DNA of 64,000 nt from Kondoa subrosea (lineage: Eukaryota). The stretch is from NCBI GenBank assembly GCA_039545335.1, contig BCIN01000011.1, positions 248,001 to 312,000 on the forward strand. The letters run 5' to 3'. The position numbers and the translations under genes are program-made. Under the pieces are notes generated by a model. The model saw only the letters and a list, made by a program, of their open reading frames with translations. It was not told where the DNA came from and did not search any database. Positions 1 to 64,000 of the stretch are shown here, one piece after another (position 1 is the first letter of the stretch; the number at the start of each line of letters is the position of its first letter).

Positions 1-632
1 TGATAAGGAAAGCAAGACTCAAATGTTGTTGGCTAGTTCTTTCGCAGGTATTGGTTTCGGAAATGCTGGCGTACATCTATGTCACGGAATTAGGTAAGTT
101 TCGATTCCACAGGCAGGGCAATTAAGCTGATGTTAGTGTTGCAGTTATCCTATTAGTGGATTGAACAAGAAGCTGGCCAATTACAAGCATCCCGGATATG
201 TCGTAGATCATCCTATCGTCCCTCATGGTGTTTCTGTTGCTCTGAGTAAGTCTTTTCCGTTTTGATATCTAATGGTCACTTAAATCCTGTCCAGCCGGTC
301 CTGCTGTTTTTGAATTCACTGCTCCATCAGCTCCAGATCGTCACAGAGAAGCAGCAGCCATCTTCAATTCTTTCGAACCGGATACAGTTCAAGACGATCG
401 AATCCCAGATTCCGACATTGGTCAACTCTTGCATGATCGAATCGCGAGATTCTTGGTCGGTGTTGGTGTACCAAGAGGATTGAAATCCATTGGTTATCAA
501 TCGGAAAACATCCCTGATTTAGTAAAAGGTACATTGCCTCAAAGAAGAGTATTGGATTTGGCACCTGGTATGAAGGGAAGTGAAGGTCAGGAAGAGTTGG
601 CTGGTATCATTGAGAGAGCTATGAGCTTCTAA
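1..632 (+). CDS. ADHFE1: Hydroxyacid-oxoacid transhydrogenase / iron-containing alcohol dehydrogenase, 3' part (truncated by window start)
   Basis: Spliced frame reads [70 protein letters not shown]; His metal ligands of the Fe-ADH family; introns ~94-143 and ~246-294. Confidence 0.88.
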
Positions 633-805
633 GTTATCCTTGATAAGAGCGGATATCCGATTCAGAATAGTCCCCTTGTCCGGCGGATGTGTTCTTCTGA
701 TTCTGATTCGATCTCTTCTCTTTCGGTTCTCCGTCTTCTTCTCTTCGTCTCCTCCTCTCCTAGTCAATCAGGTTTCTGCTCTCTATTCTTGCATTTCCCT
801 TCATC

Positions 806-1752
806 ATGTCGAGCTCGTCAATCGATCTTTCTCAATATCACTCTTCGGACGAGATCAATAAGATCCGCTATGCTTTATCGCTACAACATTGCACTTTCAA
901 GTTGTATTACGAGGCAAAAGAATCTCGTCTGGATCCTACAGCTGCTTTACCAGCTGTTCAGATGGGTCAACAGCGCGCGAAGCCTAGAACAGTTCATCTT
1001 GTTCAAGGCGGTGCAGATTGGCAATGGTGTATCTTTGGTCAACCAGGATACGAAGAGGTGAGGAATTCGACTATGTCCAAAGCTAGCATTCTAATACTCT
1101 TCTTCAGGTTAGACTTCACGAAATCCATCAATGCTCAGATTCTGGCTCTTATTTCTTGCTCGTTGTCAACCAATACAATGTCAATGAGCCGTTACTCCTC
1201 GGTCATACGCACTGGGTTCACCATAGGGACAAATCTTCGACCTTGAAAGTCATGAATCATGGTTCAATCTGGGTCGACAGTGCTTGGCAAGGGCATCTAT
1301 GGGTCGATCCGGCTTGTCTTCATCCACGCACTCATATGCCCATCGCATTCTCAGTCGGGACGATCATAATGGATCTTTACCATTTCGCTGCTACTCTAAA
1401 GAATACGCATGTCCATTCAAAGCTTGAAGTGGTGCCTGAAGCCACTGGCAAGTACTTTCCTTGGCAGTACAAAGCTGTTCAAGGCGAGGAAGTCTTAGCG
1501 AGAAACGAAGCTATGAACATGGGATACACTACAACAATGGAAGCGAGTCTTCATCGAGACAACATGCCAACGATTCATCGCGGGCTAGATGAACGTCCCT
1601 GTGAGTGTTCTCGCTTTGGCACCTGAGCGTTGTTCAAAATTTTGAAAGGCGCCCACATGGCTCGAGCAGTATGCTCTGATTGCAAATTCCGACGGGAACA
1701 GGCATACCAGGCAGCATTGTCAAATGGTCTCAAGTATACTCACCGCTCTTAA
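806..1752 (+). CDS. Hypothetical protein (3 exons)
   Basis: ORFs 806.. and 1156.. join in frame via GT-AG introns ~1059-1107 and 1601-1648; ends PCAHMARAVCSDCKFRR..HRS*. Confidence 0.6.
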
Positions 1753-2380
1753 GGCCGTCAACTGAGATTTTGAAACCGGCATTTGTGTATAGACTCTATG
1801 CATCTTTTTTCTGTATGATGGTAAACTCTCTTTGTATTTGTCTGGAAGCTCACATGTTCCTTTTTCTTCTTCTTCTTCTGCTGCCTCTTCTTGTTCTGAC
1901 TGCTTGTAGCTCTACGTGGGGTGGGTGTCATGCAAATCTTCCATTGACCAGCTTATCCTTGGCTTTCTCCTGGCAGCACTCTGCCCGAAGGAAATTAGCT
2001 GTAATATAATCGGTCGAACTTCACTCATTCTGTTTGACTTTTCAAAGCGCTTCTGTGTTTATCACACTGCTCGAGATGCTATCTTCGGTTCCGTGCCTGT
2101 CGACCTAAGATGCAGTGTCGCATCCACCTCGACGCGAGCTGGCGTGATACGGCCTTGGACGGGTTGCGTGTGATGGCAGATTGCCCTGCTATGCCACATA
2201 TTTGTTTACGCAATTATGCAGGCTGACACTGTCAATGATAAGCGCGCCTCAAAAGCTTTAATTCAGGAAATCAATTGAATTTCACTCGCAATTAAACCCA
2301 TGTCTGTACAGAAAAGCGCAAGTCGAAAAGCGAAGCCTACAACTCTCTAGTAACCAAGTCCACTCCCAAATGATACTCCC

Positions 2381-3890
2381 TCAGCACCGCTCTTCCAATT
2401 TTCTTTGGCTTTGCACGATTTTGGGTAAAGACCGTTTAGCATGAGATGATGCCGGAACTGCTCTGTCTGGACATTGACCGGAATCTTTGACCAGATAACC
2501 AGTTTGAGGATCGAACGAACATTCTCCAAGCACTATTTGGGAGTAATCATCAATTTCTAGCAACAGTATTTAGCCTAAAAGCTGTTCAACAGTATGCATA
2601 ACCCACCGAGAAGGTATGGACACAACTCAGGTTGATATGTAGAATAGTCGGTAGCAATAGGATGATCATTCTTGTCTTTATCGGGACAAGCCCATTGAGA
2701 GCGACTTAGAAAGTAGGATCAGCATCAAGAGCACTAGCAACAACGTAGAGCATACGGAGGTGGGTCAATTTCTGTCACCAAAGCTGAAGACTGACAGGCA
2801 TCGTTGTCATCTTCCCGTTCACCTGAAACCAGATTGTAGGAACATCTAGTCCCGGCTGACAAGCGACATCCAATAATGTCACATGCAGCTTGAGCTGTTG
2901 AAGAAAGATAGGTTAGACACCAGTATGCAAGCGCCTGTGCCTATATCTTGCAACCTACAGACGTCATAATCGCAAGCGAGATTGTCGCTATCCTTTCCGG
3001 TCAGGAGCAGACCTTGCTTGGTGATCGGGGGGCAAAAGGCAAATTTCGCTGGATGAGCACCTAGGGGAATAGAGGGCGGACAATGATTTTGAGGTCGCTG
3101 GTCATCGGGGATGAGGAGACCATCCATGGCGCCGTATGAACATAGTCCAGAGCTGCACGCTGGCGGAAGATTTCGTCACCTTGGATTGTGACGTCTAGGA
3201 AGAGCGTACTCACTGCCGTAATAATAGCATCTATTGGTATCGGCCTCAACCAATGCATACTCCGTTCTACCGATTTTCCTCCCATCGAGAGCTACGCTTG
3301 GACAGAGATATGAAGGTAGAGCGCTAGATACATATTTGATTTGAGTGAATGACAGCTGAAAAAGCGCTGGCTCGTACCGTTTGCCGACATCAGCATTTGG
3401 TCTACATTGTTCCGAAGGCGTTGCAGCGAGATCCAAACTTCCAGATGTTTGGCTATATGGGCAGATGGTTGGCGAACAATTGTTATCGGCGCCTGATTCA
3501 AGTAAGTGTGGTCAGAACGTTGTTTTTCGGCGGATGGCAGGCGACTGACATTCTGAATCGGGGTACGAGCAGGTGAACGTACTTTCGCTTGCAGTGTAGT
3601 CGAGCGATTCTAGATTCCTTGTTTCCTCATTGTTTGACAAAGGGCAGACAAAGTTAAGTGTTCTGTATTCTGATGAGCACATCATGTTAACAGAGCAATG
3701 ACGCGACTGACACGCCAGAAGAAGCTCCACCCTGTCTTGCTCTCAGCCTTCTGCTAGGTGGATATCGAAGGGTTGTTGTATTGACTTGGCGACGTCTAAT
3801 CAAATCCACAGTATGATCATTAATATTGGTTCGACCTAATGTTGGCTGAATCGAAAGCGCGACTGCAAGAATTTCAAGAAAGAGCATCAT
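2381..3890 (-). CDS. Secreted cysteine-rich protein with four tandem Cys modules (multi-exon; 3' end uncertain)
   Basis: Signal-like N-terminus MMLFLEILAVALSIQPTLG; spliced exons give repeated CP..CxY..Cx[YF]xxxxGx[LR]..C modules. Confidence 0.7.
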
Positions 3891-4216
3891 GATGATGATA
3901 GGAAAGCAAAGAAAGCGGGAAGTATTGGATGGCCATTATGCGGGAAGACAATAAAGTTAAGATAATATCAAAACAATGATCGACTCCATGGACGCGTGGA
4001 ATGCCCGTGTCGATATTGTTCTCTTGGCCTTTTTGTGGTACTATAGCATTACAGGCATTGTTCCGGTCAGTTGTTGAGAGTATGCGAAATCTTCAAGAGT
4101 AGTGCCAGATCGTTTTGCCAATTTCAAGATACCAGTCTCCATACTGGAATTTAAATTATCCATATACCCGCAATCTTCCTTTCGACGTCGTCTAGATAGA
4201 GTATCTACCTGTTTCG

Positions 4217-5383
4217 TCAAGACTGAGTTTCATCCTTTGCAACTCTGAGCTTCTTGGCCATTCTTGAGCAAAGCTTTCTAGGATTGAATTCTTTCCAGTC
4301 TCGAATTTGGCAAGTTTGAGAGCAATACATTTGCTACATGTTACCATTGAGAGACACACAATACGATGCAATGATCCGAACATACAATATCACAATACGA
4401 ACAGACTTTGAAATCTTTATACGGGTTCTCTTCTTCCTCGTACTCTTCATCACTAGCAAGCTCATCTTCTGGCCCTTCGGGTGTACCAAGAAACTTTTGG
4501 AAGCGACCACAAGTAGTGCACGCATACATAGGTGTTTTCTTCGCTGAAGCTCCTTGATTGCCAGCGAATCGCGGGATTCGCCAAAGAGCTTCAAATCTTT
4601 GTCGAGCAGAAGGTAACTTGACTATCTGTTGAAATTGAGGGCTCTTTGAGCCAAAAGAGCATGCGAGAGCAATCCGAACAACTATGGCTTGTGTTGGCAA
4701 GGTTGGATTGATGTTGGACTGAGTTGTTGTGAAGCGGTGGATCTCTAGGAACGCTGCATCGTCTATAGTCTTCTTGGATTTGCGTAGCAGTAGGACTTTG
4801 TCTACCAGAGTAGGATATCGAGCCATCATGACGGACATGATTCCAAGTCCATTTTCCATATTCATCTTACAGCGAAAATCAGCCGGAAGTTTTACATGCC
4901 AGAAAATCATCAGCCCACTCTAGCATCTTCTTCCTGATAATCTTTAAGGTAGGGAGCCCAAACGACAAGACTTGATATCCACGCATCTAAAGCTTCCACC
5001 CGCATTTGGTGCGAGCAACCCTTGGACATACTAGTATTAAGAAGACAGGTATGATAGAAATACATTGGCTGCATCATCCGATATTCTGAAGGGTCTTCCT
5101 TACTGGAAGCATCTTTGATGGTTGCAAGCAAACGCTCAGGATCTGTAGAAGCAATGTTGCGCCAGATAATTGCTTGAGCGACCATAGTCAATCGTATTTC
5201 TGCTGCTTGCAATACGCCAAACATGATTTGCTTGTATTTGAATGTCTTCATATGCTCCAGGACTTCAGTCGACCTGGATCGCAAGATCTGCACTTCTTTC
5301 TCCGACAGCGTGCCAGTTTCGGGTAAGCTGGCTGTGTACTCGTGTGGATCGAAAGGACAATGAGATACAGTAGAGGCAGACAT
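4217..5383 (-). CDS. MYND-type zinc finger protein (3 exons)
   Basis: C-terminal CTTC..CSYCDIQMYCSQTCQIRDWK..LC after splicing; ATG at 5383 (MSASTVSHCPF). Confidence 0.75.
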
Positions 5384-5804
5384 GTTGAAAGTCAAGTTTT
5401 TGGAAAACAGAGAATGGGTCTTGGTGCGATCAGAACGGCCCTCTTGACAGACTCGTGTACAGGATTCGCAGCGTACGGCGGGCCTCAAGTGTTACAAGGC
5501 TTTCAATAGGCGATTTACCCAGGTCGGAGTCGCTTTTCGAGATGAAGGAAGCAATTTCATAAGCACAAGTGTGAAGTCATTAGCGCAAATCGACACTAGC
5601 TCATACTATCAGTTGCCTCGGCTTTGAGTTTTGAAAGCGAGAATAACATTTGTAATGTCGCAAAATCGACATAATACGAAGTGCTGAGTCGCGTATGCCC
5701 ATGCACCACACCAATTCCTCACTCTCTTGATTACGTGTAGATAAGTAGAATGACAGAAATATGTTGACAGGGTATGTATATGCTTGATGACCGAAGACCA
5801 TGAT

Positions 5805-8045
5805 TCAAGATCGGGGCGATAAAGGAGTAGTAGGTGTTGTAGGACTTGAAGTAGTTTCCACAGCTCCACCTTTTCTCATCCATCTGCAATACTAAAATCA
5901 GCCCATTCCAACCCAGAGGAGAACATTACAAACTCACATTGGTACTTTCTTCTCACTTCCTGCAGCTGGACTTGATACAGCTGGACTAACGCTTCTCGGC
6001 GAAGGAATAGGAATAGCCATTGCTCCACCATCTCTGCTTCCCCATTCATTGAACTTTTTGACATCTTCGACTACGACTGGTACTGTTGGACTAGCAATAT
6101 TGTCCGATTCGATCTGAACTTCAGGTGCACTTGGCGGAGGAGAGGGTGCAAGAGATCTTTGGAAAGAAGTAGCAGGCGAAGAAGGTTTGGTAGAAGGTAA
6201 GTCCATATCACGTGAATCTTCTTCATCCGTTTCCATATCTGGCATATCCGAAGGAGGTGGAGTGATGCTGTTGGCAACGGAAAGAGCAGACATATCATTT
6301 GACAGAGTACCGCTAGGTGCTGGATCCGACGAAGCTCGAACATGCGCTTGCTCCATTTGCTTCTCGATTGCATTTGACTCTTGCTCACTCTTCTGCACGT
6401 GACTTTCTCGCCCAGCTTCCAATTTGCCTTCGGGTATCTCTTGAGGTGTAGAAGGCGATGAATCTGGTGCTTCAACTTGCTCAACTGCAGCTTGTTCTTC
6501 CGTCTCTATTTCCTCATTCCTCTTTTCCTCTCCAAGATCAAGTTGCAACCCTCCTTCTTCTTCCTTCTTCTTCTCCTCTCCTTCTTCTCTCAATCTCTTA
6601 CTCTCATCAACTTCCTTCTTCAAATCCGCCATACTCTTACTACCTTTCACATCATCCTCTTTACTTAATTGTAATCTCGGACCCAAATTCAATTTATCTA
6701 TCTTTCCTCCTCCTCCTCTTCCTGCTCCTCCGTTTATAGGTTTCTTGGTCGAATCTATTCCAACTCCTGGTCGACCTATTCTAGCTTTCGAAAGAATCTT
6801 TTTGGTTGGACTATCTTCTTTTGCAACTCTAGTTGAAGAGATTGGTTTGGAAGAAGTGGTTTTCGCTTTATCACCGGCAGAAGTAGGACTAGACTTTTGG
6901 GACAAAGTAGTTGCTGCTTTTGGTGTTGAAGATTTGCTGGGTGGTTTGGACGATGGTGTGGAAGGTTTCGGAGAAGAGGATGAGATTGTAGCTTTGGGAT
7001 TAGAAGAAATAGCCGATCTGGTTGAAGTAGAAGCAGAAGGTGTAGTAGAAGCTTTTGGGTTCATGCTCGCTCCCGCGTGACCAATTCTTGCTTTAGACAA
7101 AACTTTAGCTGCCGGAGAATCCTTTTCAATCTTTGTCGGCGTTCTCGAACTCGATTTGACGGGCGAAGATGCTTCCTTAGCTGGACTTGCGTTTATTCGG
7201 GATGAAGAAGCAGCTGTAGGTCTAGTAAAAGTTCCACTGCTTTTCGGTTTCTCTGTACTTGAAGTGGGTTTGACTTGAGTTGATTCTTTAGCTCTACTAA
7301 TTGGCTTTCGTAAAGTAGAAGAAGTGTTTGATTCAGAACGGGAAGCTAATCTCCTTGCAGTGGGTGAATCATTCCTCTTAGGTGTTGCTTGACTATCCTT
7401 AGTTCCATTGGAAGTAGCAGAAACAGTGGTCTTGGTGGTCTTTGGTGATGCACCTAATCTACTCTTGGCTAAGAAGCTTGCAGTGGGAGATTTGATATTG
7501 TTTCGTGAAGCAGAAGTTGGCTTCCCGTTATCGGTACTCTCAGAAGCAGCTCTTTTTGGAAATGTATTAGGTGCTACAGGCGTCTTCTTTGGAACAGATT
7601 TAACTGGTGTGGATAGTTTGGCAGGAGCAGACTGAGTAGGAGCATCTTGAGAGACAGGCTTCGTAGCTACCTTCTTAGCCTGCACAGGCTGCTGTTCTTC
7701 CTCTGATACAGGATCAGGTTTACTGTCTGATGCAGCCAGAGAAGGACGCCTTGAAGCTGGTAAAGGTAGAGAAGCGCTCAGATTCGGTGAGCCAGAGAAA
7801 GCTGAGCCCCTTGAGATGGACCGAACGAGAGGAGTAGGTGTAAGTGACGTTTGTGCATCAGAGGCTGCCATCACTTCTGCGTAAGCCCAGGACTGCAGCT
7901 GCGCACCGATGATCTCACCATCCGTGTCAATCTTTGTTTGGAATAGCTTCACCAAATCAGAAGCTCTTCTGCCCCTGTGAGACCTAGTCAGTCTTGTCGA
8001 GCTGCTGACTGATGTGACTTACCGGCTCTCATCTGGCAAAGGCAT
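5805..8045 (-). CDS. Large low-complexity S/T/P/K-rich, probably disordered protein (3 exons)
   Basis: Exon MPLPDESR + GTAAGT intron joins the 673-aa ORF; last intron near 5885-5937 leads to IWMRKGG..SPRS*. Confidence 0.75.
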
Positions 8046-8614
8046 CGCTATTCGAAGGCAAACACGCTCGGACGCGGTTGTCGGGGTCCAACAATGGTTG
8101 CTCTCAGACTGCGATGATGTGCGCTGGATGTTGCCTGATGTTGCTTGTATGTTCTTATCAGTTGTCTTGTTGTGGTCCCAGCTCTCAGTGTCTGCCCTTC
8201 TCTCTGATTTCTTGCACTTTCTGCTTGTTCAGTTCTTCTGTCTGTTGTATATCAGATCTCTTGTGCTGCCGGACTGTGATCTACACTGTCAGACATTCGA
8301 ATGCACTCTGCTGTCCGCAAGTTGCATTATCTGCTCATTACATCCTTAGAATCGATCTGAGAATGATGCTCCTTCATTGCATCTCTTTCGCTATCTAGAA
8401 TCATGAGCAAACCGCTTACATTCTTCCCGACAAGGTGCTGTACTCAGATCTTATACTCTAGTGAACCGCCAGAGAACAGAAAGGTAAGGCGATGCCTCTT
8501 TTTCGCGCAAGAGGAAGATTTTTGGGCCATAATTGCATCACCATATGATAGCATCTATCTATTAGTGTAATGCACGATTTCAGCCGTCATATGCAATGTT
8601 TACTCGCTTCTCGC

Positions 8615-8624
8615 AAAAAATGAC
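8615..8624 (+). promoter_or_regulatory. Candidate motif AAAAAATGAC upstream of DHR1
   Basis: Same 10-mer occurs reversed upstream of RRP5; function inferred only. Confidence 0.25.
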
Positions 8625-8651
8625 CCTGTGCTTTGAATTAGACGTCCATCA

Positions 8652-11600
8652 ATGGGCCAGTAAGTCGCTGTATACCACATGCATACGAATTCAGTATCTC
8701 ATTATATATCAACAGCACTCGACCTCGGTATAATGCCAAAGGCAGAGGAGCAGCACTAACTTCAAAGAAAACCAAATCCAAGACTGCTCAAACACAAGAC
8801 TTTGATTCCAATGCAGCTATCATTGATCCTGATGTACAAGCTAAACGTAGAGCTGAGTTACTTGCTGCCAATAGTGCAGCTTCAGGTGAACAAGAGCAAT
8901 CTCAAGGCAAAATGTCCAAGAAGAAGAAAAAGAGGTTAGATAGCTATATTGAGAAGAAATTGAAGCAAGAGCGGAGGGTTCAATTACTTAAAGAGCTAGG
9001 GTAGGTTTGATTTGGCTATACAGTCTATGCAAAGATTCGCTTACGTAATTAATATGAAATAGTGAAAATCAAGCTGCTTTTACAAACAATCTGGATCTTG
9101 TCTCTTCTGCTACTCTTGGCTCAAAGGATAACCGAACAGCTCAAGAAAAACTAGATCAGAAAGCGAATTTGGCTACGAGGAAAGATCAAAGGTTGAAAGA
9201 TCTAGTACAAAGCAAGACAGCTAAAGGCTATCATTCGGATGAGTCTATTAGTAGTGAAGGCGAAGATGAAGAAAGTTCTGCTAGACCTACTCCACCTCAA
9301 GCTTCTACCAGTACTGTACCTCTCAAGGCTACTTCTACGATCAAAGCGAATCCTTCTGCTCCTGCGGTCGGAAGTGGTCTCAAAAGATCAGCGGATGGTC
9401 AATTACCTGTGCCAATAGTAGTCAAGCGAAGGAAAGTGCGGTCAGCCTGGGGAAAAGTAGACATACCTGTGAGTCCTTTTCACTCAGACTTGTGTATTCA
9501 AGTTCAACAGTCGCTGAACCACAGGAAAACACATACGATATGAACGAAGATGGAGAGATGGAATCTGATTTCGATTCCTCGGATTCTGCTAATGATTCAG
9601 ATGAAGAGGGATCGTTGGACATTCTACGAGAAGCACTGAGGATCAAGGCTGCTCAAGCTGCTGGCTTACAGCCTAGTATACCGAAATTCGCTGTGCAAGG
9701 TGAAGAGGAAGAAGAGGAATGGCATGGAATACAAGACGATGCATCTGCTGAGGAAGATCCAGTTGAGGACCAGCAAACAGCCGACAATGAGATCAACAGT
9801 CAAGAAGTTGAAGAAGACGAAGAGGGATCGGAGAAATCAAGCGAAGAAGAAGAAGAAGAACGCAAGCCGACACGCAAGAAGGGTTCCTTTGCAGCTTGGG
9901 CGCAACAAGAACGAGATCGCTTGGAAGGATTTGACGCGCCTTCTCACTCCAATCTCCTCGAGAATCCTCCCGCTTCTGCCCGAACAGTCAAACCTGCTGC
10001 TGTCAAAACTGCTTTAGCTGAAGGCCCTTTAGGCGAAACCTTTGTCGCACCTAAAGCTTCTCTCGCTCTTCCAGTGGACGGCAAATCACCTAAAACCAAC
10101 AATGTTGTTACTGTCAATCGACCAGAGGAAATTCAAGAAGCTAGATTGAAGCTACCTATTCTAGCAGAAGAAGACAACATCATGCATGCTGTTCGACATC
10201 ACCCTGTTGTTGTATTGTGTGGTGAAACCGGTAGCGGTAAAACGACTCAAGTACCTCAGTTCCTTTACGAAGCCGGCTTTGCTTCATCTGACGAAAATCC
10301 AGGGATGATTGGAATTACTCAACCTAGAAGAGTTGCAGCTCTTTCAATGGCTAAAAGAGTAGCTCAAGAATTAGCTCTTTCGCCTGTGAATTCGACTGTA
10401 GCTCATCAAATTCGTTACGATGTCACTACCTCTGCTTCAACCAAAATCAAATTCATGACTGATGGTGTTCTACTAAGAGAAATGGCTGGTGATTTCCTAT
10501 TGAGCAAGTATAGCGTTCTATGTGTGGATGAAGCACATGAACGTTCAGTCAATACCGATGTTCTGCTTGGTGTATTGAGTAGAGTGGTAAAACTGCGAGA
10601 AGAGATGTGGAGAAAGAAGGAGGGCAATACCAAAGTGAGTCGTCGTCTAAATACTGTAGCAACTTAAGCACCGAACTAATGTGTGCGTGTTCTTTACAGC
10701 CTTTGAGATTGATCATCATGTCCGCTACTCTTCGGCTTACCGATTTCTTATCCAATACTACTCTCTTTCCAACCAAACCACAAGTTATCAATGTCACAGC
10801 GCGTCAATTCCCGGTTACAATTCATTTTGCCCGGAAAACCAAGTCAGATTACTTAGCAGAAGCTTACAAGAAAGTCAGCAAGATTCATGCTCGCCTGCCC
10901 GCTGGAGGAGTTCTTGTCTTCTTAACCGGTCAAAGTGAGATTCAGAGTCTGTGTAGAAAACTCAACAAACGATGGGGACCGAAAGCCATTCAAGATCGAA
11001 AGAGAGCAAGAGACAACATGTTCCGATCAACCAGACCTTTCGAAGTCAGAGAGGATGACGAAGAAAACTCTCAGAACACTACATCTGCAGCGATTGGCAG
11101 AGATCTAGAAGCAGAGGAAGTTGAATTGGGCGAAAGTCGTGATTTGGCACTGGATGTTGATGATGGTTTAGATCTGGACGCTGCAGATCAAGATGTCGAC
11201 GCATTAGATAGTAGTGATGATGAAGGGAGCGAGACAGCCGAAGGCGAGATGGAGGAAGAGGAAAGTGATGGTCCGTTTCCAGTCTCAGTCGTTCGTTAGT
11301 CCGTATGCTAACATCCGGACATTCATTCAGCTCCCCTTCATATCCTCCCTCTGTACTCTTTGCTTCCGACCGAGAAGCAAATGCGCGTCTTCGAAGCTGT
11401 TCCAGAAGGCGCTCGGCTTGTAGTAGTCTCAACAAACGTTGCAGAAACCTCTCTTACTATACCAGGCATCAAATATGTTGTAGATTGTGGAAGGGCAAAG
11501 GAGGTCAGTTATTCGCGGTTTCTGACTAAAAAAGTCTGATTTCGCCGAGTGCTGGACAGCGCAAGCACAATCTCTCTACTGGCATGCAGTCTTTCGAAGT

Positions 11601-13158
11601 TTCTTGGATATCAAAAGCTTCGGCATCTCAGAGATCTGGACGAGCTGGTCGTATTGGGCCAGGCCATTGCTATCGACTCTACTCTTCAGCTGTATACCAA
11701 CAATACCTCGACGATCATACAACACCTGAAATTCTGCGGATGCCTATAGAAAGTATGGTCCTGCAAATGAAGAGCATGAATATTGACAGCGTTTCCAACT
11801 TTCCTTTCCCCACTCCTCCAGATCGTGATGGTCTACTCAAAGCTGAACGTGTTCTTACCAACCTTGGCGCTCTGACTCCCTCCCCTTCAAACAAACCTCA
11901 AGAAGGTCAGATCACTGATTTGGGCAGAGCAATGAGTTTGTTCCCTTTGCCGCCAAGGTTCTCAAAGATGCTCGTTACGGGTCAGCAACATGGTTGTCTG
12001 CCTTATGTAATCGTAGTCGTCTGCGCGCTATCCGTTGGTGATCCTTTCTTACGCGAAGAAGTCATCGGACTAGGCGAAGCAGGAGAGGATCAAGAGGAAG
12101 AAGATGATGATTCTTGGAAAACCGAAGCAGTCATGACTTCAGCTGAGATTGCAAACATCAAGAATCCAGATCAAAGAGCTAAAGAGATTCGAAAGATAAA
12201 GAGGAGGATGTTCTATCAGTCGCAACAGGTAAGCAATTTCTAACGTTTCCATTTGCGCATCGCTGATGGGATGTCATCAGCGTCACACAAGTCTAGGAGG
12301 TGGAGCGAGCGATGTATTCAAGATTCTGAGCGCCGTTGGTGCATACGAATACGAAACGGACAAGCTTGCCTTCTGCGAAAAGAACTTCCTTCGAGTCAAA
12401 GCAATGCAAGAGATTCATCAATTACGAGCTCAGATCAGTCAAATCGTGCAAGCCAATTATCCTGGTCTGGATGCAGGCTTTGTACCAAATTTGCCTCCTC
12501 CCTCCACTCTTCAGGTCAGTGGGTGTGCGACTATAAGCGATTACTTGCTTATCTTTGGTACGATACTGACAGCTCAAAGTACTGCGCCAACTCATAGCGG
12601 CTTCTTTCATTGATCAAGTGGCTGTCCGAAAAGATCTACTTGAGGGTGGTCGAGCAAAAGTGCAATCTGCTGGCGCTGTTCCATATCGAGCCTATGGTAT
12701 TGCTGAAGATGTCTTCATTCACCCTTCGTCTACTCTACATACTGCTTCACCACCAGATTGCGTTTGCTTCCAGGAAGTGCAAAAGACTACCAAGCCATGG
12801 TTGAAAGGTATGCTCAAGCTCAATTGACACCTATTATCATCCAACAGTGCGCATCTTTTGACTCTAGGCGTGACCAAAATTTCTACAAGCTGGCTATCTA
12901 CACTGGGTCGACCTCTGTGCAGCTTCTCTAAAGTACTCGAAACGCCAGACAAGATGATCAAATCTGTTGCTGGAACTGATTCAAATACAAGAGAAGTGTT
13001 TGTGACGCCCAAGTTTGCAGGGTTTGCTGAACTCGATCTTCCACCTATCAAAGCTATGCAGAAGCGAGTTGGTAGCAGGTGAGACATTGTTTTTTCGCTC
13101 CAAATGATGTTTGCTCATTTGCTTGGGATTTGCTTGGGATAGATGGGTTTTCGTTTAA
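8652..13158 (+). CDS. ECM16: DEAH-box RNA helicase Dhr1/DHX37 (SSU processome)
   Basis: N-terminal RPRYNAKGR and [75 protein letters not shown] motifs. Confidence 0.93.
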
Positions 13159-13589
13159 ATCGTGGGTATTACATGTAGCGCATCATTATTACCAAGCATA
13201 TACTCCTGTTTCGTCTTATGAGGGACTCGACTACGCCACGTTGAAGGGTCGGCTCCGGGCGAGACTTTGAGACGCACGCTTGACCAAGGTTGCTTTTCAA
13301 CTTATACCTGTGCATTTACTGGATCGTCAGTCATCTGCAACACGCTACGACCTTCTACGGTAGGCATCCACGGCACAGAGTCCAACGCATTGCAACTTGG
13401 GCTGACTTTCGCGAGTCTCGGATAACAGACTCTTCAACCCTACTCTTCTCGGCTCTGCTAATACGGCGTCCTTGTCCTGTACGGCACGCAACAGCAGTTC
13501 ATAGATAGCAAGCTTATAATCAAGGCTTGGAAAGTGCACCTGCCCTCTTTCTTAACCTCACTCCTTTTCTTTCAACCAATTTCAACCAA

Positions 13590-14475
13590 ATGGCTTCACA
13601 AGAACCTACCCTACGTAGGAAATTAGTCATTGTCGGAGATGGTGCTGTAAGCCGGTCGCGCTTTTCCGGAGATTGGGACATAGATTGATTCATCGTGTGC
13701 CAACACAAACAGTGCGGCAAGACCTGCTTGCTCATCGTCTTCTCTCGTGGTACTTTCCCCGAGGTATGTATTATCGTGGAAGTTGCGTGTGGAAATGCTA
13801 AGCAATCGACGGATTGAACAGGTCTACGTGCCAACCGTTTTCGAGAATTACGTCGCGGAAGTTGAGATAAATGGTCACGTCTGGTCAGTTGCGGTGCATA
13901 TTGATTCCGTATTATCTAACAGTGGATCGCATTCACAGCGAATTGGCACTTTGGGATACTGCTGGACAAGAAGATTACGATCGTCTCCGACCTCTGTCCT
14001 ATCCTGACTCTCATGTCATTCTCATCTGCTTCGCTGTCGATTCACCCGATTCTCTCGATAACGTACAAGAGAAATGGATTTCTGAAGTCTTGCATTTCTG
14101 CTCCGGTTTACCTATTATCCTTGTTGGTTGCAAAAAGGACTTGAGAAACGATCCCAAGACGATAGATGAACTACGAAGGGTCAACCAACGTCCAGTAACG
14201 GAACAGGAGGTCAGTTGAAGATCTTCTGCTTGAGGTATAATGTGTTGATTGAAGTTATAGGGTATGGATGTCGCGAGAAAGATTCAGGCTTACAAGTACT
14301 TGGAATGTTCAGCCAAGGCGTGAGTGGTCGCGTTTGACAATCAGCTTGATGCTAATGCATTGATCGCCATTATCACAGTAACGTTGGCGTCAGAGAAGTC
14401 TTTGATGCTGCAACTCGGGCTGCTTTGACTGTTGGCAAGAAGAAGCGCAAGGACAAGGTCTGCGTCATTCTCTAG
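13590..14475 (+). CDS. RHO1: Rho1-type small GTPase
   Basis: [51 protein letters not shown], polybasic tail and CAAX CVIL*; 5 introns. Confidence 0.95.
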
Positions 14476-15029
14476 ATGACGACGATAAAGCAGGCGAGAC
14501 TCGAGGGAAAGAGAGCTTCACAAACATGAGCATGCAACGCTGAGGGGTCCCGTCTTCTTTCATCATAATTCTTTTCTGTATAGGCTTGCATTCTTAGACT
14601 GAGTTAATATTCTGCGCTGCATTGATATGAGACGTGTTTTGCTGCGTCTCTGCCCGGAATTTAGCTGCCTGCTGTCTTCTACGCACAATGACCTTGAGGA
14701 TGATAGGACGCATGTCTCCTGCACGACTGTTACGACATGCACACAGATTCATATGATACAAGTCACGTCCTATTCAATCTATCCGAGTTCACTGTTCAGT
14801 ACACAAACTTTCAATGCGGCATGTCAAGTATTTGTTTCGCCCCATAGATGTATATGCAGTCAAGTCAGCTGCGCCTCTCGACGGCCGACTTGCTTCTATG
14901 CCGTGCTTGCCAGAGATGTGGGATTCTATCGCTCAAATAGTGTAACCGATAATTCGCCTTTGCTTGGAAGTTGGGCCTCCAGAGTGCCTCCAGTCTCATC
15001 TCTTCCTCCGTTCGTGCTCTCGCTCCCGT

Positions 15030-17874
15030 ATGAAAGACCCAATCATCTCTTACGATTTAGAGTCGCTCTTGCGATGGGAGGCAGCAGCTACTCTGCTGAT
15101 TATCGCGTTGATTCTACCTGCTGTGAAACGATATCTCAAAGTCTTGCGTTTGAGAAGAACACTACCTCGTATGTCAAGAGCCTCTTCAGTAGCAACAACC
15201 TTCGCTCATATCTACTACTTGTTATTTGTCATAAGCTGGTCCTCATCCTTGGCCCTTAGTGGGGAACACTCTTAATTTACCTAAGAACAAACCTTGGGTT
15301 TATTTTGAAAGGCTAAGCAAGGATTACAATTCGCCTATCGTTACAGTTTGGTTAGGTAGTAAACCTACTGTTTGGTTGAATGACGCTTGGGTTGCCGATG
15401 AGTTATTGAACAAGAGGGCTGCCATCTATTCCTCGTACGTGATGTCCTGACTAGATAGAGTATGGCTGAGTGTGTGTACAGTCGACCTGAACTTATCGTT
15501 TTCCGTGATTTGGGTACCGGTCCAGGCAATATCATTTCGATGCGATACGATTCACGTTGGAGAGATATGCGTAAAGTCACACATCATGGTCCGTCGAAGA
15601 TTCACCTTCGTCCCGGGGACAGTATTTTGATTGCCAAATTTGCAGGCGTGGGAATGCAGCAGACGAGATCTTACAGAAGTATCCAAGATAACGAGTCCAA
15701 GCAAATCCCATACGTGCGTTCCAATGTACCAAAAGGCAAACTAGTCTTACCTGTCGAACAGGATATCATGCGCGATCCGAAGCATTATGTCGTAAGTCTG
15801 CGCAAATGCACTAGTGAATGCGGTCATGAATTAATGCGCTTGCTATGGAATTGTAGGCTCATCTTGAGCGATATGCAACAAGGTACATTCGATCGCGCTA
15901 ATCTCACTACGCACCGCTAAAAAATCATTTCTCAGTGTTGTTTCGATTATTGGGTTTGGAAGAAGATTGCAGACCATCGAGTAAGTCATGTCATTCGTGG
16001 TAACCAAATCAACACTGAAGAGATTCTTAGCGACCCAATTATCAGCGAGGTTCTACATATTATGATGCTTGCCGGCGAGCTGAATGTGCCATCGGCTGTC
16101 CGTAAACATTCTCGCTTGCGCAGACTATGCTCACAATACCTATACACAGTCGATGCCTATGTTGATGGTAAATTCACAGCTCTCAGGTCAGATGGCAGCT
16201 GATATCTTGCAGGAAACGTTCCCTATTCTGGCTAAAGCACCAAATTGGGTTCCGTGGAAAACCAAAACTCGCAATCGCCGAAAAGGTGTCTCGTTCTTCT
16301 ACGCTTTGGCTAAAGAAGCAGCGGAAGAGAATCCAAATGAAAATACTTGCAAGACTCTATTCGGCTCGCACATTGACAATTTTAAGATGAGCAAGAGGGA
16401 GGCAGGTTAGTTTTTGCAGAAATCATTCTTGTTCTATGCTGAACAGTGTACTCGATAAGCTAACATCGGCGGGAACCTTTTCGGAGGTGATTTGCTATCT
16501 GCTTTGACAGCGATCGCTGAAAACATTACTGAAACTCTGATCTTCAGCTGGCGCGGAAACATCAAGCAATACTCTCATCACTTTCATACTCGCTTGTGTT
16601 GCTTTTCCCGAGACTTTACCTCGGGCATGGGAAGAGCTAGACAAGGTTGTCGGACATGAACGTAGTCCAACTTTCGAAGATCAAGAATCATTACCATATA
16701 TCAGTGAGCTGCTTTCGAACACACAGATTCCGCGCGCCTGACCAAGTATGCAGATGCTTTTGTCACGGAGGTGTTCCGCTGGCGAGCGACGGCTAGTTAG
16801 TTGTAAATCTTCGGACGTTTCTGTAATGCTCACATGTACGCCAGCGCTTTCCGGTCAACCTCATGCAACAATACAGGAAGATGTTTGGGCAAGCCGGATT
16901 GTTCTTGTTCTGACTCAAGCTGATTCATGGCCTATACAGAATGGCTATGTTTTCCCTAAAGATTGCTGGGTACAGGCGAATCTTTGGGCTATTCATCGAC
17001 ATCCTCGAGAGTTCCCTGGTAGGTTTCGCCTATCCGTTCGCAGCGTATTGCTGACCTTCACTTTCGCCAGATCCCGATAGATTCAATCCTGCAAGGCATC
17101 TAGACCCTAATCGTCCTGCTTATCCCAATACTGATGGGTACAATACATTGTAAGTGCCTAGTCTCAAACCTACTTTGATTTCGCTGATCCAATGCTTTGT
17201 CAGCGGGTAAGCGCTTCTACTGCTGTCTATTTGCACATGGCTGACCATACAAAAGCTACGGACGTAGAATTTGCGCAGGAAAAGGTGAGCTTGTAGCACG
17301 ATCATTATAGATATCCGGACTGATGGCTCGACTAGCTCTGGCCGAGCAAGGGATCTTCATCGTATCTTGCAATCCAGAACCTCGGAAGACTGGTCACTGA
17401 CTGTGCTTATAGACCTGTGCGCGTCTGCTGTGGTCTTTCGTGCGCCCTTTCCCCCCGTAAAATACTAAGCTAAATAGTACCTCAGAACATTACAAAAGAA
17501 CTCGATAGCAACGGACAACCAATACCTGTAGATGTGCGTGTATGGTTATCATCTGTTATTTCACAACGCTGATCGCTAGCAGATCTTTGCCTACACCAAT
17601 GGCTTGAATATTGTTGGTCTGGCACAATCTGTTTTGCATGGATCTGACATCTATCTTAGCGGCCGGAAGAGTTCCCAGCTCGATTCATTGTTCGCTCAGA
17701 AGCAATCAAGGCCACTATTGAGCGAGAAGCGAAAGAAGCTCTGGCGGAAATGGAGCGATTCAAGTAAGCTTTACGCCGAAGAAGAGACTTAGCTGATTCT
17801 CTGGCAGCGTTCCGACGAAGTACCGTCTGTCTGACATGGGCACAAAGCATAAAATTGAGGCTGACCTGGACTGA
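15030..17874 (+). CDS. Cytochrome P450 monooxygenase, about 23 introns (alternative stop at 17767 if the last intron is retained)
   Basis: N-terminal TM and PPGPHPWPLVGN; I-helix AGAETS; EVFR (ExxR); PDRFNP; heme motif FGYGRRICAG after splicing. Confidence 0.93.
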
Positions 17875-17915
17875 ATCGGTTTTAAGTATATGTGCATTTG
17901 TATGTTTCGTTATTG

Positions 17916-18723
17916 TTACAGGTCATATGGAGCAAAGTCTTCGTCATGGACAGAGAAGTCGCTGCCGTAGTCTGTGTCCGAGTCTTCTTTCTTGACCTCA
18001 GAAACCGATGATGATGCAAGAACCGCGCCATTCTTTGGTTCTGCTTCTTCTTTGTGCTCCTCTTCCTTTTCCCTGTCAACCTCTTGAGGGTCGAAATTCT
18101 CTTCAAAATGCACCTAATTGTCGCTCAACCTCATCCTAGGGGCAAAGAGGGCGCAAAGAGTTGCTCACTTCTTCGTATTCCCCATAATCCATGCAGCACT
18201 CGTCCAAACCGAGAAACCGAGTCCCATGGACGCCCATATTGCTTCCGTAGCCTACAGTACCACATCAGTACTAGTCTTTGATGCTCATATACTGCTTACT
18301 CTCTGATTCTTGTTCAAAAAGTCTCGTTTCGCCTCGGCCAAGGTTTTGCCCATGCTTTCGGTAGAGTTAAGGTATTCTGCCAAAGCAAGAATTTGCAAAG
18401 GTAAGCTTTCTTCTTGCCTGCTTTGCTAAGATGGTGCGCCTCTATCTTATAGCTGGAAACCTGCCGTTGCGACTATAACTCAGCTAGTAGTGTCAAAGAG
18501 TATTTTCTGCACGCACTCCGAAGTGCCGCCATGCATCCCACCAAGAGATCCACGTTTCCATACCCTCATCGTTTATGCATGAAAAGCCTTTCCTTCGAGC
18601 TTCCTCATAGGTGGGTAATCGAAACGCGGAAATTTCGGGAGATTTACTGGCACGAGAAGTAGGATATGGAGTAGCAGCAATAGCGATGTGAGGCGTTCTG
18701 TACGATGAGCTCGCTTTCGGCAT
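17916..18723 (-). CDS. Hypothetical protein with acidic C-terminus (about 5 exons)
   Basis: ATG ORF MPKASSSY.. can be spliced through short exons to VHFEENFDPQEVD..FAPYDL*; no family recognised. Confidence 0.5.
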
Positions 18724-19249
18724 GATTGATACAGGTTAAGCGAGAGAACAAAAATGCGGGGTAAAGATCAAAACAACTTAAGTTAGTCACACTGGCGAGA
18801 CCCAGAACGAGCAGTGGAAGATGAGAACAGCATCTGGTGTAGAAGCAGAAATTCTCAGAGTCCCAGCCAACAGCAAGCGAAGCTAACTTGAGCTGACCCT
18901 TGGCTTCCGATGGACTGCGTTGATTTTGCAGGACGAAGCTTCAAAAGCTTGCGTTCATATACAGCTACCTGCAAGCACTCAAAATTCAAATGCTTACAAT
19001 CAACAACCAAATCTACAACTAGGCGGCATTGTGGGAAATGAAGAATGACTGCCCTTCACGTTGAATCGAAAAAGCCCTTCAGACTTCCAATTAAGCTAGA
19101 CTAGGAGTGCGCAAGAAGCGTATTAGCTATTGCTATCTCGTTGAATTGTGGTCCCTGCATTGTCGTGTAGCTGTAATCCTCAAATTTCCCTTTGTTCTCG
19201 CACTCTTGATTTGCCTTCATGTTGTTCATCGCATCTTTCCCATATTATC

Positions 19250-21265
19250 ATGGACCCGATGGCTGGTATGCCGCCAGACCCTATGGCAGGAGGAATGCCT
19301 CCTGATCCTATGGGTGGTCTTCCGCCGATGCCTGGAGAAATGCCTGTCGACCCAGGGATGAATGGACAGTCGTAAATTAACGCTCCTCCGTTCATGCACT
19401 GTCTCATTCTGCTATAGTCAGGACACGGAGGCCAATGGACCATATAAGGTCAAAGGATATCACGGAAAGCTAGTCTTTTGTATGTCTTCCTTCTCTTCCA
19501 TTTACTTAAGTTGACCATTGCTTAGGGAGTCTCGGCCCTACTACTCACAATGCTTTTGTATGGACTCTGTTAGGGTCTGCTACCTTCCTGCTCGCTATAG
19601 CTGTTCTTGGAACTCCTCAAATCAAGGCAATTGCGTTCACTGAAGGCCGCATACCTGGAACGCAAAGCTCAATCTATATTGGATGGTACGGAACTTGCAT
19701 GTAGATCATTTTCATGTCGATGCAATCAGTAGCTGATAGTTGAGCAGCTTCGACGAAGCTACGGACTGGGCGACTGTAAACCGAACTCCCTTGCCGCAGT
19801 CGCATATGATCTGATTGCTGTACCCAGTGCACTCCACCTGCTTATCCTCTGTCGATAGCCAACTTTGGTACTATAGGCGGAAGACTGGAGGAAGTAGCAA
19901 AGATCTATGACAAGTCCGCGAACAGAGCGTTGGCTTTCAATGCTGTCGCTGCATTCTTCTCCTTTGTCGCTGCCATCTCTCATCGTATAGTTCGGTGAGC
20001 TGCTCCTGCCTATACATAGCTGAGATTGAGCTTTCGACAAAGGAACCATGCACCTTTTTATGTTACATTATTTGCTTTCGTCCTTGCTATAGCAGCTTTC
20101 GCGACCGATGTGAGTCTGCTGATTTTGAAGTCGATGATGCTGACATTAGCACAGGCATTCATCTTCTACCCTACTGTCGCCCAATTGAAAGACAAAGCAG
20201 GTCTCGAGGCAAATCTCGGCTTAGCTTTCTCCGCTGTGGGTATCGCTGTACCATGTCTTTTAGTTTGCTGCTTCTTCAGCTATTCGCGAGCTGTCAAAGC
20301 GCAAGTGCGCCCGCGGACAAACGAGCACAGAGATGATGCTAATTTATAATACAGCTCAATTGGCCGACAAAAGATCCTGATCCTGATCCAATCCCTCAAG
20401 CACCAATGCAACAGAGTATGGGAGGTGCTGGGCCTGGAATGGATCCGATGATGGGTGCAGGAGCGTGAGCCAAAGTTCATCGGCAGCCATAATCTTCTAA
20501 ATATTGAGAAATGTTGCTGCAGACCACCAGGAATGCCAGGAATGGATCCAATGGGAGGGTCAGTTCTTCTTGTTGTCGCATTCTCTCACACTAATACATT
20601 CTTGTCGCAGAGGAGCACCGTGAGACATCGAATCTCATCCCATATAAAAGAAACCTGATAATAGCTCAACAGACCAGGAGGAGATCCCTTTGGGGCGCCA
20701 CCAGGAGGAGGAGTGTAAGCCTGTTTTCCCTTCATCATCTTAATACCAGTTTTTGCTCGCGTGCTCGGGCTGAGGTTGGAAACGCTCGAATCTGAATTCT
20801 GCCTAATACAATATGGTGATCTCATACATTGTTTCTATACAGGCCCGGAGCAGATTCATTTGGTGCACCTCCAGGAGCGTGAGTGACTTATCTTTGCCTT
20901 CTTCATGTTCCGGCAAGAAGATCTTCAGATATGAAACTTATTTACTCTGCACACCATACTGACGCTCTGATCTTGTATAGGCCGCCCGGTGGGGATCCAT
21001 TTGGAGCACCGCCTGGAGGACCGTAAGTCATCATTCTCTGCCTCATCTAAGCTGTCTATGTCGATACTCATATCGTCCCATAGACCTGGCGCAGATCCAT
21101 TTGGCGCACCGCCAGCAGGTGGACCACCTCCGTCAGTTGTTTCTGATGTCTTCCTGCTGAATTTGGCTCGCAGCTGACCCGTGCTCGCACAGAGGAGCCG
21201 ATCCTTTTGCAATGCCTCCGCCTGGAGGTGCACCGCCAGGAGGAGCAGCACCACCTCCTTTCTAA
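19250..21265 (+). CDS. SUR7/PalI-family four-TM protein with Gly/Pro DPM/DPF repeat termini
   Basis: TM1 then loop motif IGWYGTC..CTPPAY typical of PalI/Sur7; three further hydrophobic helices; many short introns; repeat tail ends PPPF*. Confidence 0.8.
20523..21265 (+). repeat. Exon-encoded tandem peptide repeat (P)G[GA]D[PS]FGAPP
   Basis: Repeat-bearing exons at 20673-20714, 20843-20878, 20981-21022, 21084-21131 and 21193-; related GMDPMGG exon 20523-20558; 9-nt exon 20611-20619. Confidence 0.85.
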
Positions 21266-21593
21266 TCTTCTGGCATTCAAGCTCCCTTTCAAGAGTTTGG
21301 ACAAATATTGCTCCCTGTTTTTGTTCATCGCATACTGCATCCTTCGTTGTACAAATGCATACACACACTTCTTATATCATTTGGCTGCCCTTAGACCCAC
21401 AATAGCCATTTGTCGATGCATGGTTTAGGTAAGAGGCAAGAGACAATTTAAAAGACTTATTATGATATTGATATACGCATACAAAACGGAAATAGCAATG
21501 AAAGTCCGTGTGAGAGCCCTACTTCCTTCCTCTACTTCGCTTGCGTATGGCAACAGGCTAAGCAATCTGATATTTGAAATGAAGCGAGACCGA

Positions 21594-22225
21594 TCAGCTA
21601 GAAGAAGAAGCCCATGTCAGTATCGTATTAATATCGTAGGGTGCTTCCTTCCTCAACTTACAATAGGCAGTCCTGTAGGATGAATCGCATCAGCGCAAAT
21701 CTGATCATCTGATCAAGACACTCACGAGACACATATCTTCAGCACAGCAACAGCAGAGTGCTCCAGCAATACAAGCGCAGCATCCGGCACCTGATTGAAG
21801 CGTCAACAAAACCGAACCAACAGACGGCAGCTTATCGAAAGGAACTTACCAGCACCTCCACCGCTTTTCTGAGGCTGAACTACAACAGGCTGGCCCTGGC
21901 CATAGCCCATCTGTTGCTGTGGTGCATACATGGGTTGCTGTCCATAGGCTTGTTGTGGGTATTGAGGTTGTCCGTAGCCCTGAGGAGGCTGCGAGAAGGT
22001 TTGTGATATCAGATGATTGAACACAGCTTCTAATCTGCGAGTAGAACATACGCCGTATTGGCCTTGGGGAGCATAACCTCTATCTTGTGTAGGACTAGCG
22101 TATTGCTGTTGAGGTGCACCATATTGCTGGCCTTGAGGCTGTCCTTGATCTAAATGGTTTTTAAGCTCTCACGACTGCGCGGATTCGACAGCTTCTACTA
22201 CGCACAGAATTCTTGAGCGGCCATC
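21594..22225 (-). CDS. CYSTM (cysteine-rich TM module) tail-anchored peptide
   Basis: MAAQEFY, Q/P/Y/G-rich body, then GCCACIAGALCCCCAEDMCLDCLF*; last exons 11 nt and 4 nt. Confidence 0.88.
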
Positions 22226-22568
22226 TATGTATCGATTTCCAGATGAAAGAAGTAGGGAGAAGTGAAAGCAAAGGGTTGCAGAATGCGAGCGAGGCGAAAC
22301 TTCGCAAAACTTGGAACGAAGGCGAATAGGAGTGCGAACGCGACGTGTACAGGTGTGTCAGATCAAGAGCTACAAGCAAGCTACTTTTGAGGGCGACAAG
22401 ACTGTGCAAGGTTAAGAAGCGCAAGGCGAATCCTGGTCCAGAATTCAGGTCCAAAAATAGATTTTGCTGCCAAAGACACAGAGTATGTAGTAGACAAGAA
22501 GACAGTATGGATCCCGTCCGATAGATTTCACAGTACAAGTACAGCACGATTAGCCCATATAAATCCCT

Positions 22569-25500
22569 TCAGAACGCAAAGACAGCAGATCCTAAAGAGC
22601 CTGTGTCAATTTCGATAATCAGCAACTATGCAAGGAACACTCACCCTTCTTGTTGCCACCTATAGAGTACACCAAGAAGCTTGAGAAGAACAAGCCGACG
22701 GTAATACCGATGGCGACTTGTACCTAGAAAAATGTCTTCAGTACTGAATTGTGCTCTACAAATCAGGGATTATACCATTCGGAAACTGTACAAGCCATTT
22801 TAGCAAGTATATCATGCTACAAGAAAGAGCATACCCGATAAGTAAACCGTTTGAGTATAAATCGCCTTGATCTGACTCGCTTGTGCTGAGACCACCTATA
22901 GAGTATGTTGTCAGATTGCTATTGTAGAGATATAATCTCAAACTGACCAATTGCTGCGATTCCCGCAGGAACAAGGAAGCTAGAAGATGATCAGGAAAGA
23001 ACACAAGAACAAGGGCGCGACTTACAGAACACCAGGAGCCATAGCGGTGAAGGCAGTTCCCCTGAGACAATAGTCAGCTCACTTTGTTGTTACTGTGACG
23101 CGAAACATACCTGAAAATACGCGAGTATAGATTTCCCAAAATACCAATAACGAAAGCACCAATGAAACTGACGATATCACTTCGGTTGAAAATATAGTGA
23201 TTGGCAGCTTTGTTCGTGACCCATCCAATAACAGCAATGAGAACCATGACTGGGAACTGCTTGGATCGAATAGGCGACATGCTCCAAAGACTTAAAGCTA
23301 TAGCGAAAACAGGTACGAGAAGGAAGAACCACCATTCTGAAACCGGTTGCTGCCACCAAGGCATGTCTGGAGTCCGATAGCAGAAGATGCTGTCTAATCG
23401 TGTTGCCATTTCTGCAGCATTGTTAGTAGCATTGGTGAAGGTGAATTGACCTTGCCAATGATCCATTGTTCCGTCGGTGACGTTGCCAATCTGGAAGTTG
23501 CCTGAGATCGAGATACCATCCGCGAGGGCGCCTGCAAGCTCAAGCTTGTTACTTGATCTTGCTCGAGCACCTTGATCAAGCAAGTAGTAGAAGTCAGACC
23601 CGATAGCGATGCCGAAACCCTTTTACAAGCCATCAGCCAAGACACAGAGCAGATATGACAACAGCTCACCAAGAACAGAGAGTAGATGATTGCATAAACA
23701 AGCTTGACCGATCCAGTAACTATATTGCGTGATGCCAATTCCAAGGATCCGCAAACTGAATACAATGTCAGAGCTAGATCTATTCCTGAAGCGAAAGTTA
23801 GAGCTTACGAATGACATAACCAGGTAAGACCAACACAACACCAGCTGAACTGATTGCTTGATAGCAGAAGACATCCGTTTGATCCAAACCTCGGGCAACG
23901 AAAGAGACCAGCGTAGCAATCGAGATCCTGATAGCTGCCTTTGAGCATCCATAGAACACATATACATAGTCAACATACTCGAAGATGTTCGAGTACATTG
24001 CACTTTTGGCCGCTACCCTCAGCTGAAGGAAGGCCAGAACAGCGCCAAATAGAGCAGAGATCCAGCCATCAACGAAACTGCCTCCAAAGCTAATGTGCTA
24101 AGTGAGCATTTGTTTCCATGAAAATAGACGGTGGCATTTACCCAAGCATTGCAATCACTCCAGCACAAGTTGCAGCAATTGCGACTCGTGCCCAGATATT
24201 ATAGATCGGTTTCGCCTTGAGAATACGCGACAACTCGGTCGAGCCATCCAAAACGCTAGACTCCTTGTGAACGACAGCTCGGTACACCTCATGAACTCTT
24301 GTGAGACAACCAAGGTTGAGTTCACCTCCAGCTTTAACGAAATGAGTCTCCGAGGTATGCGTCTAGCTTGACGAATCAGCTCAATCAGGACTAGACAGAA
24401 GCTGAAACTCACTTCATTGTCTCCAAAACTGGCCATGACAATGGATGGCAAGTGAATGAACTGCGCATCAACATCCAGAGCTCGAGCTGTGGCATTAAGT
24501 TGAGCTTCCAGACGATGACTTGGTGCTCCAAAAACCATGAGAGCTTTAGCAAGTTTAAGGATAAAAGTTTGGCGCTGAATGATATCTGCTCGCAATTGTT
24601 AGCTCGCAAGCAACAAGAGTAAACATACGATCTCACCCGCCACAGCTGTAGAGACAGCCAATTGCTTCTTTTTCCTCTTTGAACCTTTCTCGAACCAAGA
24701 TGATTTGCCAGACATAACATCAACCACAGCATCCTCATTCAAGACTGTTGATCTTCTCCTCCTCGCATTCTGTTTGGTCATCTTGTAGTCCGCAATACTT
24801 TCCCCATCGCTGAAACTGTAACCTCTTTGATGAGCAGGTCGTTCCACATCAAGCTGTTTCTTCAGTCGTGGATCTTCTGGATCCATCTCCCAATTATTGA
24901 GTGAGGTAGCATCAGAGATCCCGCGATGTCTTAGACCAGGTCGAGAAGTATTAGGTTGCATATTTGGATCAATGGAAGAGGCTCTTGATTGGGCTACGGA
25001 TGTAGCTCCCATTGAAGAAGCGGAAGTCATTGAACTTGATCGATGCAACTTCTTATCGGGACCATAAAGCTTGAGTAGGTTGGAAAGCACACCACCAGAA
25101 ACATGGGAAGGATCAACACCAATATCTTTAAGTTTCTCAACATTGTTCACCAAATCCACAGCTTGTCTTGCAGGCTCTCTTCTTACTTGATCTTCAGTGA
25201 AAGATCGACGTAAAGAAGGTTTCAAGATTTCACCATTCGGTTTCGTGATTGGTTTAGAAGCTGGATCAGGTACTTGATCAAAATGATAAGCTTTATGAGC
25301 TTTCTCCAAAGAATCGCCAGCTTCCATTTCAGGCCAATCTGGGTCGTTTAAAGTTGCATCACTGTCCCTTCTCTTGTCTACCTTGGGATCTGGGTAAGCA
25401 TAAGGTGGTCCGGCTGCAGCAAAAGGTCGAGAAGCAGTAAGAGGGGAATTGAACGTCATTGAAGAACGAGGACTGTGTACAGGATTGGAACCACGTCGAT

Positions 25501-26266
25501 CGAATTCCGTGTAGGGATCGTTGATGTTTTGCTGATAAGGGATAGATGGTACAGAACCAGCTCGAGGACTGTTGCGGTTGTGTGTTGCTAAGTGATCAGA
25601 ACGAGGATGAGCTAGAGGTGGGACTCGCGATGGAGGGAAAATGGCACTTCGAGGTGAGATGTCTTCGCCTGGTAAAGTAGACCACATGGACTGAAAATTG
25701 GCCTGAGGCGAATTGTAAGCGTTCTGATAGTGTTCAGGTGGACTTTGCATATAATTGACTGCAGAAAGTGCTTGTGGTTGAGGTCGGTAAGCGTAATGGT
25801 GAACGACTGGCACTTGCGGAGATCGAATAGTGCCAGCTCGAGGAGTAGAGTGATCCATCTGCTGTTCACGAGGAGATACTACTCCTTGGGGAGGAATTGC
25901 CATTTGAGGATGATGAGGTAAGGCAGGAGGAAGACTAGGGCGATGTTCTGCAGTAATCGACGGGATTCGATCTTGAATAACTTGACCACGACTTTCCTCG
26001 CCTGAGGGCTGGGCATTACGAACCGACTCTTCGACTTCATCTTCCGCGTCGGTTTCCATTTCAGCTGCATATGCTTCGGCAAATGGATCGCTTCCTCTTT
26101 CATGGTAAGGTGTCGGAGCAGGATTGTATTGACTTCTTGGCTCGTCCTCTGACGATCCACGACGATGAGCTGGAGTAGAAGAGACGCCTGCCATTTCTGA
26201 CATGCTGAAGCGCACTCGACTGATGCTTCTTTCGCCAGCTGAAGGTCTGCGAGGTGAATTGTCCAT
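22569..26266 (-). CDS. PRM10: Pheromone-regulated membrane protein 10 / ThrE (DUF1212) family transporter-like protein
   Basis: Long disordered N-terminus, then FILKLAKALMVFGAPSHRLE, LVLPGY, LELASRNIVTGSVKLVYAIIYSLFLGFG, VPGS and QVAIGITVGLF motifs. Confidence 0.88.
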
Positions 26267-27461
26267 TATGAATTCTATCCTTCGTAGTCAGTCTGTGTCA
26301 GGACGAGTTGATGTGATTGCTCACATAGATACAGATGTAGAGAATTATTATTGAAGAGGGACCAGCCTCGTGTAAAAACAGATTGTAAACACCAAAATTG
26401 AGAGCTCTTCTTGCACAATCCAGTTGGCAGGTCTAACTCTTTGGACAGATGACCAGATCTCAAAGATATTAGTATAACACGGCACGCCAAGGTAATATCG
26501 TTGGTAAGCAGGAGTAAAAGCGATCTGCAAACAGCAAGCAACAATCGATGAAACCAGTCGTTTTCGAAATCTATGACGCTTTTAGGTTGATCTATATGCC
26601 GTGCCGTAGCTCTTAGCATAGAAGCCTTCTTTTCAACCAAGCTATATTGGAGAACATCGTCCGCCAGAAAGCAACAGCCCGACCAGACTCTCTCGATAAT
26701 CGGATACATTGATGGATAGTCAGACGCAGACTGACGACTGCTAACATAGGATCCATCTGAGTAGTGTAGTAAGACGATAACAAAAGATGTTTTCAGAACA
26801 AGGAAGTGAATGCCAGGCTGCCTTGTCCGAATAGTCTCGCGTCCGGAGCAGTACCAATGGCAGTTCTTTAGAGTAGTATCGCAAGGAAGACGAACCGTGT
26901 GATGCAGCACGAGCAGAATCAAGGGAACTGCTGATTCATTGCGGTTGCCCAAATGGGAAGAGATCCCATTTCGCGCAATTGCACGAGTATAAACATACAC
27001 AGAAGAGACTGAGGCAGCAGATTCAGCGTAGAGTGACACTGTAGAAGCCGACTTGACCGAGTTGCTGTCTGATGTCAACAGCACAGCTCTCTCTGCCTTC
27101 AACCACCAATGCCCTGTTTTAGCAAGTAAAGCGTTTCAGCAGCCTCACGCTTCTCCAATCTCTAAGGTCGCCTATTGTACTGGCGTCCTAACCTCCACAT
27201 ATACCTAAACACAAACATCGAGTAGTCGGACATTGTCTGTCCTTGCTCTCGATTCCCTGTAAACCTCTTCGGCTGGCCCTGTACTGTTACCTGTACTTCT
27301 TCTCTTCTACCTGTGACTCTCCTATCTCTGTTGTACTGCATTACATCAGCTGTTTAAATTCAAGCGCCAACGTTTGGTCGGATCTATCACGAGAAGGCAC
27401 ATTCCTTTTAATCTATCAACAGCCAGATCAATAGCGGGGTTGTCTAATTCTTCTGCTTCCA

Positions 27462-28772
27462 ATGAAATGTAAGTCTTGCGGTTGGATCACATACGCGCTG
27501 GTACTAATATGGGAACGTGTCTCTGTCTGTAGTTCTCGACAACCTTCCCGAATTAGATTTGTTGTCTTCTGCTCTGTCCTACGCTTCGCCCTCTCTTAAA
27601 GTCACTACGCGGATTGAAGCCTACAGCTGCAAACCAGTATCGCGCGAAAAGAAGCTATACAAGGCTCTTGAGCAAGACTTGGTCTCCGACTTGGAATTTT
27701 CCGTCGCCGGTTCGCCTCCTGAAGATCACGATGCTCAAGTAGGAAGTGCATTTGGTCCACTGGACAAGCGAGAATCGAGAAAAACGCTCTACCATTTGAT
27801 CGGCACGCTCAATCAAGCTTTCCCAGATTTCGACTTCAGTGCTGTTCGGGCGGACGAATTCACTCGTGAACCTTCTGCTCGGTCAGTTCTTTCTTCGTTA
27901 TCTACAGCACTTAATCATCTTCGAGCCTCTGCTGCAACTACCTCGAACACCAATTCAGTCTATCGCTCCTTCTCATCCTTTTCTTCTTCACCTGCTGCCA
28001 ATAACAATATTACACCTCAACCAGACAATGGCTTTCCCTACGAGAATAACGCCCCAGGGTCATATGATACACCTACTCATCCCTTTTTGCGCCAAATCTT
28101 GGATCCGATTGTCGATTTAAGCGAATGCGAAGTATACTCTTACGCACCTGATATCGATTCCGATCCACATGCAGCCGAATCAGAAATGGGATCAGTCGCT
28201 CCAAGTGAAGTAGGGGATGATACAAGTAGTTCTAGAAGAACGGAAAGTGAAGATGGACATTGGCCAATGGAGGGTTTCGAAAGCGTCCCGCCTAGTCCTA
28301 CTACTATGAGGAAGTTGAGAAGTGGTAAATCATACCCTTCTAGTCCTGGTCAATCTTTCACTAGAAGGAATGTTGAAGGAATGGGTGCCGGTAGAATGGC
28401 TTTGAGGGATAGGAGCAGATCGAACACGCCTAGTATCTTTGAGCAAGATGCTGCTAGCTCAGGCTTACTTTGGTCGTGCGTCTTCTTTCTTGTCTGTCTT
28501 CAAGAGTTAGAGCTCACTTTGAAATTTACAGATGCAATTACTTCTTTTACAACAAGGTCAAGAAGCGCATCCTCTTCATCTCTCATACTATGAAACGAGT
28601 CGTGCCTCAACAAGTCCCAGATCGAACACTACCTCTTTCAGCTTACGCTCATGCTCGATTAAGCGATGGCAACCTCTACAATTCGCCCTTCACTCGTACT
28701 AGGTCCCGATCTTCTGGTGTACCGCTATATGGGATGGAGGAAGATGGCAAGACGGTCAAAAGGGTCAAGTGA
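27462..28772 (+). CDS. MAF1: RNA polymerase III repressor Maf1
   Basis: MKFL (7-nt first exon), RIEAYSCK, LIGTLNQAFPDFDFS, CEVYSYAPDIDSDP, LWS..YFFYNKVKKRILF. Confidence 0.93.
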
Positions 28773-28992
28773 ACCATTAAGAAGGTGCAACTTTGAATTA
28801 CTGGACTGGAGCATTGATTGATTTTTGTTTTCCTTTTGCTCGTGCGCTGTGTATATAGTCTTTTCTCACATGCATTCTGACATTGTTGTTGTAAGCTGAC
28901 TCGTCGTTCTCGCCGTTCGGCCGAATATGTCACGTAACCATTTCTCGTGAGCGAAATCCCTTGCGCTTGATACTCAACAGCGACTTGCAAGA

Positions 28993-29535
28993 ATGGAAGC
29001 AGCACCAGTACTACAAGTCATTGGAACAGGCCTGACAGCCATCAATACAGGCAACATGCTCGCCTGCTCTTTCATGATTCTGCCTGTCTTGCAAAAGCAG
29101 ACCGATCCTCCTTTGCTTCCTTATCAACGCTATCAATTATGGCGTACCTTCTATCAGAGGGGAGCAAAAGCCGTGCCGACTGGGATTTTCTCCAGCGCCG
29201 CAACTCTTGGAGCAGCAGCATACCTCTTACCTGACGCTCATCCGCATAAGATATTTCTATGGACTTCGGTCGTTTCCTCTTTGGCTGTGGCAGCCTTTAC
29301 AGCACTGTATATGAAGGATCCTAATCTGGAGCTTAGAGATCGGTTGAAAGAGAAAGGTGAGTTTCGCTATTCAGAATTGTATTCCAAGTAAGTGATTGAG
29401 GGAAATGAATGCGCTTGCACAGATATTACCGAAAACAAAGTTCAAGAACTCGTCTATATCTTTAAACGCAATCATTGGTTCAGAAACGTTTGTGGACTGG
29501 TAGCGACTGCCGCTGCCCTGCGTACTTTCTTATGA
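28993..29535 (+). CDS. DUF1772 / anthrone oxygenase-like small membrane protein
   Basis: Hydrophobic helices; W..Y..G motif (LWRTFYQRG), FT..MKDPN..L, and terminal RNHWFRNV; one intron. Confidence 0.72.
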
Positions 29536-30808
29536 TCCAAGAGTGGAGAAAATGAAAGATGATCCAGTGTGAGAGAGAAGAGGAGACAGCACATAGCGAT
29601 CGCGTGAATGATTCAGCTGTACGATCCTATGTGATATGGCGCACGGAGTTCCGTTGTTTGGCCGCTGTATATAACAAATTGTTCTCATATGCAGTTCTTG
29701 TTATTCATGTAGCCTCTAATCAATCCAGTTGCTTTGAAGTCGGCCAATTCTCATAAATTTCGACCTATTGTCTAATAACGATGAAAATCTTGCAATTGAG
29801 TTGCACAGCTTTCTCCTTTTCCACCAGAACTTAATCGCTAGAGACTGTGCAACACGATACCCCTGCTTTGGAGAACTTACCACTGGCAATCGGCGCTTCT
29901 GCAGGAAAAAATGATTCGGAACTGCCTGCTCGTGTTCTTCAACTCTGCATTCGGTCTGGGTAGAGTGCCACAGACAGTGTACCTTTAGTATACTATTCTC
30001 GCATGGCATCAAAGGAAGTCCTATCGAAATGATCGAATCAAATGCGACAGGCTTTATCGTCATCTTGCTCAATTGCTGAGCCATGTACTCGACTCGATTA
30101 ATGCGAATCAGATCCGTTGAAATTGTTACAGCAAAATCGTTACTCTATCCTATACTATGCGAAGCTTGACGCCGGATCCAATTTGTCTTATTGCCGCATG
30201 AAGCGAGCCTTTGGAAGCCAGTGCTCTATACGTGTCCATGTAAGGCATTACAGTTACGACCATATATGAAAGAATTTCTAGCAATGGAACCCAGTATAGA
30301 TGCTGGCTCGGCTTTTCGCTGTCATGGAGTTCTGCAGGAGAATTATGAGCCCTATATCGAAGAGAAGAGTTACGAAGCTTGCAGTCTTGCTAGACGAGTA
30401 GAGTATTGCCTCAGAAGATTGCTTCGTAATGTTCATCGAGATGATTGATTCAGCTGGACATCAGCTTATCGCGGCTGCCTCTGTCCATGGTCTCCTGTAC
30501 TGCTTCTTGTCTTCTCCGGGCTAGCTGCATAGCGCTCGAATCCATCGGGAATGATGAATAAAGGCTGTCAACTTTCGGGACGTGCGAAGTGTTGCACTGG
30601 CAACTCTACCGAGGCTGCATAGGGATACCACGCTAGAATCCTTTGCTCATCTTTGGTAGGTGCCTCTGCCGAACTCCACTGGTCATCGCCATCCGGCGAG
30701 CTTCTGCAGCCATAAAAGATGAATGAAAGCTTGTCTTCCTCTTTTCTTCCATCAACCTCTTTCAAAGCTCTCTTCTACTCAATTCTTCATATCCTCTGAT
30801 CTTGGAAC

Positions 30809-31532
30809 ATGTCTAACCCTGCTCTTCCGTCCTACGACAGGCATTTACACTCCAATGTCATTTAACTCATGCCGAAGCTCAGCATATAAGCGGTCCTATC
30901 AACGCCTGCGCCGGTATCTTTGGAGGTCATCGTACTGATAGCAACTCTAACTGGAAAGATGTCCACCTTACTGAAAACGAATTGAACCGCCTCGGAATGG
31001 GTTATCTGAACATTGGAATCTGCTCGAGCGTTGATTTGAGAACTCTCGCAATGCCGACTACCGAGTATCATATTACAGCAGAAATCTATGGCTCCACTAC
31101 AGCCTACACGACATCGCATCGGTCGATCCGAATGTCGGAAGACAGCCACGGACATTACTTTCTTCTCGGATCTACAGTTAATGGAGAGCTTGACGTGGAT
31201 AGTAAGCCCTCTTGTCGGTCTGGTCTTCACCCGCTGATCTGCTCGAGTCAGTCTTTAACATTCTGCAGACGCCTCTAGTACGAGCCGGACAGGCAGCAGT
31301 CTACTTGGATATCAAAGTCTTCGCTCATGGCGCTCTTCCGAACTATCAAGTGTTACCGGCTCATGATTCTAACGCGAAGCCCAACATCCAGCGCCGCTTC
31401 AAGATCACTCGTCAGTTTTGCATTCGTGCATGCTTCCCAAAGCTGATTTGCCTTATAGATGCTAATACAGACGGCAAAACGGGCGCTGGCCAGCACACCT
31501 ATCATCCTTCTGCCATCACAGCTGGAGCCTGA
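30809..31532 (+). CDS. Hypothetical small protein (multi-exon, splice model uncertain)
   Basis: Pyrimidine-rich leader, ATG and several GT..CTRAY..AG introns link ORF pieces 30982.. and 31212.. Confidence 0.4.
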
Positions 31533-31797
31533 ATTGGGGATAGCTAGAATCAATATAGCTACGGACTCTTTCTTCCCTTTGTACTTTCCGTATAGACCTT
31601 CGTTTGCAGTATTTCACCATCTCTTAAATTTCAGTCCCAAAGCTACTGAGTCGGAGCACTCAAAATCTTTCGCGAGCCAGCGAGCTAGCTTTCTTTGTAT
31701 CTCCAGTATTGTATTAGTAATCAATCAATTTAGAATGACTTTGTCCTTCTACTCTTTGACCAGCAGTAATTCACACTTGGTCAATATTGACAGCATC

Positions 31798-32782
31798 ATG
31801 CCCTCCCCTGAAGAGCGAGAATACTTCCCCACTAATTCATACGAAGCGAAACGACAGGCTCATCAGCAGTTTGTTTTTCCATTCTCGCTACTTAAGCGGT
31901 TCTCAGCTCGTAAGACAGGCATTATCCTTCTCATCGACCTCAACAGCGGCGGAAGACTGATCTGGATGTACTGAAAGAACGACATAAGTACGTCTTCCCC
32001 TAGTCTGTAGTCAAACTTGGGCTGAAGGTCTATATTAGATTCATAAGGGATGACGCTGAACGAGCCTTGACTTGGGAAGATGAGATAGCGTATGCCTATT
32101 AGCATCCCAGCGACTAGAGCTGAAATCTCAGAACAGTGAGAAATGGTATTCCAAGCTGTTTCGCGAATTTGGTATGTGCAACTCTATCGTTACAGCGATC
32201 TCTCTCAAGTAATAGTACAGCGCTTGTCGACCTGAAGCACTATAAATCAGGCGCAGTAGCTTTAAGATGGCGAATCGAGTCTGTCAGTACCAAAACTTAT
32301 GCTCAAATAGTGTCTTTTCTGATGCTCCTTCCTCTGCAGGAAGTCCTTGATTACCGCGGCGAACGAACTTGCGGAAACTTGCGTTGCGAATACTTTGATC
32401 CGCTTGAAGAAGATGCCGAAGATCTGGTTCGTTGGAGAAGGAAACAAGATCGAAAGAAGGAAAGACCGCGAAGGGAAAAGGAGAAGCTGGATCATCGAGC
32501 TGAGTTCGTGAGGCTTGAAGAAGAGGAACAGGATGCCGAGGATGAAGGACCGCTCGTTCCGCAAGAACTTACACCATATCAATGTAGGCTTGGTCTTGCT
32601 CAACAGCTGTACCATTTTCAATCATCATCTGTGTAGTGAACTTCTCCTACGAAGAAGAAGGTCTAGCTAAATCAGCGTTAGTCAAAGTCGTGTTATGCAA
32701 AAGATGTGCAAAGAAGCTGTCGAAAGGGAGAGAAGCAGCTAGACAGCAACGAGATAATGCGGCAGCTTCAAATGTACCATGA
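31798..32782 (+). CDS. FRA10AC1: FRA10AC1 homolog (spliceosome-associated)
   Basis: TDLDVLKERHKFIRD, WYSKLFREFALVDLKHYKSGAVALRWR, GERTCGNLRC, NFSYEEEG..KSALVKVVLCKRCAKKL. Confidence 0.9.
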
Positions 32783-32792
32783 CATTGTTTAT

Positions 32793-33867
32793 TTATGCAG
32801 TACGAGAACCCGCTTGCACTTTTGTCTCTTTTCTTCTACACATGATGTGGAAATGAGCTAGATCCTGAATACGTGCTATAAGTATTTGGGATCGCGGCAA
32901 CGATCTATGCATGCCTTGATTGACTGTTTCGCAAGTGGATTGACCCAGCTGTGAAACACGTTAGCTCTGTACACCAAATCGAAAGATTATCTCACAAGAC
33001 TGTTTCTACTTCGGTTTCAGGGAAATTGTTCAATACGAATTGTCGAATCTCGTACTTAAACAACATGGTCAGCTGCAATCTTCCCCTTAGCTGTCGAAAC
33101 TCACACCTGGTTCGCCTTTATCAGTTCCCATCCCAACAAACTTCCCTTCCGAAGTTTTTGCAGCATCAGTTCCAGTCAGCCCACAGATTCCATTAGCTTG
33201 TAGTTGATGCCATTCTTGATCAGATGTCACCATAGAAGGATGTAAAAGCCACGATCTAGTCCAAATGACATAATGTCTATTTCAAAAAGAAAAATCAGCT
33301 TCCTATATTCTACGTCAAATAGGTAGCTCTGTTGGTCTCACATTACATCTCTCGGACCAGAGTAAGGCCAATCAGCTTCCATTACTCTATAGAAGGAAGA
33401 GTCCAAATCATGTTTGAATGGTCCGATTTGATCTTCTTTCAAATAAGGAAGATCGATTCGCCATTCGACAAATTGAGCTCTTCCTCCAAATCTTTAAACA
33501 CAAACAATCATGTCAACTTGTAATACGTATCAAAGAGGGATGGAGAAAGACATACTTTGATTCTGGTTCTGGTTTGGAAGGGAAGTCACCTCGATAGACA
33601 GTCTTTTTCAAGTCTGACGTTCTTCCGGTGCCTAAGATCGGATCAGTACAGATCGAGTCGAAAAAAGGAGCGAAAGACCTTACCGACCAATGCTTGAAGT
33701 TCTGGCCAAGTATGAAGAGGTATAGCCGAGGCTCGAAGTTCTTTACCTTGATGAAAAAGTTCCTCCACTGCTGGATCAGATTGGAGAGGAGATAGCCCGC
33801 ATCGTGGGATCTTAGGCGATACAGAAGAAGAAGTTGAATACAAAGATGGAGACGACGAGAGAGACAT
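32793..33867 (-). CDS. DUF3605 (GIG1-like) family protein
   Basis: Spliced: HTWPELQALV..DWPYS..HYVIWTR..FWVNPLAKQSIKDLAHFHIMCR, matching the WxEL, DWPY, HxVxW, NP..QS, HxH pattern. Confidence 0.78.
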
Positions 33868-34268
33868 ATAGAAAGAAGCAAACCAGTTGCGAGAGTAAGA
33901 ATCAAACGAGCGGAAGTATAGGGTAGGAGCCTGTCCAAGCAGTGCCCAAAACCAGTTTGGGGTATGCTATTGGTTACTGGTTAACAGTCAAATCCCGTAT
34001 CGAGCAATGCTGAAGCGGTGCTGATTGATTTTGGGCGGTGAACTTCAAGAGATGATGTATTATGCTTGGTATCTACTTGTGCTTTGAATCTCATCAGTCG
34101 ATAGCCCCTGCCGGAAGCGCATGACCTACTTGATTTCGGCGTCCGAGAAACTTGTTGACCGCAAAATTACATCGCCTCTGGCTCGACTTGATCGTCCCAA
34201 ACCTAGTAATCATACTATAAGATAAGAGTCGTAACCAGCTTGAGAGAGATCAACCTGGTTACTCGAGC

Positions 34269-34866
34269 CTATGCTTGATCAGCGAACAGATTATAATCTT
34301 CTATCCGCAAAGACATAGCTGCTTGTTGGAAGATAGCTTGATAGCGCGATAGATCTGGAGTCTTGCCATCATCTCCGGGTGGTACATTGATCTTTCGCTC
34401 CTCTGAGTTAACTCTCCCACTATCGACAAGATTACAAGCTTACAGTGAATACAATTTCTGCATTCTTGCTTGGGATTCTCCATAAAGCCATAAAGATATC
34501 GACCAACTCAGCTTCAGCATTCGTTTTCCTAAACTTTGCTACCGCTTGCTGTCCAACAAGTACCACAGGTCCATGACAAAGATCCACCACTTTGCTCATA
34601 TTCGTTTCTATTGACCGTATCCCGCTCTCCGCTGCCCTGTTCTCTTCCGCTAAAGACTCATAATGATATTCTATAGCTCCTCGAGGATTACTGAGCGCTA
34701 CAGGTGTAGATTGAGTGATGTCGATAATGTATGAAATGTTGGAATTGGCTTCAACGTAGACTTCTTGGGTATCTGGGACTTCTCGTAGTTCGGCCACGTC
34801 TACGAGATCAGTAGGCAGCTCCAGAGTGATGGCGCCGCCAAATAAAGGATACGTTTTCGAAGTCAT
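34269..34866 (-). CDS. MOG1: Ran guanine nucleotide release factor Mog1
   Basis: YPLFGGAI..DVAELREVPDTQEVY..GQQAVAKF..SLRIEDYNLF; one intron. Confidence 0.9.
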
Positions 34867-35209
34867 CCGAGTGCTTGTCCGCAAACAAGCAACTTTCGAA
34901 TTCAAGCTTCAGTTATTGATAATGGCTCGGGCCAGCGTCTTATGCCTTCAAGTTACAGTCCTTTAGAGTCATTTCGGCTCTGTCAGTACATGCTTCGACA
35001 CCCTCGCTATCTTCCAGGCTGTGTCTAGGTCTGAGCCTTTCGATGTCTTCGGATATGCTCTGCACTCACTGCTTGCCTTTCCTATTGATACTCTCTGCGG
35101 AATGTGCTGTTGTGGAGAGCTCCTCGACGTGACATAAACACGAGTCCTGGCAAATGACGCGAAGTCGATCGTCTTCTCGTTCTCCCACACCGACCAGATT
35201 AGATCAAGC

Positions 35210-36114
35210 ATGTCTCGTACTGTTATACTCGTTAGTGGATCAAATCGAGGTCTCGGCTTAGGAATCGTCAGGTCATTAGCCAAATCATCGAAAGAGCTGG
35301 TCATATATGCAGCATCAAGGAAAGGAGGAGATGTGAATGCTCAAGGAAGCGATAATGTTCAGATCAAAGGAATACAGCTCGATATCTCTGATAAAGCATC
35401 TATCGATTCATGTCTTCAAACCATTGGTCAACTCGACTGCTTGATTAACAATGCCTCTATTCAAAGTATGGGTCAACCACGCTCTTTTGATCTCTTCAAG
35501 AATGTACAAGATGTGAATTATAGAAGTACTCTGGCTGTCAGTACACTTTTGAAAGCTATAAGCCTTGCTCTGGTTGATTAGTCAGCAACAGCTCACTTTG
35601 GCTGCTATACCACGAATCAATAAAGGCGGTCGAATCGTCACAGTCTCATCAGGTGCTTGCATGCTTAACAACTACACCGAAGCCGTTCAGCAGAGATGGA
35701 AGTCCGCAGCGACCTTGGAAGATATTGAAGCGATCGTACAAGACTATGAAGCTAGCGTGAGAAGAGACAGTGAAGAGGATGACAAATGGCCTCCTCCTTA
35801 TTGTGTTAGCAAGACTGCGGAAAACGCTTTTACCTACATCCTGGCTAAACAGCACCCTGACTTGTTGATCAATGTAAATTCTTCTTGCCCTTTATAGCCA
35901 TATACTAACTGATTGTCGGATACAGTGCTGCAATCCTGGTTGGGTTAAATCCGATATGGGAAGGTTAATGCCCGGCGAACCCGCGAAAACGCTCGAAGAA
36001 GGCGCAAGAGTACCAGTCAGGTTAGCTATTGACCATATAGGCGGAGTAACAGGGGAATACTGGTCCGGCAAGGAAATGGACGATATGTCAGCGGGAGAGA
36101 TCAGTAGCTGGTGA
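35210..36114 (+). CDS. Short-chain dehydrogenase/carbonyl reductase
   Basis: SGSNRGLGLGI, LINNA, catalytic YCVSK, CCNPGWVKSDMG; two introns. Confidence 0.9.
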
Positions 36115-36841
36115 ACAGTAGAGACGAGCTTGCAGTTTGAGCGAACTGAAGTAAGTTATGAATCTGACTTCGCTCTTGCGTCAAGTAATGTAAACAGCGT
36201 TGCGTCTTGCCAGACGCAGGACGAGAAGGGAGTTTTGAGCAGCCATGGGAAATGAGATTACGACGCTACAAATAATATCATGACATTGCATGCAAACTTT
36301 AGCAAATCTTGTGTACAGGATCAATTCTTCACGAGCCAACTTCGCTTGTTAAGATGGCAGAACGCTTCATGTGCAGCTCTTGATTTGCCTTGTGGTACAG
36401 CTTGTGGTCCTCATTGCTGAAGTTCTGGTTGCCCGTAGGAATTGGTTGGCGTATTTGTCTTCGGCATAAAAGGCGATCTGACAGGGGTTTTCTACTTTTG
36501 CCTACATACATTTCATGCTATCAATGTAACGTGAGCATCGGACTTTGGTTTCAGGCAGACTGACTCACTGAGTGTCCAACTTCGAAAATTTCCTTTCGTA
36601 GAGTATTGTAGTGCACGAGTTTCCGTCCTTCCGGTCGACATCCTTAGAGTACGATGAAGAGATGAAATCAGAGAGCTGGAATTGCTTGTCTGAGGAAAGT
36701 GGGCTGTATTCGCGATCGAGGATCATGACAAGCCAATTTAACCTAAGTGCGAATTCCAAAACTAAGACAATGCACTTTAGGAGGTTGTTTGATGATCGAC
36801 TTACAATCTGGTATAGTGAAAGAGAAAAGAAAGGCCCATGG

Positions 36842-37351
36842 CTAGACAGCTTCTCTGAGCAAATCTGCATCCTTGTATTCGTTTTCGTCCATTGATGCGC
36901 CAATCCATCGATGAGCTTTATCTCTCACAAAATCTTCGTAGAGCCATAACTCCTTCTCAAGCCTATCTAGACCAGCTATCCATCTGTAAAGGTAGACATG
37001 TTTGATTCCACCTCCAGTTTGTACTTGTACTGCTGTTCTTTCATATTCATCCCCTTCGAAAGCATCCAGCAATCTTATATCCCTTCTTCTCAGACCATGG
37101 ACGAGCATGCCTTTGACTGCCTGTTCTTCTGTTGTAGATGGATTGAGAGATTGACTTTCACTCGAAGTGATGACTGCGGGATAGTCTACGCCTTTGACGT
37201 GATGTCTTGCATGAGAAGGAAGAGTAGCAGGAATGATGATCAAATCCGGGATGGGACGAGAGAGCACTCTTGAAAGAATCGCACTCGACATCAATGTGCC
37301 ATAGCAAAACAGTGAATCTAGCTCTGGAATATCATGTCCGACTTTGGCCAT
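36842..37351 (-). CDS. Gamma-glutamylcyclotransferase / AIG2-like protein (single exon)
   Basis: LFCYGTLM, HVKGVDYPA, LLDAFEGDEYER motifs; probable start MAKVG at 37351 (frame open to ATG at 37459). Confidence 0.87.
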   Translation of the reverse strand: MAKVGHDIPELDSLFCYGTLMSSAILSRVLSRPIPDLIIIPATLPSHARHHVKGVDYPAVITSSESQSLNPSTTEEQAVKGMLVHGLRRRDIRLLDAFEGDEYERTAVQVQTGGGIKHVYLYRWIAGLDRLEKELWLYEDFVRDKAHRWIGASMDENEYKDADLLREAV

Positions 37352-37457
37352 TAGTCTTCTAGGTCTAGAGATGTGATAGTCCTGAGTATTGGAAGCCAAG
37401 TCAGAAGCTCGTTTGAGAAGAAGAAACGAAAGTTGTTCATTTGCAAACATCGACGAC

Positions 37458-39247
37458 ATGCGAGTGGCAGTAGTTGGTTCTGGAGTCTCTGGTCTGGCAG
37501 CAACTTATGTGAGATCGAATATTGGCAGTGACACAGATCGCTGACTCTGTCTATTGCAGTTACTGAACGAATGCTCGTCGCATGAAGTGCACCTCTTTGA
37601 TCATGCAGACTATGTCGGCGGTCATACGCATACTGTCGCCTTCATGCCTGAAGGATCTGACCATGAGATCAATGTCGATACGTGAGTCGCTCCAGGAAGC
37701 CAAGTTTCGATTAGCTAATCTGCTGTCCAAAGTGGATTCATCGTATTCAACCCTGTGACCTACCCAAACTTCTTGCGCTTCCTCAAGGATGTCAAGAAGA
37801 TCCCAATTATCGAATCAAACATGTCCTTCTCTGTCACTAGAGATCGAGGTCTCTTCGAGTGGGCAGGAACGTCACCTTCGGCTCTCTTTGCTCAGACAAT
37901 CAATCTTTTCTCTCCCTCACATTGGAGAATGATCTGGGACATTATTCGTTTCAATACCTTTGCGCCTCGGTATCTTTCTTCACATCCAGACTCGAAACTG
38001 AGTATAGGTCAATACCTCGATCAGAATGATTATGGCATGGCTTTCCGCGATAATTATCTTTTGGTAGGTCATTCATCTCTCACTCGGCATCAACTTGTCA
38101 CTGATCTTACTTGAAGCCAATGACTGCTGCTGTTTGGTCAACACCGCCTGATGCAGCAGCTCTCGATTTTCCGGCTCTCACCCTCATTAGATTTCTGCAC
38201 AATCATCACCTCTTACAGATCCTAGGTCAACCTCAATGGCTAACGATCAAGAACGGCAGCATAACATACGTCAATTCCATAATCGATAAACTTCCTTCTT
38301 CTCAATTTCATCTCAAAACACCTATTACATCTATATCCAAATCTCATTCAAACAAATACCTCTTGCATTCCAATACATCTTTAGAAAGACAAGAATTCGA
38401 TCATGTCATTTTCGCTTGTCATGCTGATACCACTCTATCCATTTTGGGCGATTTCGCATCGGGGGAAGAGAAGAGGATATTAAGTCAATTTCAATTCGGG
38501 AAGAATGTTGCTACTTTACATTCAGATTCAGCTGTGAGTTTGAATTTGCTCTGGTCATGCTTTGAAGAAGAAATGGTCTGACGTTTTACTTAAGTTGATG
38601 CCACAGCGAAGAGTCGCTTATGCTGCTTGGAACTATCTTACAGCTACTGATCCATCCGGTCGAGCGAATGTAAACAACGTAGCCTTGTTCGTTCTTCCCC
38701 TTATCTTCTATTATTGTCGAGATTAAAGTTACATATAAAGGACATACTGGATGAATCTGCTTCAATCTATTCCCGAGGAAAATTATGGACCCGTATTGGT
38801 CACTTTGAATCCACCTTATCCACCAGCGAAAGAGAAGACTTTCGGATCATGGGAATATGAACATCCTCTTATGACTTCTCGATCTATTGCAGCTCAAAGT
38901 GAACTGCCGCTTATACAAAACAAGAGGGGTTTATCATTTGCTGGTGCTTGTGAGTTTTAACCGAGACAACGGAACTATGCTGAGAGATGTGTACAGGGAC
39001 TAAATATGGATTTCACGAAGATGGTTTCACTTCAGGATTAAGAGCTGCAGTGGCTATAGAAGGAGTTACATGTCCTTTTGATATCGTACCAGCAGAAAGA
39101 GAAGAAATGTCTGCTTCTTCCGTCTTGGGCTCACTGATCGGTTTCATCGAATGGGTTAGAGGAATACTTTGTTTGCTTGGGATTGGGTTGCTTTGGTCTA
39201 GATTGTATAGTATGATAGAGAAGAGGCCGAGAAAGAAGATAGAATAG
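37458..39247 (+). CDS. FAD/NAD-binding oxidoreductase of the COG2907 (flavin amine-oxidase-like) family with C-terminal TM
   Basis: MRVAVVGSGVSGL, GGHTHTV, VDTGFIVFNPVTYPNF, PMTAAVWSTP, NHHLLQI, TYWMNLLQ, YEHP, YGFHEDGFTSGL. Confidence 0.88.
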
Positions 39248-39589
39248 AATTCATTAGATATCAGTATTGCCAATCATCTCATTTATTGGCCATTTTTCGT
39301 GATTCGCTTGTTTCTGACTGTGACTTTACTGCAATTCTCATGATCTGTGCAAGATGTAGCTCGTGCCCTGCTAACGAGATGCTACCGTGCAATCGGAATG
39401 TGCAATTAGATGCTCAGTGAACAGGGGTCAAATTCGAAATGACCTGCGAATAGGGGGTTCTCTTTTCAAAAAGCGCTTGTCTCTTTTCTTCTCTCTCTCT
39501 CTTTCTTTGTCTTTCAACGACTTGCACACTCTTTCGCTTTTCATTCGCTTTTCAACACCCTTTTACTTTGAACAAACCCAGAGGCAACA

Positions 39590-40746
39590 ATGTGGTGTGA
39601 CAAGTTGAGCGGATTCAAATCAAAACAGTCTTACAAGCGGAAGGGCTGAACGTGCTTCTTTCAGCTGTCTCCTCATCTTTCCTCTCAAATGTATGCTCTC
39701 CTCCCTCGCAGTTGTAGCTAGCTCCGGCTGATATGAAACTCATTTAAGATGGCTCGATGGTGAATCCGACTAGCTATACCCGATTGGGATATAACTAACT
39801 CAATCATATAGGCTCTCGCTATCCTTATAGGTCTCTACAAGTCAGCTTCATTCCAATCTCAAAGGAATAGCCAAACTGATTGTCAATAATACCTTATAGT
39901 CTTGGCGGAGCTATTCTACTTTTCCTTTATGGCATGTCACTCTTCTACTACACTATCGAATACCAAATCTATGGCGGTATCGGAATTGGAGTTTTCGTCC
40001 TTTGTTTGTTAACGGTTTTGGCTCATTCGAATGTGAGTGATCATGGCAGTCACGAGTGGATCAAAACTGATGCAGAGCCTAGAATTCTTACCTATGGACG
40101 TGAGCTCAACCGTCTGGGTTACTTTGACGCGGGCTGAACCAACTTCTTAGTCGCTTGGTCTTCTTTCTTTGGCCTTTCAGTATGTGATCTTCAGTTTCTG
40201 ACTAGCCATCAAAAGCTCACAGTCTTCAAAGTACTAATTATCGTCGCTATTCGTGCTGGCTTTATGCTCTTCCAATTGAACAGAAACAAGGATCACATCA
40301 CGTTCGCTTCTTTCTTTGCAAAGCTACTCGGATGATATGCTCATGTCTTGTCGATAGATGGTCATGCAATCATGGAGGTCAAATATGGAGTCCAGAAGCA
40401 GAAGCAGGCAACAGCACCATGCCTTCTAATTCTGCGTCTTCGACGACTTTACCTTCTGGTTTCTGTACTTCCGGGTTCTCTACTGTTTATACAGCTTTCG
40501 CTTTCGCTTTGGCTATCGATTTGGGACTACAGGTAAGTATCATTGAAGGAGAAAGTCTCGTCAGCTGAAAAGCGTTTCATAGTTGTATCAATATTTCATG
40601 GCTTGGAGAATGAAGAGAAGAATCGAACATCGGTACTCAGCTTGTTCTTCCAACTTAGGTCGTAAGCCAATATCATCAGGTGCGAGCCCATATTGTAGTG
40701 ACAGATTGCTTTTTGCTTCCAAGCTTGAATAGACATTTATGCTTGA
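39590..40746 (+). CDS. Small four-TM membrane protein, about 10 introns with micro-exons
   Basis: Spliced MCCLLIFPLKYGSMALAIL..; four hydrophobic segments; Cys pair in the last loop (WSC..GFC). Confidence 0.7.
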
Positions 40747-41382
40747 GGAAGAGGGACAAGATCGTTTGCAAAAGGGGTTTTCACGAGGATTACATTATTT
40801 GGTTTTATTTTATGGGCATCTTATTACTGTATTAAACGAAGTATATAACGATTATATCATAACGAACTTTACGACAAGGGTTTTCAATTGCATATTGTAC
40901 AATTTGGGTTAAGCCTTGCTTTCTGAGATACTGAAGACTGCTGTTCCTTTTCGGTTCAGCTATTTCCCATGTGTTCTTCTTTCTTTGTTGGCAAGTCTGA
41001 TCGCGACAAGTCATTCATCAGGATCTTCGTTGCGCAGAGCAGACCTGTTGCGAGATGTCAAGAATAGGGAAGCAGAAGAGCACAGGATGGCGCGATGATG
41101 GGAAGGTGCTACGAGTCGCTGGATAACACAATCTCGGAAAAGCTACACGAAAGCAATATACCGAACAAAGCAGTCGGATACACAGAATATCCAGCATGAT
41201 TACTGAGGCGTGGAAATTATGACAGATCAGATAATTAGAAGGATAACAAAAGCAATCATCGACAGGTGTCACTGAAAGCGGAAAGAGATCTGAATACGCA
41301 GGATCATCTGACGGGAGAAAGAGCATAAAGTAGAAAGATAGCATGCAACAGAAATCGGCAGAACACAGTTGAAGAAAGACCT

Positions 41383-41392
41383 GTCATTTTTT
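41383..41392 (-). promoter_or_regulatory. Candidate motif AAAAAATGAC upstream of RRP5
   Basis: GTCATTTTTT on the plus strand, ~47 nt before the RRP5 ATG. Confidence 0.25.
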
Positions 41393-41438
41393 CCTTCAAT
41401 GCCAGCTTGTCCCGCAACCGCTCGAATAGCGAATACCA

Positions 41439-44400
41439 ATGGCTATTGATACCAAGAAGCGATCTGCCAATACCAATGACTCTTCAGCGTCCAAAGCAAA
41501 GAAGCCGCGATTGAGCGAGTCTGCAGCAGCAACATCGTCGACAAAACCAAATTTCAATTCTCTCATTTCTACTCAAGAGACTGATTTTCCTCGAGGCGGT
41601 GGTACTTCGTTGTCACAAGTTGAAGTCAAAGAAGCTAGAGCTGAAGCGGCGAAAGATTTGTTCGATGTGTCTACTGCTGCTAACAAGAAAAAACGGACTG
41701 CTAGCGATGCTTCGAAAGCGCCTGCTGATGGTGTACTGCCAAAGCGCAAGAAATTCAACAATGACAAGAAGAAGGGAAAGAATAATCCAGACTTGATCAA
41801 AAAACCAGTCAACCCGGATCAGATTCGAGTAGAGCATCTCAACTACAAGGTGAGACTAGACTATAGTTTCCGCTTATCATAAGGATATCTCTTATACGTG
41901 TCATATAGCGTCTTACTGAAGGCACTAATGTTCTAGCCCAAATCATCTCCATTCGCGCATTAGAACTGATAGTCAGCTTACCTAACCAACTTCTCGCTCA
42001 TATTCCTATTACTGCTATTTCTTCTTACTTCACACAATCTCTCGAATCGAATACGACAGCCAAATCAAATGCGTCACAATCAGATGAAGAGGAATCTTCA
42101 GACGAAGAAGAAGACGATGATGTACCTGATCTCTCATCCATGTTCCAAATCGGTCAACTTTTGAACGCTCAAGTGACATCCTCTAAAACAACAGATGTAG
42201 CGAGAAAGACTCTTCATCAATCCCAAAAAGCAGACGAGCAATACAGATTATCGAGAAGAGTCGCTTTAACTCTTGATCCTGCGATTTGTTACTCAAAGAT
42301 AAAGAAATCTGATCTGGTTCACGGAATGGTACTCTACAACGCTGTGGTGAAAAGTATAGAAGATAATGGTTATTTGTTGGATTTGGCTGTTGAGGGAGTG
42401 ACGGCTTTCCTCACCTTTGATCAAGCTAAGAAAGCCAATGAAGGTCGGTCTTTCGACTTGATTGACATGTGCAAGGTCTGACCGAGTCTGATATGATGAC
42501 AGATCGCTCCTTTACTATTGGTCAGCTTGTTCCGATCAAGATTCTCAAGATGTCTGGTAACGGCCGGACATGTACTGTGTCTGCACTACAAACGGATGTA
42601 GAGAATTCAGTGGTGAGTCTACCTTACTTGCAAACTAGAACATCGCTGAAGGGTTCCATCAGCTCACAAACGCTCCTTCCGTCGATGCAATCCTTCCTAT
42701 GCTTCTCGTCTCTTGCTTAATTACCGCTCTTACTCCATCCGGTCTCAATGTCAAGTTCCTCGGTTTCTTCGATGGCACAATCGATCTTTACCACTTACCG
42801 CTCAAAAATACTTTATCCAAAGATCTCTCCAAACATTACAAGATTGGTCAAAAGCTCAAAGCTAGAGTATTGTGGTCATTGAACAACTCTGCTTCACTCA
42901 ACGCGAGCGAGAAAACAATTGCTCTGTCTTGTTTACCTCATTTAGTCACACCTTTGACAATGAAAGCAAATCAAGCTGAAATCAAAAACGCATTCCCTGT
43001 GGGTATGATTTTGCAAAGTGTGAAAGTATCAAGAGTGGAGAGCGAGTTTGGGTTGGTTTGTGAGATCCTCGGTCCGAATGAAGGTGATCCTAGTGTACCT
43101 GCTTTTGTGCATGTTTGTCTTTTCTCTCTCATTGCTTTTACTTCAACATTTCTGATGTTAGCCACACGAGTAGTTATCGAAAGTCTCGGATGAACACTTA
43201 CAATCCATACCAGCTTCAAGCGCAGGTGGGAAATGGTCCGAAGGAACAATGCACCCTGCTCGAGTTATTGGGTTTGCAGATGTAGATGGCTTGGTTCAAC
43301 TTTCTTTCCAGCCTTCTGTATTAGAACAAAGGTTCTTGAAAGTAGAAGATGTCAAAATTGGTGAAGTAGTAAAGGTGGGAACGAGATGTATTTCGGCACA
43401 TGAGGTTTCGCTCATTTCATGACATCTCGAAACACAGGCGACTGTCAAAGGACTTACGGAAAATGCTCTGTTCTTGAGTATTGCTGGCAGTGTGGACGGT
43501 TTGGTTTGGGCAAATCATTTCTCAGATATCAAGCTAAAATATCCTGAACGCAAGTTCAAGATCGGCAGCGTTATCAAAGCAAGGGTGAGCACGCATATTC
43601 CACTTATGAGACACTGTCATAAGCTGAATTGATGCGTCCGCAGATCTTTTCCGCCGATCCCGAGAAGTTCAGAGTCGCTTTAACACTCAAGAAATCACTT
43701 CTGACCTCTGATTTACCTGTCTTGACAAGTATAGAAGAAGCTCAAGTTGGTCAAGATCTGGACGCTGTGGTCAGCAAAGTCATGGATAAAGGCTTGTTCA
43801 TCGAGCTCTTTGGTGGCTTGAGAGCTTTCGTTCCGATTGCCGAAGCATCGTAAGTGCTGCATCTCGTCTGAAGAATGCTACTGACGTGGTGTGTACAGAG
43901 ATGAATACCTGAAAACGCTTGAGGGCCATTTTGCTGTTGGCAATGCTCTCCGTGTGCGACTTACGAAAGTCGACGTGCCTAACAAGCAACTTATGGCAAG
44001 TGTACGTAAAGCTATGACCACTGCACCTGTAGCAAGTACCTCTGCCACTGAAGATGGACCTATAATCAGCGTCAACGATTTGCGAGTCGGTCAGACATGT
44101 ACAGCTATCGTCAAAGAAATCCATAAATCAAATTACCTACTCGCTTTACAACCTTCTTCCGCTAAAGCGCTTCTATCTTTCAAAGCTATTGCAAAACAGA
44201 AAGAAATCACGCAAGATAAAGCCTCAACGATTTATTCTGTTGGTGAAATTCTGGAAGATCTCGTTCTGGTGTCGAAGAATGAAGAAAGATCTTTGGCGAT
44301 CCTCGGTTTCCACATTAATACTGCGCCAACGAAGAAAACAGAGCCTTTGCCTACTTCAATCAGCGCTGGAATAGATTTCAATGCTGTCTCAGTTGGCCAG

Positions 44401-46739
44401 CAGTTCTCAGGTCGTGTCAGTGGCAGAACTCCGAATGGCTTTACAATTCAATTAGCTCGGAATCTCAAAGGTCGCGTTCATCTGACTGACTCGTCAGATG
44501 ATTATGGTCTGGTGGATGCTTCTTTCTTACCCGATAAGACCATGGTAGAGTGCAAAGTTATCAATCTTGATCTGGATCATAAAAGATTGGATCTTTCGCT
44601 GCGATCTTCTGTGGTCGAGTCCGACTCAGCTCTACCGCCCAAAGATCCTGTGATCGGAGGACTAGATGATCTGGTAGTGGGTCAAACCATTCGAGGATTT
44701 GTCAAGAATATTGCCGAGAACGGCTTGTTTGTTTCGCTCGGAAAAGACGTGACAGCTCGAGTGCAGATCAAAGTGAGTGATCACACACGCCCTAATTTTA
44801 TCGCTGAGACAATGTGTGCTTAGGAACTGTTTGATGACTTCGTACAAGATTGGAAAGCCAAATTCTCCCCAGGGCAACTTGTAGAGGGCAAGGTTGCTAA
44901 GTAAGCAGACACATATCTGACCGATACACACACTGATGCCTTGTACAAAGAATTGATCCTCTACGAAATCAGGTCGAGCTCACCTTGCGCAAGAAGTCGA
45001 GTCCTAAGCCCAAAGAAGAAAAGACTGTCGAAAGCCTGCAAGATTATGCTGTGGATCAACAAGTTCAGGCAATCATCAAGAATATCCAGCCTTTTGGCGC
45101 GTTCTTGCGCATTAAAGGTAGCCAGATCAGCGGTTTATGTCACAAAACAGAGGTATGTCCGCGCTTTCACAGCAAGACAACGCTAGATATGCTATTCTTC
45201 TTCTTCAGATTGCTGATGAAGCGGGCGACAATTGGGAATCTCTGGTACAGAAGGGTGAAGAAGTTCGCGCGGTCATAACGCAGATTGACACCGAAAAGAA
45301 GCGAATATCGTTTTCCATGAAGGCATCAAAGTTGGGAGGTACCGATGAGGCTGCAGAGGAAGATAAGTTTGAAATTTCGGAAGAAGCAGAAGATGAGAGT
45401 GAAGAAGGCTCCGAGGATGAAGTAGAAATTTTTCTCGGCAAAGACCCAGCCGATGACGAAGCTGACTCAGAAGAAGAGGTCGATGGCATGGACGTAGATG
45501 ACAACGCTATGCAGAGCATTGTATGTGGTCTTGAATACTGCCAAAGTCTGCGTTGCTGATTCGCAGCAGTCGGCTACAATGGGATCTCACAACGTGCCAG
45601 CACTTTCTGTCGGGCAATCTTTTGACTGGAAGGGTCTATCAGCAACAAGCAAGCAAAGTACTGCGGACAATGAATCGGTTCTCTCGGAAGATGAAGATGA
45701 AGGAGGATTGTCGAAGCCTAGCAACAAAAAAGCAGCTCGCTTTTCAGCGATAGAAGACAAAACAGGGGAGATGGCCTCCGATGCACCAACTTCTGAAGCC
45801 GAATTCGAGCGATTGCTACTTGGTTCTGCAAACTCTTCCTTCTTGTGGATCCAATACATGTCTTTTTTCATGCAACAGTCCGATCTAGTCAAAGCTCGGC
45901 AGATCGCTCAGCGAGCTCTGCAGACCATCAGTTACCGCGAAGAGGATGAGAAACGAAATGTTTGGCTTGCTATACTTAATCTTGAGAATTCCTTTGGCAC
46001 CGAAGAGTCGCTGGAAGACGCCTTCAAGAATGCAACGCAATCGACTGAGCCGAAACATATGCATCTAAGCTTCATCCAAATTCTGGAAAATGCTGGAAAA
46101 ATCAAGGTATCTGTGACGTCTCTTGCTGTAATTCGTAATGCTCAAAATCTGTGTTTTACAGGAAGCTGAAGATGTCTTCGAAAGGTTGATCAAGAAGTTT
46201 AGCCAGAGTTCCAAAGTTTGGACGATTTATGGGCAGTTTCTGTTTGCGCAGAATCGACCAGAAGATGCCAGAACGCTCCTACCGCGTAGTCTTAAATCGC
46301 TACCCAAGCGAAAGCGTGAGTTTGATCTACAAGCTTACTGCTTTCATTGAACCAATTTTCGGCGGCAGATGTCAAGACGATTACCAAGTTTGCCTTGCTT
46401 GAATTCAAGACTGGCGACGCGGAACGCGGTCGAACGATATTCTCTGGCATCATCGACACTTATCCCAAGAAGTTGGATCTGCTGTCAATTTACATAGACC
46501 AGGAGGCCAAGATTGGTAATATGTCAGCAGTAGAGCAGCTCGTTGAAAAAGGCTTGGAGCAGAAGTTGTCCACTAGTACGTTCTCTATAGTTTGACTGCA
46601 CACATTACCTCATTCGGCTGTTACAGAAAATGCCAAGTTCCTGCTTAAGAAGTGGCTTAAGATTGCCAAAGATGAAGGTGACGAGACAATGGTCGCGAAG
46701 GTCACAGCACGAGCTAAAGAGTATGTGAATGGGCAATAA
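41439..46739 (+). CDS. RRP5: rRNA biogenesis protein Rrp5 (S1 repeats + HAT repeats)
   Basis: ETDFPRGGG, RVEHLNYKRL, multiple S1 repeats, FERLLLGSANSSFLWIQYM, FALLEFKTGDAERGRTIF. Confidence 0.95.
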
Positions 46740-46840
46740 TCTATCTATATCTACTAGACAGACATACATATACCCTCGCATCGAGACTGAATCCAAATAG
46801 AAAAGTACAAGCACAAATACCAAACTTATCATAACTATTA

Positions 46841-49800
46841 CTATTTCCCTAGACTGTGCGATGCGATGCCATTACTCTGATTATTATTCCAAAATTCAGC
46901 TGGGGAGATGATTCAGCTGCGGAACACCTATCTAGCTCAGATCAACTCACTTCTTAATTCTTCACTATCAAGCGATGAGGTAAGATCTGACTGCTTCTTA
47001 AGACCATTCAGATCAAACCGATCTTGCTCGTAATCGGATATTTGGGAATTGCGCGAATGTTGGTCGCCTGTCGAGGAAGCTGTATCGGACACTGCTCCAC
47101 CTCCGTGTTCTATGTGACTGTTTGATTTCTTTTAGACACATTCTGCACTCTCAAGACATGACTTACTCAAGCAAAAGTCCAACCCTCTGTTCCGCTTGCT
47201 TGCATCGCAACTCCAGCGTCTCATTTTCTCGACGCAACCATTCAGCTAGAGATTGATCAGGAGGATGAGGAGACTATAGAACACGCCCGTACCTTTACTC
47301 TGTGCAGTCTGGAGATCCTGTTGTAGCTTATGACCTGCCTCCGGCCAAGAATCTTTCTCGTCGGTCTCGTTCATTGACTTTGTGCTAGATTTGTGAGCCA
47401 GAGCAGCTTGAAGTTCCTCGTTCAGTTGATCGTTCAGCGTCAGCGTCTCTTCCAGCTCAGTCTGAGTCTTCGTGAGGTCGGTTTGTAGCTGTCGCATCTC
47501 ACTCTCCAAGGCATCGATCCGTTTATTAGCCTCGCCTTGCTGCTCCTTCTGTGTTCGATCAAAGTCGAGTTGAACGGTCTCGAGACGGTGTTGCAGTTCT
47601 TCGTTTTGTGCAGCGGACTCTTCCGAGAAAGATTTGAGCTCTGCCATTTGCGATCGAAGGGCATCTAATTCGGGTTTACTAGCTTCTTGAGAGCGCTGCA
47701 CCTGTTGTTCGAGGTCCTCATTGCGCGATTTGTGCTTGCTGACTTCATCTCGCATCTTCCTGAGCATCTTTTCGGTTCCACGAACATATTGGACAGCCTT
47801 GGTGTGAACATCTTGAAGCTTGTTGTGTTCTAATTGCAAGGCGCGAAGCTCACTTTCCGTTTGAGCAATTCGCTCGTCGTTTCTGAAGCCTTGCGCAGAT
47901 TCGCGGCCACTAGGACTTGTGACCCTTTCAAGCTGATCCCGGAGGTGACCAGCTTGATCTTCGGATGCCTGTTGTCGGTGCGAAGCATGCCGCAACTGCT
48001 GCTGTACTGATTCCAAATCTCGGCGAGATTCGTGATGCGCAGATTCCAGATCTCGCTGTGACTTGGTCCGATGTTCGAGTTGAGCCTCTAGCTCTTGCAC
48101 GCGACGATATAGTTGAGCATTATTCGATTGGGCAGATATGGAGTTGCCTAGTCTGGGCGAGCCATCTGCTTCGTCGACCGGAATGCCATGATCGATTAAT
48201 AAAGACCGTAGAAGAACAGCTTTAGTTTCTGACGCTTCAGCTAACCGCGATTGCTCAGACACATCGATATCCTTCGCCAATAAATCGGATTTGAGACGGG
48301 CAGTGTCTCGCAGAGATGCTGCATGTTGTGACCGAAGAGCTGACATTTCGGATCGCAGAGACAGCACTTGCTTTTCTAGTTGGACGTGGCGGGCACTCGC
48401 GTCTTCGAGATCAGAATGTGCAGCATCGGCTCGTCGAGCAGACTCTTGATGCAGATTGCGAAGAGACTCTGTCTCGACTTGGGCAGCTTTGAGCAAAGCG
48501 TCGCTGGGTTGAGGACCTTCCGCGATGGAGCGTTCTCGACTTGCTTTTGCATGGGTAAGCAGTTCAGTGAGACTTCCGTTGGTCAGCGTTCGCATTGCTT
48601 CATGTTCCGCTTGCGTGGAGTTGAGCATGCGTTGCAATTCATCTTCTCTGGCGGTAGTAGCATTCAGCTCGGTGGATTTGCTTTCAAGATCAGCTTTCAA
48701 GGTTGCTATCTCAGATTGGGAAGCTGCCAAGTCGCCTCTGGCTTTGGTCCATAGACCTTGAAGCTCATCGCTTTGTGCGATGGCTGCATTAAGTGCTGCT
48801 TGCGTCTGTTCCAGAGTAGAAATATAGTGCGCTAAAGAGCCCTCAGCCGTTTCTAGTCGTGTTCGTGTATCTTCATGTTCTGCTGTGGCTCGAGAATGCG
48901 AAGAAGATATAGAATGAATCTCTTCCCTATAGCTAGAGATGCTGGATTCGTGTGTTTTGACTTTGCGTTGCATGTCTGCATAGTCGCTCAGAGCTCGAGA
49001 ATAGGAAGATTCTGTGGCTTCCGCTCGGTCGCTAGCCATTTGAGCATGTTCTTCGGCCGATTTGCGCAGTTTTGATTCTTGAAGTAGCGCTGTCTGTATC
49101 TGTGCTGCTTTCTTATCGAGATCTACCTTCTCTTCTGCTGTTGCCACAAGCCTTTGTTCAAGTTCCGCTATCCTCTCGCGGTCCAGCTTCGAAGCGTCTG
49201 TCGCGGAACCTGATTCGATCGCAGCTAGCTTTGCACGGTAGAAAGATGCTTCTTGGACGGCCAGCGCACGAGATGCTGATGCTTGGTGAATAATTTCTTC
49301 AGCAGAATTACTCCTTTCGATCATTGACGCCTAGAAACTCGTTAGTGCCAAATAGACATTGAAGCCAGACAATGGATACCTTGACACTAGCCAGCTCTTG
49401 TTTCATCAGGACTAAAGCTTCCATTAATTTCTGTGACTGAGTCTGAGCTTGTACGTTGTTTCCGCTGCCGAAAATAGCCATGGATTTAGCAAGTTGCGCA
49501 TCAGCTTCTTGTTGACCAGCATCTGGCAAGAGGAAGCCTCTCTGTGTGGCCACTGTCAAAGCAGCATGCATCCAAGGCGGCGGCGAGTAATCGGATTGCT
49601 GTTGTGGAGGGACCCTTGAGTTTTGCTGTGGTGCATCTTGATAATAAAAAGCATCGTTCTGCGCAGTTATGGGAGTGGATTGATTTGACATAGGAGACTG
49701 TAGCACATTATTTTGATCTTTTTGGGAGTACTGAGACTGTTCTGAACGGGTATTTGACGCAGGAGAGGACGGATCTATATTGGGAGATTGGAAACGAGGA

Positions 49801-51967
49801 TCATCATATGAAGCTTGTTCAGCAGCTTTGACTTGATGGGGATATGGAAGTGCGGCAGGAGGATCAGGCGAAAGTGAGCGAGCAGTTGTGACTTCGGCTG
49901 GTGGTTGAACAGGTCTGCGATATTGCTGTGATTCATCCACAGGAGACTTGGATCTGTTGCCATCTTGTGCAATAGGCGATTTAGATCTGACAAGCTCATC
50001 CCCTTCTCTTCTTGGTCTGGCAGGGGGAACATCACGATTTATGTCTTTTTGCGGAGGAGTAGAATAGGATTGTTGCAAATCAGCAGCTACAGGCAAGCCA
50101 TTGCTTAGAGGTATTGTGCCATTACTTCTTACAGGCGTTTCTGTTTGCATGGCTTGACCGAAGCTGGAACTAGGAGCTTGAGGTTGCACACCTAGACCTT
50201 TGGTCGGCGAAGCCGCTCGAGTGCGCACAGTCTCTTCCTGCGGAGCCGGAAGCGGAGATTGAGGAGGAGGAGCGGTATTATTTGACACTTTGCGATTGTT
50301 GGCAGCTTGAGAGTTTCGATTTGCATCAGGTGGGTATTTTATCTTGGCTGTTCGTTCAGACATCACTCGTCAGCGATAGTGATTCAAGTACCGATGAACT
50401 GACCCGTATCCAATATGTGGACCATGTGAGTATCATCTGTTCGCTTCGCAGTATAGCTTTCTCCTCCAAGAACGAAAACTTTGTTCTGCCATGAAGCCAT
50501 TGCATGACCTGATCGGCCTGAAGGAGCAGGGCCCATATTTTGGAACATATACCATCTTTGATCTACCATACTGCTTCAGCATATTAATCAGATAAACTTC
50601 ATGCGGAACTCACTCGTAATCTTGAAGGCAGCTAGATCTTCGAGATCTTTGCCATCAACACCTCTTCCACCGAAGACGTACATCACATCATCGACGAGAG
50701 TAGCGGAATGACCTTCTCTAGGAACAGGGATGTAGCCAATGCAGGATAATTCAGTCCAAGTTTGTGTGTTGGTATCGTATTGCCAAGTATCGTTATAATG
50801 GTATTGTCCATCTGTCCCACCAAAGACGTATATGTTGTCACCGAAAGTAATGATTGTGTGACCTGTTCGTTTGGGTGGTGAAGTGCTATCCGAAGTAGGC
50901 TGAAGTTCCGTCCAATGAGCGTTTCCAGCTTTTACTGTGCACAACCACCTGGGTAAGTTCGAATGAACTTTAAGTGTAACGGCTACGCACATTTCTGCAA
51001 ATCAAAGGACCACATGTCATTCAAGAAGCTCCCATCATCGCTCTGACCGCCAAAGATATAGAACTTGCTTCCGACCATAGCAGCAGCATGTCCATATCTT
51101 CCTTCAGGAGCAGGTCCAGCAATCTTGACTCTAGTCCATTCATGGGTGCCTGCGATTTCGTAGACAATCAGCTTCTCATCTTACCTCCGAAGCAAGAAAT
51201 GTAAACTCACTCAGGTTGAGCAAGTATAAACCATCATCTTGAGCTTGACTGGGATCGATTTTGGTATCACCACCCCAAACGATCAATACATTGCCAACAC
51301 CAACACTAGCGTGACCAACTCTTGGACCAGGTACTTCTCCTCTAGTTTCCACTAATCCGACATTTATACTACCGGGAGGTGGTATTTGACCATTGACGAG
51401 TGGAACAGAAGGAGAAGGAGTAGGATTTGGAACACCTTGCAAGACGTATAAATCGTTTCGGACTACATCTTTAACCAAACCGCCAAAAATGTATAGATCG
51501 GCAGTTGGACCTTTGGAAATGGAATTGACTGAATGACCATATCTAGGAAAAGGAGGTGGGGATATTGTGTTGGAAGGGGATTGAGGTCTAGAATCGGCTA
51601 AGGTAGGCGGAAGGTAGTTTAACACTCTTTGTGACCAGGGATAGATAACGGTTGAGGGAGGTTTGTTAGGTCCGCTACTGGGAGTATTCGAGCGTGGACC
51701 ATCAGGCTTATTAGGACCATTGAGAACTGGCCCTTTGGCAATTGGCGGTCCTCGCTGTTGTTGCAAATTAGGAGGAGCTGAATGACCAAGCGAGTTTGGC
51801 GGTTGCTGTGAGCCTTGAACTTGCTGGTGAATAGAAGGCTGAGGACCTTGAGCGCCTTGAGAAGCGCTAAGCCTGACAGTGCCTTGACTTGAAGGAGGAG
51901 GAAATTCAGCTTTATTAATTGTTGGTGGACTATTGGTATCCTTCTTCTTCGATTTAAAGAAGCTCAT
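46841..51967 (-). CDS. KEL1: Kelch-repeat + coiled-coil cell-polarity protein (Kel1/Tea1 family); N-terminus may extend to ~52460
   Basis: YPWSQR, PFPRYGHS, GPRVGHASVGVGNVLIVWGGDT, GYIPVPREGHSATLVDDVMYVFGGR, PSGRSGHAM kelch blades; ~690-aa coiled-coil exon. Confidence 0.88.
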
Positions 51968-53505
51968 GATGCCTCTAGATCGCTTCTGTTCAGGTGAAGA
52001 TTCAGAATGCCTTCTTGCTCTTGTCCGACGCGATTCTGGTTCTTCTTCGAAAACGGAAACTTGAGTAGGTGGTGGTAGTGGTGCTCTATTTCCAGGAAAG
52101 GAGAACTCGGGTCTGGAAGGAGGATGTTGTTCAGTTGGAGACGGACTGGCTGAGCCAGGTATAGATGGAAGTATAAGGGTTGTGTGATCGTTAGCTCGTG
52201 CAGAATTGGCTACAGGCGGTCCTTGCAAATGAGGATGAGGCCGAAGGATTTGCGCGACTCCCGATGAAGCTTGACTGGAATCAGAGAGCCTCTGACTTTT
52301 AGGCGTGCCAGCAAGTAAAGAGCTTAAGGAACGAGATCTTCTGAGCCAATTGCGGGATCTTGAAGAACGGCTTGAAGCTACAGAAGAGTCGGATTGCTTC
52401 CTTGCGTGTCGTTGAGAATCCAGAGCGACCTTCAAATCAAAGCTTGCAAATGAAGCCCTGCAATGTTGTGAAATCGAATATAGCTATTTCAAAGTTGCAT
52501 GTGGGCGGGCAGGCTAGCAAATTTATAAGGAGGGTATCACGCTTTGGCAAAGAGGTATGTCTGATGTCCAGCAGCAGGTCAAGTGTGTTGTTAGAAAACA
52601 CACGAATTCGAAGACAGGAGCGAGCGTTGAACAAAGTCGTTTTTTGCTTCTAGTACAGCAAAGGGTCGTAAGGCGTGATCGTAAAGGGAGGGCAGCGAGT
52701 CTCCTTGAGCTGCGAGCAAACTCAAAGTGGAGGGCTTAGAACAAGCAGGCGCGAAGTCAATATTCGGGAAGTCGGTAATTCCTCTGTATAGGTTCGTCTA
52801 TGCAACACTATGCTGCCCGTGTGTTCTTATGCGAGTCCACTCTCTCAGCTGAACCGAGGCAAAGAAAATGTACCTTGAGCAACTCGACTATCCGTCGCGT
52901 GATCAAAGGATGTTCCAGACTTCCAGTGAGTAGCCTCTCTTTCACTTTGCTTTTCGAGAGCTCAGGATGCAGTGACGCGTTTTCTAGACCAGTTCTGCTG
53001 CATAGTTGAAAGCGGATCACATGCACCTTTGGGGATAAGAGCAATGCTATTGCGTTTGGAGTTCAGCAACCGCCTGTACATCAACAAGCTTTGATGGTAG
53101 ACCGCACAGAGCATATAGAAAGGTTCAGCTACATGACATTACTGTCGATATAGATCGAATGCTTCTGGCAATTCCGACGTGCAAGCATGGTGCTGTGTCT
53201 GATCAAGATACGAGTGCGAACAAGAGATACAAGACAAGAACAGAGCAGAGAATTGTCAGAACTCTCGCTGACTCTTGAGAGACAGCCAAGAGTGGCAGGA
53301 TTGGTCAAGAAGATTGACTCTGCTAGCGGATCCAGCCCAAGTCCTATACGATCACATCACTGCAGATTGCGCGAATGTCTGAGAGGACCTTTGCTGCAGC
53401 CAAGACGACAAAGAGCATAAAAGGTGTTTCCGTTTGATTGACCGAACGCGCTTCTTGCAGATCCCACCACTTTCACAGACAAGCACAACAGCAGACTACG
53501 ATCCA

Positions 53506-55036
53506 ATGGACTTCCCAAGCAACGCAACGCTTCAGCCAAAGCCTTTCAAGGTTGATATTCCAGATGAGAAAGTCAAGCATATGAAAGACTTGATCAGGCT
53601 GGCTCCTCTGCCTCCTGATTCGTATGAGACCAAGCTGGAGACTCGAGAATATGGTGTGACTGGTTCTTGGATGCAGAAGGCAGTTCGTGAGTGCCTGCAC
53701 ACAAGACGGTTTGAGGACAAACACATGCTGAGAAAGCAAGTGGTGTGTTGCAGCATACTGGCGTGACTCTTATGATTGGAAGAAGTCTCAAGAGAAGATC
53801 AACCAGTATCCTCATTACAAGGTCGATATCCCAGACAAGCAAGGGTACAACTATTCGGTTCATTTCATTGCTGTCATGTCGAAAGACCCAAAAGCTATTC
53901 CTTTATTGCTCTTACACGGCTGGTCAGTTCTCCTATCTATGACCTATCTTTATTCACTGATGAGATCTTCGAGTATTTAGGCCAGGCAGCTTCGCTGAGT
54001 TCCTCGCGCTCATTCCCTTACTGGCGAAATCTACTTCACCAGCTTTCCATCTCATCGCACCGTCTTTGCCTGGATTTGGCTTCTCTTCACCACCTCCTCT
54101 AGATAGAGATATCGAGCCCTTGCAAGATGTTTCGTATTTGATGAATAAGTTGATGACAGGTCTTGGTTTCTCTCAATGTGCGTACTTGATTCATTCATTT
54201 CTTTCAAGGAAGATTAGTGAATTGTGTGTTGCACAGATGCTGCTCAAGGCGGTGATCTTGGTTCCTTCATCTCTCGCGATTTGGCAAGACACTACCCAGA
54301 GAATTGCAAAGCTTATCATGGTCAGTCTTTGTCTAGTCAAAGTATGCTCTGCTAAGAAATTGAATACAGTCAATATGGCCATGGCTGGTCCTCCTGCAGG
54401 TTATGATTTCGAGAAAGCACCAGAATCGGACAAGAAACATCTCGCTCGAGGTAAACACTGGCGAGAGAATGGTCAGGCTTATGGCGATGCACATGGAACA
54501 AGAACATCAACCATAACGCATGTTGTCTCTTCTTCTCCCGTTGCTATGCTCGCTTGGATCGGAGAGAAGTTTTTGGAATGGACCGATGAAGATTTATCTT
54601 TGGATCTGATTTGTGAATACATCTCGTAAGTACAAGTTCACCTTTCGTGAATTCAATCTGACGATCTATTAGAATCTACTGGTTGACCGAAACATACGGT
54701 ACCACTTTGTACTTCTATCGAGCAGTATGTCACTCTTCTTTCCATCTCTGACTATATTCCTTATTTTCCTCATCTTCCACTCAATAGTTCTCACGCAAGA
54801 GTTCAAGTTCTAGACCAGAGCATTCGGGAGATGTGCCATTCGGGTACAGTTTGTTCCCAAAAGAAATCTTCCCCGTACCGAAATCTTGGGCTGCTGGGTT
54901 TGGCAACTTGCAATACTTTAAGGAACATACCGAAGGAGGACATTTCCCTGCTACTGAGAAACCTGAACTTTTGGCTCAAGATCTGATTGAATGCTTTAGC
55001 CAGATCTTCAAGCGAGGTAACCAGGCTAACCTTTGA
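53506..55036 (+). CDS. Epoxide hydrolase (EHN + alpha/beta hydrolase)
   Basis: PKPFKVDIPDE, LLLHGWPGSF, PSLPGFGFS, QGGDLGS nucleophile, LAWIGEKFLEW, FPKEI, GGHFPA. Confidence 0.92.
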
Positions 55037-55299
55037 AGTGATGGCAAGGTGACGATTTGATTGAAGAGGCTTACAAGGATTGTACAATGCAAAATTACAA
55101 ATACATAAATGCTGAAAACGATTACTGCTTTCACAAGTGAAGGGGATTCTCACATCCACGATCCCCCTTAAACACCCATACAACCAACAATCGATCATCG
55201 GCTTCCTTGACCACGATTTTGAAGCGGGCATGGCAGCCTGACAAAGAGATAAGCATTCTATTTACTGAAAATATCGAATGACAGCCTACCGAGTCTCAT

Positions 55300-56202
55300 C
55301 TAACTGACAGCCAGGACGCTTCCTTTGCTCGCACTATGCACCTTTCTCCACAGATATCCCCTTTGCTTTAATGGTGCTGAAATCTTGCCTCTCTTTTGCA
55401 TGGTTCCTTCAATAGCTTGCATCCTATATTGAGCGCTATTCGTAATCGGTCGCATTGGAAGAGGTTTAGTAGTAGTATTAGGTGAAGAGAAAGTTTGCAA
55501 CATGACGGAAACTGTATAGATTTCATCTTCGCTTGGTGACCATGATTTCGAGTGTGAGACGATTCTCTCTTCTTCTTCTGCTTCTGCTTGAACCATCGGT
55601 ATTGACGGAGAAGAAGAAGATTTAGATAGAGAGAAATACTTGAGTGAACGAGAAAGAAGTGATGCGGATTCGTTTGAGATAGGAATAGCCGGAGCGGAAG
55701 CTAAGTCGGGAGTGATGGAAGAACTAAAGGTGTTTTCAAGGGAGGCTTTGCGAGGTCGTAAGAGTGGATCGATCTTTGTGAAAGTAAGAGGTATGGAAGG
55801 TCTTCGTTTCAGTGGAATAGCATGACTCGTGTTGTCAAGAGGTGAATAGATTGAACCATCATGGCCATATGAGTCTACCACGTCTTGATCTTCAAAGAGA
55901 GAGCGCCTTCGAAGACTAGAAGCTGGCGGAGATTCGATAGTAGAGAGGGAGGAACCAGAAGATACGCTTGAGGCAGAATCGTACGAAGACAGGTCACTTT
56001 CTTGATCCCGTTCATCGCAGCAGAATTCGCAGTCCTGACAGCATTCACACATATCCATCGCTTGCTGCTCATCAAATAACAAGTCTACACAGCATTCTCT
56101 TGCTTTGCCCTTGCCAAAACTTCTAGATAAGCCGATAAGGCTAATTGGTGTGTGCTTCTGAGCAATCGTGCTAGCACAGGCTACAGCAGCAGCGGAGTGC
56201 AT
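55300..56202 (-). CDS. Hypothetical Ser-rich protein with N-terminal Cys cluster (single exon)
   Basis: 300-codon ATG ORF; C-terminal NSAQYRMQAIEGTMQKRGKISAPLKQR resembles a motif I recall from uncharacterised fungal proteins. Confidence 0.7.
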   Translation of the reverse strand: MHSAAAVACASTIAQKHTPISLIGLSRSFGKGKARECCVDLLFDEQQAMDMCECCQDCEFCCDERDQESDLSSYDSASSVSSGSSLSTIESPPASSLRRRSLFEDQDVVDSYGHDGSIYSPLDNTSHAIPLKRRPSIPLTFTKIDPLLRPRKASLENTFSSSITPDLASAPAIPISNESASLLSRSLKYFSLSKSSSSPSIPMVQAEAEEEERIVSHSKSWSPSEDEIYTVSVMLQTFSSPNTTTKPLPMRPITNSAQYRMQAIEGTMQKRGKISAPLKQRGYLWRKVHSASKGSVLAVS

Positions 56203-56460
56203 CGTCGTAGTGGGTTATTTGTAGAGATGAGATGAACGCTGTGTAAGAGCAAGCGGTGCATTATTGAGTCGAAAGGCAAGTGCCACGCGGGATTACATAA
56301 ATCGAGTGGGCATGTTTTAAAAAGACACCATGACACGACACAGCGCTATGTATTCCTGGTATCAGACTATGCATAAGTATGCAATCCAGCGCAGCGACAT
56401 TGGCGAGATTTGTCAGGCGAATACAAAAGCACATCAGGCAGCAATGTAGTCCATACTATA

Positions 56461-59400
56461 TCACCGCACCGCAAGCCAATGTAATACAGACAGTCCCAAC
56501 AGCAGAAGATTTACCAATGTCGGTATTTGATAGGCGAATCTTACACCGCATAGCAAAGTCCAGCTCGCTATAATGGTCATGCTGTGCAGCACAATCTGGC
56601 CAGCTCTTGAGCTACTTGGTATTCAGCGCCAAGCTCCTTGTGAAGAGAAATGCGGACAAACATACTTTTCATGCTTGACCGGAAACACATCTCCTCCTTT
56701 TTGACCAGCATGGACCGCTTCATACCACAACAAGAATCCAAGTACAGGAAAGATGTTGTGATCCGAAGAGAAAGGTTTCCACCATCCTGCTGATAGATTG
56801 CGGATCCAGACTACTAATGTTGGTGCTTGAATAGGTACGATCAGTAAAAGAAGCAGTAAGATGGAGAAGTGGTAAGGTGTTGAGGGATCGGTTACTAGTA
56901 GAGATAGAAGAGCCAAGACAAGGAAAGCGAATTGACTAGGCGCAAAGAAGAAGACAAAGAATAGTAAAGCCAGAACAGATGTCAATCTTCGAGTAGAATT
57001 TGGTGCATCGCTTGTCGATAGAGCACTAATATGCAATCAGCTCCATCCTTTGTGAGATGCGAGATGCTAGCAATCTACCTTGCAACAATAGGCAGAAGTC
57101 TTGCTAGATACAAGCGGCTAGATTGTACCGAGGTCGAAACAGCGAAAATCAAATATGCCAGCAAAGCGACCACCATAGCAGACATCATGAAGATTAACGG
57201 AGCCAGAATAGCGAAGATGATCCGATTAGTGCCCAAAAGAATACTCTGTAGCCAATTACTTCTCGGAAAGATTTGAGCTGCTATGGCTTGAAGAATAGCT
57301 AAGGTGAAGAGTGAGCAAGACCAGACAGGTAATCGAGTTCGCATGAAGATTATCCATCCAGTGAAGAAAGAAGGCATTGTGCCTGCGAGCGTAAACATGA
57401 GACCATACTTTCGACAAAAGAGACAGCTCACCTGTTCTCATGAACTCCTTGCTCTGTTCTCTCAATATCAACAGCACTAAAGCAATAGGCCAAGCAACAA
57501 AGACAATTCGGTAATGCATTAAAACAGTCTTAGCTGTTTCCCAACAAGCTATCGAAAGGGTCAAAGAAGTAATTGTTGCACACTCAGGATCTTGATATAA
57601 TTGCAGTTGCAGAGTTGAAGAAGTCAATGCAGCGATAAAAGGAGCATTGCCGTGTAGGTGTATGTTAGCCGATAAAAAGTTTGGAAAGTAATGAGCTTCG
57701 AAGTGAGATGGAGTGCTTGCTTTCAGCAGAGGGGCAAATACAGCTATATGATTTTATCAATATCGATGTAATATGGCCTCGCAGTACTTACGTTGACATT
57801 TAGATGATCTTTCTCTCTGCGAGTCTAAACGATAAACGACAAGAGATGATGCCAAATCTGTGAAACTCCAAGTCGAAATGAGTTGCTTTGGGATGACAGA
57901 AATCTTGTAGCCGAAAAGAAGGATCCCTGCATTAGATTTTTTAGTCGATTGCTAGGAAGGGATAGAGCTACGTACGAAATAACGATAAGTCAATTTGCGC
58001 GCTTTCTGATGCAGCGGACGTCCTTATGAAATCATCCATTCTGTTCCCAGTTATACCAAGTGAAATTCTTTTGGACTTCTCAAGCAATCCGAGAGGGACT
58101 TCCCCGACAAACATGCCTTTGTCCTGATTGCTGGTTAGCTTATCGAGAAAAGACGCAGGTAAACGAGGCAGATGTGAGAGTTCATGATATTGACAATCTT
58201 CTTGACCCTCACTTTTGCACGTCCTTAAGATGACGGTTTGGTGTGAAGACAGAAACGAGAGTTGCTGATCCTTTGCCCCATTTGTCAAGCTTAATAACTC
58301 CTTGAAGTCAGATATTGATTCCGTTATCCTTGTTTGCATCAAGTCATTCAATACCAAATGCTTCTTAGCTGCTGCTATTCTCTCAGCCAAAGGTTTCGTC
58401 TGGCCGCTTTGCCGAACATCGACCATATCCAAGAGAGCGGCGGCAATTTTCTGGCGTAATTGATCACACCATACCATAGCCACATGATCCACAGGCGAAT
58501 AAAGATCAGGTATAGAAGTGGTAAAGAGCGTAAACCCATTTTCTTCCCGTACTAGAGAATTGATCAGAGTAGCATCTGAAGAAATTTGGATATCTGCTGT
58601 TCCTCCAGAAATTGAGAAGAGAGCTACTTCTGCTAGTGGATGAGAAGCTTGAGGTTGTTGAGAGTAGGATTTCCAGTAGGCGTTGGTAAGGGAATAGAAT
58701 GCTTCCACCCCTGAATCGATCGGTGCAGGTGGATATGAATGAGGTGTACTGAGTGTAATGATGGTATTGATACTAGAGGGTTGATATCGTTTTGTGAGAA
58801 ATAGATGTCTTGCTATAATTCCACCCATGCTGTGAGCGACAATAATGACTGAAGATGGAATAGGATTCTCGGGACCGTGAATATGAGTGGAAGTTGAATG
58901 ATTGTATAGCGAAAGGATGTGATTTATTGCATCGACTGCATATTCTGATTGCTCAAACAGAGTTTCCCCATGAAATGCAGAGAAATCCTCGTTGAAATCC
59001 ACTGTAAGGCGGATCTCAGAGCCTCATTCCGTACGAGAGATGTAAACTGACGAGCAAAGAAGTCCAGATTGCGCACATAAGCGTTCCACAAGTCGTTCTT
59101 GGGTGTAGCTGGAGATTGATAGAATTGTCTTGCAGCAGCAGCAGATATTGATCTGACTTGTTTGTACGATCCAGCATTGCCAGGAATGAATAGAACAGGT
59201 ACGCCTTGCACCTGAGAGAGAGAAACAGCAGCCAACATTTCAACGAATTGCTCTATATGTCATTTGACGAGAAGTCATGCACGCCGTTTGATAGATCCAA
59301 GTCCCAGCCTGCTTCTCTATATAAGTGTAGCGAATATTTCGACGATAGCCTGCTTGGTACGCCTTCCATATGAATGTATAGAGGACTCATGTAGGCCATC

Positions 59401-59507
59401 TTGCAACCGCCTTCAATGGCCTGAGTTACAGCAGCGCTCATCGCAGCTGCAGGGAATCCTAGTAGCAATGATATGACGCATAGCAAGGTATACCCATTCT
59501 CAAGCAT
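56461..59507 (-). CDS. BST1: GPI inositol-deacylase Bst1/PGAP1
   Basis: CKMAYMSP, KYSLHLYRE, GVPVLFIPGNAGSYKQVRS, DFNEDFSAFHG, AHSMGG lipase Ser, DHVAMVWC; multi-TM C-terminus. Confidence 0.93.
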
Positions 59508-59607
59508 TCCTTTGCTCTAAGTGGTCGCTCTGGGTCAAGACTGCATCATTTACTTGCACTCAAATAGCGATACCAAAGAGGCAAAGGGATATACCGCGAT
59601 TCTGTGC

Positions 59608-62600
59608 ATGGAGTTACCAGATGAGCTGGATCAGCTGCTAAACAGTGGACCAGTGACTGCAGAAGAAAGGCAGCAATTGAAAGAGAAACTTGGGTTTGAT
59701 GGGAAAATCGATAAAGCAGCGATACGAAGGGATTTGGAGGATCGCTTCCTTAACCCTAAAGCTAGACTACCTTCTCATTGGCTGCAGGATTTCCAAATGT
59801 GCTTTCTTACTTCCAATCTTGTTTGTACAAACTCGTTGCTGAATGAGAGCTTGGGATGATCGATCAGATGTTGGCGGAATCAATTGGATATAAGAGAACT
59901 GCTACACCTTGAAACATCTATTCCTTTCACTACTCTTGAATTCCAAACTTCCGGGCTAGATGGCCACGTCACAGGATACAAAGAAGTCAGTTAACCAGTA
60001 GCATCGCTATCTTCTCACTCGCTGATTGTAATCTAGGTCTCTCGTATTACTAACCGGTCAGCTGATTCAAAGACATCGACATCAATGCAAAGGGCTCCAG
60101 CAGATCATTCGACTTTCATTCGAGGAAAATCTGGTTACTTTCCTTTTGCTCCTGGCGGTCTTGCTGCACCAGAATCTATAGCTGTAAGAGAAGCGGCAGA
60201 TATAGTGGAGAAAATGGAGAAGGGCTTCGAACTGGCTTCAGGCGGGATTCAATCTATACCGCCTGGTTTCGAACGAGGTTTGGACTTCAGTGAAGACGCA
60301 GGTAAGGTTTCTGGTACTTCTTGTTCAGTAAATGGTCTGAACAGTATAGCTCAACAGATATGTATATGGATGGACCAGCGCCTCAAATCACGCCCATCTA
60401 CAAACCTGTCATATCCCGGACATTCGCTAATGTACGACCATACGTGTAATGTGCTTTGTATCTCTGACATCCTCTTTCAGGGCGCTTCAATGGTTCCAGA
60501 CCGACCAGGTCCAGAGCTTGATCCCGCTGTGGCCGAACTGCTTCCCAAAGAGGTATGACCCGCTCCGCTGAAATGCGTCAAGCTGATGCACGGCGAACAT
60601 AGCGTCCTACTGTATCTGAAGCACATAAAGCGACTAAGCGCCGACCTGTGGTAGCCAAGCGCGATTGGGCTCATGTTGTGGATGTCAACAAGGAACTCGT
60701 CAATTTCCGCGAGCTTGTACCAGATATGGCTAAAGAAGTAAGTTACAATTCTGTAGGAAAGCATTCGACACACTGAAACTCCCATTCTTAGTATCCTTTC
60801 GAATTGGACACTTTTCAGAAAGAAGCCGTTTATCATATGGAACAAGGCGATAGCGTTTTCGTCGCAGCTCATACTTCAGCAGGTAAAACTGTAGTAGCTG
60901 AATACGCTATAGCACTATCTATCAAACACATGACTCGAGCCATTTACACTTCACCTATCAAAGCTTTGTCAAATCAGAAGTTCAGGGACTTCAAGGACGT
61001 TTTTGGTCAAGATAATGTTGGAATCCTTACTGGAGATGTGCAAATCAATCCTGAAGCTGGCTGTCTGATCATGACAGTAGGTTTATGAGTTCATCTTCCA
61101 CAATGTTGGCTGAAATTACTATGTTAGACCGAAATCTTGCGAAGCATGCTGTACAAAGGTGCAGATCTGATCAGGGATATCGAGTGGGTTATCTTTGATG
61201 AAGTGCACTATGTCAACGATCTGGAGGTATGTATCAATGTCAGATCGCAGAATCGCAGCAATTTATAAACTTGCCTTGCAGCGAGGAGTGGTCTGGGAAG
61301 AAGTCATTATTATGCTACCAGAACATGTTGGCATAATTCTACTCTCGGCTACAGTACCCAATACCAAGGAGTTTGCCGATTGGGTCGGGTGAGCTCCTTT
61401 CATTACCAGGTATCTCTTTATTCTGATGATTACGACAGACGAACAAAACAGCGTGACGTCTATGTCATTTCTACGGCAAAGCGACCTGTTCCACTAGAGC
61501 ACTTCTTATACGCTGGGAAAGAGATGCACCAAGTGATTAGCAAAACAGGAGAGTTCCTTGACTCAGGGTAAATGTTCTTCTTCTCCAAATCCCTTGTTGT
61601 ACTAATTGCGGCCACAAAGTATAAAAGCAGCTAATGAATCACTCAAGCGGAAACAAGAGAAAGAAAGAGAAGCGGCTGCAGCGGCTCAACCATCTCGCGG
61701 TGCTGTAACGGCCAGAGGATCTGGTCTGGGTCGCGGAACATCTCGAGGTGGTCCACCGCAACGAGGAGCACCAGTCATGCGAGGTCGCGGAGGCGGACGA
61801 ACAGGAGCTCAACAAGATCGCAATCTTTGGGTTCATCTGATTGGTTTGCTCAAGAAGAAGGAACTTCTTCCGGTTGTGGTCTTCACTTTCTCCAAGAAAC
61901 GATGTGAAGAGAATGCGGCAAGCATGCCAAATACTGATCTGTGCACGTCTTCAGAAAAGAGTGAAGTCCATATCGTTATCGAAAGGAGCTTAACAAGACT
62001 GAAAGGTTGGCGATCTTCCCAATCTGCATATATCTCATGTGCTAACTCCGAGACAGGGTCTGACAAGGATCTACCCCAAATAAACCATATGCGTGGCCTA
62101 CTCAGCAGAGGTATTGGTGTGCATCATGGTGGTTTGCTCCCTATCGTAAAAGAAGTGGTCGAGATCCTGTTTGCTCGAGGATTGGTCAAGGTTCTGTTTG
62201 CCACAGAAACATTCGCAATGGTAAGTACACAGCGAGTTTTCATCGGCATTGCTGACCTGTTCCTAGGGTGTCAACATGCCTGCAAGGTGTGTCGTATTCT
62301 CGGGCATTCGCAAACATGACGGTCGCACCTTCCGAGAGCTGCTTGCTGGCGAGTACACTCAGATGTCAGGAAGAGCAGGAAGAAGAGGACTCGATGCTAC
62401 TGGTGTCGTTCTGGTTGTTTGCGACGGCGAAGTTCCAGAAGTACGTCCGATTTACAGGCTCGCCATCAATGCCTTACTGTACCGTCTAGTCTGCCGTACT
62501 TCACAAGATGATGCTGGGGTCACCAACAAAATTAGCTTCTCAATTCCGTCTCACATACAACATGATTCTGAATCTACTTCGAGTTGAAGCGCTAAAGGTG

Positions 62601-64000
62601 GAAGACATGATCAAGCGAAGTTTTTCCGAAAATGCCACACAGAGACTGGCACCTGATCAGCAGAAAAAAGTTACTGAGGGCGAACGAGAGCTTTTGTCTA
62701 TGCCAAGTTTGGATGATTCTCCTCGCGCTTCCCAAATCAGGCAATATTACGATCAATCCAGTCGCCTCACATCTCTGAACCAAGAAGTGACCGACGGAGC
62801 TATACAGCATCCTTCAGCTACCAAAACTTTCGCTAGCGGTCGAGTAGTCATACTCAGAGACACTGTAAGCTAGGGTCGAAAAAGGCTAGCAAGGCTCTGA
62901 TTTGTGTGTGCAGCATTTCCCAGGGAGCGCTGCTGTCATACTTCGGCCTGCACCAATGTACATGGCCGTAACGGCTTCGTCAGAAGATGGTCTGTTGGAC
63001 AACACCAAGGCATATATCGTGCTGTCTTTTGTATCGAAAGGAGTCCGATCACGAAGCAAAGGCACGTCTCATGAGGCAAATCTGTGCATAGACTGACACA
63101 TTCTACCAAGACATCTCTCCTGATGCTCTAGCTCCGCTCTATCCTGCTCGTCTGACCGAGAAGCCCGAGGACTTAACATTCGAAGTTACAGTTGTCCCAA
63201 TAACCAGCTTTGCCTTGATAACAAAGCACAGCATACGCGTGAGTGAATCTATTCTGACAGACCTGCAAAAAATAACGTCGATATAGGTCGATGTGGTCGG
63301 AATTCTCGACAAGCGGCATCAAATCTATTTGGATCAGGCAACAGAAAGCATGCATTCGCTTTTACCTCAACTCAATCAACCTCAATATCTCGATATGGAA
63401 GCTGATTGGTCAAAGATCCGAAGTATCGAATTCCGGGAAGCCCTTAATAAGCGAAACAAGCTCTTTGGCGAGCAGGAAAGGCTCAATGTAGATTTGGATG
63501 AGGACTTCTTTAGTATAGTAAGCTTCCATCCTTCTCTCCATGAACTTACACGCTCATGTAAATTTTAGTATCAAGCTGTGCATGCAGAAACGCTATTACG
63601 AACCAAAGTAGCAAAGTGCGCAGCTCTCATCAATTTCTGTCCGATGTAGCTGATTCGAGTCCATAGCCTACGACTATCCTTGTCCGATCAGAACCTGGAG
63701 CTCCTACCAGATTACGAACAGAGAATAGCAGTGCTCCAAGAGCTACAATTTATCGATGAAAACAGTACAGTCTTGCTGAAAGGTCGAGTGGCTTGCGAAG
63801 TAAGTTCTAGCGGGATCGCTACTGTCTCTCTCAGAACCGATCTCATCGGATTACTCTTTGACAGATCAATTCAGTCAATGCGCTCATCCTGACTGAGCTC
63901 ATTTTGGAGAATGTTCTGTCACAATACGAACCAGAAGAAGTAGTCGGCATGCTGTCTGCACTCGTATTCCAAGAAAAGAGCGACGTCACGCCTTTCTTGA
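59608..64000 (+). CDS. SKI2: Ski2 DExH-box RNA helicase (truncated by window end)
   Basis: [64 protein letters not shown]. Confidence 0.95.

Follow-up and report, generated by a model that had tools for sequence, protein, structure and literature searches.

Why would a fungal membrane protein gene divide the end of its coding sequence among a series of very small exons, each with one copy of a short peptide repeat, and is such a layout put to use during splicing or is it the trace of how the gene arose? The locus lies in a 64-kb window, the whole stretch of DNA that was analysed, and an initial annotation had described it as a PalI/Sur7 tetraspan protein whose tail grew by exon duplication and whose splicing could set the number of adaptor-binding D-P-F tripeptides. 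The architecture proves to be real, and its sequence is most likely to be read as an ancient duplication of exons together with their introns, constitutively spliced.

The sequence-based gene model comprises 15 exons on the + strand (19250-21265; Table 1), which share a single reading frame that opens with the ATG at 19250 and ends with the TAA at 21263-21265, giving a product of 387 aa. All 14 introns are of the GT..AG type and are 45-128 nt long. The upstream exons were positioned by alignment to the homologues P0005, P0006 and P0007, all of which run uninterrupted through the loop region that exon 4 encodes. Both ends of the product are echoed among the relatives: the N-terminus of P0005 is likewise rich in M, P, G and D and is followed by the K-G-Y-x-G-K-x-V-F stretch that is found here too, and the C-terminus of P0011 has a Pro-rich stretch followed by A-F, like the exon 15 product. 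The N-W-P with which the C-terminal tail opens is also found in P0009 and P0007, and their similarity ends where an intron is expected. The extent first proposed, 20354..21265, captures the tail, but the gene begins far upstream at 19250, and exon 8 itself starts at 20355 rather than 20354. The three N-terminal DPM repeats encoded by exon 1 had been overlooked. For the six internal tail exons, the coordinates, the lengths (36, 9, 42, 36, 42 and 48 nt) and the phase of 2 were right, with AG before and GT after each of them, and the peptides given for the individual exons agree with the translation of the model.

Table 1. Exons of the tetraspan gene as modelled, in positions of the 64-kb window.
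Exon	Position	Strand	Encoded feature	Remarks
1	19250..19368	+	Start codon; N-terminal Pro/Gly/Met-rich cytosolic tail (predicted side) with 3 DPM units	
2	19418..19479	+	Basic juxtamembrane stretch ahead of TM1	Aligned to P0005 residues ~25-37
3	19526..19700	+	TM1 and beginning of outer loop 1, with conserved I-G-W-x-G-x-C	
4	19748..19775	+	Middle of outer loop 1	28 nt; alignment to P0005, P0006, P0007
5	19828..19994	+	Second loop Cys, C-T-P-P stretch, TM2	
6	20043..20109	+	TM3	
7	20155..20304	+	TM4 and conserved S-Y-S-R-A-V-K-A-Q closing the membrane domain	
8	20355..20464	+	Start of C-tail: N-W-P, D-P-D-P-D-P, first C-terminal DPM	Phase-0 intron before, phase-2 intron after
9	20523..20558	+	DPM unit	36 nt; phase 2-2
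10	20611..20619	+	Putative micro-exon (3 codons)	9 nt; phase 2-2; AG and GTGAGA flanks
11	20673..20714	+	DPF repeat 1	42 nt; phase 2-2; repeat family D1
12	20843..20878	+	DSF variant repeat	36 nt; phase 2-2; repeat family D1
13	20981..21022	+	DPF repeat 2	42 nt; phase 2-2; repeat family D1
14	21084..21131	+	DPF repeat 3	48 nt; phase 2-2; repeat family D1
15	21193..21265	+	DPF repeat 4, Pro-rich end, terminal Phe, TAA stop	

The least certain piece of the model is the putative micro-exon 10, as a join of exon 9 to exon 11 would be equally in frame. It is flanked by introns of 52 and 53 nt, and a branch-like sequence, CTAAT or CTGAT, lies 14-16 nt upstream of the 3' end of each. An adjoining P450-like gene requires an exon of just 3 nt to complete its canonical haem motif, which makes very small exons plausible in this genome. 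Several candidate features were discarded along the way, namely a 14-nt first exon at 19435 and an intron at 19820-19858, with which the frames did not close and for which the homologues showed the stretch to be coding, and an antisense ORF at 20925-21371 (148 aa) devoid of features, which is read as arising incidentally from the Gly/Pro codon content. An Rfam scan of 18500-22000 gave sR55 as its sole match, at 20.7 bits against a gathering threshold of 35 (E 0.074), and this was taken as chance. Overall, the gene is real, intron-dense and fungal, and it is probably of basidiomycete origin.

That the tail exons are coding sequence is seen most directly in how their copies differ from one another. 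An independent repeat finder recovered exactly exons 11-14 as a fourfold direct repeat of 35 nt whose copies share 77-80% identity, and returned nothing comparable in the introns, while a further 19-nt repeat (family D3, 89% identical) is common to exon 9 and the end of exon 8. Tandem Repeats Finder reported three tiny in-exon repeats only and no period spanning exon plus intron. The differences among the four repeats of exons 11-14 number 3, 10 and 38 at the first, second and third codon positions, and the differing codon pairs are synonymous in 32 cases and non-synonymous in 13. The synonymous sites are well diverged, with third positions differing at a rate of about 0.53 each (6 pairs x 12 codons). 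That the differences fall mostly at third positions shows that selection acts on the peptides and that the exons are genuinely coding. Moreover, in a six-frame translation of the window, the motif [PGA][PGAM]D[PS][FMW][GAM] occurs nine times, and all nine occurrences lie inside the gene, where they agree with the model in strand (+) and frame. It is therefore extremely improbable that these spaced coding-like blocks are a chance pattern or a decayed dead gene; such a view could draw on the very sparse sampling of the family, for which a profile search of 1.84 billion representatives produced 10 matches at E<=0.001, all of them unnamed fragments, but it has to contend with 15 exons that have canonical splice sites and join into one uninterrupted frame, with a strong third-position bias and with homologues that are 46-50% identical.

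The assignment of the product to the PalI/Sur7 tetraspans holds for its four transmembrane segments and its SUR7/PalI-like character, albeit only as a divergent relative that stays under the curated cut-off of Pfam. Four hydropathy peaks are present (residues 70-98, 162-180, 191-209 and 229-247), and the basic residues that precede TM1 and follow TM4 predict that both ends are cytosolic. PF06687 (SUR7; curated cut-off 29.6 bits) is the top Pfam match for P0005, P0006 and P0007 at 25.2, 25.7 and 21.7 bits (E 1.5e-5, 1e-5 and 1.8e-4), all under the cut-off, with each of the three being a fragment that lacks one transmembrane segment or part of one. P0005 and P0006 bear PF06687 as their precomputed database label. 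Pfam gave no SUR7 match for the other six of the nine homologue fragments scanned (P0005-P0013), nor for the window's single exons and a one-frame, unspliced read-through with stops written as X. Further, an I-G-W-x-G-x-C motif with a second Cys about 10 residues on is present here and conserved in P0005, P0006, P0007 and P0008, and C55 and P61 of P0007 are nearly invariant over 11 alignment rows; a Cys motif of the form G-W-x-G-x-C ... C in outer loop 1 is a hallmark of the SUR7/PalI family. The nearest Atlas clusters are SUR7/PalI clusters from Basidiomycota (score 0.91), with a family set common to 25 of 30 matches. Exon 3 alone, searched against longer proteins, yielded 31 candidates, none significant; P0009 as a query found only itself and P0006; and a sequence-profile search of the PDB gave no match at E<=10.

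The fold can be approached through a predicted structure of P0007, which has four long transmembrane helices, a pLDDT of 70-93 over the transmembrane block and an outer beta-sheet of four strands. Among its best 50 Foldseek matches nearly all are TARP, claudin, GSG1L or GARLH proteins, the best E being 7.4e-3 and none reaching 1e-3. Against TARP, claudin and MP20 chains, the VIA comparison of the same model gave Z 10.4-12.3 and an rmsd of 3.1-3.9 over 114-137 residues, a range in which Z, being below about 13, may reflect a generic helical bundle. The SUR7/PalI family is reportedly called claudin-like in the title of one paper. The body of the protein is thus best described, from sequence and model, as a predicted divergent SUR7/PalI-like tetraspan of claudin fold, which would belong to a very small, distinct and poorly sampled branch of that family.

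Turning to the tails, D-P-[M/F] units are found at both ends of the protein, with three DPM at the N-terminus and two DPM, four DPF and one DSF in the C-terminal tail. The latter spans 131 aa, of which 32% are Pro, 26% Gly and 14% Ala, and from their composition both Pro/Gly-rich tails are presumably disordered. The distal C-terminal tail is built from a unit of 12 residues, P-G-[G/A]-D-[P/S]-F-G-A-P-P-[G/A]-G, and each symmetrical phase-2 mini-exon encodes one such unit. The tail introns are all in phase 2 and are placed 1-2 codons ahead of the P-G-[G/A]-D with which the next unit opens. The exon-duplication origin put forward in the initial annotation predicts paralogous tail exons whose introns fall at corresponding sites, and this is what the gene shows. 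The statement that the tail introns are mutually dissimilar is likewise borne out, for among all 91 intron pairs compared four had z>3, none of them joining two tail introns, and the best tail-tail pair, I10-I11, reached z 1.86. The most likely origin of the distal repeats would be the tandem duplication of an exon-plus-intron unit. Such a duplication would be old, with introns and synonymous sites randomised and the peptide kept by selection; the age and the conservation of the mini-exon cassette are read here from a single gene. The independent gain of introns at equivalent sites is a conceivable alternative, and it would fit with introns that keep no sequence in common. Two profile scans of metagenome contigs for orthologous DNA matched 166 and 243 stretches, none of which was confirmed by tblastn.

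What the conserved peptide is for bears on how the tail should be understood. The conserved peptide suggests that the tail is a multivalent series of short linear motifs through which a cytosolic partner would be brought to this membrane protein. The best named candidate for the partner is the alpha-adaptin appendage of AP-2, which would give the protein a role as endocytic cargo or organiser. The Eps15-type arrangement of several DP[FW] motifs in a putatively disordered cytosolic region is found here. Conservation of DPF among relatives is not seen, as the visible tails are Gly/Met/Pro-rich and have none as far as the fragments reach (P0007 shows G-G-E-G-G-M-P units, P0009 DPM and P0011 neither), which weakens the adaptor reading. 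So does the mixing of five DPM units with DPF in the protein itself; to our knowledge, DPM is not a known appendage ligand. DPF arrays are described as endocytic ligands whose avidity for endocytic modules increases with motif number (PMC4731787). According to the same source, the muHD of FCHo/SGIP1 requires consecutive DPF motifs with linkers of 2-5 residues (PMC4731787). The DPF motifs here lie at residues 312, 339, 352 and 367, with the DSF at 326, and their linkers of 10-12 residues (13-15 from start to start) do not correspond to the ligand of FCHo/SGIP1/Syp1 muHD, so that the spacing further weakens the adaptor reading, as does the lack of a beta2 appendage in Dikarya (PMC5338921). In an alternative reading, the tail would be of low complexity and shaped by composition, a 'sticker and spacer' region with Met or Phe as stickers in a Pro/Gly spacer. 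It would then gather the protein into a membrane domain or simply provide flexible spacing, with DPF being a local variant, read by no specific partner, of a Gly/Met/Pro tail found family-wide. The Pro, Gly and Ala content of the C-terminal tail, the relatives' Gly/Met/Pro tails built from different units and the coexistence of DPM and DPF units in the tails of this protein all speak for it. Nevertheless, a pure constraint on composition would allow far more change than is observed, given that the 12-residue unit is nearly intact despite strongly diverged third positions and D-[P/S]-F-G-A-P-P is identical across exons 11-14, and we regard this reading as doubtful though deserving of serious consideration.

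As for splicing, it was correctly pointed out that any subset of exons 9-14 can be removed in frame, all of them being multiples of three and in phase 2-2. The split codons at the tail junctions combine GC, GG, CC or GT with A or G, and none is a stop, whichever subset is joined. This arithmetic, together with the dependence of DPF avidity on motif number noted above, is what favours the model of the initial annotation, in which the fungus would skip exons according to pH, stress or mating conditions and thereby set its DPF count and, with it, the avidity for AP-2. However, equal phase is an automatic consequence of duplication, and the introns are short (52-128 nt) and have their own splice and branch-like signals, suiting intron-by-intron recognition. 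Moreover, exon skipping is comparatively low in fungi, and outside animals frame-preserving events are not enriched among skipping events (PMC6142364). Regulated skipping of this kind is accordingly quite unlikely. A related possibility is that retention of tail introns, rather than skipping of exons, yields cleanly shortened tails with fewer DPF motifs and so serves as the tuning device. If retained, introns 8, 10, 11, 12 and 13, five of the seven tail introns, would bring in a TGA or TAA immediately behind the split codon, and intron retention is the common fungal mode, exceeding exon skipping in all species studied but one (PMC6142364). Such stops are generic, however, to phase-2 introns with GTGA or GTAA donors, and introns 3 and 5 of this gene behave alike. 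Intron-retaining transcripts are usually degraded, which also counts against a ladder of truncated tails, and we consider it very unlikely. Taken in its broadest form, a layout in use, where either skipping or early-stop retention gives graded tails of 0-4 DPF that set capture by the AP-2 alpha appendage, seems unlikely; if true, it would constitute a splicing-tuned switch of endocytic valency in a lineage for which frame-preserving splicing with a function is considered rare.

By default, these introns would be expected to be spliced constitutively, through intron definition, and the equal exon phases would be a by-product of duplication and not a device. The complete explanation that we favour, which is an old exon-plus-intron duplication, constitutive splicing and a claudin-fold SUR7/PalI tetraspan with multivalent motif tails, is on the whole probable. 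The gene offers a clean case of peptide repeats kept one per exon long after their introns diverged, and it should be useful for studying how intron-rich fungi multiply short linear motifs by duplicating exons and how they handle exons down to 9 nt, or 3 nt in the adjoining gene. If DPF and DPM are true adaptor ligands, this would be a fungal Sur7/PalI-type membrane protein equipped with its own multivalent endocytic signal, and a family noted for pH sensing and static membrane domains would be linked to adaptor-driven traffic.

It is instructive to place this protein beside known systems. Genes with one repeat per exon include the fibrillar collagens with their 54-bp exons and titin with its PEVK exons, where skipping tunes the number of repeats. 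The likeness lies in short peptide repeats on small symmetrical exons explained by exon duplication; those genes, however, are animal, with exon definition and long introns, whereas the present one is fungal, has tail introns of 52-128 nt, and its skipping is hypothetical. Secretory carrier membrane proteins (SCAMPs) are tetraspan proteins whose cytosolic NPF repeats bind EH-domain endocytic proteins, and they resemble this protein as four-TM carriers that display a repeated endocytic tripeptide, here a candidate one, on a cytosolic tail, although the fold family and the motif differ; we know of no one-repeat-per-exon layout among them. The DPF arrays of Eps15, Eps15R and Dab2, ligands of the AP-2 alpha appendage and the FCHo/SGIP1 muHD, are alike in having several D-P-F motifs in a Gly/Pro/Ala-rich, presumably disordered region. 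Here, in contrast, there are only four DPF and one DSF, with DPM mixed in, in an integral membrane protein instead of a soluble scaffold, and these are putative ligands. A full-text literature search returned no paper pairing Sur7 with DPF. Mug33, a Sur7/PalI-family protein, cycles through endocytic and exocytic compartments and has an intracellular C-terminal tail (PMC3113670). With the SUR7/PalI proteins as a whole (Sur7, Fmp45, PalI/Rim9, Mug33 and Cryptococcus Tsh), the protein shares four transmembrane segments, a Cys-containing outer loop 1 and, by prediction, the intracellular C-terminal tail and perhaps, judging from the homologue model, a claudin-like fold, and it stands apart from them in scoring under the curated cut-off, in its DPM/DPF repeat tails at both ends and in the placing of its repeats on separate mini-exons.

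The gene that encodes the Sur7/PalI-like tetraspan lies in nuclear DNA of an intron-rich eukaryote (GC 42-49% throughout) and comprises 15 exons separated by 14 introns of 45-128 nt, each of which begins with GT and ends with AG; the coding sequence of 1164 nt specifies 387 amino acids. The exon-intron model was built outward from the exons of the initial annotation, with homologues used to place the upstream part. The six short exons named there are exons 9-14 (the mini-exons; 36, 9, 42, 36, 42 and 48 nt), their peptides match in spelling, and all seven introns from intron 8 through intron 14 are in phase 2, with exon 8 starting at 20355, one base later than first given.

The argument that the mini-exons are coding was built on the DNA sequence, and at that level the observation of repeat-bearing mini-exons is confirmed. 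A repeat finder blind to the model picked up a direct repeat of 35 nt in four copies, one on each of exons 11-14, which are 77-80% identical and follow one another at spacings of 170, 141 and 100 nt; it also picked up a 19-nt repeat (89% identical) that exon 9 has in common with the final part of exon 8. Aligned in pairs over 34-40 nt, exons 11-14 show 78-82% identity, and the six pairs of their 12-codon core differ at 3, 10 and 38 first, second and third codon positions; of the codon pairs that differ, 32 are synonymous and 13 non-synonymous. Adding the fifth unit, in exon 15, gives 12, 24 and 70 positions and 50 against 29 codon pairs, a third-position bias that is somewhat inflated by the picking of units by peptide, the skew being still large. 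Two repeats from exons 11-14 typically differ at about half of their third codon positions; the copies are therefore old, and their peptide is under purifying selection. Moreover, a motif scan of the 64 kb for the D-P-[F/M] context gave nine matches, every one within the gene and in frame. In most of the tail introns a CTRAY-like site lies 10-18 nt before the 3' end, and the 9-nt exon 10 has good splice flanks and is arithmetically optional. In the neighbouring P450-like gene upstream, F-G-x-G-x-R-x-C-x-G, which we take to be the canonical P450 haem signature, is reached only with a 3-nt exon spliced in, which makes very small exons appear credible in this genome. That exon, CGG, would lie between introns of 54 and 49 nt and would yield F-G-Y-G-R-R-I-C-A-G; when it is omitted, the Phe sits one residue too near the Cys. 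The P450-like gene has one exon with a weak p450 Pfam match, below the cut-off (E 0.0037, 16.5 bits).

The initial annotation covered the C-tail alone, and three DPM units were also found in the Pro/Gly/Met-rich N-terminus. Both cytosolic ends are thus built from D-P-[M/F] repeats, only the C-terminal ones being split by introns. Among the homologous fragments, the N-terminus of P0005 is shorter and alike in composition, and it too is followed by the same basic segment ahead of TM1; relatives have in common the S-Y-S-R-x-x-K-x-Q / N-W-P junction after TM4. Their visible tails consist of G-G-E-G-G-M-P units (P0007), of DPM units followed by a break at the place of intron 8 (P0009), or of a short Gly/Met/Ala/Pro stretch ending in A-F (P0011); no DPF was seen in these visible tails, the fragments stopping at introns, where distal exons become invisible.

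A serious rival to any adaptor function is that the C-tail, 131 residues with 32% Pro, 26% Gly and 14% Ala, reflects composition only and has no specific DPF reader. Against this, the whole D-[P/S]-F-G-A-P-P core is conserved among the repeat units, which argues for a specific reader. The known DPF readers, as excerpted sources list them, are the AP-2 alpha and beta2 appendages and the FCHo/SGIP1 muHD. The muHD requires DPF pairs 2-5 residues apart, according to an excerpt of PMC4731787, a spacing that the gaps of 10-12 residues between DPF units in the C-tail do not match. As Dikarya also lack the beta2 appendage (PMC5338921), the AP-2 alpha appendage remains as the named candidate partner. 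Mug33, of the Sur7/PalI family, cycles through endocytic and exocytic compartments (excerpt of PMC3113670). Overall, we regard the adaptor reading as unlikely, if worth keeping in view.

As to origin, the tail intron always lies one to two codons ahead of the repeat unit, and one unit per exon in this arrangement is the trace expected of tandem duplication of an exon-plus-intron block, which would yield the equal phase and the multiple-of-three lengths automatically. The introns are indeed dissimilar, as had been claimed: four of 91 intron pairs reach z>3 through short matches, none of them pairing two tail introns (best tail-tail z 1.86), and TRF detected no exon-plus-intron period. The interpretation of an exon-duplicated tail tunable by skipping is partly supported, in that the layout is as exon duplication would leave it. 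In the excerpted comparative study (PMC6142364), exon skipping is comparatively low in fungi, intron retention exceeds it in all species but one, and only animals show an enrichment of frame-preserving skipping. Together with short introns whose own signals would fit intron-by-intron recognition, this suggests constitutive splicing of the mini-exons as the default. When intron 8, 10, 11, 12 or 13 is retained, the split codon is followed at once by a stop, which the phase-2 GTGA or GTAA donor supplies, and the protein would end cleanly at that repeat. The same holds for introns 3 and 5, and such immediate stops are probably generic for phase-2 GT[GA]A donors.

Hydropathy of the protein indicates four membrane segments. 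Single exons and a one-frame read-through of the window (stops as X) had no Pfam match to SUR7; the read-through as query retrieved two homologues, 46-50% identical. Searched with a profile, 1.84 billion representatives yielded only ten proteins at E<=0.001, all fragments reading through introns. A separate profile search of the PDB by sequence had no match. PF06687 (SUR7/PalI) is the best Pfam match of three fragments, at 21.7-25.7 bits, significant by E-value and below the curated 29.6; the other six scanned had no SUR7 match. The family of fragments P0005-P0014 is very thinly sampled, and in P0005 some introns are missing while two are read through, as if it were partly spliced. In its AlphaFold model, P0007 forms four long helices together with an outer sheet of four strands (TM blocks at pLDDT 70-93; mean 59.8, low because of non-coding read-through at its end). 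With this model, Foldseek returned almost solely TARP, claudin, GSG1L and GARLH chains, weakly (best E 7.4e-3), and VIA gave Z 10.4-12.3, a range that by the tool's warning can be generic for helical bundles. The nearest Atlas clusters, mostly Basidiomycota, are labelled 'SUR7/PalI family' (score 0.91), a lead and not proof. We read the protein as belonging to the SUR7/PalI claudin-like superfamily, of which it would be a divergent member on a sparsely sampled branch.

Elsewhere in the window, five long ORFs with Pfam matches are ordinary eukaryotic housekeeping content, and five further long ORFs had no Pfam match at E<=1e-5. A stop-free antisense frame of 148 aa over the tail exons has no recognisable features and is read as a side effect of Gly/Pro codon content. 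An Rfam match to C/D-box sR55 overlapping intron 6 is weak (E 0.074, with 20.7 bits where the gathering score is 35) and was taken as chance.

Features of the tetraspan gene and its surroundings (window positions unless marked as residues)
Feature	Position	Strand	Basis or detail
DEAD helicase	9288-10667	+	Pfam, long ORF
P450-like gene, haem-motif region	17150-17255	+	
3-nt exon of P450-like gene	17204-17206	+	
Tetraspan gene	19250-21265	+	ATG 19250, TAA 21263-21265
Exon 1 with N-terminal DPM units	19250-19368	+	
DPM units of C-tail	residues 286, 301		
DPF units of C-tail	residues 312, 339, 352, 367		
DSF unit of C-tail	residue 326		
sR55 match	20104-20155	+	Rfam
Introns 8, 10-13 with stop-bearing donors	20465-21083		
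Antisense frame	20925-21371	-	
Maf1	27511-28593	+	Pfam, long ORF
Rrp5 S1 domains	43888-44823	+	Pfam, long ORF
Kelch repeats	51179-52483	-	Pfam, long ORF
PGAP1	57971-59023	-	Pfam, long ORF

A full-text search, in which the architecture was looked for by the pairing of 'sur7' with 'dpf' alone, found no paper with that pairing. Proteins of the SUR7/PalI kind, arrays of DPF and genes with one repeat per exon are all known already, and their combination in a fungal tetraspan appears to be a new variation on them; collagen, titin PEVK and SCAMP offer analogies.
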